From Caulobacteraceae bacterium (GTDB lineage: Bacteria > Pseudomonadota > Alphaproteobacteria > Caulobacterales > Aquidulcibacteraceae): DNA of 64,000 nt. A program made the translations under genes and the position numbers. Positions 1 to 64,000 of the stretch are shown one piece after another. The notes beneath the pieces were generated by a model. It had not been told where the DNA came from. It saw only the letters and a program-made list of their open reading frames with translations, and ran no database searches. Positions within the stretch are counted from its first letter, which is position 1; each line of letters opens with the position of its first letter. The DNA lies in the NCBI GenBank assembly GCA_031379735.1, contig JANNFK010000031.1:162-64161 (forward strand), given 5' to 3'.

Positions 1-2165
1 AGCGGCGCAGGACGCTGAACCCTTCGTGGTTCAACTGCGCCTGCCAGCGCGTAACACGACCGCGGATGTCTTTGCGTGGCGCACGGCTCAAGGCATTGAA
101 GTGGAAGGACGCGCGCTCGCATCACTTGGCGTGAACGCGCCGGACACCGCCGATCTCGTTTCGCTAGCGCGCGTGCCGGGACCGACCTTCGAGGAACACC
201 CAGGCCAAGGCGCGATCATCATCTCCTGCACGACTGCGTGCTACGCCCATCAAGAAATCGATCTTGAGCGCGATGAGGCCGTTCAACCGATCGATGCTTC
301 TGCGTCTGGCGGCTACATCAACTACGAAGCCGACGTGCAGTGGGTCGATGAAGGAGGTCTGAGCGCAGCCGGCATTGCGGAAGTTTCGCTCTTCGGCCGC
401 TGGGGGTTGCTCGACGGATCGTGGATCGCGCAAACGGAAGGCGACGCACACGTCACGCGCCTGGAGACGACTTGGACGGTCGACCGGCCGGATCTCAGTG
501 TTCGTGGGCGCTTGGGTGACTCCCTTCACATCGGCGCAACAGGAATACCGGTTCGCTTTGGCGGCATCCAAATTGGCCGCTATTTCGGTTTAACGCCGTC
601 AATGCTCACCTATCCAACGCCGGCGCTCTCGGGCGAAGCGGAGGCGGCGTCCACGGTGGAGCTTTATGTCGATGGCGTGCTGCGCGCGCAGTCCACCGTC
701 GAAGCCGGCCCGTTCGTGATCGACCATGCGCCGGTGGTGTCGGGTGGCGGTGAGGCGCAGCTTGTCATCACCGACATTCTTGGCCGCCAACAAACCATTA
801 CGCGCCCGTTTTTCGTGAGCACCGACATGCTGCGCCAAGGTCTCGACGATTGGTCGTTCGCGTTCGGCGCCGAACGTCTCGACTTCGGCCGCAAGGATGC
901 CCGCTACGGCGACACCTTCGCCGCCGCGCGCTATCGCGGCGTCACCAACAATCTGACCGTCGAAGCCGCCGTTGAAGCCACGGATCACACGACAACCGCG
1001 CAAGCCGGCATCACCATTGCCAGCGTCGCTTTCGGCCAAGCCTATCTTTCGCACGCTGAGAACGGTGACGGCGGCTACAATCAGGTCTCCTGGCATTATG
1101 ACGGGCGGGTGCTTTCGATTGGCGCGCAATACGAAGAACGCGACCGGAGATTCACACCGCTTGGCCGCGGCGCAAGCGACACGTTTCGCCAAGACCTCGC
1201 CGGAAACCTTGGTGTTGAGATGGGCGGCTACGGCTCGTTCACGCTGACGGTCGCGCAAGTTGAATACACAGACGAACCCGAAGCGCGAACAGTCAGTTTT
1301 TTCCTACACGCCAGACTATCTTGACGGCGCTATCTCACTTCGGCTCGCGCACCATGATCGCGAGGAGAGCGAACTTGCGGCGAGGATTAGTTTCAGCTTC
1401 TCCTTGGCTGACGAGGTGTCCGCCCACGCGAGCGTGGACAACGACGCTCGCGGCGCCACCTATCGCGCCAGCGTGCAACGTGCGGTGGAACCAGGACTGC
1501 CTGGCTGGAGGGCACGCGTCTCTGCCGGCGCCAGTGAACGGGTCGAGGCCGCCGCAATGACGCGCGGGCCGCTCGGCGACACGATGGCGGAAGCTAGCAT
1601 CACTGATGACGGCGGCGGCGTACGTGTGCGGCACGGCGGCAGCGCCGCTTGGATCGAAGGCATTCCGTTTGCGGGACGCCGCATCGATGGCGCCTTTGCA
1701 ATTGTCGACGCTGGCGCGCCCAATGTGTCCATCGCACGCAATCGCCTCGACATTGGCGAAACCGGCAACGACGGCCGCCGCCTTGTCAGCAATCTGCGTC
1801 CATACGACACCAACATCATCAGCATCAATGCCGACGATCTGCCGATTGATCGCGCACCGGCCTCGCCAGACCGCAGCGTGACGCCCGTCGAAGGGTCAGG
1901 CGTCGTTGTCCGCTTTAGAGATGCGCGCGAGCGGATCTTGGAAACGCGCGTCGCCTATGCCGACGGCGCGATCCCGCAACGCGGGGCCGTACTTGTTCGC
2001 GGGCGCGACGGCGCACGTTTTTCGATTGGCAGCGAGGGCCGCATCGTCCTGCAAGGCGCGCAAGACGGAGACGTTCTGCAGCTCAGCAACACGGCTTGCA
2101 GTGCACGCGCCGGCGAGACCGCCGCCGCTGACGGCCTCATGTTGCTATGCGCGGCGCTGTTATGA
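1..2165 (+). pseudogene. Fimbrial outer-membrane usher (Csu / spore-coat-U type chaperone-usher pilus). The 5' end lies outside the window and the reading frame is interrupted at 1297-1302.
   Basis: ORFs 26..1324 and 1260..2165 read as consecutive pieces of one usher. An example of the usual usher middle-domain pattern is STVELYVDGVLRAQSTVEAGPFVIDHAPVVSGGGEAQLVITDILGRQQTITRPFF. The frame stays open back to base 2. Removing one T from the T6 run at 1297-1302 joins ...EARTVSF to SYTPDYLDGAISLRL. A SCPU pilin gene follows with an ATGA overlap. Confidence 0.6.
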
Positions 2166-2656
2166 CCCGGCTCTTCTTCGCTTGCGTCACGCTGATACTT
2201 GCGTGGGCCTCCACGCCGACTCGGGCCAACGCGCTCGTCTGCGGCATTTTCGGCTGCTCGTGCAACGTCTCAGCGACGACGCTCGACTTTCAAAACATCA
2301 ACCCGCTCAGCGGCGCTCAATCCGCGGAGGGCCAAGTCACAGTCGATTGCACCGGTATCGTCGACCTCTTCCCAAGTATGGTCGTGCGGATGCAGAGTGG
2401 AACCTATGGCACGATCAACGCGCGCAAGATGCGGTCACCTTCCGGAGATTTGCTCGACTACAACATTTACACGACGAGCCAACACAGCGCGATCTGGGGC
2501 AACGGTACGACTGGTTCGACCGTCACCGTATCCGGCGGCCTGCTCGCACTCGGGCACTGGAGCGTGAGCCGCCAGGTTTACGGCGTCGTTTCACCAACGC
2601 TTTCGACCAAGCCCGGCAGCTACACCGACACAGTCATTGTCCGCATCGATTGGTGA
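2162..2656 (+). CDS. Spore coat protein U (SCPU) domain / Csu-type fimbrial subunit, secreted
   Basis: Internal ATG at 2162 overlaps the usher stop (ATGA). It has a signal peptide (MTRLFFACVTLILAWASTPTRANA). The size and pattern (C..C near the N-terminus, SATTLDFQNINPL, GSYTDTVIVRIDW at the C-terminus) are typical of SCPU pilins. Confidence 0.75.
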   Translation: MTRLFFACVTLILAWASTPTRANALVCGIFGCSCNVSATTLDFQNINPLSGAQSAEGQVTVDCTGIVDLFPSMVVRMQSGTYGTINARKMRSPSGDLLDYNIYTTSQHSAIWGNGTTGSTVTVSGGLLALGHWSVSRQVYGVVSPTLSTKPGSYTDTVIVRIDW

Positions 2657-2658
2657 CG

Positions 2659-5463
2659 TCACGACGCCGGGATCACCTCGACATCGAGGCCGAGGCCTTG
2701 CAGTTGCGGCCGCACCACTGATGCATCACCAACTACGACCCAAACGAAGCGTGACGGATCGATAACCGCGCGCGCCGCCGCATCCATATCGGCGGCGCTC
2801 ATGCCGCGGTAGCGTGTGGCGACGCTCTCCCAGTAATTGTCGGGACGGCGATAAAGTTGGTTCGAGCGCAGCGCGCCCAGGACAGCGCCCGCCGTCTCGA
2901 ACAAACCCGGCAATTGCCTGATGTTGCCGTTGACCGTGCGCGTATGCTCGCCTTCCGAGACGCCATTCGTCGTGTTGAAGGTATTGATCTGCTCAAGCAG
3001 CACACGGATCGAGTCACCTGTGCGGTCTGCCTGCACCGGGGCGTTGATAATGTAGGGCACCTGATTCTCGCGCAGGTTCACGACGCCGTTGAGGCCATAG
3101 GACCAGCCCCGGCGCTCACGGATTTCGGTGTTGATGCGCGAGAGGAAGTTGTTGCCCAGCACTTCGTTGGCAGCGACGAGCGCCAGCGTGTCATCTGCGC
3201 CCCGCATTGGCAGCACGGCGCCGGCATAGATCACCGATTGCGGCGACTGCGGACGGTCCACCAGCACGATGCGCGAGCGCGGCGTTGGGATCGGCGTGTC
3301 GAAGTTCTTATGCCCAACCGGCGCCGCAGTGCCGCGCCAATCGCCGAAGCGGGCGTTAAGTGCGCGCGTGATCTCGGTGAGCGGACGATCCGACACAACG
3401 AACACTCGCGCAGTCTCAGGACGAATCCAGCCTTGGTGGAAGGCCACAAGATTATCGCGCGTCAGCGGCGTGACGGAGGCTTCGTTGCCAAGGCCAGACG
3501 TGGGGCGGCCGTAGGGATGGTTTTCACCGAACACGAGGGCCGGGAAAACGCGCTGTGCGAGCCCGTTCGGTTGCGTGCCTTCAGCGGCGATCGCAGCCAG
3601 TTGCTGATCGCGCAGGCGCGCGACTTCGCTAGCTTCGAAGTCCGGACGCAGAACGATGTCGGAGAAGAGATCGAGTGAGAGCCCAAGGTTCGCGCTCAAC
3701 GTCGTCAGGGTTAGTGACGAGCGATCGAGCGTGCCGTTCGTGCCGATAGCCGCGCCAAGTCGTTCTTGCTGTTCGGCGATCTGCATCGCGTCGCGTCCGC
3801 CCGCGCCTGAAGTCAGCGCCGAGAGCATCAGACGTTGGGTGCCGTAACCGCCTTGCGGATCTGCAGAAACGCCGGCGTCGAAATCGAACGCCACATAGGT
3901 GACAGGCACTGCGGAGCGTTGCGCGTAAACGACCTCGACGCCGTTCCGCAGGCGGGCGCGTTGGACGTCGGGAAAATCCAAGTCCGCGATCGTACCAATT
4001 TCCGGCATCGGATCGCGGGCTTGCGCCGTCGGCGGGCGATTGTCCGGCGGCGGACGGTTCGAGCTTGCTTCTTGGTATGGCTCGCGTGCGCCGGGATCTA
4101 CGCGCAGCGCATAGGTCGGCCGCGCCAGCCAACGGCCCATGACCTCACGCACTGCGGCAGGCGTCACATCGCCATAGGCGCGCAGGTTGCGCTCATAGAA
4201 GTCAGGATCGCCGGCAATAACAGCGCTATTGGCGAGTGCTACGGTCTTGCCGCCGAAACCGCCCACCTGCTCGATTGCGAGCACGCTGCCGAACACTTGC
4301 TGTGTAGCGACGCGCTGGATCTCGTCCGCGGTCGGTCCGGTGGCGATGTATTCGCCGACAATCTGATCGAGACGCGCCGAGACGGCCGCCGGATCTACAC
4401 CCGCCTTCACATCGACGGTGACGAAGAACAAGCTGATCCGCTGGAATGGCAGGACGCTTGAACTCACGGAAACTGCGCTCTGCTCATCACGCACGAGTAT
4501 GCGATCCAGACGCGAACTGTTCAGACCGCCGAGCACTTGCGCGGCGACATCAAGCTCCAACGAGTCGTCGTTCGCCAAACCGGGCACCACCCAAGTGCGA
4601 TAAAGGCGCGTGTTGGAAACGCGATCGTGCATGGTGTCGTCGATGCGCTGACTGAGCGTGGGAACATCAGCCGAGGCTGGGGTATTCGCCGTCCCGCGTG
4701 GGATTTGTCCAAAATAGCGCTCCATCAGCGGTCGCGCTTCCGACGCGTTGATGTCGCCCGCGAGCACAATCACAGCGTTGTTCGGCGCATAATTGTCGCG
4801 GAACCACTGGCGCACTTCTTCAAGGGAGGCGTCATCGAGATCAGCCATCGAACCGATCGTTGAATGGCGATACGGATGCCCCTCAGGGAAAAGGCGCTCA
4901 AGGATGCGATAGAAGGTCATGCCGTACGGCTGGTTGTCGCCTTGGCGCTTCTCATTCTGAACGATACCGCGTTGCGCATCGAGACTTGTTTGCGTGAGCG
5001 CGCCGAGCAAGTAGCCCATGCGCTCGCTCTCAATGTAGAGCCCGCGCTCCAGCGCCGGGGTGGGGACTGTCTGGAAGTAGTTGGTGCGATCAAACCAAGT
5101 GGTGCCATTCCAATTGGTGGCGCCCATTTCGCGCAATGGCTCGATCAGGTTCGGAATGTGCTCGGTGCCGTTGAAGAGCATGATATGTTCGAAGAGGTGC
5201 GCGAACCCCGCCTGCCCCTCCGGCTCATCTTTTGAGCCGACATTGTACCAAGCCGCGATAGCGACGATCGGGGCCTTGCGATCCTCGTGCACAAGCACTG
5301 TAAGGCCATTGTCGAGCGTGAAGCTCTCATAGGGGATTTCAACGCCATCGAGCAGCTCCGCGACTGTCGCCGGCCGCTCATTGCTGGTTGCCGGTGTACT
5401 CGATGTTGCGCAGCCGCTCAGCACCGCCGCAAACATCAACGCTCCCACAAGCGCTCGTTTCAT
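2659..5463 (-). CDS. M16 family (insulinase/PqqL-like, two-module) zinc metallopeptidase, lipoprotein
   Basis: HxxEH zinc motif (HLFEHIMLFNG). The length of about 930 aa implies tandem M16 active and inactive halves. Lipobox LSGC is present. ATG at 5463 is preferred over the upstream TTG because GGGGAG lies 8 nt upstream of it. Confidence 0.8.
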   Translation of the reverse strand: MKRALVGALMFAAVLSGCATSSTPATSNERPATVAELLDGVEIPYESFTLDNGLTVLVHEDRKAPIVAIAAWYNVGSKDEPEGQAGFAHLFEHIMLFNGTEHIPNLIEPLREMGATNWNGTTWFDRTNYFQTVPTPALERGLYIESERMGYLLGALTQTSLDAQRGIVQNEKRQGDNQPYGMTFYRILERLFPEGHPYRHSTIGSMADLDDASLEEVRQWFRDNYAPNNAVIVLAGDINASEARPLMERYFGQIPRGTANTPASADVPTLSQRIDDTMHDRVSNTRLYRTWVVPGLANDDSLELDVAAQVLGGLNSSRLDRILVRDEQSAVSVSSSVLPFQRISLFFVTVDVKAGVDPAAVSARLDQIVGEYIATGPTADEIQRVATQQVFGSVLAIEQVGGFGGKTVALANSAVIAGDPDFYERNLRAYGDVTPAAVREVMGRWLARPTYALRVDPGAREPYQEASSNRPPPDNRPPTAQARDPMPEIGTIADLDFPDVQRARLRNGVEVVYAQRSAVPVTYVAFDFDAGVSADPQGGYGTQRLMLSALTSGAGGRDAMQIAEQQERLGAAIGTNGTLDRSSLTLTTLSANLGLSLDLFSDIVLRPDFEASEVARLRDQQLAAIAAEGTQPNGLAQRVFPALVFGENHPYGRPTSGLGNEASVTPLTRDNLVAFHQGWIRPETARVFVVSDRPLTEITRALNARFGDWRGTAAPVGHKNFDTPIPTPRSRIVLVDRPQSPQSVIYAGAVLPMRGADDTLALVAANEVLGNNFLSRINTEIRERRGWSYGLNGVVNLRENQVPYIINAPVQADRTGDSIRVLLEQINTFNTTNGVSEGEHTRTVNGNIRQLPGLFETAGAVLGALRSNQLYRRPDNYWESVATRYRGMSAADMDAAARAVIDPSRFVWVVVGDASVVRPQLQGLGLDVEVIPAS

Positions 5464-5562
5464 CGCATGGCTCCCCAAAACCTAGCAGTCCAGGCAGCGC
5501 ACGCGCGCGCTTATGTCCAGCCTTTTCGCGGCGGGCTGCGACGAATGACGTGGATTGATCGG

Positions 5563-6996
5563 CTAGCGGCGGATGACGTCCGGCGCGACCGCCGGACCAC
5601 CGCCGAATGCGCGGTACGTCGCGATCGCGGCGCGCGCGAATTGCGCCTCCGCATCGATGCGCGTGAGGTTCGCATCGATGAGCTGCTGTTCCGAGCGCAA
5701 ACGATCGGCCAGGCTTTGAATGCCGGCGCCGAACGCTGCGCGTGAGCCACGCGCGGTGATCGCTGCCGCCTCTTCCGCGGCGCGCGCCGAGTCCAGCCGC
5801 AAGCGACCTTGATCGAGCGAGACCAGCGCGTTTGAAGCTTCCGCTACGGCTTGCGTCACCGTCTGGCGATATTGGATCAAGGATTGATCGAATTGTGCAT
5901 CACGCTGGCGCGACACCGCGAAGCGTCGGCCCCAATCAAAAAGGGGGATCGAGATGATAGGTGTTGCCGAAGCGAGCGTGATCCCTGCGCCAGTCGGGTT
6001 GCCGATCAGCGCATCTGTGACGTTGATCGAGCCGGTCAGGTTGAGGCGCGGCAGCAGATCAGCGCGCGCGGCGCCAAGTTGAGCTGCCGCGATCAAAGTT
6101 TGCGCTTCGGCGCGCGCCACGTCGGGACGGAGGCGCAAGAGATCAGCAGGCGCCGCTGGCGCTGCAGTGAGCTCGAGGTGGGGAATTGGGGCCGCCTCGG
6201 CGTTCAGTACTGCCTGCGTTTGAGCTTCATCGGTGCCTGGCGCGCGGCCACGAAGCACCGCCAGCACATTTTCGGCGCGGCGTTGTTCAATGATCAAACC
6301 CGGCAGACGCGCACGCGTGCTTTCGGCCAAGCGGCGTGCGTCCGCTGCATCGGCCTCGGACGCAAAGCCCGCGTTGGCGCTGATCGCGAGGATGCGCACG
6401 AGTTCGTCGGCGCTGGTGATGGATTGCTGTAGCGCGACGCGGCTCGCCTGTGCCGCACGCAGATCTACATAAGCCTGGGCGATGTCGGCTGCGAGCGTCA
6501 CGCGCGCGCCGCGTAGATCGGCCAAGGCGCTCTGTGCGCCAGCGCGCGACCCGGCTGCTGTTGCGCCGATCGCAAACAGTGGCAGCTCCCACGAGACTTG
6601 CGCACCGTAGGCGCCGCTCATGGACTCACGATCAACGCCAGTGGGCACCGGGCCCTCAACAAAACGTTGGTACTGCCCACTCCCCGTTGCAGTCAGTTCG
6701 GGCAGAAACTGAGTTAAAGTAGAATAGGACAACGCTCGCGCTTCACGGACACGCGACACGGCCAATTGAACACTTGGGCCTTCCGAGAGCCCCTCCACGA
6801 CCAATTGATTGAGAGCCGGATCGTTGAAACCTTGCCACCAGTCGGCGACAGGAAGCTCCGCGCCTTGGGGGGCGTCGCGCCACGCTGACGGTAGCGGCGG
6901 CGCTTCGGCGCGCTCACTTGGCATGGTTACGCACCCGCCAGCGGCCAGCGCGCCGGCCAGCGCAAGGGCTCGGACAAGGTTTCCGGTTGCGGCCAT
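5563..6996 (-). CDS. RND efflux outer-membrane factor lipoprotein, NodT family
   Basis: 477 aa with lipobox AAGGC. The two-repeat OMF pattern is rich in A/L/R/Q coiled segments. It is divergent from a tetR-MFP-RND operon. Confidence 0.8.
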   Translation of the reverse strand: MAATGNLVRALALAGALAAGGCVTMPSERAEAPPLPSAWRDAPQGAELPVADWWQGFNDPALNQLVVEGLSEGPSVQLAVSRVREARALSYSTLTQFLPELTATGSGQYQRFVEGPVPTGVDRESMSGAYGAQVSWELPLFAIGATAAGSRAGAQSALADLRGARVTLAADIAQAYVDLRAAQASRVALQQSITSADELVRILAISANAGFASEADAADARRLAESTRARLPGLIIEQRRAENVLAVLRGRAPGTDEAQTQAVLNAEAAPIPHLELTAAPAAPADLLRLRPDVARAEAQTLIAAAQLGAARADLLPRLNLTGSINVTDALIGNPTGAGITLASATPIISIPLFDWGRRFAVSRQRDAQFDQSLIQYRQTVTQAVAEASNALVSLDQGRLRLDSARAAEEAAAITARGSRAAFGAGIQSLADRLRSEQQLIDANLTRIDAEAQFARAAIATYRAFGGGPAVAPDVIRR

Positions 6997-7103
6997 TCCT
7001 GCTTGCTCCTCAGATACTTAGGCGACTGACAACCATATGCCGGCGATACTGGCCCGGCCCGAGATTTGGGTTTTCAGCTTGACGCCGTCCAGCCTTAACA
7101 TTT

Positions 7104-7121
7104 AAAGAATGAACATTCGTT
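7104..7121. promoter_or_regulatory. Candidate TetR operator: imperfect palindrome AAAGAATG-AA-CATTCGTT
   Basis: The core GAATG AA CATTC (7107-7118) is a perfect inverted repeat. It sits in an AT-rich patch of the divergent nodT / tetR intergenic region. Confidence 0.35.
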
Positions 7122-7184
7122 TTATATGCGTCGCAACATGGCGGCGCAAGCCGTTTCCGGCAACCTGTCACCTGGGACCCTTAT

Positions 7185-7784
7185 TTGGCTCGTCTAGCCG
7201 ATCCCGAACTTGCTGAGCGGCGGCGGCGTCAGATCATGGACGCGGCCATCGCCTGCTTCCGTCGCCGTGGGTTCCATCAAGCGACGATGGCTGAGATCTG
7301 CGCCGAAGCCGACATCAGCGCCGGGGCGCTTTACCGCTATTTCTCCAGCAAGGCCGACATCATCGGCGCCATCGCTGAGGACAAGCGCGGCGAGAGCGAC
7401 GAGGCGTTCATGCGCGCCGCCGAACAGCAGGGATTCGTCCCAGCCATATGTCTTGTCGCGCGAGTATTCTTCGACAAGTTCGCCGATGGGGATGGCGCGT
7501 TGATCGCGGAGATCATGGCTGAAGCCATTCGTGGCGATGCAGTGTCAGCGCCGCTGCGCGCCGCGGATTCAGCAAGTGTCCAAATATTCATTCGCGCCAT
7601 CACCGCCGCACAAGCGCGTGGCGAAGTCGACGCCACACTCGATCCCGAAATCGCGACAAACACCTTGTTTGCGACTTTGGAAGGCATAGGTCTCAGACGC
7701 GCGTTTTGCCGCCAGACCGATGTCGAACCCGCCATCAGTCAATTCCGTGCGCTCGCAGAGCGCTATCTCGAGCCACGTATATGA
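7185..7784 (+). CDS. TetR/AcrR family transcriptional regulator
   Basis: N-terminal HTH pattern (FHQATMAEICAEADISAGALYRYFSSK), 199 aa. Its stop overlaps the start of the adaptor gene (ATGA at 7781-7784). Confidence 0.85.
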   Translation: MARLADPELAERRRRQIMDAAIACFRRRGFHQATMAEICAEADISAGALYRYFSSKADIIGAIAEDKRGESDEAFMRAAEQQGFVPAICLVARVFFDKFADGDGALIAEIMAEAIRGDAVSAPLRAADSASVQIFIRAITAAQARGEVDATLDPEIATNTLFATLEGIGLRRAFCRQTDVEPAISQFRALAERYLEPRI

Positions 7785-9097
7785 ATAAGCCAGAAGACAC
7801 CGAATTTCACTCTCGCGCCGAGAGTCTGTTCAAGCGCGCAAAGGATGCAAGCGGCAACGCGCTTCGCACTGCGCGCGATGTTGGCAAGCGCGCTTGGGAT
7901 CGCGCAACCGATGCGCCTGACGAAAGCAAGCGCCGCCAGAAAATCCTGTGGCTCACCGGCGGCGGCATCGCGGCGTTGATCGCAGTGCTATTCGTGATGA
8001 GTCGCATCGGCGGCGACAACAACATTGCAACGCCGCTAACGCCCGCAGGCCAGGCCGTGAGCGTCATCGCCGTCGAAGCGCGGACATTCGAAACGGACGT
8101 CTCTCTGAACGGCGAAGCGCGTCCGGTGCGTGATATCCAAGTGACGGCGCAGGCGACCGGCGTTCGCATCCTGCAAATCCTCGTCGATGAAGGCGATATG
8201 GTTCGTCAGGGTCAAGCCATGGCGCGCCTCGATACGGCGCTTTCGAACGCGCAAACGAGCGCGGCGCAAGCGAGCGTCGCAGAGGCGCAATCGGCGTCCG
8301 TGCGTGCGCGCGGCGAATACGAGCGCGCGGAATCGATCCGCGACTCCGGCGCGCTCTCGGCCGAAGCGATCGAACAACGCCGTGCTGCGGCACTTGCTGC
8401 GGATGCGCGCTTGGCCGCAGCGCGCGCCCAGCTCGCGGAAACGACTGCGCGCCTCGGCGGCGGCTTCGTTCGCGCTCCAGCATCGGGCCTTGTCATCGAC
8501 CGCACTGCAGAACTTGGCGGATCGGTCGCCGGGCAAGTGCTCTTCCGCATCGCCGCCGACAATCGTCTCGAAGTTGCGGCGCAAGTCGCGGAGGCGGACG
8601 CCTTAGCGCTAACCGAAGGGCAAACCGCCACGTTCACGCTTATCGATGGCACAACTGTCATCGGCACGTTGCGCCGCCTACCTGCTTCGATCGATAGCCG
8701 GACGCGCACGGGTGAAGCGCTCTTCACGCTGCCATCCGGCACGCGCGTACGCGCTGGCATGTACCTTCGCGGCCGCGCCGATCTGCCGTCGCGCGAGGTG
8801 ATCGCAGTCCCGCAAAGCTCGGTGCTCTACGAGAGCGGCCAAGCCTATGTTCTGGTTCTCGACGACACGACGCACGTGCACCGCATTGACGTCCAACTCG
8901 GCGGACGCGACGGCGATTGGATTGAAGTTGTGCAAGGCCTCACTGGCGGTCAACGCATTGTCGGCTCCGGCGCCGCCTTCCTGCAGGACGGCGAACAAGT
9001 GCGTATCCTCGACGCGCGCGCGCCAGCGGCCGGCCAGGCAGCGGCCAATGAGAATGCCGCCGCGCCTGGTGAAGACATCCGCGGACGGGAGCACTGA
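7781..9097 (+). CDS. RND efflux periplasmic adaptor (membrane fusion protein)
   Basis: The internal ATG at 7781 (MNKPEDTEF...) is chosen because of the ATGA coupling to tetR. It has one TM segment followed by coiled-coil, lipoyl and beta-barrel MFP patterns. It lies directly upstream of the RND pump. Confidence 0.8.
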   Translation: MNKPEDTEFHSRAESLFKRAKDASGNALRTARDVGKRAWDRATDAPDESKRRQKILWLTGGGIAALIAVLFVMSRIGGDNNIATPLTPAGQAVSVIAVEARTFETDVSLNGEARPVRDIQVTAQATGVRILQILVDEGDMVRQGQAMARLDTALSNAQTSAAQASVAEAQSASVRARGEYERAESIRDSGALSAEAIEQRRAAALAADARLAAARAQLAETTARLGGGFVRAPASGLVIDRTAELGGSVAGQVLFRIAADNRLEVAAQVAEADALALTEGQTATFTLIDGTTVIGTLRRLPASIDSRTRTGEALFTLPSGTRVRAGMYLRGRADLPSREVIAVPQSSVLYESGQAYVLVLDDTTHVHRIDVQLGGRDGDWIEVVQGLTGGQRIVGSGAAFLQDGEQVRILDARAPAAGQAAANENAAAPGEDIRGREH

Positions 9098-9103
9098 TCG
9101 CTT

Positions 9104-12100
9104 ATGGCTTGGAACATCTCAGCCGGCGCGATCCGCAACCCGATCCCGCCAATTCTCCTCATTCTCGCACTGCTCTTCGCCGGCTGGACCGCTTACGGGC
9201 GCCTGCCGATCAACCAGCTTCCGAACGTCGACTTCGGCGGCTTCACCGTTGTCGTCGCGCAAGCGGGCGCAGCGCCCGCGGAAATGGAAACGCAGATCAC
9301 GCAGCGCATCGAAGCGGCGCTGACTTCAGTCGAAGGCGTCAAGCGCGTGACCTCGACGATCTCGCCGGGCGTTTCGCAAACGACTGTGGAAATGGAGAGC
9401 GACGGCGACCTTTCGCGCGCCGTCGACGACGCACGCGATGCGATTCAACGCATCCGCTCGGATTTGCCCGCCGATATCACCGAACCTGTCGTCCAACGCA
9501 TCGACGCGGCAAGCCAGCCAATCGGCTACTACGCCTTCGAAGGCGAAGGCATGACGCCCCAGGATATTTCCTGGTTCATCGACAACGATCTGCAACGCGA
9601 ACTGCTCGCGGTGCCGGGCGTCAGCGCAGTGACACGCCTCGGCGGCGTCGATCGCGAAATCCGCGTGGAACTCGATCCATCGCGCATGATCGCCTACGGC
9701 GTCGCCGCCGATCAGGTGAACAACCAATTGCGCGCTATCAACGCCGATCTCCCCGGCGGCCAAGCACAAATTGGCGGCCAAGCGCAATCGATCCGCACGC
9801 TTGGCGGCGCGCAGTCCGTGCAAGAACTTGCAAATCTCCGGATCAACGCGAGCGATGGCCGCACGGTACGTCTCGGCGACCTCGGCACTGTTACCGATAG
9901 CGCCAGCGATCTGAATTCGATCTCGCGTTACAATGGTCAGCCGGTTGTCGGCTTCATGGTGCAGCGTTCGCGTGGCGCCTCTGAAGTGCAGGTGTTCGAC
10001 CGCATGGACGAACGCATCCGCCAAATCGAAGAAGCCAACCCGCACATCCGAATTACCGAGATCGCCTCGACGGTGGAATTCATCCGTGGCATGCACGAAA
10101 GCTCGATCGAGGCGCTGATCGAAGGTGCGTTACTGGCGTGCCTGGTCGTGTTCCTAATCTTGCGCGACTGGCGCGCCACGTTGATCGCCGCCGCCGCCAT
10201 TCCGCTTTCGATCTTCCCTACGTTTGCCGGGATCGAAATTCTTGGCTTCACCTTGAATATGGTGACCCTGATTGCGCTGGCGTTGGTCACAGGCGTTTTG
10301 GTTGACGACGCCATCGTCGAGATCGAAAACATAATTAGGCACATGCGGATGGGCAAAAGCGCCTATGCCGCCGCTCTAGAAGCCGCAGACGAAATCGGCC
10401 TCGCGGTCGTTGCGACCACAGGCTCGATCATCGCCGTGTTCTTACCCGTCAGCTTCATGGAAGGCGGGATGGGCGTCTTCTTCAAGGAGTTCGGGCTAAC
10501 CGTCGCGCTTGCGGCATTCTTCTCGCTCGTCGTCGCGCGTCTGATCACGCCGATGATGGCTGCGTTCTTCCTGAAGAACGAAGGCCACGAAGCCGAAGCC
10601 AAGCCCGGCGTCTTCACTGACACGTATCATGACGCCCTAAGCTGGTCGATACGCCACCCGTGGAAGACCGTCGGCTTAGGCCTAGCGGTCTTCCTCGTTC
10701 CGCTTGGTCTTCTCATCTCCGGCGCCATTCCCGCAGTCGTCATTCCGCGCTTCGACAACGGCATGATTCAAGCACGCGTTGAGATTCCGCCTGGAACGCC
10801 CGTCATTGACGCCGACCACGTGCTGCAACGCATGAGCGCACGCATTCGCGAGAATCCTGAAGTCATCGGCGTGTTTGTGTCGATGAACGGCGCCGACGGC
10901 GCAGCGCCTGACGCCAACCTTTTCATCCAGCTCACGCAACGCGACGAACGCAATCGCTCGGCCTACGCGATCCAACAGGAGATGCGGCCGATCTTGTCCG
11001 AATTCCCGGACTATCGCGCCGCCTTCGTCCAGGACCAAGGTGGCTCGTCTGGCTCGGACATCACAGTGCAGTTCGTCGGCCAAGACCCGGCCGCGGTGAA
11101 CGCCGCCGCTGACCGCCTCGCCGCAGCGATGGGCCGCCTCGATAGCCTTGCTGACGTGCGCTCGACTTCAGCGCTGCGCCGCCCAGAAATTCAGGTGCGT
11201 CCGCGCCAGGAAGATATGGCGCGCCTCGGCGTGACCTCGGCAGCGCTTGCCTCGGCAATCCGCATCGCGACGAGCGGCGATGCCGAACAGAATTTGCCGA
11301 AGTATGATCTCGCCGATCGACAGATTCCGATCCGGGTCACGTTGCGGCCGGATCAACGCACCGATCTCGACGCGCTGCATTCGCTGCCTGTGCAATCATC
11401 GCTCGGCGCGCCTGTGCGCATCGACGCGGTTGCGGATATTCAGTTCTCGCTCGGCGAAGCCACCATCGAACGGCGCGATCGCGAGCGCGCGGTGACCGTC
11501 GGCGCCAACGTGCGGCCCGGCACTCAGCTTTCGACGGCACAGAATGAAGTGTCCGCACTGCCGGAGGCGCAGGGTGGCCAGGGCGCGCGCCTGGTTGCGG
11601 GTGGGCAAACGGAAGACTTCGCCGAAATGACCGCGAGCTTCGGCAGCGCCATGCTGTGGGGCATCATCCTCATCTACATCGTGCTGGTGTTGCTGTTCCG
11701 CGACTTCTTCCAACCGGTCACGATCATGACAGCGTTGCCGCTGTCGCTCGGCGGCGCGTTCCTCGGTCTCATCATCGCCAACCAACCGCTCTCGCTTTTC
11801 GCATTCATCGGCCTCTTGATGCTGATGGGCCTCGTCACCAAGAACTCGATCTTGCTCGTCGACTTCGCCGTTGAACGCATGCACGCGGGCATGAGCCGCA
11901 ATGCGGCGCTCATGGAAGCGGGTATGCAACGCGCACGCCCGATCATCATGACGACGTTCGCGATGTCTGGAGGCATGATCCCGGCGGCGGCCGGCTGGGG
12001 TGTTGATGGCAGCTTGCGCCAGGGCATGGGCGCTGCGGTTATCGGCGGCTTGATGCTTTCGACGCTGCTCTCGCTGGTGTTCGTGCCGGCGATGTTCGTG

Positions 12101-12193
12101 CTGATCGATCGGCTCGAGCGCTGGGTGCAAGGATTCTTGCCGAAGCCGACTGCACACACGGACGAAGAAACGGCGCGCACGCCGGCCGAATAA
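9104..12193 (+). CDS. RND (AcrB/HAE-type) efflux transporter permease
   Basis: 1029 aa with 12-TM architecture and two large periplasmic loops. The N-terminus IRNPIPPILLILALLFAGW and the VDDAIVEIENI motif are typical. Confidence 0.9.
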   Translation: MAWNISAGAIRNPIPPILLILALLFAGWTAYGRLPINQLPNVDFGGFTVVVAQAGAAPAEMETQITQRIEAALTSVEGVKRVTSTISPGVSQTTVEMESDGDLSRAVDDARDAIQRIRSDLPADITEPVVQRIDAASQPIGYYAFEGEGMTPQDISWFIDNDLQRELLAVPGVSAVTRLGGVDREIRVELDPSRMIAYGVAADQVNNQLRAINADLPGGQAQIGGQAQSIRTLGGAQSVQELANLRINASDGRTVRLGDLGTVTDSASDLNSISRYNGQPVVGFMVQRSRGASEVQVFDRMDERIRQIEEANPHIRITEIASTVEFIRGMHESSIEALIEGALLACLVVFLILRDWRATLIAAAAIPLSIFPTFAGIEILGFTLNMVTLIALALVTGVLVDDAIVEIENIIRHMRMGKSAYAAALEAADEIGLAVVATTGSIIAVFLPVSFMEGGMGVFFKEFGLTVALAAFFSLVVARLITPMMAAFFLKNEGHEAEAKPGVFTDTYHDALSWSIRHPWKTVGLGLAVFLVPLGLLISGAIPAVVIPRFDNGMIQARVEIPPGTPVIDADHVLQRMSARIRENPEVIGVFVSMNGADGAAPDANLFIQLTQRDERNRSAYAIQQEMRPILSEFPDYRAAFVQDQGGSSGSDITVQFVGQDPAAVNAAADRLAAAMGRLDSLADVRSTSALRRPEIQVRPRQEDMARLGVTSAALASAIRIATSGDAEQNLPKYDLADRQIPIRVTLRPDQRTDLDALHSLPVQSSLGAPVRIDAVADIQFSLGEATIERRDRERAVTVGANVRPGTQLSTAQNEVSALPEAQGGQGARLVAGGQTEDFAEMTASFGSAMLWGIILIYIVLVLLFRDFFQPVTIMTALPLSLGGAFLGLIIANQPLSLFAFIGLLMLMGLVTKNSILLVDFAVERMHAGMSRNAALMEAGMQRARPIIMTTFAMSGGMIPAAAGWGVDGSLRQGMGAAVIGGLMLSTLLSLVFVPAMFVLIDRLERWVQGFLPKPTAHTDEETARTPAE

Positions 12194-13330
12194 TCAGCGG
12201 GAGCGGCCGCGGGCGCTAACCGGCCAAATCTCAACCAGCATGCCATCGCGGACGACGTGATACGCGTCGTAGAGGTTCACGGTCGGGTCGCAGTGCGGCA
12301 CGGCCAGACTCACGTGATCGCCTATGCGAAAGGCGTGGTCGGGTGCGATGAGCGCCCCGTGCTCGTCACCCATAAACACGAACATCGCGCCCTGCGGCGC
12401 GCCATCCATCACTACAGGCAACCCGCCATCGGTTGAGAGCGCTTTGAAGCCTGCGTCGATGGTCGCCATCGATGCTGAATTGGCGGAGATGACATGCGCA
12501 TCAACGAACAAGGATGTCTCGAACGGCGTCCGCCCCTGCCCGTCGAGGTCGCAATCGTTGTATTGCTTGTCCATGAACACGTAAGAGCCTGCTTGCAGCT
12601 CTGTAAGCACGCCGAGCTGAGCGTCTATGAAATGCGTGCCGGTGCCGCCCCCGGTGACGACTTCCGGTGCGAGACCGGCGCCCTTCAGCGCTTCCACGAT
12701 GCCGCGAAGATATTCCGTGCGCTCCGCAATGGCGGCGCGCCGGTCGGCGTACGATTCAATATGTTGCTGGGCGCCACAGTAGAATTGCACGCCCGCATAA
12801 CGCAGAGACGCGGCAGCTTTGATACGTTGCGTCAGCGCGAGCGCCGACTCCGGCGATGGCACGCCAGTACGGCGAATACCGGGGTCGATATCGACAACGA
12901 CATCAAGCGGCTTGCCCGCGCCCGCCGCAGCGGTGGCCAGTGCGTCGACATTGTCAGGATTGTCCACCACCACACGAAGCGCCGCGATCTTGCCGTTTAG
13001 CGCCACCAGGCGGTCAATCGCCTGCGGCGTCACAACTGGCGATGTGATAAGTAGGTCTTGAACGCCGCCAGCGAAGAGAGCCTCGGCCTCACCCATCTTG
13101 GCGCAGCACAAGCCTACCGCCCCTGCCGCGATTTGCAGCCTAGCGATCTCGACGCTCTTGTGCGTCTTAGCGTGCGGCCGCAGCGCAATGCCTTTGCCCC
13201 GCGCGAACGTGGCCATCGCCTCGATATTACGTTGCAGGATGTCGCGATCGATCACCAGCACTGGTGTATTTAGCGACAGCCGCGAGCCTTGCCGGCCGAT
13301 CAGATGTTTGTGCAGATCAATATCGCTCAT
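12194..13330 (-). CDS. DSD1-family PLP enzyme (alanine-racemase-fold D-serine dehydratase / D-threonine aldolase like)
   Basis: 378 aa. It has the N-terminal alanine racemase-like barrel with the PLP lysine context RPHAKTHKS. It is coupled by a 4-nt overlap to the upstream FAD oxidase gene. Confidence 0.6.
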   Translation of the reverse strand: MSDIDLHKHLIGRQGSRLSLNTPVLVIDRDILQRNIEAMATFARGKGIALRPHAKTHKSVEIARLQIAAGAVGLCCAKMGEAEALFAGGVQDLLITSPVVTPQAIDRLVALNGKIAALRVVVDNPDNVDALATAAAGAGKPLDVVVDIDPGIRRTGVPSPESALALTQRIKAAASLRYAGVQFYCGAQQHIESYADRRAAIAERTEYLRGIVEALKGAGLAPEVVTGGGTGTHFIDAQLGVLTELQAGSYVFMDKQYNDCDLDGQGRTPFETSLFVDAHVISANSASMATIDAGFKALSTDGGLPVVMDGAPQGAMFVFMGDEHGALIAPDHAFRIGDHVSLAVPHCDPTVNLYDAYHVVRDGMLVEIWPVSARGRSR

Positions 13331-14601
13331 GCTGATTTTTCCTCGATGGCGAATGTTTGCATGAGATGCGCGTTTGCGAATTTTGCGCTGGGGTCAATCG
13401 CGTCGCGCACAGCCTTGAACTTTGCTGCATCGGAGTAAAGCGCATCGACGTCGCGCTCAGTCAATGTATGGCGCTTGGCCCAATGCGGGCGGCCGCCATG
13501 CGCGCGGAAGATCGGCTCGGCCAGCGCGAACAGATCACACCATGGCATCTTTGCGTACTGGTGCATCGAGATTGAGGCGCCCGGCGTTGTGTTGAACGGC
13601 GAAAGCCAAATGTCGTCCGCAGCGGTGAGCCGGAATTCAAACGGAAAAGTTACAGGCAATTTGCGCTTTTGAATCCAAGCGATCGCTTCCTTGAGCGCGG
13701 CCCACCCATTGGCGCGCGGCAGTTCGTATTCCATCTCCTCGAAACGAACCGTGCGCTCCGACGGAAATATCTGGTACGCCGGACCCACGCGCCGTTGGCG
13801 CACGCCCGCACCGACGATCACCGGCTGCAAGCGGCGCGTCAGCCACGGCGCCACGGCGCAAATATCGCAAACGATACGGAAGGCGCGATCGTCGATATCG
13901 TTCATGTGTTTCAGCGGCCCTTCGGCCGGCGCCGGGTTCAGCGTCTTCAGCACGACGTATTTTCCATATGGAAACACAAAGAACTCGACATGCCGGTTCT
14001 TCGCCGCAAGTTCACCCCAGCGGGCCTCCACCTCTTCCAATGGATAGGTCTCGACCCGTTCTTCCAAGTGATAGGCCGGGAGCACGTCGATCTGGATCTG
14101 CGTCGCGACGCCCACTAGACCGAGCGCCAACCGCGCCGCCTGGAAGAGGTCAGCGCGCTCGCCTTCACTGCAGGTGACGACTGCGCCATCGGGCATCATC
14201 AGTCGAAAGCCGCGAGCCGCGGTGGACATTGAGCCAAGCTCAGCGCCGGTGCCATGCGTGCCGGTGCTGATCGCGCCGGCCAGCGATTGCGGGTTCACGT
14301 CGCCCTGATTGATGAGCGAGACACCCTCTCCCCACAGCGCCGCCGTGAGCTTCGCCAGACTCCAGCCCGCCGGCGCCCATGCGCGTGATTTATCAGAGTT
14401 GAATGTGAGGCCGCCTTCGAGATCGGCGAGCGAAAGGAGCGTGCCGTCCGTCTCGCAGAGCGGCATAAATGAATGACCGGCGCCGACAACACGCACCTTG
14501 CGCGCCTGAGCGACCAGCGCCGCCAATTCAGTTTCCGTCTTCGGGCGCGCAATTTGCTGCGGCGTGCTAACGACGCTGCCGGACCAGTTTTTCCACTGCA
14601 T
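13327..14601 (-). CDS. FAD-linked oxidase of the D-arabinono-1,4-lactone / L-gulonolactone oxidase family
   Basis: N-terminus MQWKNWSGSVVSTPQQIARPKTETELAALV..VRVVGAGHSF (FAD_binding_4 pattern) and an ALO-type C-terminal domain. Confidence 0.7.
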   Translation of the reverse strand: MQWKNWSGSVVSTPQQIARPKTETELAALVAQARKVRVVGAGHSFMPLCETDGTLLSLADLEGGLTFNSDKSRAWAPAGWSLAKLTAALWGEGVSLINQGDVNPQSLAGAISTGTHGTGAELGSMSTAARGFRLMMPDGAVVTCSEGERADLFQAARLALGLVGVATQIQIDVLPAYHLEERVETYPLEEVEARWGELAAKNRHVEFFVFPYGKYVVLKTLNPAPAEGPLKHMNDIDDRAFRIVCDICAVAPWLTRRLQPVIVGAGVRQRRVGPAYQIFPSERTVRFEEMEYELPRANGWAALKEAIAWIQKRKLPVTFPFEFRLTAADDIWLSPFNTTPGASISMHQYAKMPWCDLFALAEPIFRAHGGRPHWAKRHTLTERDVDALYSDAAKFKAVRDAIDPSAKFANAHLMQTFAIEEKSA

Positions 14602-14657
14602 GAGCGCATCATCCCTGCGCGCACTTGGGCTCAGGGATGATGACGCGTCAACTAGGC

Positions 14658-15035
14658 TTAGATGCCTTCAAGGCGAGACGACACGATGCCGGCGATGATC
14701 ACAGCCGCGTAGCATGCGAACATCAGCGCCGAGAATTCCGGCTGCAGCGAAGCATCCAAGTTCGGGAAGACGACGTGGAAGCTATTGATCTCATAGATGC
14801 CAACGAGCAGGCCGGGCACCGCCATGATCGAGGCTGCTTCGGCGCGATCCGTCGGCGTCACGTTCAGAATCCTAAGCACTAGATAGGTAAGCACGAGCAA
14901 GCCAACTGGCAATGTCATGAACAGCCACGACACGCCGCCTGGGCCTGTTTGGAATCCAAGCTCACCGACAAAGCGGAACGCCACGGCAATCGCGATCCAG
15001 ATCACGAAACCAACCGCCATCCAACGTACGATCAT
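14658..15035 (-). CDS. Small integral membrane protein (4 predicted TM helices), function unknown
   Basis: 125 aa that is almost entirely hydrophobic helices, with no competing ORF. The family assignment is not certain. Confidence 0.6.
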   Translation of the reverse strand: MIVRWMAVGFVIWIAIAVAFRFVGELGFQTGPGGVSWLFMTLPVGLLVLTYLVLRILNVTPTDRAEAASIMAVPGLLVGIYEINSFHVVFPNLDASLQPEFSALMFACYAAVIIAGIVSSRLEGI

Positions 15036-15162
15036 GACATAACTCCCCTGCCCTCCGACTCGGATGGGCGCCGGGGGCGGAGCTTACGGTTTCCGTAACA
15101 AGCCGCAATCCGTGTTCGCGCGGCAGGGGCGCAGGCCGGGCAAGTGTCCCGCGCCGCAGCGC

Positions 15163-15222
15163 AGAAAAAAGCCGCCCGGCCGCGGGCTGGGACGACTTCG
15201 GGGTCCCGGTCGAGCGACCGGG
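15163..15222 (-). terminator. Intrinsic terminator region downstream of hisC (two hairpins, the second followed by a U6 run)
   Basis: On the minus strand, hairpin 1 is CCCGGUC-GCUC-GACCGGG (15205-15222). Hairpin 2 is GCCCG-CGGC-CGGGC (15174-15187), followed by GGC UUUUUU (A-run 15165-15170 on the plus strand). Confidence 0.6.
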
Positions 15223-15266
15223 CCGGACCACGCCTACCCCTGACGGACGCAGACGCATTCCCTTAT

Positions 15267-16358
15267 TCACGTGGGGCTCAAACCCACCGACGCCCGGAGC
15301 CCGGTCAGGAGCGCCGGCCAATCTTGATCTGCGCACACACTGATCCGGAGACAATCCGGCATGCCATATGGCGCGAGATCACGCACCAGAATGCCGCGCT
15401 CAGCCAACGCGGCGCACGTCGCCGCTGCGGTTCGGGGCGCATCCGACGGGAAACGCGCCGTCACAAAATTGGCGGCCGGCGGAATTGCCGTTAGCCCCAG
15501 ACTTGTGACCAATAGGGTCAGTCGATCACGCCCTTGAACCGCGTGGGCCACGGATGCGGCGACAAAGGCGTCATCGCCCAGCGCCGCCAGCGCGGCTGCT
15601 TGCGCAGGTCCGGAGACATTAAAGGGCAGGCGAATTCGATTGAGCGCGTCCACGACTGCAGCGGCGGCATAGCCCCATCCGATGCGCAGCGATGCCAAAC
15701 CGTGCAGCTTAGAGAAGGTGCGCGTGATGAGTACGTTGTCTGCGGCAGCGAAGTCAGCGAAATCCGTGTCACCATCAGCGAACTCGGCATAGGCGCCGTC
15801 CAGCACGAGTAAGACGTCCGGTCGAAGATTGGCGTGAAGGCGCCGAATCTCACTTTGAGCAATGCGCGTACCGGTCGGGTTGGCGGGATTAGCGACGAAC
15901 ATCACCCGCGTGCGATCATCGACGGCGGCAAGCATCGCATCCACATCGACGTGAAAATCGCGTTCTGGCGCCGAGCTTACACTGGCGCCGCAAGCGCGCG
16001 CCGCGATCGCCCAAGCCGCGAAGGCATATTGCGGCTGCACCATCACGTCACCCGCTTGCAGATAGGTCTGACAAGCAATGGCGAAGATCTCATCCGACCC
16101 CGTGCCAAAAATGATGCGCGCCGGATCGAGTCGGTGTTTTGCCGCAATCGCCTCGCGCAACTGATTGGCGCGTGGATCGGGATAGAGATGAAGCGCGGTC
16201 TGAGCCTTCGCAAACGCCGCACGCGCTGCGGGACTCGCGCCAAGCGGGTTTTCGTTCGCCGACACCTTTAGCGGCCGCGCAAAACCCGGGGCGGTCGCCC
16301 TGCCCGGCCGATAGGGCTCGATCTCAAGGATCGACTGCTTAGGAGACGGCGCTGACAT
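15267..16358 (-). CDS. hisC: Histidinol-phosphate aminotransferase
   Basis: 363 aa. Class II aminotransferase pattern (KVSANENPLG, FSKLHGLASLRIGWG). It is the last gene of the his operon. Confidence 0.9.
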   Translation of the reverse strand: MSAPSPKQSILEIEPYRPGRATAPGFARPLKVSANENPLGASPAARAAFAKAQTALHLYPDPRANQLREAIAAKHRLDPARIIFGTGSDEIFAIACQTYLQAGDVMVQPQYAFAAWAIAARACGASVSSAPERDFHVDVDAMLAAVDDRTRVMFVANPANPTGTRIAQSEIRRLHANLRPDVLLVLDGAYAEFADGDTDFADFAAADNVLITRTFSKLHGLASLRIGWGYAAAAVVDALNRIRLPFNVSGPAQAAALAALGDDAFVAASVAHAVQGRDRLTLLVTSLGLTAIPPAANFVTARFPSDAPRTAAATCAALAERGILVRDLAPYGMPDCLRISVCADQDWPALLTGLRASVGLSPT

Positions 16359-16974
16359 GCTCGCCCTCTGCGCGTTGCGCCAAAACCGCGAGAACGTCGG
16401 AATAGCTCAAGCCTCTCACGTGCAGCAGGACGGCGAGATGATAAAGGAGGTCCGCCGCTTCCTGGCTAAGTTCGTTGGCGTCTCCCGCGGCGCCGGCGAG
16501 CGCACATTCAACGCCCTCCTCGCCAACCTTCTGCGCGATGCGCTTTGGCCCCGCCGCCAGTAATTTCGCAGTCCAGCTTTCAGTGGGCGACGCCGTCGCA
16601 CGCACCTTGATGGTTCGCTCCAGCGTCGCGAGCGGCCCGACGCCCTGGGGCGCGGCGCCGCCGAAACAAGTTGTCGTTCCGAGATGGCAAGCCGGGCCTT
16701 GCGGCACGACAGAAACAAGCAATGTGTCTCCGTCGCAATCGAGACACACATTCGTTACGCGCAGGCGATTTCCCGATGTCTCGCCTTTACGCCATCGCCC
16801 GCCGCGAGAGCGCGAAAAGAATGTAGCCTCGCCGCTCTCGAGCGTTTCGTTCAAAGCAGCGCGATCCATGTAAGCAAGCATCAGAACTTGCAGCGTCGCA
16901 ACATCCTGCACAATGGCTGGAACGAGACCGCCACTCTTGTCGAATTCGATGCGCGCGATTTCTTCTGGATTCAC
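16339..16974 (-). CDS. hisI: Bifunctional phosphoribosyl-AMP cyclohydrolase / phosphoribosyl-ATP pyrophosphatase
   Basis: 211 aa. It combines a HisI part (GLVPAIVQD...CDGDTLL..V...GPACHLG) with a HisE part (LYHLAVLL). Confidence 0.9.
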   Translation of the reverse strand: MNPEEIARIEFDKSGGLVPAIVQDVATLQVLMLAYMDRAALNETLESGEATFFSRSRGGRWRKGETSGNRLRVTNVCLDCDGDTLLVSVVPQGPACHLGTTTCFGGAAPQGVGPLATLERTIKVRATASPTESWTAKLLAAGPKRIAQKVGEEGVECALAGAAGDANELSQEAADLLYHLAVLLHVRGLSYSDVLAVLAQRAEGEHVSAVS

Positions 16975-17738
16975 GGACGCACCTCAAATCCTGCATCTGC
17001 GACTGCAGCTTTCACCGCGCCGATCGTCGAGGTTCGAAAGTGAAAGATGCTCGCCGCCAGGGCGCCGGACACGTCGGCGCCAGCGAATACGTCCACGAAG
17101 TGGCGGGCGTTTCCAGCGCCGCCGGAGGCGACCAAAGGGATGGAAAGTTTGGCGCGCGCGGTTGCGAGCTGCTCGATGTCGTAACCGTCGCGGACGCCGT
17201 CGCGGTCCATGCAGTTCAGCACAATCTCACCAGCGCCGCGCCTCTGTGCTTCTTCGATCCAGTCCATGGTTTTGCGCGCGGTCTTGCGAATGGAAGCGGC
17301 GTCGCCGGTATATTGATACGTCACCCACGTCCCATCCTCGGCACGGCTATCAACACCAACCACCACACACTGGGAGCCGGCGATCTCGGCGAAGTCGTTG
17401 ATGAAGTCCGGCCGCTCAAGTGCGGGCGAGTTGATGGAGACCTTGTCGGCGCCGTGCTCCAGGCACGCCACGGCTTGTTCGATGGTGCGAATACCGCCCG
17501 CCACGCAAAGCGGCACGTCAAGCGCGCGGGCGACCCTCGCCAACCAGGCATAATCAATCGTGCGGTTCTGTGCGGATGCGGCAATGTCGTAGATGACGAT
17601 CTCATCGGCGCCCTCATCGCGATAGCGAAGCGCGAGATCAATTGGATCGCCAGCGTCGGTGTGCCCTTCAAAGCGCACACCCTTGACGACGCGCCCGTCC
17701 TTCACATCGAGGCACGCGATGATGCGCTTAGAGGGCAA
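16971..17738 (-). CDS. hisF: Imidazole glycerol phosphate synthase, cyclase subunit
   Basis: The conserved start of the family (PSKRIIACLDVKDGRVVKG) begins at a TTG at 17738. The 62-codon upstream extension in the ORF track overlaps hisA and looks non-coding. Confidence 0.85.
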   Translation of the reverse strand: MPSKRIIACLDVKDGRVVKGVRFEGHTDAGDPIDLALRYRDEGADEIVIYDIAASAQNRTIDYAWLARVARALDVPLCVAGGIRTIEQAVACLEHGADKVSINSPALERPDFINDFAEIAGSQCVVVGVDSRAEDGTWVTYQYTGDAASIRKTARKTMDWIEEAQRRGAGEIVLNCMDRDGVRDGYDIEQLATARAKLSIPLVASGGAGNARHFVDVFAGADVSGALAASIFHFRTSTIGAVKAAVADAGFEVRP

Positions 17739-18450
17739 GAGCGTCCCCCAAGTTGAGTCTTTTTTCGTAGATTGCCCTGCCGACAATCGCTGCGGCCGCG
17801 CCTGTGTCCTTGAGCGCTTCAAGGTCCTCCAGCGAAGACACGCCGCCGGAGGCCTGCACGCTAAGATCAGTTCGTAATGTAACCAGTTGGCGGATAAGCG
17901 CCAAATTCGGACCACTGAGGACACCGTCGCGCGACACGTCCGTTACCAGCGCGTGCTTCAACGCACCTGGCGCAAAGAGATCAAGCGCCTGACTTAGGCT
18001 CGCGCCACTCCTTTCCGTCCAACCTTTGACCATGACATTGAACCCGTCGCCAGCCGGCAAGACGTCGAAGGCGCAACAAATGCGTTCAAGCCCAAACGAC
18101 GAAATCCACTCGCGCACCTCGCCCGGACGCTTCACCGCCGCCGAACCAATCACCACGCGCGAGACGCCTGCATCCAACAGCGATTGGACGTGCGCCCACT
18201 GACGTACACCACCGCCACACTGGATCTTTACGCGCGTATTTTGTGCGATCCGCCGCAGCGCCGCGTGCTGTACCGGCCGGCCTTCGCGGGCGCCATCGAG
18301 GTCGACGACATGCACCCACTTCGCACCCATCGATTCAAACACCGCAAACTGTTCGAGCGGATCGCCATAGGTGGTGACGTCATCGAACTTGCCGCGCGCC
18401 AGACGCACACAGGCGCCGTCCAACATGTCGATTGCGGGATAGATCAGCAT
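17728..18450 (-). CDS. hisA: ProFAR isomerase (1-(5-phosphoribosyl)-5-[(5-phosphoribosylamino)methylideneamino]imidazole-4-carboxamide isomerase)
   Basis: 240 aa. The N-terminus is [17 protein letters not shown], and the GGGVR and GRAIYE motifs are present. Confidence 0.9.
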   Translation of the reverse strand: MLIYPAIDMLDGACVRLARGKFDDVTTYGDPLEQFAVFESMGAKWVHVVDLDGAREGRPVQHAALRRIAQNTRVKIQCGGGVRQWAHVQSLLDAGVSRVVIGSAAVKRPGEVREWISSFGLERICCAFDVLPAGDGFNVMVKGWTERSGASLSQALDLFAPGALKHALVTDVSRDGVLSGPNLALIRQLVTLRTDLSVQASGGVSSLEDLEALKDTGAAAAIVGRAIYEKRLNLGDALAL

Positions 18451-19040
18451 GGGAGCGCCAAGAAGTTTTCGAGGATGCGCGCGCCAACGGCGCCGGAACG
18501 TTCCGGGTGAAACTGGCAGCCGAACGCAACACCTTGGCCAACGACAGCCGAAAAACGCTCGCCATAAGACGCGCTTGCAAGGGTCGGCGAGCCAAGGGGA
18601 CAGACATAGGAGTGGACGAAATAGGCATAAGCACCGTCTTCGACGCCATCGAGGAGAGCGTGAGCGCGCTCCACGTTCAGTTTACTCCAACCCATGTGCG
18701 GCGCCGGCGCTTGCGGCGATGCGCGAAGGGCCGTCACGCGGCCATCAAGCAAGCCCAATCCCTCTGCATCACCCTCGTCGCTGCCCTGGTAAAGCAGTTG
18801 CTGGCCGAGACAGATGCCCAGCAGCGGTCGCGGAAAGCGCGCTAACACATTGCGCAACCCCTTCTCGCGTAACAGGCGCATCGCGTGCGCCGCCGCACCG
18901 ACGCCCGGAAGAATGACCCGATCCGCTTCGCCAATAACTGCAGCATTGTCTGTCAGAATCGCGCGCGCTTTCAGGCGCTCAAGTGCGAACATCACTGACG
19001 CCGTGTTGCCGACTCCAAGCTTGACGACCGCGGTCGTCAT
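18444..19040 (-). CDS. hisH: Imidazole glycerol phosphate synthase, glutamine amidotransferase subunit
   Basis: 198 aa. Class I GATase with LGICLGQQ (catalytic Cys) and the FHPERS motif. Confidence 0.9.
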
Positions 19041-20935
19041 TCAATGACCCCTTTTGTCGATGGCAACGAATCAGTTTCAATAGCAATGGCCTGACGCAAT
19101 GCGCGGCCTAGCGCCTTGAAGCACGCTTCCGTCTTGTGGTGATCGTTCTCTCCTGTGACGGAGACATGGATGGACGCTGCCATGCTCTGCGACAGCGAGC
19201 GGAAAACATGCTCGGTCATTTCCGTGGGATACTCGCCGAGCAGCGGCGCCTTGAAGGCGCCGTCGAACACCAAGTAGGGCCGCCCACCGAGATCGATGGA
19301 AATTTTAGCTTCCGTCTCATCCATCGGCAACACGAAGCCAAATCGCGCGATGCCGCGAGAATCTCCGAGCGCCTGCTTTAAAGCTTGGCCCAAGGCGAGC
19401 GCGCAATCTTCGATCGTGTGGTGGGTGTCGATGTCTAAATCGCCGGCGCAGTTCAGCGTGAGCGCGAAACCGCCGTGCTGCGCGACCTGGTCCAGCATGT
19501 GGTTGTAGAAGCCAACTCCGGTCTGCACCGAAGGCGGCGCACGCCGATCGAGGTCCACGGTTACGGCGATCTTCGTTTCACGTGTATCGCGAATAACTTC
19601 TGCACGACGGCGGCGAATGATAGGCGCGGCCGGGGTTTGCGCCGGCGCAGCTGCCGCGCGCACATCGGCGGCGCGCGCGTGCGCCTCCAATCCTTCGAGC
19701 CGCGCGAGGCGTGCGGTCGGTCCGGTCAAACGCGCTACACCCGCGGCGTCGATCTCTTGAATTGTGAACGCCTTCATAAAAGAAGCGGTGGTGACGCCCG
19801 ACCACGCCCGCGCCGCGGCATCCGTTGGCAGAACGTGGCTCGGACCAACCACATAGTCGCCGAACGACTCCGCGCCGTAGTGACCAACGAAAATCGCGCC
19901 CGCGTTGACAATGCCGCCCAGCACACGCGCCGGCTGCCCAACCGGCAGACACAAATGCTCCGGCGCGTAAGCGTTCGCGACGTCGACGGCCTCTTCGAGG
20001 TCGTGAACACAAATGAATCGCGCCTGCGCTAGCGAAGCGCGGGCGATGTCGCGCCGCGGCAAGGTCTCAAGCTGACGCTCGATTTCTTTCGTCACCGCCG
20101 CAATCAGCTCAAGCGACGGCGACACCAGCAACACCTGCGCGTCGCTGTCGTGTTCGGCCTGGCTCAGCAAGTCCGCCGCAACAAATGTGGGATCGGCACT
20201 CGCGTCGGCGATCACCATGAGCTCGCTAGGACCCGCGGGAAGATCGATAGCGGGTCCACCCGGCAGGCTCGTGGCGAGGCGCTTTGCTTCCGCGACATAC
20301 GCGTTGCCGGGGCCGAAAATCTTGTCGGCCTTCGGCAGGCCAGCGCCAAAGGCAAGTGCTGCAATCGCTTGTGCGCCACCGACGAGCCAAATGCCGGCTA
20401 TCTCACAGGCAGCCGCGGCCACGATGATTGCAGCATCAACGTCGCCTGTCTTTCCGGGCGGACTAACGAGCACACGATTGGGCACGCCCGCCGCGCGCGC
20501 CGGTTCGGCCAGCATGATAAGCGTGGAAACCAGCGGCGCAGTACCCGCCGGGACATAGAGGCCACATGCGGATATCGGGCGCCATACGCGCGTGGCGCGC
20601 ACGCCCGGAATCGTCTCTACCGCTTGGGCCTTCGGCGCTGTCGCCTCGTGGTAGAAACGCACCTGATCGACAGCGAAGTTAATCGCTTCGATATCTTTGC
20701 CGTCGAGCTTGGCGCGCGCGGCTTCGACGACCGCCGGGCTCAGCTCCAACCAACTTGGCGCTTGCCCATCCAACTTGACGGACCAACGCTCGACAGCGGC
20801 GGCGCCTTCGCGTTCGACTTCATCAAAGATACGGCGAACCACCTCTTCCACCGCTGCATCGCGACGCCTCTCGGGCCGGGCAAGCGCTGAGACGCGCTCA
20901 GTTCGTGAGAGTTCGCTCCAATCCAGAACCTTCAT
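19037..20935 (-). CDS. hisD: Fused histidinol dehydrogenase (about residues 1-430) and imidazoleglycerol-phosphate dehydratase (about residues 445-632)
   Basis: This is a single uninterrupted 632-aa frame. The HisD part contains SQAEHD and [11 protein letters not shown]. An Ala/Pro linker ([18 protein letters not shown], about 19607-19660) joins it to the IGPD part ([36 protein letters not shown]). There is no stop codon or start codon in the linker. Confidence 0.85.
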
Positions 20936-20941
20936 CGCGCC

Positions 20942-21808
20942 TCACATCATCTTTTCGATGTTGAGCACGAGGATGGCGGATGCGCCGGCTGCTTTGAGCC
21001 GCTCAAGCGTTTCCCAGAAAACCGATTCCTGACACACGGCGTGCACCGCGACAGCATCGTCATTACCCGCAAGCGGCGTAACGGTCGGCGCACCGGCGCC
21101 CGGCAGAATGGCGGTTATTTCCGCCAGTGCGCTGCGCGGCGCGTTCATCATCACGTACTTTGCGCCCTGGCTCGCCGTAACTCCTCGAAAACGCTGGACC
21201 AAGCTTTCGGCCACGTGCTCCAGGTCCGCGTCTAATCTTGTTGGCGCGCGGATGAGCACCGCCTCGCTCTTCAGCACCGTATCGACCGCCGCGAGCCCGT
21301 TTGCTTCGAGCGTCGCGCCGGTGGAGACGAGGTCGCAAATCGCGCTCGCCAACTTCAATCGCGGCGCCACTTCAACGGCGCCGCTTATTTGAACGATCTC
21401 GGCGGTAACACCGTTTGCTTCCAAGAAGCGCGCCAGCGTACGCGGATACGTCGTCGCGATCCGCAGGCCTTCAAGCGACCGAGGGCCGTCATACTTGTAC
21501 CCATTTGGCGCCGCGATCTTGAGATCGCAACGTCCGTAACCCAGCGGCATTACTTCAGTCGAGGCGCCGGCGCCGCGCTCTTCCAACACGTTGCGACCCA
21601 CGATACCGAAGTCCGCGACGCCATCGTCGACAAATGTTGGAATGTCGTCATCGCGCACGCGCAGCAGATCGATAGGCGCGTTCTCGACGCGGTAGAGCAA
21701 CTCGTTTGCGCCCTTCACAATGCGCAGGCCCGCATCCTTGACCAGCTCAAGGCTTCTTTCGGCTAGGCGGCCGCTTTTTTGAAGCGCGATGCGAAGCCTG
21801 CCGCTCAT
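20942..21808 (-). CDS. hisG: ATP phosphoribosyltransferase, long form with C-terminal regulatory domain
   Basis: 288 aa, which is the long-form size. The N-terminus is LRIALQKSGRL, and the C-terminal HisG_C-like tail is ...HAVCQESVFWETLERLKAAGASAILVLNIEKMM. No hisZ is seen in the window. Confidence 0.85.
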   Translation of the reverse strand: MSGRLRIALQKSGRLAERSLELVKDAGLRIVKGANELLYRVENAPIDLLRVRDDDIPTFVDDGVADFGIVGRNVLEERGAGASTEVMPLGYGRCDLKIAAPNGYKYDGPRSLEGLRIATTYPRTLARFLEANGVTAEIVQISGAVEVAPRLKLASAICDLVSTGATLEANGLAAVDTVLKSEAVLIRAPTRLDADLEHVAESLVQRFRGVTASQGAKYVMMNAPRSALAEITAILPGAGAPTVTPLAGNDDAVAVHAVCQESVFWETLERLKAAGASAILVLNIEKMM

Positions 21809-22095
21809 GATTTTACGCCCGGCAAACGATCCAACACGCGGCGGTAGCCCCTATGCGGCATGTCCTTCAGAAAGCGCGCCACGCGCACAACCGTCGCGGT
21901 GCTCGACTTCGCCTCCTTCGCGATCTCTCGATAGGAAAGTGCGCCTGCGTCGAGCAGGCGCGCGACCAGCCAGCGCTCGGACAGCGCCCGGATCTCCCCG
22001 GGCGTACAAAGGTCCGCCAAAAACGCCTCGGTCTCCGCTCTCCCCTTCAGGGCAAGCAATGCATCTATGAGGTCGGGGCGAGCGGCTCGGGACAT
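21805..22095 (-). CDS. TrpR-like YerC/YecD family DNA-binding protein, first gene of the his operon
   Basis: 96 aa. The pattern FLADLCTPGEIRALSERW.....L..G.SYREIA...K.S.ATV.RV.R is typical of YerC/YecD. It overlaps hisG by 4 nt. Confidence 0.7.
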   Translation of the reverse strand: MSRAARPDLIDALLALKGRAETEAFLADLCTPGEIRALSERWLVARLLDAGALSYREIAKEAKSSTATVVRVARFLKDMPHRGYRRVLDRLPGVKS

Positions 22096-22276
22096 TGTCT
22101 TTGCGTGCTAACACGTTAATACAACGCTTGCAACAGGACGCTGCGCAAAATTATGCGGTCAGCGTTTCATCAAACCGCAACGCGGCGGCTAAACCCACAC
22201 TTGAGATGCGTCTACATTGTCCCGCGGGCGCTTACGCGCTTGTCTCCGCTTGGGCGCGCGCAGAGGGCTATATGAG

Positions 22277-22470
22277 CAAATCGCGGTTACCGAGGCGCCT
22301 GCGCTGGCGACAGCTTTCATACCCGGCATCGCATGCGCTCAAGATACAGCTCCCGAAGACGGCGACATCGTCGTCACAGCACGGCGAGTCGAAGAAAACA
22401 TCCAATCGGTCCCGATCCCAATCTCAGTGATCGGCGGCGATTTGGTTGAGGATTCGCGGGCGCACCGACG
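22277..22470 (+). pseudogene. Relic of the N-terminus (signal peptide plus start of plug domain) of a TonB-dependent receptor
   Basis: The frame reads ...APALATAFIPGIACAQDTAPEDGDIVVTARRVEENIQSVPIPISVIGGDLVED. This closely parallels the intact receptor at 50174 (AQDANDDTIIVTAQKREEDLQDVPMSIQALGEERLED). It ends after about 60 codons, where the 3' end of cysK begins. Confidence 0.6.
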
Positions 22471-22471
22471 C

Positions 22472-23473
22472 TCAGCGCAGCCAAGGCGGCGTCGGCAAAT
22501 CCTTTGAACGCAGAAACTCCGGATTAAACAGCCGGCTCATGTAACGGTTGCCGTAATCGCAAAGCACGGTGACGATGGTCTTGCCAGGGCCGAGCTTGCG
22601 CGCGAGCTGCACGGCGCCCAGTACGTTAAGCGCCGATGAGCCGCCGAGGCAGAGGCCCTCCTCCTGAACCAATTGATAGAGGACTGGCAGCCATTCCTTG
22701 TCTTCGATGCGGAACGCTTCGTCGACGACCACACCTTCAAGGTTCGCGGTGACACGGCCCTGGCCGATGCCTTCGGTGATCGACGTGCCTTCAGCTTTGA
22801 GCTGGCCATTCTTGTACCACTCGTAGAGCGCGGCGCCGCCGGGATCGGCGATGCCGATGACCACGTCCTTGTTGCGCGCCTTCAGGCTCATGCTGACACC
22901 GCCGAGCGTGCCACCGGAGCCGACAGCGCAGATAAAGCCATCGACCGTGCCGTTGGTATCGCGCCAGATCTCGGGGCCGGTGGTTTCCAAATGCCCTTGG
23001 CGATTGGCGACGTTGTCAAACTGGTTCGCCCAAATCGCGCCGTGCGGCTCGGTCTTGGCTTTGGCTTCGGCGAGGCGGCGCGCAACTTTCGGATAGTGAT
23101 CGTCGCTGGCGGCGGGTGCGGCGTCCACTTCCACCAATTCGGCGCCGAGCGCGATGACGGCATCTTTCTTCTCTTGGCTCTGCGTCCGCGGCATCACGAC
23201 AGTGACGCGATAGCCTTTTGCGGCGCCGATGAGCGCCAAGCCAATGCCGGTATTGCCAGCGGTGCCCTCAACGATAGCGCCACCGGGCTGCAGCAACCCT
23301 TTGCGCTCAGCGTCCTCAACAATCGAAAGCGCGGCGCGATCCTTGATTGACTGGCCGGGGTTCAGAAATTCGGCTTTGCCGAGGATGGTGCAGCCCGTCT
23401 CTTCGGACGCACGCTTCAACCTGATCAACGGTGTGTTGCCGATCGAGTCCAGAACCGAAGCGTACGGGGTCAT
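22472..23473 (-). CDS. cysK: Cysteine synthase (O-acetylserine sulfhydrylase family, PLP-dependent)
   Basis: Internal ATG at 23473 (MTPYASVLDSIGNTPLIRL). Motifs NPGQSIKDR and GTAGNTGIGLA are present. The longer track ORF would overlap fpr. Confidence 0.85.
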   Translation of the reverse strand: MTPYASVLDSIGNTPLIRLKRASEETGCTILGKAEFLNPGQSIKDRAALSIVEDAERKGLLQPGGAIVEGTAGNTGIGLALIGAAKGYRVTVVMPRTQSQEKKDAVIALGAELVEVDAAPAASDDHYPKVARRLAEAKAKTEPHGAIWANQFDNVANRQGHLETTGPEIWRDTNGTVDGFICAVGSGGTLGGVSMSLKARNKDVVIGIADPGGAALYEWYKNGQLKAEGTSITEGIGQGRVTANLEGVVVDEAFRIEDKEWLPVLYQLVQEEGLCLGGSSALNVLGAVQLARKLGPGKTIVTVLCDYGNRYMSRLFNPEFLRSKDLPTPPWLR

Positions 23474-23504
23474 GGCGTCCTGCTCTCTTTGCTTGGTCAA
23501 ATGA

Positions 23505-24311
23505 TTAGGCTGCAAAGGCGCGCTCCACAACGAACGTTCCCGGCTCGTGATTGGAGCCTTCGACGAATCCCGCACCAAGCGCGATCGCCTTCAAATCTTG
23601 CAACACACCAACCGAGCCGCAGATCATAATCCGATCCTTACTCGGATCGAAGCGCGGCGCCGCAAGCGCGTCAAAGAGCGCGCCATTGGAGATGAGCGCC
23701 GTGACCCGGCCTTCAAGGGCGTGATCGGCGCGTGTGAGACTGGTGACGTACTTCAGTTTCGCCGTGGCGGCTTCGCCGACCAACGGATCCGCCAAGGCGG
23801 CGGCCACCACTTCGCGGCCATACTCCAGTTCGGGCGCAGTGCGGCACGTGTGGGTAAGGATGATCTCATCGTAGCGCTCGTAAGTTTCTGGTTGGCGGAT
23901 CAGGCTGGCGAACGGCGCCACGCCAGTCCCGGTCGAAAACAAAAATAAACGGCGGCCAGGCGTCAGCGCGTCGAGCACCAGCGTACCAGTGGGTTTGCGA
24001 CCGATCAGAATTTCGTCGCCGGGCTGGATCGTTTGCAGGCGACTGGTGAGCGGACCATTCGGCGCCTTGATCGAATAGAAGGCAAGTTGATCGTCCCATG
24101 CTGGGCTTGCTATCGAATACGCGCGCAACAACGGCTTCGGGCCGTTCATCAACCCGATCATCACGAACTCGCCCGAGCGGAAGCGGAATGCCGCAGGCCG
24201 TTCGCACGTGAAGGCGAAAAGCTTGTCGGTGTAGTGCCGCACGTTTTCGACGCGGGCTGCATAGAGGTTCGGCGGCGGCGCCGATTGCGGAGCGATTGCT
24301 TGTTCGGTCAT
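23505..24311 (-). CDS. fpr: Ferredoxin--NADP+ reductase (bacterial Fpr type)
   Basis: 268 aa. It has the FAD-binding RAYSIASP motif and NAD-binding GTGVAPF. Confidence 0.8.
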   Translation of the reverse strand: MTEQAIAPQSAPPPNLYAARVENVRHYTDKLFAFTCERPAAFRFRSGEFVMIGLMNGPKPLLRAYSIASPAWDDQLAFYSIKAPNGPLTSRLQTIQPGDEILIGRKPTGTLVLDALTPGRRLFLFSTGTGVAPFASLIRQPETYERYDEIILTHTCRTAPELEYGREVVAAALADPLVGEAATAKLKYVTSLTRADHALEGRVTALISNGALFDALAAPRFDPSKDRIMICGSVGVLQDLKAIALGAGFVEGSNHEPGTFVVERAFAA

Positions 24312-24321
24312 CGAGGGAGGA

Positions 24322-25110
24322 TCAGCCTGCTAGCCTGCGCAGAGACGCTAAGAACGTCAGGTGGGGGTCAACGGCAACCATGATTTGATAAACTGACAGC
24401 GACACGACGAAGCAGCCGATCGTGCCCATAAGCGCGCGAGGGCGAACAATGCTTACCGCAAACGCCGCGATCGGCGCGGCGATCACCCCGCCTATGAGCA
24501 GCCCGAGAATGTCAGTCCAGCGAACGCTGCCCAAGGTGAAGAAGAATGACGCGGAGATCGCGACGGTCACTAGAAACTCTGATGTGTTGACTGAGCCGAC
24601 GGTTTCGCGCGGCGCGTGACCGCGGCCGAGCAGCGTGGTGGTGACGACCGGCCCCCAGCCACCGCCGCCGGCGGCGTCTAGAAAGCCACCGATCAATCCC
24701 ACACGTTTGATGCGCTTGATGCCATCTTCTGGCGGCTTCAATGGTCCGCGCAGCGCGAGGAACAGCACGAAGACGCCCATGCCGAGCAGGTATAGCGAGA
24801 CGATCGGCTTCATGATCGCAACAGGAAGGTAGGAGACCGTCAGCGCGCCAATGATGCCACCGGCAATGCCCGCGGGCGCGAGCCGCCAAACCAAATCCCA
24901 TTGCACGTTCTTGCGCCAGATGTGTGACGCACCTGATGCACCGGTGGTGAACATCTCAGCCGTGTGAACGGCGGCACTCGCTGCTGCCGGCGGAACGCCG
25001 AACGCAAGCAAAAATGATGTCGACACCAAGCCGTAGGCCATGCCTAGCGCGCCGTCGACGAGTTGGGCGACAAAGCCGACCAACATCGACTGCCAGAAAA
25101 AAGGATCCAT
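24322..25110 (-). CDS. TSUP / TauE-SafE (DUF81) family anion permease; candidate sulfate or sulfite transporter of the operon
   Basis: 262 aa with about 8 TM helices and the internal duplication typical of DUF81. It is embedded in the sulfate-assimilation operon. Confidence 0.7.
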   Translation of the reverse strand: MDPFFWQSMLVGFVAQLVDGALGMAYGLVSTSFLLAFGVPPAAASAAVHTAEMFTTGASGASHIWRKNVQWDLVWRLAPAGIAGGIIGALTVSYLPVAIMKPIVSLYLLGMGVFVLFLALRGPLKPPEDGIKRIKRVGLIGGFLDAAGGGGWGPVVTTTLLGRGHAPRETVGSVNTSEFLVTVAISASFFFTLGSVRWTDILGLLIGGVIAAPIAAFAVSIVRPRALMGTIGCFVVSLSVYQIMVAVDPHLTFLASLRRLAG

Positions 25111-25118
25111 GGCCCCGC

Positions 25119-25667
25119 CTAAACTAAACCGTGATGCGCCAAGCGCTCACGTGCGTCCGTCACCAGCGCATCAAAACTCGCACGGTGTGCGCGCAACTTT
25201 TCCCGTGACGCGGCAATCTCATCGAGCGCTTCCTCCCAAGCGGGCGGAAAGGCCTTCTCCAAACGTTCACGCGCAGCGCGCGCAACGGCGGGACTCGCGC
25301 CGCCAGTGCCGGCGGTGAGCGTTAGCCGGCCGCGTCGAACTACCGCTGGCGTATGAAAATCGCAGAGCGAGACAACATCTTCGACATTGACAAGCACGCC
25401 GGCGGCACGCGCTGCCTCGGCGAGCGGCGTTGCTTCTTCGATGGTGAGATCAGCAATCCAGATCGCGTGATAACCGGCGATGTCGGTTGTAGTTGGAAGG
25501 CGCCGTAGGATTTCCGCCGTGGCGGCAAGTTCGCTGGCTGGAGCGTCGGACCAGACGTCAGGCGCAGCGCCTGCGGCTTTTAACCAGACCAAGCGGCGTA
25601 CGGTAAGCGCGCCCCGACCAACGAGCGCGATGCGCGTATCCGCGGGATCGAGATAAATCGGGATCAT
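25119..25667 (-). CDS. Precorrin-2 dehydrogenase / sirohydrochlorin ferrochelatase (CysG N-terminal, SirC/Met8-like)
   Basis: The start is set at the ATG (25665-25667) that overlaps the cobA stop (ATGA). The 182-aa protein begins MIPIYLDPADTRIALVGRGALTVRRL (Rossmann-like). The upstream 178 codons of track ORF 25119..26201 overlap cobA out of frame and are rejected. Confidence 0.6.
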   Translation of the reverse strand: MIPIYLDPADTRIALVGRGALTVRRLVWLKAAGAAPDVWSDAPASELAATAEILRRLPTTTDIAGYHAIWIADLTIEEATPLAEAARAAGVLVNVEDVVSLCDFHTPAVVRRGRLTLTAGTGGASPAVARAARERLEKAFPPAWEEALDEIAASREKLRAHRASFDALVTDARERLAHHGLV

Positions 25668-26404
25668 GCCGCGATGACTTCCGCGAGTTGACGCGCTTCG
25701 GCGAGGACGTCGCCGATGATCATCAAGGCTGGGCCGTCGCCGAGTTCGGCGGCCAAAGCCGGAAGATCGGCGAGCGACCCGCGCACGATGCGTTCGTTGC
25801 TGGTCGAGGCGCTTTCGATCAACGCCACAGGACGAGACGCCGGCACGCCGCGTTCGATCAGTGCACGCGTGACACGCTGCGCTTGCAGTGCGCCCATGTA
25901 GATGATCGCGGTTTCGGCGGCGGCGGCGGCGTCCGCCCAGTGCGTATCTCCTTCTGCGCCGCGCGCGACGGTGGGTGTCACGAACGTCACCGAACGCGAC
26001 ACGCCGCGCGCCGTGAGTGAAACACCGAGCGAAGAAGCGGCGGCGAAGCCGGCGCTGATACCGGGGACAGTGACAACTGCAACGCCAGCGTCGCGGCAGG
26101 ATTTCAGTTCTTCGGTGGCCCGGCCAAAGAGATTTGGGTCGCCGCCCTTGAGCCGGACGACAACGGCGTTGCGCGCAGCCATGCGCACCAACAGCCGGCA
26201 AATGAAACGCTGATCGACCGAGGCGCGATTGGCGCGCTTACCAACATTGTAGAGCTTCGCCTTGGCAGCAAGCGCCAGCACTTCGTCGCTGACGAGCGCG
26301 TCATGCAGCACGATGTCTGCTTCGGTCAAGAGCTTGGCTGCACGCAGCGTTAGCAGGTCAGCGGCGCCAGGGCCGGCGCCAACGAGATAGACAGTACTGC
26401 TCAT
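25664..26404 (-). CDS. cobA: Uroporphyrinogen-III C-methyltransferase (SUMT)
   Basis: N-terminus VYLVGAGPGAADLLTLRAAKLLTEADIVLHDALV, 246 aa. Confidence 0.85.
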   Translation of the reverse strand: MSSTVYLVGAGPGAADLLTLRAAKLLTEADIVLHDALVSDEVLALAAKAKLYNVGKRANRASVDQRFICRLLVRMAARNAVVVRLKGGDPNLFGRATEELKSCRDAGVAVVTVPGISAGFAAASSLGVSLTARGVSRSVTFVTPTVARGAEGDTHWADAAAAAETAIIYMGALQAQRVTRALIERGVPASRPVALIESASTSNERIVRGSLADLPALAAELGDGPALMIIGDVLAEARQLAEVIAA

Positions 26405-27645
26405 GACACGGCCTCTCGGATCATTCCCGCCGCGCAGGTCTGATTGGTTAGCGGATTGAAGAGTACGAACGAGCCCACGCCAGGCGCGTCCGCAAAAAGA
26501 TCGCCAAGGATCGAATCACGCGTGCTGACGCGGACATTGGCGATGTCGTTCAACTTCAGCGCCGAAGCGTGTTCCCGGCGCGAAAAATCGACGATGTCGT
26601 GAGTGAAGTTGATGTCCTCAATGAGCGCCTGGGTTTCGAGCGAGCCTTGGCGCAACACGTAACGCCGGCCTTTGGTCCAGGCATCTTCATCGAGCCAGCA
26701 GATATCCGCGACGACATCGCGGACATAGCGCACCTCTGGCGCGGAGATCACGTCGCCGCGCGTGACGTCACGCTCTTCCGACAATTCGATCGCAACGGAA
26801 GCGCCGGTTCCGGCGGCGTCAACGGCGTGGCCGCCAATGCGTACGGAGACAACAGTCGCGGGTTGGCGCTGGGGGCCTGCGACAACGGCGTCGCCCGGAC
26901 GCACATCGCCAAGTTCAATACGCCCGGCGTAGAGACGCGTGACGCCATCTCGGATAAGCGTCTGCACGGGAAGGCGCAGCGGCGCGCCCTTACGCACCCG
27001 GTTACGCCGGCTGCGTTCGATGACGTCAATCAGCGCCGGGCCGGTCCACCAGTCAGCGCCGCCTTTGCGGACGACATTGTCGCCGCGGCGGGCTGAGATC
27101 GGCACGCAAACGATGTCGCGAAGACCGAGCGACGCAGCGAGATCAGCAAAAGCGGCTTCGACTTCATCGAAGCGCCGCTTTGACCAATCGACCGCGTCCA
27201 TCTTGTTCACGGCGACAATGACATCGAGACCCATCAGCGCCGCGATCGCCGCGTGGCGGCGAGTCTGCGGCTTCAACACGCCGTCGAGAACGCGGCTGGC
27301 GTCGATAACGACGACGGCAACGTCAGAGACGCTGGCGGCCGTGACCATATTGCGCGTGTATTGTTCGTGGCCCGGCGCGTCGGCAATGATGAAGCTCGCT
27401 TTCGGCGTCGCGAAGTAACGATAAGCAACGTCGATTGTGATGCCCTGCTCGCGTTCGGCTTCAAGACCATCAGTAAGGGCCGCGAGATCGGTATCATCGA
27501 GCGCATCGACTTGGTCGCGCATCAGCGACCCAGAATCGAGAAGCAAGCGCCCGATCAACGTCGACTTTCCGTCATCGACGCTGCCTGCTGTCATGAAGCG
27601 AATCTGGTCGCCGGACGATGACGGGCGAAAGGTTGCGCCGTCCAT
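26401..27645 (-). CDS. cysN: Sulfate adenylyltransferase subunit 1 (GTPase only, no APS-kinase domain)
   Basis: The start is at the ATG overlapping the cysD stop (ATGA at 27643-27647). It has the G1 motif GSVDDGKSTLIGRLL. At 414 aa it is too short to carry a CysC fusion. Confidence 0.85.
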   Translation of the reverse strand: MDGATFRPSSSGDQIRFMTAGSVDDGKSTLIGRLLLDSGSLMRDQVDALDDTDLAALTDGLEAEREQGITIDVAYRYFATPKASFIIADAPGHEQYTRNMVTAASVSDVAVVVIDASRVLDGVLKPQTRRHAAIAALMGLDVIVAVNKMDAVDWSKRRFDEVEAAFADLAASLGLRDIVCVPISARRGDNVVRKGGADWWTGPALIDVIERSRRNRVRKGAPLRLPVQTLIRDGVTRLYAGRIELGDVRPGDAVVAGPQRQPATVVSVRIGGHAVDAAGTGASVAIELSEERDVTRGDVISAPEVRYVRDVVADICWLDEDAWTKGRRYVLRQGSLETQALIEDINFTHDIVDFSRREHASALKLNDIANVRVSTRDSILGDLFADAPGVGSFVLFNPLTNQTCAAGMIREAVS

Positions 27646-28574
27646 CAGAAATAGCCTTCGACTTTGCGGCGTTCCATGGCGGCAGCGTTGGCGCGATCGT
27701 CCATGCGCGTGGCGCCGCGTTCGGAGATGACCGTCGACAGCGTTTCCAACAACACTTGCTCGGGGCCCGACGCGGAGCTTTCTACCGGGCACGTGCAAGT
27801 TACGTCGCCGACGGTGCGGAAGCGCACCGAGAGACGCTCAACGAGATCGGTATCCTTCGCAGGCGTGAGCTCGGTAACCGGAAAGAGCAAATCGTCGCGG
27901 CGCACGACATCGCGGCGGTGGGTGTAATAGAGGCTGGGGAGTTCAATGCGCTCTTGGGCAATGTAGGCCCAGACGTCGGCTTCGGTCCAATTCGAGATCG
28001 GGAAGACGCGCATGTGTTCGCCAGCGCCGAGGTGGCGATTGAACAGGCCCCACAATTCCGGACGTTGCGCGCGCGGACGCCACGAGCCGAATGCATCACG
28101 ATGAGAGAACACACGCTCCTTGGCGCGCGCTTTTTCTTCGTCGCGACGGGCGCCGCCGATCAACGCGTCGAACTCGAACTCTTGTTGAGCTTCGAGCAAT
28201 GTAACGGCTTGCGCGGCGTTGCGGCTGGCGTTGGGCGCAGCCAATTGAACGCTGCCGCGCTGGATGGAATCTTCCACGTCACGGACGATGAGCTGCATGC
28301 GGGTTTCGGCGGCGCGTTTGTCGCGGAAGGCAATCACGTCCGGGAAATTGTGCCCCGTATCGATGTGCAGGAGCTTGAACGCCGGACGCTGCGGCGCGAA
28401 CGCTTTCAGCGCCAAATGCAGCAGCACGGCAGAATCCTTGCCGCCTGAAAAGAGCAACGCCGGGCGCGAAAACGCGGCGAGCTCTCGGAGGATATAAACA
28501 GCCTCCGCCTCCAGGCGCTGCAAACGCGCCGTTCCCGGCTGCGCCGCGATGCTAATCCCCGCCTCGCCGCTCAT
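27645..28574 (-). CDS. cysD: Sulfate adenylyltransferase subunit 2
   Basis: The start is at the ATG overlapping the cysH stop (28572-28576). The pattern is LQRLEAEAVYILRE...FSGGKDSAVLLHL (PAPS-reductase-fold ATP pyrophosphatase), 309 aa. Confidence 0.85.
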   Translation of the reverse strand: MSGEAGISIAAQPGTARLQRLEAEAVYILRELAAFSRPALLFSGGKDSAVLLHLALKAFAPQRPAFKLLHIDTGHNFPDVIAFRDKRAAETRMQLIVRDVEDSIQRGSVQLAAPNASRNAAQAVTLLEAQQEFEFDALIGGARRDEEKARAKERVFSHRDAFGSWRPRAQRPELWGLFNRHLGAGEHMRVFPISNWTEADVWAYIAQERIELPSLYYTHRRDVVRRDDLLFPVTELTPAKDTDLVERLSVRFRTVGDVTCTCPVESSASGPEQVLLETLSTVISERGATRMDDRANAAAMERRKVEGYF

Positions 28575-29821
28575 TAGCGCGTCGTCATCGTGTTTGTATG
28601 CAAGCCGCATTCTTTGCTGTCCTGATTTTCCCACCACCAGCGGCCGGCGCGCGGATCTTCGCCCGCGCGAACGGGCTTGGTGCATGGTTCGCAACCGATT
28701 GAGACATAGCCGCGCGCGTAGAGCGGGCTCATTGGAATATCGAAGCGCGCCGCGTAGCTTTGGACATCGGCCCAAGACCATTCGGCGAGCGGATTGTACT
28801 TGGCCATACCGCGCTCGACGTCGCGCTCGGCCTCCGGCAGGATCGCACGCGTCAGCGACTGCTCACGGCGCTGACCAGTGATCCAGGCATCGCGTCTATC
28901 CAGCGCTTCGTTCAACGGCGCAATCTTACGAATGCCGCAGCAGAGTTTGCGCTGAGCGACGCCGTCGTAGAAGCCATCCTTGCCGTGCGCTGAAATATAA
29001 GCCGCGGCAGCAGATGGATCGGGACGATGCACCGCGATAGTGATGTTGTAGCGCTGCTCGGTTTGGGCGATGAGCGCTACAGTTTCGTCGTGCAGGCGAC
29101 CGGTGTCGAGCGTGAAGACATCGATCGTCAGACCGAGGCGCGCAATCACGTCGGTTATAATCATGTCTTCGGCTGAGAGGCTGGAGGCGAGCGCCGGACG
29201 AGCATGACGTTGCGCGATCTCGGTCAGCGCGTGCTCGAGCAGGCGCACGCGGGCAGCGAAGTTGGCTTCGGCGCGATCGGCGCTCGTGCCAGCGACGACT
29301 GCACCTTGATAAGGTACGCTGAACGTGGAGAGAGCACGGATGGCGGTTTCGGCGCTTTGATCGGCGCGGAGTGCAAATGAATCGAAGCCGACACGCGCCA
29401 TAGCGAAGACTTGGTCAGCGGTGACAGCGCCGAGCGCGCGCAAGCGGCCCTGATAGTTGAGGCGATGGCGCAAGAGATATGCGTGCGAGTAGCCGCGGCC
29501 GTCGCCGATGCGGTGAAAATCGATCGAAATAAGCGCGGCGTTGCCGATGCGGCCATCGAGAGCGGCGATGTTGTCAGCGGGTTGAAGAAGGATAGCACCC
29601 CCTTCTTGGTTGCCGATCAACCATTCCTGCATTGAGAGATAAGCGCCGCCTTCCCATTCGGTAGCGGACGGCCCGGCCGGCGGCTTGATGACCGGCACGA
29701 TCTTCTTGCGCACATCCCCGTGGCCCGCGTTGGCAGGTTTTGCCGGGACAGGCGGCGCACGCTCGGATGCTTGACCACGAGTGCTTGCGCCTTGCGCGTC
29801 GAGTTCGAGAACCAGGCTCAT
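28574..29821 (-). CDS. cysH: DUF934-like N-terminal domain fused to APS/PAPS reductase (Fe-S type CysH)
   Basis: One 415-aa frame. Residues of about 60-170 (IDFHRIGDGRGYSHAYLLRHRLNYQGRLRALGAVTADQVFAMARVGFDSFAL) match the DUF934 pattern normally found as a separate gene after cysI. The C-terminal half is CysH, with the cysteine pairs KLCCGIRKIAPL and SIGCEPCT plus ECGLH. Confidence 0.75.
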   Translation of the reverse strand: MSLVLELDAQGASTRGQASERAPPVPAKPANAGHGDVRKKIVPVIKPPAGPSATEWEGGAYLSMQEWLIGNQEGGAILLQPADNIAALDGRIGNAALISIDFHRIGDGRGYSHAYLLRHRLNYQGRLRALGAVTADQVFAMARVGFDSFALRADQSAETAIRALSTFSVPYQGAVVAGTSADRAEANFAARVRLLEHALTEIAQRHARPALASSLSAEDMIITDVIARLGLTIDVFTLDTGRLHDETVALIAQTEQRYNITIAVHRPDPSAAAAYISAHGKDGFYDGVAQRKLCCGIRKIAPLNEALDRRDAWITGQRREQSLTRAILPEAERDVERGMAKYNPLAEWSWADVQSYAARFDIPMSPLYARGYVSIGCEPCTKPVRAGEDPRAGRWWWENQDSKECGLHTNTMTTR

Positions 29822-31467
29822 GCGGCGGCGTTTTCTTCGGCGCTGAGCGCCGTCTTGAACGCATCGACGCCGAGGCGTTCGACGGCGGCAATGAAGCTCT
29901 CGCCGGCGAAGCGCACCTCGAGATAGTGGCGCGACAGGCGATCAATGATGCCGGGTACTTCTTCTTCGCGCACGGCTTTGCCGATCAGCGCGCCGAGGCG
30001 TCCTGCGCCAGTGGCGCGGCCGCCAAGCAACACCTGGTACCAATCTTCACCCGCCTTCTCGACGCCGAGAACGCCGATGTGTCCGACGTGATGGTGCGCG
30101 CAAGCGTTGATGCAGCCCGAGACGTTGATCGCGATCGGACCGAGATCGTCTTCGATCGGCGCGAGCTTGTCAGCGATGGCGGCTGAGAGCGGAATCGATT
30201 TGGCGTTGGCGAGCGAGCAGAAGTCGCCACCCGGGCAGCAGATGATGTCCGAAGCGAGATCGATATTGGCCCGCGCAAGACCGCGCGTATCGAGTTCGCC
30301 GAAGAGCTCTTGCAAACGCGCGCGCTCAACGTGCGGGAGAACGAGGTTTTGGTGGTAGGAGACGCGAACCTCGCTGAAGCTGAAGCGGTCGGCAAGATCG
30401 GCGATGAAATCCATCTCGTCAGAAGTCGCATCCCCGGGCGCGACGCCTTTGCGCTTTAGGCTGATAGTGACTGCCGCGTAGTCGGCGTGGTGATGCGCAG
30501 TCAGGTTGCGCGTCTTCCAGGTGCGGAAGTTGGGATCGATCGATAGCGCATTCGATGGCGTGGCATTGGCCTTCAGCGGCGGGTCGACGAAATATTGCGC
30601 GACACGGTCCAGGGCGTCTTGCGTCAACGTGTTCGGGCCATTGCGCAGGTGCGCCCAATCTTCATCCACTTCGCGGGCGAAGGCCTCAGCGCCGAGCGCC
30701 TCGACCAGGATCTTGATGCGGGCTTTGAAGATGTTGTCGCGACGCCCGATCCGGTTGTAGGCGCGCAGCACCGCCTCACTGTAAGTCAGCATCTCGCTCC
30801 AGTGGAGGTCGCGCTTGATGATCGAAGCGAGGCGGGGCGTACGGCCCTGCCCGCCACCGACTTTTACAATGAGGCGCACCTCACCGGCATCGTCACGATA
30901 GAGATCAAACGCGAGATCATGAACTGGCGTCGCGGCGCGATCTTCCTTGGCGCCGTTGAACGCGACTTTGAACTTGCGCGGCAGGTGCGCGAACTCCGGA
31001 TGCAGTGTCGACCATTGGCGCATCAGCTCGCAGTACGGCCGCGGATCAACGATCTCATCGGCGGCGAGGCCGGCGAACGCGTCGGTGGTGACGTTGCGCA
31101 CGCACGAACCGCTCGTTTGGATCGCGTGCATGCTGATCTTGGCGAGCTCGGCCAGAATGTCCGGCACTTCCTCGACCTTCACCCAATTGTACTGGAGATT
31201 TTGGCGGGTGGTGAAATGGGCATAGCCGCGATCGAAGCGGCGCGCGATTGCAGCTAGTACGCGCAGCTGATCTGACGAGAGCACGCCGTACGGAATGGCG
31301 ATGCGCAACATCGGCGCATAACGCTGAATGTAGAGGCCGTTCTGGAGACGCAGCGGCTTGAACGCATCTTCGTCGAGCAAACCGGCGAGGTAACGCTGGG
31401 TCTGGTCGCGAAATTGCGCCACACGCTCTTCGACAATGAGACGATCGACCGCGTCGTAGCGATACAT
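29818..31467 (-). CDS. cysI: Sulfite reductase hemoprotein (siroheme / 4Fe-4S, nitrite-sulfite reductase family)
   Basis: ATG at 31467 (MYRYDAVDRL...) is preferred to the upstream TTG. Cluster/siroheme cysteines are CPGGDFCSLANAKS and SGCINACAHHHVGHIG. No cysJ is adjacent. Confidence 0.85.
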   Translation of the reverse strand: MYRYDAVDRLIVEERVAQFRDQTQRYLAGLLDEDAFKPLRLQNGLYIQRYAPMLRIAIPYGVLSSDQLRVLAAIARRFDRGYAHFTTRQNLQYNWVKVEEVPDILAELAKISMHAIQTSGSCVRNVTTDAFAGLAADEIVDPRPYCELMRQWSTLHPEFAHLPRKFKVAFNGAKEDRAATPVHDLAFDLYRDDAGEVRLIVKVGGGQGRTPRLASIIKRDLHWSEMLTYSEAVLRAYNRIGRRDNIFKARIKILVEALGAEAFAREVDEDWAHLRNGPNTLTQDALDRVAQYFVDPPLKANATPSNALSIDPNFRTWKTRNLTAHHHADYAAVTISLKRKGVAPGDATSDEMDFIADLADRFSFSEVRVSYHQNLVLPHVERARLQELFGELDTRGLARANIDLASDIICCPGGDFCSLANAKSIPLSAAIADKLAPIEDDLGPIAINVSGCINACAHHHVGHIGVLGVEKAGEDWYQVLLGGRATGAGRLGALIGKAVREEEVPGIIDRLSRHYLEVRFAGESFIAAVERLGVDAFKTALSAEENAAA

Positions 31468-31585
31468 AACGGATGCGCCCGCGAACTCGGGCAGAGGCCC
31501 AGCGAGCAAAGAGAGTGGGCGCCCGCGGAACAACAAGGAAGCCCGCTAGGCTAATGTGATTGTTTAGCCCGCGCAGGGGTATGGG

Positions 31586-32503
31586 TTAGGCGGTCTGATC
31601 CGCGACCGCGTCGCCTTCGATCACTTGCTCGCGAAGCCAGGTCAGAAAGGCGCTTTGCGAGGGCTCGAAGCGGCGCCCACGCGGCCAAACAAGCCAATAG
31701 GCAAAGCCCACTGGCGCATAAGTCTCATCGAGCAGCGAAACGAGATTGCCTTCTGAGAGATCACGCAACGCAAGTTGACGCTTGGCGAGCACCAAACCCT
31801 TGCCGGCAGTGGCGGCTTCGAGCGCCAAACCTGAGTGATTGAAGCGCAGCCCGCGCTCGGCGTCATCGCGCCGCTCGCCACGGGCCGCAAACCACATCGG
31901 CCAAGTTGGGCAAGATGGATCCCGTTCAGGCGCCTCATCGTGGATGAGCGGCAAATCGGCTAGATCGGCTGCAGATGTGATCGACCTGCCCAGCAGCAGC
32001 TTCGGACTCGCGACGACCACCACGGACTCAGACATCAGTCGCTCGCAATGGAGCCCCTCATAGCCACCGGGGCCGTAGCGCACGGCGAGATCAATGTCGG
32101 TGGTCGCGAAATCAATGAGGCCCATGTCAGCCGACATGCGGACTTCCACATCGGGATAGCGCTCTTGGAATCGACTGAGACGTGGGATCAGCCATTTCGA
32201 GGCAAAGGACGGCGCTGTCGAAATCGAAATGCGCCGCCCACGCAAGCTCGCGCGCATGGCGCGGCCGGCTTGCAGCATCTCAGCCAGCGCGCCGCTGGCG
32301 TGCGCAAACGCCGCTTGGCCGGCTTCGGTGAGTTCGACACCTCGGCCGAGGCGGCGAAAGAGCGGCTGGCCAGCAAATTCTTCGAGAACGCGGATGTGTT
32401 GGCTGACGGCCCCTGCCGTAATGCCCAATTCATCGGCAGCACGCGCAAAGCTGCCGGAGCGTGCGGCGGCTTCGAACACGCGCACGCTCAAGAAGGGCGG
32501 CAT
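31586..32503 (-). CDS. LysR-family transcriptional regulator (GcvA-like)
   Basis: Internal ATG at 32503 gives MPPFLSVRVFEAAARSGSFARAADELGITAGAVSQHIRVLE (LTTR HTH). The C-terminal domain is the substrate-binding type. Confidence 0.8.
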   Translation of the reverse strand: MPPFLSVRVFEAAARSGSFARAADELGITAGAVSQHIRVLEEFAGQPLFRRLGRGVELTEAGQAAFAHASGALAEMLQAGRAMRASLRGRRISISTAPSFASKWLIPRLSRFQERYPDVEVRMSADMGLIDFATTDIDLAVRYGPGGYEGLHCERLMSESVVVVASPKLLLGRSITSAADLADLPLIHDEAPERDPSCPTWPMWFAARGERRDDAERGLRFNHSGLALEAATAGKGLVLAKRQLALRDLSEGNLVSLLDETYAPVGFAYWLVWPRGRRFEPSQSAFLTWLREQVIEGDAVADQTA

Positions 32504-32592
32504 GACATCTTTCAGCTCCACGGCCCTTGCGCTTCTCCCTCGCGTTTCCTTGAGAATGGGGACGACGGCCGGATTTTCCAAACCCGCCACCC

Positions 32593-33753
32593 TCACCGCG
32601 CCTTAGCTAGGGCTCGCGTGAGCGCTTGTTCAAGGTCGGCAATGAGGTCTTCGGCGTTTTCCAGGCCGACAGAGACACGTAAGAGATTGTCGCCAATGCC
32701 AGCCGCCTTGCGTGCTTCCAGGCTCATTGAGGCGTGAGTCATGGTCGCGGGGTGCGCGATCAGGCTCTCGATGCCGCCAAGCGACTCCGCCAACGAGAAG
32801 TGCTCAAGCGAGCGAGTGAGCGTCCGCACATCGGCCCCAGCCGCGAGTTCGAAGCTCAGCATGGCGCCGAAACCCGTTTGCTGGCGCTGCGCCAGTTCGT
32901 GATCTGGGTGGGCCTCGAGGCCGGGATAGTGGACTGCGGCAACGGCCGGCGACTCACTCAAGCGTTGCGCCACGAGAGCTGCGGTCTGCTGTTGCTGGGC
33001 CAGGCGCACGTGCAGTGTGCGCAGGCCGCGCAAGGTGAGCCAAGCATCGAACGGCGCGCCGGTAACGCCGCAGCAATTCGCCCACCAACGAAGCTCCTCG
33101 ACGTCGGTCTGCGCCGCAGCAACCACAGCACCGCCGACAACGTCGGAGTGGCCGTTGAGATATTTGGTCGTGGAATGGACGACGAAGTCGGCGCCAAGCG
33201 TAATCGGCTTTTGCAAAACCGGTGACAGGAAGGTGTTATCGACGGCCACGCGCGCGCCAACGGCTTTGGCGCGTTTCGCGAGTGCGGCGATATCAGCAAT
33301 GCGCATCAGCGGATTGCTGGGGGTTTCGATCCAGAGCAGCGCCGGCTTCTCTTCGAGCGCATCGCCTACCGCGTCGGCATCGCGCAAATTGACATACTTG
33401 ATGCGGATCTGCCCCTTGCGGGCGCGAGCCTCGAACAGGCGCCACGAACCACCGTAGCAATCGTGGGTCGCCACGATCAATGCGCCCGCCGGCAGCAGCG
33501 AGAGCACGAGATCGATAGCGGACATACCGGAGCTGGTGATGACTGCGCCTGCGCCCTGCTCAAGTTTCGCGATCGCATCGGCGAGTGTGGAGCGGGTTGG
33601 GTTGCCCGAACGCGTGTAGTCATACGCACGCTTCTTGTCGAAGTCGGCAAAGCTGTAATTGGCCGAGAGATAGAGCGGCGGAATTACTGCGCCGTGGGCG
33701 GCGTCATCATCGATGCCGGCGCGGCAGGAAATAGTTTCGTCACGATCAGCCAT
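32593..33753 (-). CDS. metB: Cystathionine gamma-synthase type Cys/Met-metabolism PLP enzyme
   Basis: ATG at 33753. The PLP-lysine context STTKYLNGHSDVVGGAVV closely matches the MetB pattern. It overlaps the end of metX by 8 nt. Confidence 0.7.
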   Translation of the reverse strand: MADRDETISCRAGIDDDAAHGAVIPPLYLSANYSFADFDKKRAYDYTRSGNPTRSTLADAIAKLEQGAGAVITSSGMSAIDLVLSLLPAGALIVATHDCYGGSWRLFEARARKGQIRIKYVNLRDADAVGDALEEKPALLWIETPSNPLMRIADIAALAKRAKAVGARVAVDNTFLSPVLQKPITLGADFVVHSTTKYLNGHSDVVGGAVVAAAQTDVEELRWWANCCGVTGAPFDAWLTLRGLRTLHVRLAQQQQTAALVAQRLSESPAVAAVHYPGLEAHPDHELAQRQQTGFGAMLSFELAAGADVRTLTRSLEHFSLAESLGGIESLIAHPATMTHASMSLEARKAAGIGDNLLRVSVGLENAEDLIADLEQALTRALAKAR

Positions 33754-34717
33754 CGATCGGCTCCTCAAGGCATGCACGGATACTGACCGCAACGCGGCCT
33801 GGTTCTTTCAAAAAGGCGTCGTGGCCATAGAGCGAGCCAAAGACGTCCAGTCGTTTCAGGTTCGGGAGTGCGCTACCGAGTTCACGGATGATCTCAGCCG
33901 GGACCAGCGCGTCGTCTGTGCAAGCGACGAGCGTGGTGCGCGTCGGGATGCTAGATGGATTCACGCCGCAGCGGTCGATGGCTTCGCTGAGCGAGAGCCA
34001 ACGGCGCGGCGGCATGTGAAGCGGGTACGCCTGCCCCCGGCTTTCGAGATAGCGGTCCACTTCTCCGCGGCCATCGGCATCGACTCCGGCGCCAAAGCGC
34101 TCTTCGAACTCGGCGCTGGTCCGATAGGTGATCATGCCAAGTTGGCGCGCAAGCGCGAGGCCAGTGGCGGCGTCATCATGCGAAAGACCGAACTCGACGA
34201 TGCGCCGCTGCACGCCACGAAGCGCCAAGGATTGAGCCGCTTGCCGGTGCGCGGCGGAAATAACGCAGAGCCTGGCAATCCGCTCGGGCGTCTCGGCTGC
34301 GAATGCGAGGCCGACCAGGCCACCGAACGACGCGCCAACGAAGGCATGGAGCGTTTGCACGCCCAGTGCATCGAGTCCGATAGCGACGAGACGCGCCTGA
34401 TCGAGCGGCGTGATGCGCACGCGCTGATCCGCGCCGGGCGAAAAGTCGAAGCCGATGACGCCGAAATGGTCGAGATCGATCGCGGCGTTGTCGATGATTG
34501 TTTCGCGCCACCAGCCGGCGTCGCTGCACACGTCGCGGCCGCTGGAAATGCCGCCGAGCGCCACGATCTGGGGGCCGCGCGCATTGCCGAAGCGGCGCAG
34601 ATAGATGTGCGTGTCGGCGAGCGTATCGCCGCTCTCAAACTGAAACACAGCGGGGATCGGGGTCGCGAAGTCGGCGAACTGAGCCGGCGGCGGCGCGAAT
34701 TTAGCGAGCGCGCTCAT
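33746..34717 (-). CDS. metX: Homoserine O-acyltransferase (MetX family alpha/beta hydrolase)
   Basis: 323 aa. Nucleophile elbow GASFGG. The pattern HAFVGASFGGLVGLAFAAETPERI and the C-terminal GHDAFL are MetX-like. Acyl donor specificity (acetyl or succinyl) cannot be read from the sequence. Confidence 0.7.
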   Translation of the reverse strand: MSALAKFAPPPAQFADFATPIPAVFQFESGDTLADTHIYLRRFGNARGPQIVALGGISSGRDVCSDAGWWRETIIDNAAIDLDHFGVIGFDFSPGADQRVRITPLDQARLVAIGLDALGVQTLHAFVGASFGGLVGLAFAAETPERIARLCVISAAHRQAAQSLALRGVQRRIVEFGLSHDDAATGLALARQLGMITYRTSAEFEERFGAGVDADGRGEVDRYLESRGQAYPLHMPPRRWLSLSEAIDRCGVNPSSIPTRTTLVACTDDALVPAEIIRELGSALPNLKRLDVFGSLYGHDAFLKEPGRVAVSIRACLEEPIDG

Positions 34718-35046
34718 GCGCGTGCCGCCGTGAAGCGCTTGGCAAAAACGATGTGCTCGACGTCGCCCCGATCTGCGAGACCGTCGTCAAGAAGACCCGC
34801 CACCAGCGCCCGGGCCGCCTCGGCGGATGCGCGCTCCAGACGACATCGCACGCTGAAACCTTCGTCGCGCCGCGTGAGTTGCAGGGCGTGAATGTTGGCG
34901 CCCACGGCAGCGATGCGTTCGGAAATGACCGTCCAAGCGGTCCAATCTGGGATTGAGAAACTGAGATCGTGCTGAAATTCGAACCCGGCGAGTTCGCCTA
35001 ATCCGCGATCTTCACTGGCCCTGACGGGGCTCTCACAAACGTCCAT
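34714..35046 (-). CDS. Small hypothetical protein (110 aa), first gene of the met operon
   Basis: ATG at 35046 has GGAG 7 nt upstream. Its stop overlaps the metX start (ATGA). Codon third positions look coding. I recognise no family. The segment IHALQLTRRDEGFSVRCRLERASAEAARALVAGLL is loosely ACT-like. Confidence 0.55.
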   Translation of the reverse strand: MDVCESPVRASEDRGLGELAGFEFQHDLSFSIPDWTAWTVISERIAAVGANIHALQLTRRDEGFSVRCRLERASAEAARALVAGLLDDGLADRGDVEHIVFAKRFTAARA

Positions 35047-35127
35047 AGCGATGCTCCGGCGCACAGTTGCGACGCCGAAAATGCTTGAGGCTTGCGGGCA
35101 GAGGGCCGTGCGAGAACCGCACTTGAC

Positions 35128-35185
35128 CTTCGCTTTAGCTGTATTTTTAACGCGCCCGCAAGCTGATCACTCAAATCGGCGCAAG
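35128..35185 (-). promoter_or_regulatory. Candidate SAM-II (metA-type) riboswitch in the leader of the small-ORF / metX / metB operon
   Basis: The minus-strand RNA reads GCGCCGAUUUGAGUGAUCAGCUUGCGGGCGCGUUAAAAAUACAGCUAAAGCGAAGG. It carries the elements I associate with SAM-II (CGAUUU, GCUUGC, an A-rich tract, AGCUAAAGC). A P1 stem GCGCC/GGCGC is possible. AAGC in the 3' tail can pair with GCUU in the loop to form a pseudoknot. This is recognition from memory and has not been scored with a covariance model. Confidence 0.5.
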
Positions 35186-35385
35186 GTTCGATTAGCGCAT
35201 CACGTTGCATTTGTCATCATGCAAACGCGCTTACCTCTTCTTCACGCGATCACGCGCGCGAGAGTTTAGTTGTACTGAAGTGTGTGCCGCAAAAAGTGGC
35301 ACGCATCAGAAATCTCACACGCTTTTCGATTTTTGCATTGCGGACTGATCAGAAGTCTGTCCTATTTTGTGCAGGAGCTAACTTC

Positions 35386-35538
35386 GTGTCGATGAACAAG
35401 CGCAGCGCTGCACGGACAGTCGCGACTTCGGTCGCGGTTGACGCGCGCGCGCTTAACGTCGTCCTAGTAAGCGTACTCCTTATCAGCGGCCTGGTGCTTA
35501 TTCTTAGCTCCAGAGCGGAGTGGCTGTACGCGACCTGA
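35386..35538 (+). CDS. Val/Leu/Ile-rich leader ORF (about 48-50 codons) upstream of the ilv-leu operon; alternatively a small membrane protein
   Basis: AGGAG at 35373-35377 is followed by GTG 35386 and ATG 35392. At 35452-35505, 14 of 18 codons encode V/L/I (LNVVLVSVLLISGLVLIL). Eight of those 14 end in A or T (CTT, CTA, GTA, GTA, CTT, CTT, ATT, CTT), which is unusual in a genome whose genes strongly prefer G/C-ending codons. The stop is 28 nt before an intrinsic terminator. Confidence 0.5.
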   Translation: MSMNKRSAARTVATSVAVDARALNVVLVSVLLISGLVLILSSRAEWLYAT

Positions 35539-35563
35539 CCTAAACAAACAGGATCGCCCGCAT

Positions 35564-35593
35564 CACCCCGCTCCGAAAGGCGCGGGGTTTTTT
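35564..35593 (+). terminator. Intrinsic terminator / attenuator directly upstream of ilvD
   Basis: Stem CCCCGC(U)CC-GAAA-GG(C)GCGGGG (35566-35587) followed by T6 (35588-35593). The upstream segment GAGCGGAGUG (35513-35522, inside the last leader codons) is complementary in 9 of 10 positions to CACCCCGCUC (35564-35573), which is the left arm of the terminator. That makes it a candidate antiterminator. Confidence 0.7.
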
Positions 35594-35624
35594 GTTGCGC
35601 GCGGTCCACTCAACCGGACCCCTT

Positions 35625-37346
35625 ATGACGCAAGATTCCTTGAAAAACCGGCCAAAAACGCTACGCAGCGCCGTCGTCACCAGCGGCGCAAATCGCGCTG
35701 CGGCGCGCTCGTATCTGCGGGCCGCCGGGCTCGATGACGAGGACTTTGCGCGCCCGCTGATCGCGGTAGTGAACACTTGGTCGTCAGTCACGCCGTGCAA
35801 CATGCATCTGGGCGATCTGGCCGAGCACGTGCGGCGCGGCGTTCGCGAAGCCGGCGGCGTGCCGATCGACTTCAACACCATCGTCGTCACTGACGGCATC
35901 TCGATGGGCACGCCGGGGATGAAAGCGTCGCTGATCTCACGTGAGGTTATTGCCGATTCAATTGAGCTCGCGGTGCAGGGTCACCAACTCGATGGCGTCA
36001 TCTGTATCGTCGGTTGCGACAAGACCATTCCAGCCGCAGCAATGGCTTTGGCGCGCATGGATCTGCCCGGCTGTGTGTTCTACGGCGGCACGATCATGCC
36101 GGGCCGGCATCAAGGTCGGGACATTTCTATCCAAGAGGTATTCGAGGCAATCGGCGCGCATGGCGCGGGCGCAATGGATGATGCGGAACTGAAGGAAGTC
36201 GAGCGCGCGGCATGCCCGGCGGCAGGGGCGTGCGGCGGGCAATTCACCGCCAACACGATGGCGATGGCGCTCTCGATGATGGGCCTCTCCCCTATGGGCG
36301 CGAACGATGTGCCGGCGGTTCATGCAGGCAAGGCCGCCGAAGGCGAACGCTGCGGCCGCGTCGCGGTGGAACTGGTGCGGAGCGGTTTAAACGCTTCGCG
36401 ATTCATCACGACGGAATCTCTGCGGAACGCGGCCGTGGCAGTGTCCGCGAGCGGCGGTTCAACCAATGCCGTGCTCCATCTGACGGCGATCGCTGCCGAA
36501 GCGGGCGTCGCGTTCGGCGTCGAGGATTGCAACGACGCTTGCGAGATTACACCCGTCATCTGCGACTTGCGGCCTGGCGGGCGCTTTCTGGCGCATGATC
36601 TCTTCGCCGCCGGCGGCACGCGCTTGGTCGCCAAGCGGCTCATGGAAACGGGCCGCATCGCCGACACGACGACAGTCTCGGGCAGAAGCTTGTTCGAGGA
36701 AGCCGCCGAGGCGGCGGAGACCGCAAATCAACAAGTCGTGCGCTCATTCAACGCGCCCGTTATGGCGCGCGGATCATACGCGGTCATCTACGGCGACATT
36801 GCCCCGGACGGCGCGGTCATCAAATTGGCTGGCCACGACGTCGAGCGCTTCGAAGGCCCCGCGCGGGTGTTCGACAGCGAAGAAGACGCTTTCGACGCCG
36901 TGCAGGCCGGTGCGATCATCGAAGGCGACGTCGTCGTCATTCGCTACGAGGGCCCCAAGGGCGGTCCTGGCATGCGCGAAATGCTGCAAGTGACCGCTGC
37001 GCTGAAGGGCCGCGGCGTGAAGAACGTCGCGCTGATCACTGACGGTCGCTTCTCCGGCGCCTCATACGGCTTTGTCGTCGGTCATGTTTCACCGGAAGCG
37101 GCCGCTGGTGGACCAATCGCGCTGCTGCGCGACGGCGACACAATCAGCATCGATGTCCGCGCACGCTTGATGGACGTGCGCGCAGATCTCCGTGGCCGCC
37201 GCGCCAACCCGCCGCAAAGGACCGCGCCCGTCGGCGCTTTCGCAAAATACGCCGCGCTCGTTGCATCTGCATCGCAAGGCGCAGTGACCATTCCCAACCC
37301 GCCGCCGCCGCAAACACGCGCCCCGGCACAACGTGAGGCATCGTGA
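35625..37346 (+). CDS. ilvD: Dihydroxy-acid dehydratase
   Basis: ATG at 35625 lies after the terminator, whereas the track start at 35592 sits inside the T-run. Motifs include TPCNMHL and IVGCDKTIPA, 573 aa. Confidence 0.9.
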   Translation: MTQDSLKNRPKTLRSAVVTSGANRAAARSYLRAAGLDDEDFARPLIAVVNTWSSVTPCNMHLGDLAEHVRRGVREAGGVPIDFNTIVVTDGISMGTPGMKASLISREVIADSIELAVQGHQLDGVICIVGCDKTIPAAAMALARMDLPGCVFYGGTIMPGRHQGRDISIQEVFEAIGAHGAGAMDDAELKEVERAACPAAGACGGQFTANTMAMALSMMGLSPMGANDVPAVHAGKAAEGERCGRVAVELVRSGLNASRFITTESLRNAAVAVSASGGSTNAVLHLTAIAAEAGVAFGVEDCNDACEITPVICDLRPGGRFLAHDLFAAGGTRLVAKRLMETGRIADTTTVSGRSLFEEAAEAAETANQQVVRSFNAPVMARGSYAVIYGDIAPDGAVIKLAGHDVERFEGPARVFDSEEDAFDAVQAGAIIEGDVVVIRYEGPKGGPGMREMLQVTAALKGRGVKNVALITDGRFSGASYGFVVGHVSPEAAAGGPIALLRDGDTISIDVRARLMDVRADLRGRRANPPQRTAPVGAFAKYAALVASASQGAVTIPNPPPPQTRAPAQREAS

Positions 37347-38347
37347 TGAAAGTCTATGGCGTCGATGACGTGAGTAGCGCTGCGCTGGAAGGCCAGCGCA
37401 TCGCCGTGATTGGCTATGGCAGCCAAGGTCGCGCGCATGCGCAGAACTTGCGCGACAGCGGTTATGACGTGGTCGCGGGCGTGCGCAAGGGCGGCAAAGG
37501 CTGGACCAATGCGCGCGCCGACCGCATCGACACCGCCGAACCGATCGACGCCGTCGATGGCGCCGATCTGATCGCATTTCTGACGCCGGACATGGCGCAA
37601 GAAGCGATCTGGAACGAAGTCATCGCGCCGAAAGCAAAAAAGGGCGCGGCACTGCTCTTTGCACACGGATTCTCCATCCATTACGGCCGGGTAAAGCCGC
37701 GCGCGGATTTGGACGTCGTGCTGGTGGCGCCGAAAGGCCCAGGCGATCTAGTGCGCCGCGAGTTTGTGCGAGGCCGCGGCGTGCCTGCGCTGTTCGCGGT
37801 TTTTCAGGACGCGACCGAGACCGGCCGCAACCGCGCCATGGCGTACGCAAAAGGCATTGGCGGCGCCGAAGGCGGCCTCATCGAAACGACATTTGCGGAA
37901 GAAACCGAGACGGACCTGTTCGGCGAACAGGCCGTGCTGTGCGGCGGCGCCAAGGAATTGGTGATGGCCGGATACCAGACCTTGGTCGACGCCGGCTATC
38001 AGCCCGAGGTCGCGTACTTCGAGTGCATGCACGAGCTGAAGCTGATCGTCGACCTCTTCTATGAGGGCGGCATTTCGAAGATGCACGATTTCATCTCCGA
38101 GACCGCCAAGTACGGCGCCGTTGCTTCAGGCCCGCGCGTCATCAACGAGGAAACGCGCGCGCGGATGCGCGAAGTGCTGAAAGACATTCAGTCGGGCAAT
38201 TTCGCGCGCGACTGGATCCTCGAAAACCAGGCCGGCAAGCCGCGTTACAACGCCATGCTCAAGGCCGATCGCGCGCACCCCATCGAACAAACCGGCGCCG
38301 CCTTGCGTGAACGCATGGCGTGGCTGAAGTCACCGACGAACGCCTAA
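37343..38347 (+). CDS. ilvC: Ketol-acid reductoisomerase, class I (short form)
   Basis: 334 aa with VIGYGSQGRAHAQNLRDSG. Possible starts are GTG 37343 or ATG 37346, and either overlaps the ilvD stop. Confidence 0.9.
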   Translation: MMKVYGVDDVSSAALEGQRIAVIGYGSQGRAHAQNLRDSGYDVVAGVRKGGKGWTNARADRIDTAEPIDAVDGADLIAFLTPDMAQEAIWNEVIAPKAKKGAALLFAHGFSIHYGRVKPRADLDVVLVAPKGPGDLVRREFVRGRGVPALFAVFQDATETGRNRAMAYAKGIGGAEGGLIETTFAEETETDLFGEQAVLCGGAKELVMAGYQTLVDAGYQPEVAYFECMHELKLIVDLFYEGGISKMHDFISETAKYGAVASGPRVINEETRARMREVLKDIQSGNFARDWILENQAGKPRYNAMLKADRAHPIEQTGAALRERMAWLKSPTNA

Positions 38348-38351
38348 GCCA

Positions 38352-40052
38352 ATGATCAGCGCCGCCTCCCCGAAGCCTATTTCCGAAGCCGCGACGACAA
38401 CGGGCGCACGCCTTGTCGTCGAAACGCTTGACCGGCTCGGGGTTGAGGTCGTCTTCGGCTATCCGGGCGGCGCGATCATGCCCGTGTACGACGCGCTCAC
38501 CAGCGCGCGCTTCCGGCATATCCTGGTCCGGCACGAGCAAGCGGCAGCTTTCGCGGCGGATGCGTATGCGCGCGTCACCGGCAAGCCGGGCGTTTGCTTG
38601 GCGACATCGGGACCCGGCGCCACCAATCTGATCACCGGCATCGCCAACGCGATGATGGATTCGGTGCCGCTGGTGGCCATCACCGGCAATGTCGCCTCGC
38701 ACTTTATGGGCACGGACTCGTTCCAGGAGATCGACATCCTGGGCGCCACGCTGCCGCTGGTGAAGCACTCGTGGATCGTCCGTGATCCGAACGACATTCC
38801 CGCGATCTTCGAAGAAGCCTTTCATATCGCCGCATCGGGACGCCCAGGCCCGGTGCTGATCGATCTGCCGAAAGACGTGCAGATCGGCGCCGCCACCGTT
38901 GCGCCTCCTCCCGCCATTCACCCCCAGGGAAGCGCGCAACGGATTGATCCGGCGCAACTGCGCCGCGCCGAATCCGCCATCGGCGCGGCGCAACGGCCGC
39001 TGCTTTATATTGGCGGCGGCGTTCGCATCGCTGGCGCGGTTGAGGAGGTTCGCGCGTTCGCCCGCGCGACGGACATACCGGCCGTTTGCACCTTGCAGGG
39101 CCTGGGCGTCCTGCCTGCCGATTGGCCACAACAGCTAGGCATGATGGGCATGCACGGCCTGCGCGCCGCCAATGAAGCGGTGCAAGCCTGCGATCTGCTG
39201 ATTGTGCTGGGCGCGCGGTTCGACGATCGGGCAACTGGCCATCTGGCGGGCTTTGCACCACACGCACGCGTCATCCATATCGACATCGACGCCGCAGAAA
39301 TTGGAAAACTGCGCGACGCGCAGATCGCAATTACTGGCGACGTGAAAGCCGTGCTGCCGCTGCTGAAGCCGCGTCCGCCTCAGATCGAGGCATGGCGGAC
39401 GCACTGCACGACGGCAAAAGCCGCTCACGCATTTCGCTACGACGCGCCGGGTCAAGGCGTGTACGCGCCAGCTTTGCTGAAAGAATTGTCCGAGCGCGCT
39501 GGTGATCGCTTCATCGCGGCTTGCGACGTTGGCCAACATCAGATGTGGGTCGCACAGCACTGCACCTTCGCCGCGCCTGAAGCACATCTGACCTCAGGTG
39601 GCTTGGGTGCGATGGGCTACGGCCTACCGGCGGGCATGGGCGCAAAGCTCGCAAACCCGGACGCGCATGTCGTCACCATCTCAGGCGACGGGTCGTTCGC
39701 GATGAACATCCAAGAGCTGGCGACGCTGCGGCGCTACGGCATCGCGCTGAAAATCGTACTGTTGGACAATTCCTCGCTGGGCCTGGTGCGTCAGTGGCAG
39801 GAACTTTTCTTCGATCGTAATTTCAGCGAGATTGATCTCAGCGACAATCCTGATTTCGTGGCGGTCGCTCACGCGTTCGGCGTCGACGCGTTTCGAATTA
39901 GTAGGCGCGAGGAAGTCTCGCCAGGGATTGCGCGCCTGCTCGCTGCGCCCGGCCCCTGCCTCGCGCATGTCCTCATCGACGCAAAAGAAAACGTCTGGCC
40001 GCTCGTGCCGCCAGGCAAAAGCAATTCAGACATGATCCACGGAGAGCCTTAA
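38352..40052 (+). CDS. ilvG: Acetolactate synthase (acetohydroxyacid synthase) large subunit
   Basis: 566 aa. ThDP enzyme pattern (GYPGGAIMPVYDAL, GLGAMGYGLPAGMGAK, ISGDGSFAMNIQEL). The ilvG symbol is chosen only because the partner subunit looks IlvM-like. Confidence 0.85.
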   Translation: MISAASPKPISEAATTTGARLVVETLDRLGVEVVFGYPGGAIMPVYDALTSARFRHILVRHEQAAAFAADAYARVTGKPGVCLATSGPGATNLITGIANAMMDSVPLVAITGNVASHFMGTDSFQEIDILGATLPLVKHSWIVRDPNDIPAIFEEAFHIAASGRPGPVLIDLPKDVQIGAATVAPPPAIHPQGSAQRIDPAQLRRAESAIGAAQRPLLYIGGGVRIAGAVEEVRAFARATDIPAVCTLQGLGVLPADWPQQLGMMGMHGLRAANEAVQACDLLIVLGARFDDRATGHLAGFAPHARVIHIDIDAAEIGKLRDAQIAITGDVKAVLPLLKPRPPQIEAWRTHCTTAKAAHAFRYDAPGQGVYAPALLKELSERAGDRFIAACDVGQHQMWVAQHCTFAAPEAHLTSGGLGAMGYGLPAGMGAKLANPDAHVVTISGDGSFAMNIQELATLRRYGIALKIVLLDNSSLGLVRQWQELFFDRNFSEIDLSDNPDFVAVAHAFGVDAFRISRREEVSPGIARLLAAPGPCLAHVLIDAKENVWPLVPPGKSNSDMIHGEP

Positions 40053-40327
40053 TGACCGACACGTTCCTCATTCAGATCGATCGCGCAGAAGGCTCGCTTC
40101 AGCGCCTCATCGGTCTTGTGGAGCGCCGCGGCTTCCACATCGATCGCATGAACGTGACCGAGAATGGCGCGCATCGCGAAGTGCGCCTGGTTGTGCGCGA
40201 GCGCGACGCCGGCCGCTGCACCGGCGTGCTCGGCCGCCAGATCGATCGATTGATCGGCGTGCGCCGGATGTCGCCCGCACCGATGGCCTCTCCGCACGTA
40301 GAGGAGGCCGCATCATGCACAGTATGA
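40052..40327 (+). CDS. ilvM: Acetolactate synthase small subunit, short ACT-only form (IlvM-like)
   Basis: 91 aa. It overlaps the large-subunit stop by 1 nt (TAATG). The segment LQRLIGLVERRGFHIDRMNV resembles the E. coli IlvM core (LERVLRVVRHRGFHVCSMNM, recalled from memory). Confidence 0.6.
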   Translation: MTDTFLIQIDRAEGSLQRLIGLVERRGFHIDRMNVTENGAHREVRLVVRERDAGRCTGVLGRQIDRLIGVRRMSPAPMASPHVEEAASCTV

Positions 40328-41532
40328 GAAACGGCGAACGCGATCCAAATCGCGTCGTTGTCTTTGACACCACGCTGCGCGATGGCGAGCAGGCCCCTGG
40401 CTTCTCGATGTCGGTGGAGTCCAAGCTCAAGATGGCCGCCGCTCTGCGCGATCTCGGCGTCGACGTCATCGAAGCAGGCTTTGCTGCAGCCTCCCCTGGC
40501 GACGCTGAATCGGTTCGGCGTGTCGCTGGCGAGATCGAAGGCCCAATCTTCTGCTCGCTCTCGCGTGCTAACGAGGGCGACATCCGGACCGCCTATGGCG
40601 CCCTACAAAGTTCACCCAACCGGCGGCTACATATCTTTCTGAGCACCAGCCCGATCCATCGCGCGGCTAAGCTCAATATGACAGCCGACGAGGTGCTGGA
40701 AACAGCAGTGCGATCGGTCGAGTTCGCGCGCACCTTGTTCGACGACGTCGAGTTCTCAGCCGAAGACGCGATCCGTACGGAGCGCAGCTTCCTGGCCGAG
40801 ATCATGGAAGCGGTCGCGGATGCAGGCGCCTCGACTCTCAACATCCCGGACACGGTTGGCTATTCGACACCGGAGGAAATCGGCTCGATCTTTGCGGAGA
40901 TCAAAGCGCGCGTGACGCCGCGCCACCCCGACGTAATGATCTCGGCGCATTGCCACAACGATCTCGGGATGGCCGTCGCCAACACGCTCTCGGCAGTGGC
41001 GAACGGCGCCCGGCAAGTTGAAGTCGCGGTCAACGGTATCGGCGAGCGCGCCGGCAATTGCGCGCTTGAAGAGGTGGTGATGGCGCTGCGCACGCGCTTT
41101 GACCTCTACGGCGTATACACCGGCATCGATACAACCAAACTGGTCGCAACCAGCCGCACCCTGAGCGCCCTCACCGGCTCGCCGCTGGTGCGCAACAAGG
41201 CGATCGTCGGCATAAATGCATTTGCACACGAGGCTGGCATCCACCAGCACGGCATGCTTGCCGATGCGCGCACCTATGAAATCATGCGTCCCGAAGACGT
41301 CGGCTTCTCTGGTTCGCGTTTGGTGCTCGGCAAGCATTCGGGCCGTCACGCCATCGCGCAGCGCGCCGAGGCCTTGGGCTACCGGTTGAGCGGCAACGAA
41401 CTGGGCTACGTCTTTGCCGACTTCAAACGCCGCGCTGACGAGATCGGCGAGATCGATGACGACGAATTGGTCTCCATCATCTCCGTCGTTGCGGCGAACA
41501 ATGCGCGGGGGCATTATGCAACCGCCTCCTAA
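40315..41532 (+). CDS. leuA: 2-isopropylmalate synthase family enzyme, short form lacking the C-terminal LeuA regulatory domain (could be a citramalate synthase)
   Basis: 405 aa. It has the DRE-TIM barrel ([40 protein letters not shown]) and GKHSGRHA. The protein ends right after subdomain II. leuC starts 17 nt before its stop. Confidence 0.75.
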
Positions 41533-42946
41533 GCCGCCACGTACCTTGCTCGATAAGGTCTGGGACGATCACGTCGTCCAGGCCGAGACGGCGGATGCGC
41601 CAGCGATCCTCTACGTGGATCTGCATCTCGTGCACGAGGTGACGAGCCCGCAAGCCTTTGCCGAACTGGACCAGCGCGGACTGAAAGTGCGCCGGCCGGA
41701 TCGCACCTACGCCACGCTCGATCACTCGACGCCGACTTTACCAGCCGGTGCAGATGGCCAGCGCCCCTACACAACGCCGGCGGCGGCCTCGCAGGTCGAG
41801 ACACTACAGCGCAATTGCGCGCACCACGGCGTCACGCTGGCGGGCTGGGACAGCGAAGACCGCGGCGTTGTGCATGTGATGGCGCCCGAATTGGGACTGA
41901 CCCAGCCCGGCATGGTCATCGTCTGCGGCGATAGCCACACCGCGACACATGGCGCCTTCGGCGCGTTGGCATTCGGTATCGGCACGTCTGAGGTTGGCCA
42001 CGTGCTGGCGACACAATGCCTGCTGCAACGCAAGCCAAAGCGCATGCGCGTGACCGTCGATGGCGCGCTGCAAAGTGGCGTCTCGGCGAAGGACCTCACA
42101 CTGGCGGTGATCGCACGCATCGGGTTCGGCGGCGGTTCGGGCTATGTGGTTGAGTACGCGGGCGAAGCAATCCGTGCGCTCGACATGGAAGGGCGGATGA
42201 CGCTCTGCAACATGTCGATCGAAGCCGGCGCCCGCGCTGGAATGATTGCGCCGGATGAGAAGACACTTGCGTTCCTGCGCGGCCGGCGTCGCGCGCCCGA
42301 CGACGCGGCCTTCGAAACAGCAGCGGCGCGGTGGCTCACCTACTCCACCGACGATGGCGCGACGTTCGACCACGAAATCCGCGTTGATGGCGCGGCGATC
42401 ACGCCGATGGCGACATTCGGCACCACGCCGGATGCGGCGCTGCCGATCGGCGCGCGGACGCCAACACCCAAGAACGAGTCCGAACGAAAGGCGCTCGACT
42501 ACATGCGTTTCGCCGCAGGAGAGGCGACGACCAGCCATCCCGTCGACGTCGTGTTCGTGGGATCATGCACGAACGGGCGCATCTCAGATTTGCGCGACGC
42601 GGCTGACGTTTTGCGCGGACGGCGGATCAAAGACGGCGTGCGAATGCTGGTAGTGCCTGGCTCCGAGGCGGTTAAGCGCCAGGCCGAGTCCGAAGGCCTG
42701 GATCGTGTGTTCATCGACGCAGGCGCCGAATGGCGTTTGCCAGGGTGTTCGATGTGCATCGCCATGAACGGCGATTTCGTCGCCCCGGGTCAGCTCGCAG
42801 TTTCTACGTCGAACCGCAACTTCGAGGGCCGCCAGGGCAAAGGCGCGCGCACCATTCTCGCAAGCCCCGCGACGGCGGCGGCGAGCGCAATTGCAGGCGT
42901 GCTCGCCGATCCACGGACCTACACGCGGGAGCCAGCTCATGTCTGA
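41516..42946 (+). CDS. leuC: 3-isopropylmalate dehydratase large subunit
   Basis: Internal ATG at 41516 ([21 protein letters not shown]). Aconitase-family cysteines are present ([23 protein letters not shown]). Confidence 0.9.
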
Positions 42947-43520
42947 CCGTTTCACCGCGTTCACCTCGCGCACATTCGTGCTCCCCCAAGCCAACATCGA
43001 CACGGATCAGATCATCCCAGCGCGGTTTTTGACGACGACGACGCGCGACGGTTTGGGTGCGGCGGCATTCTACGATTGGCGGTATGACGCAAACGAGAAA
43101 CCGTTGCCGGACGCGCCGCTGAACACATTGGATCGCAGCGAGCACCGCGTACTGGTCGCGGGCGATAACTTCGCTTGCGGCTCCTCACGCGAACATGCGC
43201 CGTGGGCTTTGGTCGATTACGGATTCCGGGCCGTCATTTCGACCAGCATCGCCGACATCTTCTCCTCTAACGCGCTGAAGAACGGCTTATTGCCGATCAC
43301 AGTCGATGAAGAAACGCACGCACGACTGCTCGCCGATTCCGGCGGTCGCGTTTCAATCAATCTAGAAAATTGCGAGCTCTCCATCGGCAACGCGCCGCCG
43401 ATCAAGTTCGCCGTCGAGCCATTCGCGCGACGTTGCCTCATCGAAGGGGTCGATCCGCTTGGTTGGTTGCTCGATCGCACCTCCGCAATAGAAGCCTTTG
43501 AAACGAAAGCTGCAGCATGA
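42939..43520 (+). CDS. leuD: 3-isopropylmalate dehydratase small subunit
   Basis: Internal ATG at 42939 ([31 protein letters not shown]). [17 protein letters not shown] is present. Confidence 0.9.
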
Positions 43521-44602
43521 CCTTTGCGATAACTCTCCTTCCTGGCGACGGCGTTGGCCCGGAAGTCACGCGCGTCGCAAAAGATGTGTTGCAGGCGGTT
43601 GGCGAGCGCTTCGACCGCAGCTTCACGTTCGACACTCAGCTTATCGGCGGCGCGGCGATCGACGCCGAAGGTGAAGCGCTCACGCAGGAGACGATCGCTT
43701 CCTGCAGGCAATCGCGCGCTGTGTTCTTGGGCGCTGTTGGCGGTCCCAAGTGGGAGCGCGGACCGCGTCGGCCGGAGCAGGGCTTGCTCGAACTACGCAA
43801 GGCGCTTGGCCTCTTCGCCAACATACGTCCGGTGCGTGTGTACGACAGCCTCCTAGATCGATCGCCCCTGCGGCCCGAGATCGTCGACGACGTCGATCTG
43901 GTGATCTTTCGCGAGCTCACTGGCGGCGCCTATTTCGGTGAGAAGCGCCGCGGCGCCGACTTTGCGAGCGATCAATGCATCTACACCGTCGCCGAGATCG
44001 AACGCATCGCACACGCGGCCTTCGCGGCGGCGCGTGCGCGGCGCGGCAAAGTCACATCGGTGGACAAAGCCAACGTGATGGAGACAAGCCGTCTCTGGCG
44101 CGAGGTGGTGACGCGCCTTCACACCGAGCGCTATTCCGACGTGAAGCTTGAGCACGCGCTCGTGGATTCCATGGCTATGCAGCTCATCCGTCAGCCACGT
44201 GCGTATGACGTGATCCTCACCGAGAATATGTTCGGCGACATCCTCTCCGACGAAGCTTCGGTGCTCGGGGGCTCGATTGGTTTGGCGCCCTCCGCGTCAC
44301 TTGGCTCAGGCGGTCCCGGCCTCTTCGAACCGGTGCACGGTTCGGCGCCCGACATTGCCGGACGCGACCTCTGCAATCCGGTTGGCGCCGTGCTCTCTGT
44401 CGCCCTGCTGCTCCGCTATGGCTTGCGCCTCTCGGATGAAGCCAGCGCCGTGGAAGCGGCGGTCGAGCGCGCCATCGTCAGCGGCGCGCGCACAGCGGAT
44501 CTCGGCGGCGATCTCGGATGCCGCGCTATGGGCGACAGCATCGTCGATGAATTGCTTCGCTCCGCCGCCGTGACGCACGGCGCGCAGATGCATTGGGGCT
44601 GA
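43517..44602 (+). CDS. leuB: 3-isopropylmalate dehydrogenase
   Basis: 361 aa with LPGDGVGPEV, NMFGDILSDEAS and GSAPDIAG. Confidence 0.9.
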   Translation: MTFAITLLPGDGVGPEVTRVAKDVLQAVGERFDRSFTFDTQLIGGAAIDAEGEALTQETIASCRQSRAVFLGAVGGPKWERGPRRPEQGLLELRKALGLFANIRPVRVYDSLLDRSPLRPEIVDDVDLVIFRELTGGAYFGEKRRGADFASDQCIYTVAEIERIAHAAFAAARARRGKVTSVDKANVMETSRLWREVVTRLHTERYSDVKLEHALVDSMAMQLIRQPRAYDVILTENMFGDILSDEASVLGGSIGLAPSASLGSGGPGLFEPVHGSAPDIAGRDLCNPVGAVLSVALLLRYGLRLSDEASAVEAAVERAIVSGARTADLGGDLGCRAMGDSIVDELLRSAAVTHGAQMHWG

Positions 44603-44631
44603 GCCCCCTAAAACTGAATTGGAGTATCCCG

Positions 44632-45534
44632 GTGTCTATCGTTCCTTTCGATGATCGCGATGGTTGGATCTGGCTGGACGGCCGCTTCGTGCCGTGGCGC
44701 GACGCAAAACTGCACGTGCTTAGCCACGCCATGCACTACGGCTCTGGCGTGTTTGAAGGCGAGCGTATGTACAATGGCGCCATCTTCGAACTCGACGCCC
44801 ATACGCGTCGGCTGTTTCACTCCGCCGAAACCCTAGACTTCGAAATTCCGTTCACGGTGGAAGAAATCAGCCAAGCGTGCATTGACGCCTGCGACAAGAA
44901 CGGTTTCGCGGATTGCTACGTGCGCCCGATCGCCTGGCGTGGCTCGGAACAACTGAGCGTGTCGGCGCGGGAAACGCGCACCCATGTCGCCGTCGCGGTG
45001 TGGGCTTGGCCCAAGTATTTCGACGCCGCCCGCTTCAATCGCGGCATACGCTTGTGCTGGGCCAAGTATCGCCGCCCGCCCGCCGAAGCCGCGCCAACAT
45101 CGGCCAAAGCCGTCGGCCTCTACATGATCTGCACAGTCTCCAAGAACGTGGCTGAACGCGCCGGTTATGACGATGCGTTGATGTTGGATTGCAGCGGCAA
45201 TATCGCCGAGACCACCGGCGCGAACATCTTTTTCGTTCGCGACGGCGTGCTCTATACGCCAACGCCAGATTGCTTTCTGAACGGCATTACCCGGAAGACG
45301 GTCATCAAGCTCGCGCATGAGTCCGGCTTCCAGGTGAAAGAAACGCGCATCCGCCCCGAAGACTTGGCGACGTTCTCCGAGTGCTTCGTGGTCGGCACGG
45401 CGGCGGAAGTCACGCCGGTCGGCGAAATTGCCGAGCATCGCTTCCGCCCATCGGAGATAACGTTCTCATTGGTTGAGCGCTATGCAAGGCATGTGATAGG
45501 CCGCCAAGAGGCGCGCGCCTTGACGAATGCGTAG
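44632..45534 (+). CDS. ilvE: Branched-chain amino acid aminotransferase (fold type IV)
   Basis: GTG at 44632 has GGAG 8 nt upstream and gives [22 protein letters not shown]. The pattern [13 protein letters not shown] is present. Confidence 0.85.
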
Positions 45535-45556
45535 CAGCGGAACGAGGGTGCAAGCC

Positions 45557-46693
45557 ATGCCCTCCGGAGACGCTGCCCAGACCCATGCCCTACTTCTCAG
45601 CACGTCTAAGCGCGTGGTGGTGAAGATTGGCTCGGCGCTGATCGTCGATAGCGGCACCGGCCAACCCGCGCGCGCTTGGCTGAACTCACTCGCCGACGAT
45701 GTCGCGGCGATGCTAAAGAACGGCCAGCGAGTGCTGATCGTGTCGTCCGGCGCGATCGCGCTTGGCCGCCGCGCGCTTGGGCTGCAAAAAACGCCGCGTC
45801 TCGATCACAAGCAGGCCGCGGCCGCAGCGGGACAAGCGCGCCTGATGAGCGCCTTCGAAGACGCGTTCTCGCGCCATGACCTCGTCGTTGCGCAAGCGCT
45901 GCTCACCATCGACGATACCGAGCGCCGCCGCCGTTGGCTCAACGCCCGCGCAACTTTGGATACATTGCTGGCGCTCGGCGCGGTGCCGATCATCAATGAG
46001 AACGATACTGTCGGAACCGAAGAAATCCGCTACGGCGATAACGACCGGCTGGCCGCGCGCGTGGCCCAGATGATCTCCGCCGAAGCGCTCATTCTCTTTT
46101 CGGACATCGATGGCCTCTACGACGACGACCCGCGCAATAATGCCGAAGCTAGGTTCATCGCTGAGGTCAAAGAGATTACGCCGCACATCGAAGCGATGGC
46201 TGGTTCGGCAAACGTGCTGGGCTCCGGCGGCATGCGCACCAAGATCGAGGCCGCAAAGATTGCGATGGCAGCCGGTTGCGCTGTCGCAATAACGAAAGGC
46301 GCCATCGCTCATCCGATTGCCGCGCTACAGGGCGGCGCACGCGCCACGTGGTTTCTGCCGCGCACGACCACGCGCGCCGCCTATAAGAGCTGGATCGGTG
46401 GCGCACTCTCCCCGCGTGGGGCCTTGGTTCTCGACGACGGCGCCGCCGCCGCGGTGAGATCAGGCAAAAGCCTGCTTGTGTCCGGCGTCGCCGAGGTGCG
46501 TGGCGGCTTCGAAAAGGGCGACACCGTGCGGCTGCTAACGTCGGACGGCACGGCCGTCGGTAGCGGCATTGTGCGTTATGACGCCATCGACGCGACGCGC
46601 ATCCGTGGAATAAAGAGCGCAGCGATCTTGCCAACACTGGGATTTGACGTCGGTCCGGAGCTCGTTCATGCGGACGATCTCGTGCTCGCCTGA
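45557..46693 (+). CDS. proB: Glutamate 5-kinase with C-terminal PUA domain
   Basis: [20 protein letters not shown] and NDRLAA are present, and the tail is PUA-like. The start is either ATG 45557 or the upstream track start at 45527. Confidence 0.85.
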
Positions 46694-46708
46694 TAGGCTC
46701 ACGCCGAA

Positions 46709-47971
46709 ATGAGCCAAGCCGATCCAATCCGAACCGAAATGCTGGAGCTAGGCCGCCGCGCGGTTGCCGCCGCGCGCGCGCTCCGGGACGCCGCTTCGGA
46801 CCAACGCACCGCTGCCTTAGCCGCCATGGCGCAGCATCTGCGCGCGAATAGGGCGCAGATACTTGCAGCCAATGCAGCAGACCTGACAAACGCGCGAGAA
46901 CGCGAGCCGGCCTTCCTCGATCGCCTTACGCTCACGCCGGAACGGCTTGAAGCGCTCGCCCGCGCGCTCACCGCCATCGCACAACAACCTGATCGTGTGG
47001 GCGACGTGATGGCCGAGTGGCAGCGTCCCAACGGCCTTCGCATTGCGCGCGTGCGCACCCCTATCGGCGTCATCGGCATGATTTTCGAAAGTCGCCCCAA
47101 TGTCGCCGCCGAAGCCGGCGCGCTGGCCGTACGCTCCGGCAACGTCATATTGTTGCGCGGAGGATCAGACAGCGCACAGAGCGTGGCCGCCATCGCGGCA
47201 GCCCTGCGCGCCGGCTTGACCGAAGCCGGATTGAGCGCGGACTGCATCCAATCCGTACCATCCCGCGACCGCGCCGCCGTTGGCCTCATGCTCGAAGGAC
47301 TCGACGGCGCCATCGACGTTATCGTGCCGCGCGGCGGAAAGTCACTTGTGGCGCGCGTGAAGCAAGAGGCCCGCGTACCGGTCTTCGCGCACCTCGAAGG
47401 CATATGCCACACATACGTGCACGCAGCAGCGGCGCCGCGCAAAGCGGTCGAACTTGTAGTCAACGCCAAGATGCGGCGCGTGTCGGTCTGCGGCGCTACA
47501 GAGACGTTGCTCATCGACCGCGCAGTGGCGCCAACTTTGTTGCCGGAAATTGCCGCCGCCCTGCGTCTTGCCGGGTGCGAGCTTCGCGGCGACGAAGAAG
47601 CACGCGCGATCACAGCGATGGCGGCGGCCACCGAATCCGACTGGCGCACAGAGTATCTGGCGCCTGTGCTTTCCGTTCGCGTGGTTGAAGGCCTCAGCGA
47701 AGCGATCGAGCACATCGCGCACTACGGTTCGCAGCACACGGACTGCATCGTCACCGAGGATACGGCAGCAGCGGCCCAATTCCTGCGCGACGTCGACAGC
47801 GCGATCGTGATGCACAACGCATCGACGCAATTTGCAGACGGTGGAGAATTCGGTTTCGGTGGCGAGATCGGCATCGCAACCGGTAGGCTGCACGCCCGCG
47901 GTCCGGTCGGCGCAGAACAACTCACCACGTTCAAATACGTCGTGCGCGGCAACGGCCAGGTGCGACCGTAA
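46709..47971 (+). CDS. proA: Glutamate-5-semialdehyde dehydrogenase (gamma-glutamyl phosphate reductase)
   Basis: 420 aa. IFESRPNV, the [10 protein letters not shown] catalytic Cys context and HTDCIVTED are present. Confidence 0.9.
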
Positions 47972-48083
47972 ACGACCGGCGCCCGATGGTTTGCTGCCGT
48001 TGCCGGACCTGGGCATCGCCGGCATAACTCTTGACGCGCGCGCGCAAGTGCGATCCGTTTGCCACGCCGAGGCCACCGAAGAC

Positions 48084-50102
48084 ATGTCCGACCATTCTAC
48101 AGATTCGCTCGAAGTAGCGTTGGCGCACGCCGAGCGTCTGCTGCAGCGCGATCCGAGGCTCGCCCTAGAACAGGCGGACGCCATTCTTGAAGCCGCGCCA
48201 CAGCATCCAAAAGCTCGGTTGATCAAGGGCAAGGCGTTGCAGCGCCAAGGCAGATCGCGTGACGCGTTAGCGGCATTCGAGGCCCTCTCACGCGAACAGC
48301 CGCGCTGGGCGGAGGCGCGCTATGAATTGGGCCAAGCTTGCGCCGCCGCGGGCGAAGTTGAGTCAGCGATTAGCGCACTCCGTGAAGCAGTCGAACTCTC
48401 TGATCAATATCCAGCTGCGTGGGGCGCGCTCGGCGATCTACTGTACGCCGTAGGCGCCGCCGCAGAGGCAGACGGCGCCTACGCCAATCAGATTCGCACT
48501 TCGACCAGCGATCCACGATTGATGCAGGCGGCCCTGGCGCTGTGCGCAAACAAGCTCGCGCCGGCGGAGGCGCTGCTACGTACGCACTTGAAAACTATGC
48601 CGACCGATGTCGCCGCCATTCGGATGCTCGCCGAAGTTGGAGCGCGGCTTGGACGTTATGGCGACGCGGAAAAACTGCTCGCCCGCTGCCTTGAGCTTGC
48701 GCCGAGCTTTGCCGCCGCGCGGCACAATTACGCGATCGTTCTATTTCGGCAGGGTAAGACGCTGGAAGCGCTGCGCGAGATTGAAGTGGTGCGAAAGGAG
48801 CATCCCGAAAACGCGGCCTATCGCAACTTCACCGCCGCGGTGCTCGCGCGCTTGGGCGAGTACGCAGATGCAATCGAACTCTACGAGCAACTGATCGTGG
48901 ATCGGTCAGAGCAACCTAGAGTTTGGCTTAGCTATGGTCACGCGCTCAAGACCGCTGGCCGCACCGCAGACGCCATCGCGGCGTATCGCAAGGCTGTCGC
49001 GCTCAATCCGCGATTTGGCGATGGTTATTGGAGTCTCGCCAACCTGAAGACGTTTCGCTTCACGTCCGCCGAAATCGACGCCATGCGCGCCGCGCTTAAC
49101 GCAGACGACCTCGACGAAGACGATCGCTTCCACATCGATTTCGCGCTGGGAAAGGCGCTTGAGGACGCTGGCGATTATGCTGACTCATTTGCGCACTATG
49201 CCGAAGGCGCGCGCAGACGGCGTGCGCTCGTCACTTATGATCCCGAACAAATCACCGAACAGGTGCGGCGTACAAGAGCGCTTTTCACTACGGATTTTCT
49301 GGCCGCGCGAGGGGGACAAGGCGCGCAGGCGCCGGATCCGATCTTCATTGTCGGCCTCCCGCGGTCGGGATCGACCTTGCTTGAGCAAATTTTGTCGAGC
49401 CATTCGGCGATAGAGGGCACAATGGAATTGCCCGATATTGCGGCGATCGCCCGCGATCTTGGGGAGAAGAAACTTCGCAGCGAAACGTCCAAGTATCCTG
49501 AAATCCTGGCCGATCTCTCGCCGGAGGCGCTACGCGGGCTTGGTGAAAGCTATATTGAACGCACGCGGATTCAGCGCCGGAGCGCAAAACCGTTGTTCAT
49601 CGACAAAATGCCAAACAATTGGCTGCATGTCGGTTTGATCACGCTTGCACTGCCCAACGCCAAAATCATCGACGCGCGCCGCCATCCAGTGGCGACGTGC
49701 TTTTCGGCGTTCAAGCAGCACTTCGCGCGCGGCCAGACCTTCACCTACGATCTAACCGAGCTCGGCCGATACTATCGCGACTACCTTGCTTTGATGGCGC
49801 ATTTCGACGCCGTCGCGCCGGGCCGCGTGCATCGTGTGTTCTACGAGGGCCTCGTTGCAGACACGGAAGCACAAGTGCGCAGAACGCTCGCCTATTGCGG
49901 GCTCCCCTTCGAGAGCGCGTGTCTGGCGTTCTTCGCGACAGACCGTCCAGTCCGCACCGCAAGCTCCGAACAGGTGCGCCAACCCATCTTCCGCGAGGGC
50001 GTCGACCAATGGCGCCGATACGATCCTTGGTTAAAGCCTCTCAAGGAAAGCCTCGGCCCAGAGGGCATGAACTACCCGGAGGCTTTCAAGGCTGACGAGT
50101 GA
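48084..50102 (+). CDS. TPR-repeat protein with C-terminal sulfotransferase domain
   Basis: ATG at 48084 is chosen because the upstream part of the track ORF overlaps proA. The N-terminal half carries TPR repeats. The PAPS-binding 5'-PSB motif GLPRSGSTLLEQILSSH is present. Confidence 0.75.
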   Translation: MSDHSTDSLEVALAHAERLLQRDPRLALEQADAILEAAPQHPKARLIKGKALQRQGRSRDALAAFEALSREQPRWAEARYELGQACAAAGEVESAISALREAVELSDQYPAAWGALGDLLYAVGAAAEADGAYANQIRTSTSDPRLMQAALALCANKLAPAEALLRTHLKTMPTDVAAIRMLAEVGARLGRYGDAEKLLARCLELAPSFAAARHNYAIVLFRQGKTLEALREIEVVRKEHPENAAYRNFTAAVLARLGEYADAIELYEQLIVDRSEQPRVWLSYGHALKTAGRTADAIAAYRKAVALNPRFGDGYWSLANLKTFRFTSAEIDAMRAALNADDLDEDDRFHIDFALGKALEDAGDYADSFAHYAEGARRRRALVTYDPEQITEQVRRTRALFTTDFLAARGGQGAQAPDPIFIVGLPRSGSTLLEQILSSHSAIEGTMELPDIAAIARDLGEKKLRSETSKYPEILADLSPEALRGLGESYIERTRIQRRSAKPLFIDKMPNNWLHVGLITLALPNAKIIDARRHPVATCFSAFKQHFARGQTFTYDLTELGRYYRDYLALMAHFDAVAPGRVHRVFYEGLVADTEAQVRRTLAYCGLPFESACLAFFATDRPVRTASSEQVRQPIFREGVDQWRRYDPWLKPLKESLGPEGMNYPEAFKADE

Positions 50103-50173
50103 GGCTTTGGCGCAACAGCCAGCTGCATCGGACTGTAGTACCGCTAGTGTAGTCGCAAAAGCAGGGGCGCTTC

Positions 50174-52558
50174 ATGATCGCCAATACCTCGAAGTCCAAG
50201 GGCGCAAATATCCTCGCGTGGACGCCCCTTTTGATGATCACGACGATGCTCACAAGCATCGCCCCGGCCATGGCGCAGGACGCGAACGATGACACCATCA
50301 TCGTCACCGCGCAAAAGCGCGAAGAAGATCTTCAAGACGTGCCGATGAGCATTCAAGCGCTTGGCGAAGAGCGCCTGGAAGACCTGAATGTCTCCAGCTT
50401 CAACGATTTCGCTCAGTACCTACCGAGCCTCTCCTATCAATCCATCGGCCCCGGCTTTGCGCGCACTTTCATGCGCGGCGTAGCGAGTGGCGATAACGGC
50501 AACCATTCTGGTCCATTGCCCAGCGTAGGCATCTATCTCGACGAACAGCCAGTCACGACCATTACCGGCGCGCTCGATATTCACGTCTACGATATTGCGC
50601 GCGTGGAAGCGCTCGCCGGTCCGCAGGGCACGCTTTACGGCGCGAGTTCGCTCGCCGGCACTGTGCGTATCATCACCAATCAGCCGGACCCGGACGCATT
50701 CTCCGCTGGCTTTAGCCTCGAAGGCTCGTCGATCGATCATGGCGGCCTCAGCGGCGGCGCCGAAGGCTTCATCAACATTCCGCTCTCGAACCGCGCGGCC
50801 ATTCGCCTCGTCGCCTGGAATGAGCATGACGGCGGCTACATCGACAACGTCCAAGGCACGCGAACCTATCCGACCTGCGATGCGGGCCCGAACAACGGCT
50901 CGTGCACGATCGACAACGCGGCCATTGCTCAAGACGATTACAACCCTGTTGATACGTACGGCGCGCGCGCCGCGCTGCGCATCGAGCTCAACGATAGCTG
51001 GACGATCACGCCAACCATTATGGCGCAGGATCAGCGCAGCGAAGGCATCTTTGCGTTTGATCCAAACGTCGGCGACCTGGCGGTCACCCACTTCCTGCCC
51101 GAGAGCGCGCATGACGCATGGTATCAAGCGGCGCTGACCATTAACGGCACGATCGGGAATCTCGACCTCGTTTACGCCGGCGCCTTCATGAGCCGCGCCG
51201 TCGATTCCGAGTCCGACTATTCCGACTACTCTTTCTTCTACGACACGCTCGCCGGCTATTACATGTATGACGAGAGCGGCGTGCTCTACACCGATCCGTC
51301 GCAAGGCATTATCGGGCGCGATCGCTACACCAAGGAAAGCCACGAACTGCGTATTTCAACGCCAGGCGAAAACCGTTTGCGTTTCGTCGGCGGCCTCTTC
51401 TACCAGCGCCAAGTGCACGACATCGAACAGCGCTACACGATTGCCGGGATGTTCGATGACTTCGAGGTGCCGGGCTGGGACGACACGATCTGGCTGACGG
51501 CGCAACAACGCGTCGATCGCGACGAGGCGGCGTTCGGACAGCTCGCTTTCGATTTTACCGACCAGCTGACCGGCACAGTGGGCCTGCGCACGTTTCGCTC
51601 TCACAATACGCTAGTCGGTTTCTTCGGCTATGGCGCTGGGTTCAGCGGCTCAACCGGCGAGGCAGCGTGCTTCACCTTCGTCGAATATCATGGCGCGCCT
51701 TGCATCAATCTCGATCGCGGCATCGAGGAAACGGGCAACACACACAGCGTCAATCTCACATATCATTTCACGCCAGACATGATGGTCTATGGCACGTGGT
51801 CTAGCGGCTTCCGGCCCGGCGGCGTCAACCGGCGCATTTTCCAACAGGCGCTCTACAATTCCGACACGCTGACTAACTATGAGTTGGGCTTCAAATCGTC
51901 CTGGAACCAAAATCGCTTCCGCTTCAACGCGGCGGTCTTCCAAGAAGATTGGCAAGACTTCCAATTCTCCTTCCTCGGTCAAAATGGTCTGACTGAAAAT
52001 CGCAACGCCGGCGACGCGCGCATTCTGGGCGTCGAAGCCGATCTCACTTGGCGGCCAATCGATGGACTCACGATCTCGGCGGCGGGCGCCTACCTGCAGG
52101 GCGAAATTCTGCAAAACTATTGCTCGCTGATCTTGCCGGCCGGCACGCAAACGACTGACTGCCCCACCGCTGACAGCGATCTTCTGGCGCCGTCCGGAAC
52201 GTCGCTGCCGGTTACGCCGGACTTCAAAGGCGATCTGACCATTCGCCAAGAGTTCGAGATGATGCATCTCCCCTCCTATTGGCAGGCGGCGGTCGTTCAT
52301 CAATCGGGCGCCACGCAGGATCTGCGCACGTTCGAAAGCGCCATTATCGGATCGTTGCCCGCGTACACGTCGTTTGATCTGTCCGCCGGATTCGAGACTG
52401 AGTTCTTCAATCTCGATTTCTTCATCCGCAACGCCACCGACGAGCGCGGCGAGCTTTATCGCTATACGGAATGCCAAATCGCCGTGTGCGGTGCGCAATA
52501 TTATGTCGCGCCAATCCAGCCGCGCACGATCGGCGTTCGCTACAGTCAAGCCTTCTAG
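50174..52558 (+). CDS. TonB-dependent receptor
   Basis: 794 aa. It has a signal peptide, the plug start DDTIIVTAQKREEDLQDVPMSIQAL, and a C-terminal barrel ending ...RTIGVRYSQAF (terminal aromatic residue). Confidence 0.9.
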   Translation: MIANTSKSKGANILAWTPLLMITTMLTSIAPAMAQDANDDTIIVTAQKREEDLQDVPMSIQALGEERLEDLNVSSFNDFAQYLPSLSYQSIGPGFARTFMRGVASGDNGNHSGPLPSVGIYLDEQPVTTITGALDIHVYDIARVEALAGPQGTLYGASSLAGTVRIITNQPDPDAFSAGFSLEGSSIDHGGLSGGAEGFINIPLSNRAAIRLVAWNEHDGGYIDNVQGTRTYPTCDAGPNNGSCTIDNAAIAQDDYNPVDTYGARAALRIELNDSWTITPTIMAQDQRSEGIFAFDPNVGDLAVTHFLPESAHDAWYQAALTINGTIGNLDLVYAGAFMSRAVDSESDYSDYSFFYDTLAGYYMYDESGVLYTDPSQGIIGRDRYTKESHELRISTPGENRLRFVGGLFYQRQVHDIEQRYTIAGMFDDFEVPGWDDTIWLTAQQRVDRDEAAFGQLAFDFTDQLTGTVGLRTFRSHNTLVGFFGYGAGFSGSTGEAACFTFVEYHGAPCINLDRGIEETGNTHSVNLTYHFTPDMMVYGTWSSGFRPGGVNRRIFQQALYNSDTLTNYELGFKSSWNQNRFRFNAAVFQEDWQDFQFSFLGQNGLTENRNAGDARILGVEADLTWRPIDGLTISAAGAYLQGEILQNYCSLILPAGTQTTDCPTADSDLLAPSGTSLPVTPDFKGDLTIRQEFEMMHLPSYWQAAVVHQSGATQDLRTFESAIIGSLPAYTSFDLSAGFETEFFNLDFFIRNATDERGELYRYTECQIAVCGAQYYVAPIQPRTIGVRYSQAF

Positions 52559-52562
52559 CGTT

Positions 52563-52601
52563 CAAAGCTGGCGGGAACGTCTCGTTCCCTCCACAGCTTT
52601 G
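52563..52601. terminator. Long nested hairpin between the convergent TonB receptor gene and the hydrolase remnant
   Basis: The outer arms are CAAAGCTG (52563-52570) / CAGCTTTG (52594-52601). The inner arms are GGGAACG (52573-52579) / CGTTCCC (52583-52589). There is no clean U-run, so terminator function is inferred from position only. Confidence 0.45.
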
Positions 52602-52617
52602 AAGAGACGTTAGCCCC

Positions 52618-53151
52618 TCACGTTTGCTGTGCCGCCAAGAACTTGACGGCGGGTTCGTCTGGCTCGGCCTTTTCGGGCAGCGCGTGATTTGCGAAGGGGC
52701 GTCTCTCGTCCGCGACAGCGAGTTCGCAGCGCTCGAAGACATCCTCCGCCATTTGTTGAGCGTTGGCGAGCATCGGATCGCACTGAGAACCGAACATCAG
52801 AGTCGGCATGCTGATGCGGGTCTGCTCTGGTCCTAGTGCTTCACGGATGTGTCGCTGCATCGTCGGGGAAGTGGCGCCGGCAAAGCTCATCACAAACCTG
52901 ATGGACTGAAACGCGTCGTGTCCCGCCTCCCGAGCAGCCGCGACCAGCAGCGCCATGCCCCCGTCGTTGGAATAGCCGGCAATGCCGTCGGGACGTTCGC
53001 GGCGGCAGACCTTCGCGAGCAAGTCCATGCTGGCTTCGAGGCCGACATAGCGTCCTAGCTGCAGGAATTCCCCTAAACTTCCTTCTTTCTCCGGCCGATG
53101 CGCAAAGATTTGGGCGTGCGCTCCTGCAAGCGGATGGGTCCTGAACGGCGG
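52618..53151 (-). pseudogene. C-terminal two-thirds of an alpha/beta serine hydrolase (FSH1-like), apparently lacking its N-terminal segment
   Basis: The nucleophile elbow GYSNDGGMA lies only about 20 residues after the first Met. The frame stays open upstream to a TAG at 53152-53154 without any start codon. A possible N-terminal piece (LDCFQPGASGG) appears only in another frame further upstream. Confidence 0.4.
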
Positions 53152-53342
53152 CTAAGTCCCTTCCGCCGCTCGCGCCTGGTTGAAAACAATCAAGCTTCAG
53201 CCTCGCTTCGGATCGGCGCCTCGGTCGGTACGTGTTGCACTCACCAATTGAGACCGCCCTCTATTGCGGTCAGTGGCTTAGCGCCCGCAGCAACGGCGTG
53301 TTGCGCCGACAACGGCCGTCCGAAACATCACGTTCCCAGCAG

Positions 53343-53999
53343 CTATTGCGTCCCGGCACGCCGCCGGTAGGTGAAATCCCACTCAACGTTCCAGGTCTGT
53401 GCGGCGTCGTCGAACACTTCACCCCATTGGCGCACCGTTCGGTCGTCAATCCGCTGGAAGTTCATGCGTCGGCGTCCAGGTGACTGGCCTTGTGCACTTG
53501 GACCTAGATTGTCGAGACGAAGCACGCCCTCGTTGTCGAGCACGCCAGAAAACTCCGTGCGCGATCCGTTAGCGTCCGCCCAAGTCTGATGCCATTTTTG
53601 GTCCGCCGGATCGTACACGTTTATCGAATGGCCATGGCCGCCGCCGAACGGGCGCCAGTGTTCGATGATGACGCAACCTTGATCTGTAAGCGTGATCGAG
53701 CTTTCAGCGACGGTGACACCGCTTGTTGATCCACTTGGCGAGACGTCCCATTCACCGAGCCAAAAATCGAACTGCCGACTCTCAGGGCTCACGCACCCTG
53801 CTGGCCGCTGCGGGCGCACTGCGCGGCCCTGAATAATGGCGCGCTGTTGTGTGACCTCGTCGCGAAGCTCCTGGCGGCTCATCGTGTTAGGCGCCGGTAG
53901 CGGCGCTTGCTGCGCCGTTTGGGCAGACGCAAGCGCGGGCGAGATCGACAGCATAAGCGCGGTGACTATGGCGAAACGCATTGTACCCCCTCGACGCAT
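53343..53999 (-). CDS. Exported hypothetical protein
   Basis: Signal peptide MRFAIVTALMLSISPALASAQ. The mature part (FDFWLGEWDV...IIEHWRPFGGGHGHSINVYD...QTWNVEWDFTYRR) is Trp-rich and beta-looking, and I recognise no family with confidence. It lies 6 nt downstream of the TIR gene. Confidence 0.6.
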   Translation of the reverse strand: MRRGGTMRFAIVTALMLSISPALASAQTAQQAPLPAPNTMSRQELRDEVTQQRAIIQGRAVRPQRPAGCVSPESRQFDFWLGEWDVSPSGSTSGVTVAESSITLTDQGCVIIEHWRPFGGGHGHSINVYDPADQKWHQTWADANGSRTEFSGVLDNEGVLRLDNLGPSAQGQSPGRRRMNFQRIDDRTVRQWGEVFDDAAQTWNVEWDFTYRRRAGTQ

Positions 54000-54005
54000 G
54001 AACCT

Positions 54006-54731
54006 TCATCCGTAGCCGCGCGGCCACACCGAGTTCAATTCGATTGCGAGGAACGGTGCTGAGAAGGCGATAGGCGCGCAAATTGCGCCGCCGGCGGCGC
54101 GGCAGAGGCGCTCCAAAGGCATGATCTTGCTCAGATCCAGGATGCCCGTATTGACGCTAGAACGAATGGCTGTTGCCAATCGCTCCAGGTCGTCGTGAAA
54201 ATCCGGATCGCGCCGAATGATCGCCGCGTTACGGCGCAGAAGCGGCTTCAAGCTATCGGGCACTTCCTCGCCACGCGGCATCTGTGCGCCGTTGACCAGC
54301 ACAGGCGCGACAAGAACGCCCGGCGTGGCTAGCGCAGTTTCAATCTCGATGCGAACCCAGTCGTGATCGTCGTCTAGACGGCGCTTGCCGGTTTCGTCCT
54401 TGGACTCGAGCCGATGCGGCCCGATCAGAGCAATCGCTACACGGCAGCGCGGCAGAACAGTTTTGATGTAATCACCGAAATCGACACCGGGGCCGATGTT
54501 ATCGACATCCTTAAAGACGCGCTGCTTGCCGAAGCGCTGCGACATCGCATCATAAATGCGCCCCGCCACATCGGCGGTGTCGTCCCGCCGATAGCTCTGC
54601 CCTCGCTTGCTCGCGCGAGCGATAGGTTTTGCGCGCTGTACGCTCGGTTTTGAGTGACGGGAAGAAGCTCTCCGTCGCCGCATTGTCCCAGCAATTGCCG
54701 GCTCGATTGCGGTCAGTGATCTAGCGCACAC
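54006..54731 (-). CDS. TIR domain protein (TIR_2 type), no other recognisable domain
   Basis: The core SYRRDDTADVAGRIYDAMSQRFGKQRVFKDVDNIGPGVDFGDYIKTVLPRCRVAIALIGPHRLESKDETGKRRLDDDHDWVRIEIETALATPGVLVAPVLVNGAQMP matches the bacterial TIR_2 pattern. The N-terminus is uncertain: it is arginine-rich, and the usual VFISY strand reads RGQSY. Confidence 0.7.
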   Translation of the reverse strand: MCARSLTAIEPAIAGTMRRRRASSRHSKPSVQRAKPIARASKRGQSYRRDDTADVAGRIYDAMSQRFGKQRVFKDVDNIGPGVDFGDYIKTVLPRCRVAIALIGPHRLESKDETGKRRLDDDHDWVRIEIETALATPGVLVAPVLVNGAQMPRGEEVPDSLKPLLRRNAAIIRRDPDFHDDLERLATAIRSSVNTGILDLSKIMPLERLCRAAGGAICAPIAFSAPFLAIELNSVWPRGYG

Positions 54732-54865
54732 CGCTGGGCTCGAAGTCGCCGACTGCGGTCACTGACGCGCTTCCATCAATCCTCGAACAGGGGGGTCTGC
54801 ACGCCTCGCAATGCGAGGTCGACGACGCAATCCCACACTGGCGTTCGCGAGTTCCGCATGCAATT

Positions 54866-54894
54866 CTCCCCCTGGAGTTGAAAGAGAGGGGGAG
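54866..54894 (+). promoter_or_regulatory. Hairpin whose 3' arm is the Shine-Dalgarno sequence of the muramidase-like gene
   Basis: CTCCCCCT (54866-54873) and AGGGGGAG (54887-54894) are perfect 8-nt complements separated by 13 nt. The ATG is at 54899, 4 nt after the 3' arm. Confidence 0.5.
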
Positions 54895-54898
54895 TGAT

Positions 54899-55705
54899 AT
54901 GCATCGCCGAACCGTGCTTATGGGCCTCGCCGCCGTTGGCGCGACCGCAGCAACGCGGGCGCGCGCGCAGGCAAACGATTTTGACGCGCTGCTCGCTCAA
55001 CTGAACGCTGATCCTTCACTGGTTGAAGGCGCCTGGGCGGCGTCCAACCATCAAAACGCCGCCGAGCGCAGCGTGGGCATAGGCGAACCGTCCACTCGCC
55101 GCATTTCCCAACGCGCGATCGACATGATCATCAAGCTCGAAGTCTCGAGTCAGGCTCAATACGAAAGCCGATACACGCACCCAATTTGGCCAGGCGGACA
55201 GTCAGGTGTCACCATTGGCATCGGCTACGACCTCGCCTTCGCAAATGCTGAATATATGCAGCGCGATTGGGGCGCACTCGTTCTGGCGGAAGCGATTACC
55301 CGCCTGAGCACGACATTCACACTACGAGGCGCGGCAGCGCAGCAAGCTGTCCCTGCTCTGCGCGATATTGTCATTCCCTGGGATGCCGCGTGCCAGCAAT
55401 TCGACGCGTTCCTACCCTATCCGACAGCGCAGGCTGAACGCATTTTTCCTAATAGCGACAAGCTGAGCGATGACAGCTTCGGCGCGCTTGTATCGCTGGT
55501 CTATAATCGCGGCGCATCGATTGCTGCGGGCAGCACGCGGCGCCGCGAAATGCGTGACATTCACTTCCTGATGGCCGAAGAGAACTTCGACCCTATTCCG
55601 CAGAAAATTCGCGATATGAAGCATCTCTGGGATCCTGTAACGCAACGCGGTTTGCACATTAGGCGCGATCTTGAGGCGAGCTTGTTCGAACTCGGCAGAA
55701 CCTAA
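54899..55705 (+). CDS. Tat-exported GH24-like (phage/T4-type lysozyme fold) protein
   Basis: Twin-arginine signal MHRRTVLMGLAAVGATAATRARAQA. The pattern IDMIIKLEVS...GVTIGIGYDL...FGALVSLVYNRG...RGLHIRRDLEASLF follows the GH24 lysozyme layout, with the catalytic Glu candidate in KLEVS. Confidence 0.6.
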   Translation: MHRRTVLMGLAAVGATAATRARAQANDFDALLAQLNADPSLVEGAWAASNHQNAAERSVGIGEPSTRRISQRAIDMIIKLEVSSQAQYESRYTHPIWPGGQSGVTIGIGYDLAFANAEYMQRDWGALVLAEAITRLSTTFTLRGAAAQQAVPALRDIVIPWDAACQQFDAFLPYPTAQAERIFPNSDKLSDDSFGALVSLVYNRGASIAAGSTRRREMRDIHFLMAEENFDPIPQKIRDMKHLWDPVTQRGLHIRRDLEASLFELGRT

Positions 55706-55767
55706 CGCGGCGCTGCCGAGTAGAGCACTGGGTTAGCGGGCCGCCTGGGAGAATTCGGGGAGCGATC

Positions 55768-58230
55768 ATGATTGTCAGCTCTTTGATGCGCAAGGCGCGC
55801 GTTTTGCTGTGCGCCGTTGGATTCGGATTGTTCGCGGCGACGAGCGCGGCTCAGGAGGGGCAGCAATCGTCCAACGAATTTCGCGAATACGCGATGGAGC
55901 AGCTACGCCGCGGTCGACTGCCCGGCGCAATTCGTCAATTAGAAGCACTCGTCGCGAACCCGCCTGCCCACGCCAACTCTCTCGATCGCGCGTCCTTTCC
56001 TGTGGATCTGATCGAGCTTTACGCGATCGAGGCGCAGTTTGAAGGCAGATTGTCGGGACCAGCGACAGATCGACGAGTCGATGAGCTTTATCGGCAGGCT
56101 CTGCATTTCAACCCGCCGGAACTCGCCTATCAGGTTGAGAGCACGTACGCTTACTATCTGAACGTTACCGATCAAACCGGCGCGGCGATGCAACATTTTC
56201 GGACCGCGCTGCGTGATCCGAATATGTCTCAAGACCCCGGCTCCGAATATGCCGCGCTCGGCCAAATCGCCGCGGCCTATATGGACATGGGCAATTTCGA
56301 CTATGCGGCGGCGGCGCTGGCGCGCGCCCGCGCGGTCGAGTCACGCCTGCCGGCGGCGATACGCACCGATGCCCATCTCACGTTGTCGCCGCTGGAAATG
56401 AGCCTACTGCTCAGTCAGGGCAACCCGGCGGCGCTGAGTGCGCTGGCCCGCGCAGATCAAATTCTCATCCGTTCGAACGCTGTCACTGCCGAGAAGAGGG
56501 TGCAGGCCAGCATCGCTCAGCTGATCTACCTAAACCAAATCCATGACGAGCAAGCGGCGCAGCAAGCGGAAACAATCGTACGTGAGAATGCAGCCCGAGG
56601 CTTGCCGAGCGAAATTCGCGATCAAGTTCCCGCGTCCATGCGCCGAGACCTTGCGAACGCTATCGTCGATTGCCTGACATTGGTGGTCGGCAATCCTGAA
56701 ACTCTCGCCGCCGACCCAAACTACTCATCGAGGCTGAGCACATGCGAACAAGTCGGCCTCAACATGCCCGCCATGCAAGGACAATTGCGCGCAACGCCGG
56801 CGCTTGTTCTGGAGCGCCAGGGAAGAGATGGCGAAGCGACACGCATTTACGAAGATATGATCAGTCATGCTGAGCGTTCGCGAGAGAGTTTCGACGTTGC
56901 GCAGCGCCAGGCATTTTTTGCGGGCCGCTGGCGTGTGCCCTATGACGGGTTGACGCGCATCGACACGCGCGCCTTCCTGAGACAGAACTACATTTCTTCT
57001 TTCATGCGGGCGTTGATCGACGTCGATCGCACGCGCGCTCGTCAGTTCGGTGAATTGCGCGGCGACCACGCAGACTTTGGTACGCCGGAATCGATTGGGG
57101 CATTTGTCCGTTCTCTGCCATTGGGGACAGCCGTCGTCGTGTTGTCCAGTCACGATAGTGAACAGATGGCGTTTGGCTTCACGCAGACGATGCGGCGCGC
57201 CGCCATCATCCCCATCACCGCCAGCTCGCTCAATGCGCGCGTCAACACGGTGCGCGGCCTGCTGGAGGATGCGGACGCCGACCTTCCGGCGATCGACGAA
57301 CATATGGACGCGCTCTCGCGCGACGCGCTGGGGTCGGTTCGCGATGTGTTGGCCGGAGCAACGGACATCATCGTTATCGTCGACGGGCCGTTGGCGCGCG
57401 TTCCGTTCAACCTGTTTACAGCCGCGGACAACGCGCCATTCATTGGAGACACGGCGAACGTTTCCTACCGGCTCTCGCTCCGCGCCTTACGCTCGGAACG
57501 CCGCACTGCAACGGGACGTGGTCTGTTTGCCGTTGGCGGAGCGCACTATCCCGATGCGCCTCCAGCCATCCCGCTTGATGACAATGTTGGTCTGGAGCGC
57601 ATCGATGCTTATCGCGGCGTCATAGACCTTCGCCCGCTGCCTTTCACACGCGCCGAGGCAATACGTCTTGGCGCCAGTTTCGATCCGAGCGCCGCCGCGC
57701 CGGCTTTGAATGATCAATCCTCTCGCGGGGTTTCGGGAGCGGGCATGCGCGTCTTGTTAGGAGACGCCGCAACAGAAGCAGCTGTGAGACGCAGCATAGT
57801 CGAAGCACGCTATGTGCATCTGGGTTCGCACGGCCTGTTGGCGGGCACGTACGGCCTGGTTGAGCCCGCCATCGTATTGAGCGCGGGCGACGGCGAGGAC
57901 GGCTTTTTGACGGTCAGTGAAATCGCGTCGCTACGTATGAGCGCCGAACTCACCGTGCTTTCAGCGTGTTCGAGCGGCGACGGGCGTGTCGTGGCAGGCG
58001 AAGGCGCGATCAGTCTAGCGCGCGCCTTCTTGATCGCGGGAAGCCGTGATGTGCTGGTGTCGATGTGGCAAATAAACGATGCGAAAACATCAGACTGGAT
58101 GGCGGACTTTTACGAGCGCTTGCACGCTGGAGCCCTACCCGCAGTCGCGCTGCGCGAAACAAACACATACATGCGCCAGACGGTGTCCGAGCCAAAGTTC
58201 TGGGCGCCGTTTATTCTCGTCTCAGGCTGA
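55768..58230 (+). CDS. Exported TPR-like / CHAT domain (caspase-fold) protease
   Basis: GGGGAG lies upstream of ATG 55768. Sec signal MRKARVLLCAVGFGLFAATSAAQ. The helical-repeat region is about 500 aa. The C-terminal CHAT domain has a His (YVHLGSHGLL) and Cys (LTVLSACSSGDG) dyad and the typical tail FWAPFILVSG. Confidence 0.75.
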   Translation: MIVSSLMRKARVLLCAVGFGLFAATSAAQEGQQSSNEFREYAMEQLRRGRLPGAIRQLEALVANPPAHANSLDRASFPVDLIELYAIEAQFEGRLSGPATDRRVDELYRQALHFNPPELAYQVESTYAYYLNVTDQTGAAMQHFRTALRDPNMSQDPGSEYAALGQIAAAYMDMGNFDYAAAALARARAVESRLPAAIRTDAHLTLSPLEMSLLLSQGNPAALSALARADQILIRSNAVTAEKRVQASIAQLIYLNQIHDEQAAQQAETIVRENAARGLPSEIRDQVPASMRRDLANAIVDCLTLVVGNPETLAADPNYSSRLSTCEQVGLNMPAMQGQLRATPALVLERQGRDGEATRIYEDMISHAERSRESFDVAQRQAFFAGRWRVPYDGLTRIDTRAFLRQNYISSFMRALIDVDRTRARQFGELRGDHADFGTPESIGAFVRSLPLGTAVVVLSSHDSEQMAFGFTQTMRRAAIIPITASSLNARVNTVRGLLEDADADLPAIDEHMDALSRDALGSVRDVLAGATDIIVIVDGPLARVPFNLFTAADNAPFIGDTANVSYRLSLRALRSERRTATGRGLFAVGGAHYPDAPPAIPLDDNVGLERIDAYRGVIDLRPLPFTRAEAIRLGASFDPSAAAPALNDQSSRGVSGAGMRVLLGDAATEAAVRRSIVEARYVHLGSHGLLAGTYGLVEPAIVLSAGDGEDGFLTVSEIASLRMSAELTVLSACSSGDGRVVAGEGAISLARAFLIAGSRDVLVSMWQINDAKTSDWMADFYERLHAGALPAVALRETNTYMRQTVSEPKFWAPFILVSG

Positions 58231-58914
58231 CGGCCAGGTGCAAGACGGTTGCAAGGCGCAACCGCTCCCGCTTTGCCCGTTAGCGCGCGAGCACGTCACA
58301 TCGCAACTAGCCGTCCGCATCAGCAGCTGATCGCTTCGACCGAGCCGCATGTCTGCTTCTCTGGGATATTCACGCGCGCCTCCGACAGCCCACCCGCGCC
58401 GCCGGCAGGTCGCATTCAATACAAGTAGGGGTGCGCGGCCAACGGTCTGCCGGCGCTCGCGGCATAACCGTCTGCGCGACGCAGGAGCGGTAAGGCGCCC
58501 GAAAAGATTGTGAGGACGATGCGATGTGATGGCGAACCGGTCAGATTCGGCATAATAATCCGAGCGGGTGTCGACGATGTAGACGACATCGCCAGCACTG
58601 AGACGTACGCCGCCAGCTTCTCGCGCACGCAAAACGATTCCGCGGATCGGCCGCATTCGATAATGATTGCCGACCCAACCGACCCATTCTCCGGCGGTCG
58701 TCGAGCCGATCACCGTCGCGTCTGGATGCGGCCGATCCCGAAGTTCGACGGCGGCATCGGCCCGCATATCGGGGCAGTCGCCGTCTGCACATGTGTTGTC
58801 CTCTGGTTCGTAGAAACCGTTCACGACGGGCGGCCCGCCGTCGGGCAAGAATTCCGGGGCTTGTTGCGCGCCGGTGCGGGGAGACCCTCCCTCCGATCGA
58901 TCAATTTCAATCAA
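58222..58914 (-). CDS. Hypothetical ORF; the N-terminal half is possibly SH3-like and the C-terminal half looks non-protein-like
   Basis: The segment ELRDRPHPDATVIGSTTAGEWVGWVGNHYRMRPIRGIVLRAREAGGVRLSAGDVVYIVD has a bacterial-SH3 flavour. The last 100 or so residues are Arg/Cys-rich, and the ORF overlaps the CHAT stop. The real extent is uncertain. Confidence 0.3.
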   Translation of the reverse strand: MIEIDRSEGGSPRTGAQQAPEFLPDGGPPVVNGFYEPEDNTCADGDCPDMRADAAVELRDRPHPDATVIGSTTAGEWVGWVGNHYRMRPIRGIVLRAREAGGVRLSAGDVVYIVDTRSDYYAESDRFAITSHRPHNLFGRLTAPASRRRLCRERRQTVGRAPLLVLNATCRRRGWAVGGAREYPREADMRLGRSDQLLMRTASCDVTCSRANGQSGSGCALQPSCTWPSA

Positions 58915-58983
58915 TGGCGTGGCCGACCCAAGTCGGTCAGTGGCTTAGCACGGCGCAACCGGTCGCCGACACCGGCCATTCGG

Positions 58984-60186
58984 CTACGCGTTTTTGAACC
59001 GCGCGGCTTCTTCCGAACCACCGGTGGCGTCGCCGGCGCTGTAGGAATGCGCGCCCGCGCCAGCTAGTTTACCCTCGGCGACGATTAGATACTCGTCACG
59101 GATTGGGCGACCGTCAAAATAGCATTCGAGGATTTCGCGCACGCCCGCCGCGTAGCGCGTCTGCGCCGACAGCGAAGTACCGGAGATATGCGGCGTCATG
59201 CCGTGATGCGGCATCGTACGCCAGGGATGATCCCTCGGCGCCGGCTGCGGGAACCATACGTCACCGGCGTAACCAGCAAGGTGTCCGCTTTTCAATGCCC
59301 GCACGATAGCGTCGCGATCGGCGATCTTGCCGCGCGCGGTATTGATCAGATAAGCACCGCGCTTCATCCGCGCGATAAGCTTATCGTCAAATAGATGCTC
59401 TGTTTCCGGATGCAGTGGACAATTGATGGTAACGACGTCGCAATGGGGAACCATGTCGGCGGCGCTGGAGTGGAAAGTGAGGCCGATTTCATCCTCCACG
59501 TTTTTCGGCAAGCGGTGACGATCCGTATAATGCAGCTTCACGTCGAACGGCTTCATCCGCCTCAGCACGGCGAGCCCGATGCGCCCCGCCGCTACAGTGC
59601 CGATTGACATGCCCTCGACATCATACGAACGCGCCGCGCAATCGGCGATGTCCCAACCGCCATCGAGCACAACTTGGTGCGACGGGATATAATTACGCAC
59701 CAGGCCGAGGATCATCATCACGACGTGCTCGGCGACGCTGATGGAATTGCAGAACGTCACCTCGGCCACCGTCAGCCCGCGATCCATCGCCGCCTGCAGA
59801 TCGACGTGATCGGATCCGATGCCGGCGGTGATCGCCATTTTTAGGTTTCTCGCCTTGGCGATCCGCTCCTTGGTCAGATAGGCTGGCCAGAAGGGCTGCG
59901 AGATCACGATGTCGGCGTCGGACAATTCGCTATCGAACTTAGAATCGGCGCCGTCCTTGTCGCTGGTGACAACGAACTTATGGCCACCGGCTTCCAGGAA
60001 TTTGCGTAAGCCCAATTCGCCGGACACAGAGCCCAACAGCGCACCCGGCTTGAAATCGATCGCCTTTGGCGTCGGCAGTGACTGCCCATCGGGATATTTA
60101 TCGAGTTTCGGCAGGTCGTCGCGCGCGTAGCTCTTAGGATAAACGCCAGCCGGATCATCATAGAGAACGCACACTATCTTGGCCAT
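58984..60186 (-). CDS. fdh: NAD-dependent formate dehydrogenase (D-2-hydroxyacid dehydrogenase family)
   Basis: 400 aa. The N-terminus is MAKIVCVLYDDPAGVYPKSYARDDLPKLDKYPDGQSLPTPKAIDFKPG. The patterns PFWPAYLTKERI, AGIGSDHVDL, VAAGRIG and the MTPHISGTSL context are classical for soluble FDH. A strong SD (AGGAGGAA) lies upstream. Confidence 0.9.
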   Translation of the reverse strand: MAKIVCVLYDDPAGVYPKSYARDDLPKLDKYPDGQSLPTPKAIDFKPGALLGSVSGELGLRKFLEAGGHKFVVTSDKDGADSKFDSELSDADIVISQPFWPAYLTKERIAKARNLKMAITAGIGSDHVDLQAAMDRGLTVAEVTFCNSISVAEHVVMMILGLVRNYIPSHQVVLDGGWDIADCAARSYDVEGMSIGTVAAGRIGLAVLRRMKPFDVKLHYTDRHRLPKNVEDEIGLTFHSSAADMVPHCDVVTINCPLHPETEHLFDDKLIARMKRGAYLINTARGKIADRDAIVRALKSGHLAGYAGDVWFPQPAPRDHPWRTMPHHGMTPHISGTSLSAQTRYAAGVREILECYFDGRPIRDEYLIVAEGKLAGAGAHSYSAGDATGGSEEAARFKNA

Positions 60187-60352
60187 CGACGGTTCCTCCT
60201 ATGGCCCGTCACCCTGCGCTCAGGAGCGGCCTGCGTCCATTCTCATAACAAGCGGCAGTGCCGGCAAGAACGGGGGCCGGCTGATAAGCCGATGGTCCCA
60301 AGCAGCGATCGACAACGTCGCTCTAAACCAGTCATTCAACTGTTATGCGCCG

Positions 60353-60374
60353 GCACGGCGGAAGGTCGCCGTGC
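60353..60374. terminator. Perfect 8-bp hairpin between the TIR-WD40 stop and the fdh start
   Basis: GCACGGCG (60353-60360), loop GAAGGT, CGCCGTGC (60367-60374). There is no U-run, so a role as terminator or processing site is only positional inference. Confidence 0.3.
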
Positions 60375-60424
60375 GCAGGCATATCTCAGCGCGCATGACC
60401 GCTGCATTTGCGCGCGGCGAAGCT

Positions 60425-63400
60425 TTACGAGCGTGCACCGGCGAACGCTTCCCTGAAAGCAGCCGCGAGCTCATCGACCAATGTGGGCCTACGGCACACA
60501 TCCACGCCCTCACTCGCGCGCAAAGCAGGCGCGCTCTCGACATCGCGCCTCTGCACTTGGCGCAGATTGACGCTCTGCTCCGTCAGCACGCCTTCTTGGT
60601 TTCTCTGGCCCAACGTATGACGTGCGAGATTCTGAGAGCACACCGTTTCGATGAGCGCTTCACCATGCAGGTTGGCGGCGATCCCAATATTCCAAAGCCG
60701 CACCGCCCCATGTTCGCCGCCGGCGGCGAGCCACTGGCCGTCGCGCGACAGCGCAAGTCTCGCCGAGCCGACATTGTGGCGGAGCGCAGCGCCGACTTGC
60801 GTACCGCTTCGCGTATCCCAGATGTGGATATTGCCCTCGGCGGATCCAGTCGATGCATTGCTGGCGAGGAGCACCCTCGATCCGTCGATCGAAAACATAA
60901 AATCGGTCGTCAAGAGATCGCCGCCGTTGAAGTTTGCAATGGCTGTCGTGGCGCCGAGGTTCCACACCGCGCCCATGCTGCCCAGACTCGCCGCACCAAT
61001 GTGCGCGCCATCGGGTGAGAACACGATATGGTCTGCGCGAGCGAGAATTCTTCGTCCGTCCCGCATGTCCGAGAGAATTCGGTCCGTTCGAAAATGATCG
61101 TCGGCGGAGCGCACGATCGGCGCATAGTTGGATTCTTCAGTACCTGATCGATCCGCACGGGCAAAAGCCGCAAAGCGACCGTCCGGTGAGAAGATTGCGT
61201 GGGGCAGATGTGCAATCCCTTCCTCACCTGTTTCCGTGCTGAGCCGCAGCACGGCGCCTTCGTTGCTAAAGGTCACCCAGGCGCCGTCGGCGGAGAACGC
61301 AATTTCGTAATAGCCGCCCTCTCCGGCGGGACGCTCAAACAGCACGCGGCGACCGGCGATGTCGATGAGGCGATAGCTGCCGCCCTGCACGAGAGCGAGT
61401 TTGCGTCCATCGGGTGACACGGCGATCTCTTCGGCGCCTCCGCCCAGCACCGCGATGCGCGAGAGCGTGCTTGAAGCCGACCAGATCGTGACATTCTGCG
61501 CATTCGCCGTGGCGACCACATCGCCGCGCCGCGAAGCGGAGATGCGCGTCGCATCGATGGGCGCCGCCACCAGCGCGCCGGTCTCGGCGCTGCGCAAATA
61601 AGCGTGCGGCGGCGAGGACGACAATAAAAGGCCGTCGCCAACGAAAGCCAGCGCATACACAAAATCGTCGCCGCTTTGCGCCTCGAGCCGCAGAGCGTCC
61701 ACACCCGGATTTCGTGCCGCGATGACCTGGAGCTCTCCGCTCGCAAGCGCCGCGGCGAGTTGGGCGCCGTCTGGTGAAAAGGCGAGCGCGTTCGCGCCGC
61801 TGATCGTGTGGATGGGCGGCCCGATCTGATCGCCGCGCGCGACGTCCCACAAGCGAACGACGCCTTCCGATCTCAGGATGTCCCGCTCCGTCACCGCCAG
61901 CACATGCCCGTCTGGACTGAAGGCCATCCCAAACCCCATGCCGCCGGAGCGATAGTCGTCATGCTGCAGTGTTGGACTGCGCTGGCGTCCGTCTAAACCC
62001 CAAATCACCACGTCATGTTCATAGTTCGCGAGCGCGATCGCGTCGCCGGCGGGCGCGACCGCCATCGTCTGAATCTGCTGCTCGATGTTCGCGATACGGG
62101 AACGGGCGGCGCCGCTGTGTGCGCTCCAAAGTCTCACCTCCCCTTCGACGGCGCCGACGATGGTCTCACCGTCGCTGCCGAAAGCAGGATCGCGGGCGTT
62201 CAACTCAGCGATCAGCGCGCCGCTCGTCACATCATGAAGTGCGCTGGCGCCGCCGGGGAATTCTTGCGTGATCAGCAGGCGGGCGCTGTCACGCGAGAAA
62301 GCGATTCGTTCGCCGCCGCGCGTTTCGACTTGACGTACGAGCGACCAGTCCGCCGTGCTCCACAGGCGCAAGATCCGGTTGCTCAAGGTCGCCAGCCGCG
62401 CCCCGTCGGGGGAAAACGCCACGGCCTGCACCGGATTTTGATGCGCCAGGTCGGCGCTAATCTGCTGCAGCGTTTGGGCGTCCCATAGGCGCACGACACG
62501 GTCTTCGCCGCCCGTGGCGATGACCCCGCCATCAGGCGCATAGGCGACCGCATAGGCGCCGGCGCCGTGCGCAGCGATCTCGCCCACGCGCCTTTCATCC
62601 TTGGCCACCGAGGCCAGCGCGATCTCGGCCTCGGGCGCCGCGCGCGCGATAAAACCGGAACGCGCCGCCACCAACGCAAGGCGCAACGCGCGCAGGTGAA
62701 AACCAGAGGCTAGCGCTTGGCGCGCCCCGACGGCGAGCTCCTGCGACCTTTGGTAAGAGGCGCGTCGCGATTGATCGATGACGAAGACGGAGAGCGACAC
62801 GCCAATCAAAGCCAACGCCGCGAACAGTCCTCCGGCGAGGCTTGCGACCCGCGCACGCTGGCGCCGCTTCTCACGCCCCCACAATTCGTCGAATGGCGCG
62901 CCAAGCAAACCCGCTGCTAGACGTACGCGCGCTTTGTCGCTCGCGTGACCCTGCAAGGGAATGGCCAAGGGCTCCGCGCGCCGGTCCGTCAGATTTCCTT
63001 CGGCGTCGGTCTCATAGCGCAAGCCCGGCGGAAAACATTCCTCGGCGCGTTCCGCTTCGCTAGCGGCATCCGATGCATGAGGCGAACCATCGACGATCAC
63101 GGCAAACACGCGTTCGGCGCGGCCCGTGCGCTTGAAATGCAGGATCTCGGACTGCACCCATTTCGACCGCGCCGACGCCGGCGAACACACGACGATCAGG
63201 CTCTCGGCGTCCTCGATGGCGCCCCTTAAGGCTGCGCCCAGATCGGTGGCCGCGCCCATTTCGTCATCGTCGCGAAAGAAACGCCCCAGCCGCCGCGTCT
63301 TCGCATCGACGCGTTCGGCTGCGACGCCCTTCGGCACGCGATAGGCTTCAAGCCACTTGTGCAGCCGCTGCGCGAACGGCTTGTCGACCTGCGAGTAGCT

Positions 63401-63445
63401 GATGAAGCCGCGATAGCGCTTCGCTTGACCCATAGGCGCCCCCAC
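60425..63445 (-). CDS. TIR domain / single transmembrane helix / about 14-15 WD40-type beta-propeller blades
   Basis: The N-terminal TIR_2 pattern is YRGFISYSQVD...ESLIVVCSPASARSKWVQSEILHF...VFAVIVDG. A basic stretch REKRRQRAR is followed by the hydrophobic helix VASLAGGLFAALALIGVSLSVFVI (about 62777-62848). Repeated blade signatures follow (FSPDGARLATLS..LRLWS, FSPDGHVLAV..VRLWDV, FSPDGAQLAAA, VSPDGRKLALV, FSADGAWVTFS, FSPDGRFAAFA, FSPDGAHIGAAS, LSRDGQWLAAGGEHGAVRLWNI and others). The start is GTG 63445 or ATG 63433. Confidence 0.8.
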   Translation of the reverse strand: MGAPMGQAKRYRGFISYSQVDKPFAQRLHKWLEAYRVPKGVAAERVDAKTRRLGRFFRDDDEMGAATDLGAALRGAIEDAESLIVVCSPASARSKWVQSEILHFKRTGRAERVFAVIVDGSPHASDAASEAERAEECFPPGLRYETDAEGNLTDRRAEPLAIPLQGHASDKARVRLAAGLLGAPFDELWGREKRRQRARVASLAGGLFAALALIGVSLSVFVIDQSRRASYQRSQELAVGARQALASGFHLRALRLALVAARSGFIARAAPEAEIALASVAKDERRVGEIAAHGAGAYAVAYAPDGGVIATGGEDRVVRLWDAQTLQQISADLAHQNPVQAVAFSPDGARLATLSNRILRLWSTADWSLVRQVETRGGERIAFSRDSARLLITQEFPGGASALHDVTSGALIAELNARDPAFGSDGETIVGAVEGEVRLWSAHSGAARSRIANIEQQIQTMAVAPAGDAIALANYEHDVVIWGLDGRQRSPTLQHDDYRSGGMGFGMAFSPDGHVLAVTERDILRSEGVVRLWDVARGDQIGPPIHTISGANALAFSPDGAQLAAALASGELQVIAARNPGVDALRLEAQSGDDFVYALAFVGDGLLLSSSPPHAYLRSAETGALVAAPIDATRISASRRGDVVATANAQNVTIWSASSTLSRIAVLGGGAEEIAVSPDGRKLALVQGGSYRLIDIAGRRVLFERPAGEGGYYEIAFSADGAWVTFSNEGAVLRLSTETGEEGIAHLPHAIFSPDGRFAAFARADRSGTEESNYAPIVRSADDHFRTDRILSDMRDGRRILARADHIVFSPDGAHIGAASLGSMGAVWNLGATTAIANFNGGDLLTTDFMFSIDGSRVLLASNASTGSAEGNIHIWDTRSGTQVGAALRHNVGSARLALSRDGQWLAAGGEHGAVRLWNIGIAANLHGEALIETVCSQNLARHTLGQRNQEGVLTEQSVNLRQVQRRDVESAPALRASEGVDVCRRPTLVDELAAAFREAFAGARS

Positions 63446-63742
63446 AATTCAGCATATAGCACTTGTAAGCGTGCGGTAGCGGAAAACGATTTCGTCTGGA
63501 AATCCGAAGGCAAGGCCGGACTAATTATTTGATGTTCTTCGCAACTGCGGACCGTCGCTTTTGGGCCAGACCTGCGGCCTCCGACATTTCCTGCGAATGG
63601 CCGGCGCGCTCGGATCCTGCCGATGGCGCACTGCCCGCCAGAGCGGGACGCGATCGCCGTTGGCGGCCGTTGCGGTGTGCAACAATCGCGGCGACGAGAA
63701 TGTCCCCAAACGGATGCTTGCTCTGTAACTATGACTCTATGT

Positions 63743-64000
63743 TCAGGCCAACTGCCTCGGGGCGCGCTTACGCGGGTCAATATATTCTAGCCGCCAGGCG
63801 CCGAGGTGTTCCTGATTTGCGCCGACCCAGATCATATCGCCGGGGCGCCGTACGATATGACCCCAAGCGCCTGGGGCGCTTGCGATGGTACGCCCTGATG
63901 GACGTTCAATAATCCGAACTTCTGTACCATCACTTGACCCCCACAAGACCTTAGAACGAGGCGCACAAGCTAGGCTTGCCGCATCGCCCGCGCTTGCGTG
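63743..64000 (-). CDS. 3' end of an ORF that continues beyond the right edge of the window; function unknown
   Basis: The frame is open from base 64000 down to the stop at 63743 (...SLACAPRSKVLWGSSDGTEVRIIERPSGRTIASAPGAWGHIV...). Third-position GC is only moderate. It is weakly beta-propeller-like, with no firm family. Confidence 0.25.
   Translation of the reverse strand, partial: HASAGDAASLACAPRSKVLWGSSDGTEVRIIERPSGRTIASAPGAWGHIVRRPGDMIWVGANQEHLGAWRLEYIDPRKRAPRQLA

Follow-up and report, generated by a model that had tools for sequence, protein, structure and literature searches.

The window analyzed here, a 64,000-nt stretch of DNA from a Caulobacteraceae bacterium, carries TIR, CHAT-caspase, WD40, and TPR modules within about 10 kb (53343–63445), and the original prediction grouped them as one envelope-surveillance or envelope-attack module while cautioning that the grouping might be coincidental. 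This raises the question of which of these genes, if any, belong together. The predicted genes and domains were all found, with several corrections needed, and STAND NTPase, SIR2, SLOG, and nuclease genes were absent within 47–64 kb, as had been read. The 10 kb was not borne out as one module; its true core is a muramidase–CHAT operon. In gene-neighborhood searches, a muramidase, a CHAT protease, and a TIR protein recurred together in other genomes and, on this comparative evidence, the grouping of the muramidase, the CHAT protease, and the small TIR protein exceeds chance; no such link emerged for the TIR-TM-WD40 gene.

The muramidase–CHAT operon

The functional unit is well supported as a two-gene operon (54899–58230) that encodes a Tat-exported muramidase and a Sec-exported CHAT protease. 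The two genes, which had been predicted to be divergently transcribed, are co-directional on the plus strand with a 62-nt gap and probably form one operon; the divergence holds between the two together and the TIR relic described below. The upstream gene, LYS (54899–55705), encodes a pesticin/GH24-type muramidase of 268 aa, as assigned from its structure model, an invariant triad, and ortholog context. Its Pfam Phage_lysozyme match was sub-threshold (20.6 bits, cut-off 22.3), and a Foldseek comparison of the AlphaFold2 model (pLDDT 93.4) with the PDB placed pesticin (4epf/4aqn) on top. Residues 1–23 form a twin-arginine signal (MHRRTVLMGLAAVGATAATRARA, followed by Q), the RR motif of which was kept across the LYS family, and the start at 54899 was favored because homologue alignments begin at MHRR; thus, the fold and the export route read from the sequence originally were both upheld. 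The signal is followed by a conserved N-terminal extension of ~45 residues (about residues 24–66) and by a core with the catalytic residues Glu81 (55139), Thr105 (55211), and Asp111 (55229), the spacing of which matches E178/T201/D207 of pesticin. In the AlphaFold2 model, the extension helices and the core are linked by a lower-confidence coil (residues 53–70), which bears a conserved RG.G.G..S.R.IS motif in the family alignment. The triad was intact in 78 of 82 LYS sequences, and the enzyme of the window looks intact as judged from its sequence. Pesticin activity needs each of the three residues, T201A being inactive, and the pesticin activity domain lyses Escherichia coli when sent to the periplasm (PMC3390615); because of this lysis, an exported active homologue of the pesticin type must be restrained. 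LYS shares its fold with the activity domain of Yersinia pestis pesticin and with GH24/T4-type phage endolysins, and is predicted to act, like pesticin, on peptidoglycan from the periplasmic side. Unlike pesticin, it has neither receptor-binding/translocation domains nor a Pim-type immunity gene, and its gene adjoins that of a caspase-fold protease; the twin-arginine signal and the conserved extension set it apart from both pesticin and the phage homologues.

The downstream gene (55768–58230) encodes an exported CHAT protease (caspase-fold, clan CD) of 820 aa, identified by Pfam (CHAT, E=6e-45) and by structure match. It consists of a Sec signal (about residues 1–28), a TPR-like helical-repeat region (residues 35–430), and the CHAT domain (about residues 450–820). 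For the predicted Sec-exported TPR-CHAT protease, the CHAT domain and the Sec-type signal were recovered directly, and the TPR part, sub-threshold by sequence, appeared as helical hairpin repeats in the AlphaFold2 model. The catalytic dyad (His688, 57829; Cys734, 57967) is kept, Cys734 being invariant and His684/His688 nearly so across the CHAT alignment, and this enzyme also looks intact. Its top Foldseek match was the periplasmic TPR-CHAT domain of DdvA (E=2.6e-15), with Csx29 and separase next in rank.

Recurrence of the muramidase–protease pairing

The operon is, with good comparative support, one version of a modular pairing in which an extended muramidase and a caspase-fold protease (CHAT or Peptidase_C14) share a compartment. 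A search of 5.8 billion proteins yielded a single ortholog of the CHAT protein (L001, 51% identity), with a LYS ortholog (60%) directly upstream in the same LYS–CHAT order. The LYS locus set (L001–L081) combined this locus with the 80 best-scoring genome loci out of 172 confirmed matches; phylogenetically, these are clumped, with about 17 from Burkholderiaceae. Genes in the fetched loci were called by a home-made ORF picker, and the calls of signal peptides and TM helices relied on hydropathy, motifs, and conservation. Within 10 kb of the LYS homologue, 23 of these 80 loci had a CHAT or CHAT-like gene and 17 had a C14 gene, mostly immediately downstream and in the same direction; beside the closest LYS homologues (59% identity), the C14 protease gene starts 19 nt on. 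The pairing recurs across Proteobacteria, spanning Alpha-, Beta-, and Gammaproteobacteria, and is apparently undescribed so far.

A protease gene (CHAT or Peptidase_C14) lay ≤300 nt away in 38/52 extension-bearing stand-alone LYS genes, with the other 14/52 lacking one, versus 1/14 core-only forms (Fisher p=1e-5), and CHAT, C14, or TIR genes were nearby in 0/58 viral loci with core-only homologues. By these counts, protease linkage is specific to the N-terminal extension of LYS. LYS proteins with an RR signal go with proteases bearing a strong signal peptide, and the signal-less LYS proteins of Burkholderiaceae go with signal-less CHAT proteins; the predicted signals are present or absent in both together, which indicates that LYS and its protease share a compartment. 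At least five protease lineages occur beside LYS, some C14 partners bearing a GH19 lysozyme-like domain, and the partners have been swapped repeatedly. The flanks of the pair differ at every locus, and searches with LYS and CHAT returned no counterparts of ~89% identity, unlike those with the TIR-TM-WD40 gene. Together with an IS scar nearby, these features point to an accessory character of the pair.

TIR partners and the TIR-TM-WD40 gene

The small TIR ORF (54006–54731, minus strand) had been predicted to encode a stand-alone TIR protein co-directional with an exported protein. The TIR domain is present (Pfam TIR_2 over residues 46–154, E=3e-8), with its candidate catalytic Glu kept (DWVRIE), and the exported protein is on the same strand; however, the gene is truncated and not intact. 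Homology to TIR-TM proteins starts at ORF residue 46 (homologue residue 7), and codons 1–45 correspond to a fragment of an IS3 transposase in a shifted frame: the frame-3 peptide of 54592–54720 matched IS3 family transposase in 3584 plasmid records (tblastn, up to 74% identity). Thus, on sequence grounds, the gene is a 5′-truncated TIR-TM relic (54006–54596) that comprises a TIR domain without the first beta-strand, a TM-like segment (54042–54098), and an 11-residue tail; its native 5′ end was replaced by an IS3-family transposase scar (54592–54720, minus strand; 43 codons from the interior of the transposase, in a different frame). The relic is 40–45% identical to TIR-TM proteins beside LYS–CHAT in 13 Burkholderiaceae loci (14 ORFs), which are 331–526 aa long and carry a periplasmic C-terminal domain that it lacks. 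TIR genes were observed in 22/81 LYS loci (L001–L081), and membrane-anchored TIR proteins are well supported as a frequent third partner, of which the window keeps only the IS-truncated relic. With the TIR partner disrupted, no more than the two-gene core can be functional in the window.

In three loci (L030, L049, and L055), TIR, TM, and LYS are fused, and these fusions are exactly the LYS sequences in which Val takes the place of the catalytic Thr; in L072, TIR, TM, WD40, and LYS form a single polypeptide. In the TIR-TM-muramidase fusions, the Thr-to-Val LYS domain is probably a peptidoglycan-sensing ectodomain. By analogy only, such proteins resemble animal Toll-like and PGRP receptors, in which an extracytoplasmic repeat or peptidoglycan-hydrolase-derived ectodomain is joined by a single TM helix to a cytoplasmic TIR domain, and the lack of one catalytic residue in the TIR-fused muramidase domains recalls receptor PGRPs. 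Unlike in Toll-like receptors, the TIR domain is N-terminal here, and the likeness implies no common descent of the architecture. The topology proposed originally, with cytoplasmic TIR domains and periplasmic protease, muramidase, and propeller, gained backing from the conserved signal peptides and from L049, L055, and L072, in which TIR and the muramidase and/or WD40 domain flank a single TM helix.

The TIR-TM-WD40 protein (60425–63445, minus strand, 1006 aa) was recovered by Pfam and family alignment with the predicted domains and one TM-like helix: a TIR domain (residues 14–120, TIR_2 E=1e-10) with invariant Glu100, a single hydrophobic helix (residues 203–223; 62777–62839) at the same place in homologues, and many WD40 matches forming propellers (about residues 275–950). 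The TIR-juxtamembrane-TM chassis is conserved in the family alignment. An ortholog of 89% identity (87% at the nucleotide level) was found in L082, where homology is confined to 60360–63479, the flanks are unrelated, and LYS and CHAT are absent within 9–10 kb. LYS, CHAT, and C14 were likewise found in 0/80 related TIR-TM-WD40 metagenome loci (747 kb). The gene is thus well supported as an autonomous, single-gene, receptor-like unit that is mobile on its own and is predicted to combine a cytoplasmic TIR domain with a periplasmic propeller. These observations also bear on the proposal that the whole 10 kb is one system, in which the WD40 receptor acts as the sensor, TIR passes the signal on, and CHAT and the muramidase are the executors. 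A distant TIR-TM-WD40 family member 1.4 kb from the LYS gene in L012, the L072 fusion, and a weak match of the TIR-TM-LYS fusions to the TIR-juxtamembrane-TM profile speak for it. However, the close copy in wholly different flanks and the 80 loci free of LYS and proteases argue against it, as do the opposite strand of the gene and an unrelated formate dehydrogenase (FDH) gene plus 750 bp without a convincing gene that separate it from the operon, and we consider a single system unlikely.

The FDH gene and the two remaining ORFs are unrelated to the operon or are not genes, and take no part in any conserved arrangement. The 218-aa exported protein (53343–53999, minus strand) has a Sec-type signal (MRFAIVTALMLSISPALASA, followed by Q) and an upstream Shine–Dalgarno sequence (GAGGGGG); its sole family match, DUF1579, was sub-threshold (E=0.022), and homologues were absent from all 81 related loci. 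The “SH3-like” ORF (58222–58914), doubted from the start, was not supported as a gene, with no family match and a codon-position GC (0.67/0.59/0.64) unlike that of the window's real genes. The suspected lower GC of the 54.8–58.2 kb segment is present, but the dip is small (operon 0.604, window 0.625); GC3 is 0.63–0.67 in the operon versus 0.71–0.73 in the FDH and TIR-TM-WD40 genes.

A possible mechanism and its alternatives

The muramidase–CHAT operon looks like an envelope-level cell-death or defense module. We proposed that the muramidase would arrive in the periplasm latent, restrained by its own N-terminal extension, and that the CHAT protease would rest by default, as in DdvA, Craspase, and separase, until its repeat region senses a periplasmic cue. 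We infer that the activated protease may cleave the flexible, conserved Arg-rich loop at the junction of extension and core (LYS residues 53–66); the freed muramidase would then cleave peptidoglycan and lyse the producer cell, an altruistic answer to phage, predator, or envelope attack. Where intact TIR-TM partners are present, they might add cytoplasmic NAD+ cleavage or signaling. The protease could equally act in the other direction, breaking the muramidase down instead of activating it. Organization and mechanism taken as a whole, we regard this as the best explanation, with a probability of roughly 0.5.

In its logic, such a module would parallel, in the periplasm, the activation of gasdermins by caspase-like proteases. 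As in bacterial gasdermin operons and type III-E Craspase, a caspase-fold protease, often bearing a repeat sensor, lies beside a putative latent substrate that kills cells or signals, the protease lineages are swapped modularly, and Csx29 of Craspase (TPR-CHAT) is among the top structural matches. Unlike in these systems, gasdermin, CRISPR, and gRAMP genes are lacking, the putative substrate is a muramidase, and the two proteins of this subfamily are exported, so that any activation would be periplasmic. DdvA is an anti-sigma factor in control of an antiphage island; its TPR-CHAT region lies in the periplasm, is proposed to sense phage there (PMC11506125), and is a precedent for envelope surveillance. 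The CHAT protein of the window shares with it the helical-repeat and CHAT organization, the predicted periplasmic location, and the His-Cys dyad at about 16% sequence identity; in contrast to DdvA, it is soluble, with a cleavable signal and neither TM anchor nor zinc anti-sigma domain, and its conserved partner is a muramidase rather than a sigma factor, no ECF sigma gene being adjacent.

The muramidase might instead remodel the cell's own peptidoglycan, with the repeat-bearing periplasmic protease limiting its level by degradation. TPR lipoprotein–protease pairs such as NlpI-Prc and LbcA-CtpA degrade other cell-wall hydrolases, and bona fide cell-wall amidases use Tat export; the predicted periplasmic location and co-transcription of LYS and CHAT, the helical repeats on the protease, and the GH19 domain on some C14 partners, which suggests peptidoglycan binding, are consistent with such housekeeping control. 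We nevertheless find it improbable, since the distribution is patchy with ever-changing flanks, a single CHAT ortholog turned up in 5.8 billion proteins, TIR linkage and TIR fusions would be unexpected, a signal-less cytoplasmic version exists in Burkholderiaceae, the protease is caspase-fold and not S41 tail-specific, and an IS scar lies near.

Similarly doubtful is a secreted antibacterial weapon, in which a pro-muramidase and its protease, exported by Tat and Sec and released through a T2SS or vesicles, would be activated outside and then lyse rival cells or prey. Pesticin domains are known to serve as toxins, both as bacteriocins and in T6SSs (PMC3390615, PMC9620997, PMC9927483), the hosts of LYS homologues include antagonistic soil genera (Lysobacter, Janthinobacterium, Massilia, Burkholderia, and Pseudomonas chlororaphis), and extracellular activation would spare the need for a conserved immunity gene. 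However, the pair has no conserved neighbor that encodes a receptor-binding/translocation domain, a secretion system, or an immunity protein, the TIR-TM-LYS fusions tether the domain to the producer's own membrane, the Burkholderiaceae version has no signal peptide, and a secreted enzyme would give the TIR partners no sense. A lysis cassette that stayed behind in the chromosome from a prophage or another phage source is very improbable, for although relatives of the catalytic core (34–47% identical) occur in 58 viral contigs, the genomes also carry short core-only copies, and the IS scar is near, genes for phage structural proteins, holins, and integrases are absent from the 47–64 kb region, as are tRNAs, and the viral homologues lack signal peptide and extension and never accompany a protease.

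For the preferred reading, a module of muramidase and CHAT protease, neither a PADLOC model nor a publication on the combination was found, in keeping with the original view that the combination is uncharacterized. Surveys by Kaur, Burroughs, Iyer, and Aravind mention no pesticin-type muramidase partner, and their sole “lysozyme” is an EAD1-fused effector of a different system (PMC7159879, PMC8195603). The TIR_2/ThsB-like domains with their conserved candidate catalytic Glu resemble those of Thoeris and other TIR antiphage systems; unlike Thoeris, the window lacks a ThsA partner (SIR2, SLOG, or Macro). It also differs from STAND-based conflict systems by the absence of a STAND NTPase, and shares with the STAND-TIR/CHAT/WD40 conflict systems of the same surveys the vocabulary of TIR, CHAT, caspase, WD40, and TPR domains, to which L057 adds an FGE-sulfatase.

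A conserved muramidase-protease gene pair

The genes and domains of the original prediction for 53343-63445 were recovered in place by ORF listing and Pfam. In particular, the muramidase gene LYS (54899-55705, + strand, 268 aa) and the gene of the exported CHAT protease (55768-58230, + strand, 820 aa), which had been taken for a divergent pair, were co-directional and separated by a gap of 62 nt. Pfam recognized LYS below threshold: the Phage_lysozyme model (PF00959) reached 20.6 bits against a cut-off of 22.3 and covered residues 195-237 only, neither this model nor the Pesticin model exceeded its gathering score, and a few LYS homologues carried precomputed PF00959 or PF16754 matches. The AlphaFold2 model of LYS, for which 29 homologues served as input, had a pLDDT of 93.4, and pesticin chains took the first 11 places in a Foldseek search with this model (E 2e-5 to 7e-4), with GH24 endolysins and T4 lysozyme behind them; as modeled, LYS is predicted to be structurally similar to pesticin and to have the T4-lysozyme-like fold of GH24/pesticin-like muramidases. 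Glu81, Thr105, and Asp111 were invariant in the LYS family alignment, and the Glu/Thr/Asp triad was kept in 78 of the 82 LYS sequences. By their spacing (24/6 in LYS, 23/6 in pesticin), these residues correspond to Glu178, Thr201, and Asp207 in pesticin, whose activity requires each of the three (PMC3390615). When directed to the E. coli periplasm by a signal peptide, the pesticin activity domain causes cell lysis (PMC3390615). The N-terminus of LYS reads as a typical twin-arginine signal, with an RR motif, a weakly hydrophobic Ala/Gly/Thr-rich core, and a basic c-region. Ahead of the catalytic core, AlphaFold2 and the alignment placed a conserved extension of about 45 residues, which form two helices and a subsequent lower-confidence coil with the pattern RG.G.G..S.R.IS. 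This extension was missing from the phage relatives of LYS, the homologues in 58 of 58 viral loci being core-only.

The protease matched PF12770 (CHAT) with E=6e-45, and His688 was nearly invariant and Cys734 invariant among its homologues, which gives it the CHAT domain with a His-Cys dyad of a clan CD, caspase-fold protease. Tetratricopeptide models matched its N-terminus below their cut-offs (best TPR_14, E=0.0013; PilW-type, 1.9e-5), and AlphaFold2 predicted about 24 helices in hairpin repeats at residues 35-430, before the CHAT domain, with pLDDT mostly 70-90. In Foldseek, the modeled protein matched the periplasmic TPR-CHAT part of DdvA best (E=2.6e-15) and Craspase Csx29 and separase next, suggesting a DdvA-like structure. 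DdvA is a Myxococcus anti-sigma factor over a CBASS/CRISPR island, and its periplasmic CHAT domain has been proposed to sense a phage-associated signal (PMC11506125). However, the cytoplasmic zinc anti-sigma domain, the TM helix, and the ECF sigma gene that characterize DdvA are absent here: in the CHAT protein, the signal peptide is followed at once by the repeat region, and neither the ORF listing nor Pfam revealed a sigma factor gene in 47-64 kb.

The sole ortholog of the CHAT protein among 5.8 billion proteins (51% identity) lies on contig L001, where a LYS ortholog (60%) is directly upstream, as in the window. The LYS alignment was searched against one genome per GTDB species, yielding 80 loci with 10-kb flanks (the best 80 of 172 matches), which are phylogenetically clumped, with about 17 from Burkholderiaceae. 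Purpose-built HMMs, whose calls were borne out by Pfam on representative loci, were run on these loci, and counts were made over them and L001 together. A CHAT or CHAT-like gene lay within 10 kb of the LYS homologue in 23 of the 81 loci and an exported Peptidase_C14 (C14) gene, encoding a caspase-domain protease, in 17; a TIR gene was present in 22. The protease genes were mostly co-directional with LYS and immediately 3' of it. This pairing depended on the extension: a protease gene was found within 300 nt in 38 of the 52 loci with a stand-alone, extension-bearing LYS and in 1 of the 14 with a core-only LYS (Fisher p=1e-5 in this clumped set of loci), and in 0 of the 58 viral loci. In addition, signal peptides co-varied, in that LYS proteins with an RR signal were paired with signal-bearing proteases, and in Burkholderiaceae signal-less LYS proteins lay beside signal-less CHAT-TPR-S proteins. 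Because the signals co-vary, at least five protease lineages occur beside LYS, and the flanks are different in every locus, the pair has the marks of a mobile, modular unit of two genes, the products of which have to come together in one compartment. We defined the family by an extended LYS, a protease gene no more than 300 nt away, and signal peptides that both proteins have or both lack, a definition that the window pair fits with its extension, its 62-nt gap, and both predicted signals (RR-type on LYS, Sec-type on CHAT). Co-occurrence of the GH24-like gene with a CHAT or C14 protease gene holds in other genomes (L001; 38/52 extended LYS), and we concluded that the two-gene operon in the window is a genuine module.

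In the two closest LYS homologues (59% identity, one from Vitreimonas), a C14 protease with a GH19 domain was encoded 19 nt downstream. GH19 domains (chitinase/lysozyme-like; E=2.5e-6, above the Pfam cut-off) were located in C14 partners of loci L222 (5901-7361), L223 (1292-2752), and L221 (8827-10314). Because this domain is on the same protein, the C14 partner may itself bind or cut peptidoglycan.

TIR proteins around the operon and beyond

The ORF at 54006-54731 (- strand; Pfam TIR_2, E=3e-8), originally read as a stand-alone TIR protein, is not an intact gene. Its homology starts at residue 46, which aligned in BLAST comparisons with residue 7 of the TIR proteins of related loci, and its first 45 codons come from an internal IS3-family transposase fragment that the ORF reads in the wrong frame. 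In the transposase frame, 54592-54720 (- strand, 43 codons) encodes ITDRNRAGNCWDNAATESFFPSLKTERTARKTYRSREQARAEL, and this peptide matched IS3 transposases in 3584 plasmid records. Thus, the odd N-terminus results from the joining of this fragment to the start of the TIR gene in a different frame, and the fragment is the scar of an earlier insertion and deletion. The relic retains a TM-like segment and a candidate catalytic Glu (DWVRIE; DFVRLE in homologues), and it lacks the first beta-strand and the approximately 130-residue periplasmic domain of the 331-526-aa homologues. We also considered that the relic and a 218-aa ORF, which are in the same frame with a single stop between them, form one split gene, and rejected this reading: the 218-aa ORF is preceded by a separate Shine-Dalgarno sequence and begins with a full Sec signal peptide, shows no similarity to the domains at the C-terminus of TIR-TM homologues, and had 0 homologues in the 81 loci. 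Its best family match, to DUF1579, was below threshold.

A TIR-TM protein 40-45% identical to the relic was encoded just upstream of LYS-CHAT in 13 Burkholderiaceae loci (14 ORFs), and the small TIR is a decayed partner of the LYS-CHAT operon. Two further conserved genes, c17 and c7, accompany the Burkholderiaceae arrangement, with equivalents in about 10-14 Burkholderiaceae loci and neither in the window; Pfam, NCBIfam, and PADLOC gave no match to either. In locus L035, c17 (about 241 aa, with a GHMID motif) is at 9016-9741 (+) and c7 (about 290 aa) at 13768-14643 (-). At the place of the relic, L001 carries a multi-TM protein with a GHSHGG alpha/beta-hydrolase motif (2960-4703, - strand), split into ORFs of 69 and 520 aa, and "c25" proteins beside other LYS genes (e.g., L019, 10670-13999) have a GHSxG region at the N-terminus and are CHAT-like at the C-terminus; TIR and lipase-like effectors may be swapped at LYS loci.

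TIR and muramidase domains were joined in one polypeptide in loci L030, L049, and L055, with a TM helix between them in L049 and L055 and none detected in L030, and L072 encodes TIR, TM, WD40, and muramidase in one protein. The catalytic Thr was replaced in four LYS sequences, by Val in the three fusions of L030, L049, and L055 and by Ala in L026; pesticin T201A is inactive (PMC3390615). Judged from sequence, these fusions lend independent backing to the predicted topology, with TIR inside and muramidase and propeller outside, and suggest that the muramidase fold may have been recruited as a sensor ectodomain. In L057, a signal-less LYS homologue lies between a TIR-nSTAND1-FGE-sulfatase gene (6123-9008) and a TIR-WD40 gene (15328-18861), which, for at least this genome, links the muramidase domain with the classical STAND-type conflict systems.

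The large TIR-TM-WD40 gene (60425-63445, - strand) encodes an N-terminal TIR_2 domain (E=1e-10) followed by WD40 propellers (Pfam), and it belongs to a large family with varied C-terminal ectodomains and a highly conserved chassis, in which a KRYRAFISYSQ.D TIR domain is joined by a juxtamembrane region to a single TM helix (residues 190-220, approximately). Glu100 was invariant in the family alignment; the candidate catalytic Glu of TIR NADases, after the W-x-x-x-E motif, is present in both TIR domains of the region (SKWVQSE100 in the large protein, DWVRIE in the relic). An ortholog (89%) was found on the 18-kb contig L082, where window positions 60360-63479 matched 5453-8569 with 87% DNA identity; on each side, the homology extended no more than about 65 bp beyond the gene. 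Because it stops at the gene edges and both flanks are unrelated, the sequence comparison indicates a gene that probably moves as a single-gene cassette. When metagenome contigs were in turn searched with the chassis alignment, 80 loci (747 kb) were retrieved, and 0 of them carried a gene for a muramidase or for a CHAT or C14 protease. This result, together with the unrelated L082 flanks, led us to conclude that TIR-TM-WD40 behaves as an autonomous unit and an independent neighbor of the operon. The only hints of a link, both from the muramidase side, are a muramidase gene in L012 with a distant member of the family 1.4 kb away and a weak match of L049 to the TIR-TM chassis, and we regard co-operation of TIR-TM-WD40 with the LYS-CHAT operon in this genome as improbable. 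The prediction of one module spanning the region was therefore replaced by a two-gene core, with TIR-TM-WD40 separate and the remaining genes as bystanders.

Directly 3' of the TIR-TM gene, 12 metagenome loci (L108, L113, L117, L121, L124, L129, L132-L134, L136, L149, and L154) carried a gene for an exported protein of about 270-390 aa with a HEAGH (HExxH) metalloprotease-like motif, convergent to the TIR-TM gene in 11 of the 12 and co-directional and overlapping in L154. This protein may be a partner of the TIR-TM receptor family; as a conserved partner of the TIR-TM-WD40 family it was rejected, being missing from both the window and L082.

A proposed envelope module and its alternatives

To our knowledge, the known bacterial caspase-like proteases work in the cytoplasm, where their targets are gasdermins, Csx30, or effector proteins, and the known TIR systems sense and act intracellularly. 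The periplasm is the first point struck by phage DNA injection, predatory bacteria, T6SS effectors, and cell-wall antibiotics. A compartment-matched exported protease beside a potentially self-lethal muramidase points to regulated periplasmic cell-wall self-destruction or surveillance, and so do TIR proteins whose ectodomains on the other side of the membrane are WD40 or muramidase-derived. We proposed that the exported muramidase would be latent and that the protease, turned on by a periplasmic cue via its repeat region, would target the LYS extension or its Arg-rich linker, with a cut expected after an Arg within RSVGIGEPSTRR; the result would be lysis of the producer cell. By analogy, the logic would be that of gasdermin activation by caspase-like proteases, here moved to the periplasm and with a domesticated endolysin as the executioner. 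Two other readings are equally compatible with the data: the protease might degrade the muramidase instead of activating it, for homeostasis, or both proteins might be deployed extracellularly against competitors. Nevertheless, both are made less likely by the linkage to TIR genes, by the fusions anchored in the membrane, by the subfamily that has no signal peptides, and by a distribution that is patchy, IS-scarred, and independent of context. A prophage lysis cassette was dismissed, as the window has no tRNA gene and the viral homologues, all 58 core-only, had no protease.

Taken together, we tentatively put at about one in four the probability of an unrecognized envelope immune or cell-death module in many Proteobacteria, in which a periplasmic caspase-family protease would cleave the pro-region of a domesticated phage/pesticin-type muramidase, causing suicidal lysis upon envelope breach, and single-pass TIR receptors with WD40 or catalytically dead muramidase ectodomains would be Toll/PGRP counterparts that link periplasmic sensing to cytoplasmic NAD+ cleavage. 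If true, a protease-gated autolysin would be a new executioner in bacterial immunity, DdvA-type periplasmic CHAT sensing would gain a wider context, and a testable bacterial analogue of animal innate-immunity receptor architectures would be available. Because an intact version of five genes, TIR-TM, c17, LYS, CHAT-TPR-S, and c7, exists in culturable Paraburkholderia and a two-gene version in Caulobacter, Massilia, and Lysobacter, the module is open to experiment.

PADLOC and the HMM searches recognized no known defense system in the region. For the ORFs of 47-64 kb, PADLOC gave weak generic TIR matches only and none for LYS or CHAT, and it gave no match for the extra Burkholderiaceae genes; the matches to ThsB-type TIR (PADLOC ThsB, E=3e-5; NCBIfam ThcB4, 23.6 bits against a cut-off of 220) were weak and at the domain level. 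As predicted, no STAND NTPase, SIR2, SLOG, or nuclease was found by Pfam among all ORFs of 47-64 kb. Thoeris includes a ThsA effector (SIR2, SLOG, Macro, or TM), whereas Pfam and PADLOC found none in 47-64 kb. In gasdermin-protease systems a gasdermin lies beside the protease, whereas here LYS takes that place and no gasdermin was matched (Pfam, PADLOC). STAND conflict systems have a STAND, MoxR-vWA, or GTPase core (Kaur et al. 2020), whereas Pfam found none in the window, and type III-E Craspase comprises gRAMP/Cas7-11 and a CRISPR array, whereas in 47-64 kb Pfam matched no cas gene and none of these features was seen. The LYS-protease pairing was absent from surveys of TIR/caspase/WD40 conflict systems (PMC7159879, PMC8195603, PMC10907252) and from PADLOC v2, in agreement with the original view that the combination is uncharacterized, and pesticin or lysozyme with CHAT, caspase, or TIR was not described in the literature available in full text outside subscription. 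Thus, the module of extended muramidase and caspase-fold protease, with or without TIR-TM, appears to be undescribed; its parts and its logic are known, and the periplasmic setting and the receptor-like TIR fusions would be the surprising part.

Remaining genes of the region

Genes other than LYS, CHAT, the small TIR, and TIR-TM-WD40 are bystanders, including a formate dehydrogenase (FDH) gene of the D-2-hydroxyacid-dehydrogenase type (58984-60186, - strand; ORF listing and Pfam). A 136-aa ORF at 52618-53028 (- strand; E=1e-6) aligns with no more than positions 93-188 of the FSH1 serine-hydrolase profile, which is 211 positions long, and looks like another truncated gene; the partial FSH1 ORF and the IS scar together suggest that 52.6-54.8 kb is a decayed, rearranged stretch. 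The doubtful SH3-like ORF (58222-58914) gained no backing, as Pfam, NCBIfam, and PADLOC gave no match and its GC by codon position was atypical; the 753-bp spacer had no match in a plasmid DNA search, and we treated the ORF as noncoding or decayed. A promoter/terminator scan of 53.2-60.5 kb gave no more sites than shuffled sequence. An Rfam scan of 52-64 kb gave a single match, below threshold, to the c-di-GMP-I-GGC riboswitch model at 63616-63672 (+) (24.4 bits, gathering score 59, E=0.036), which lies upstream of TIR-TM-WD40, on the strand opposite to that gene, and is probably due to chance. Upstream of the operon, genes for a TPR-sulfotransferase (756 aa) and then a TonB-dependent receptor (794 aa) occupy 47832-52558 (+) in the part of the window with the lowest GC (0.575-0.60), with no tie to the operon seen. 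The predicted GC dip at 54.9-58.2 kb was real and proved small (0.604, against 0.625 for the window), and GC3 was 0.63-0.67 in the LYS-CHAT operon compared with 0.71-0.73 in the FDH and TIR-TM-WD40 genes.
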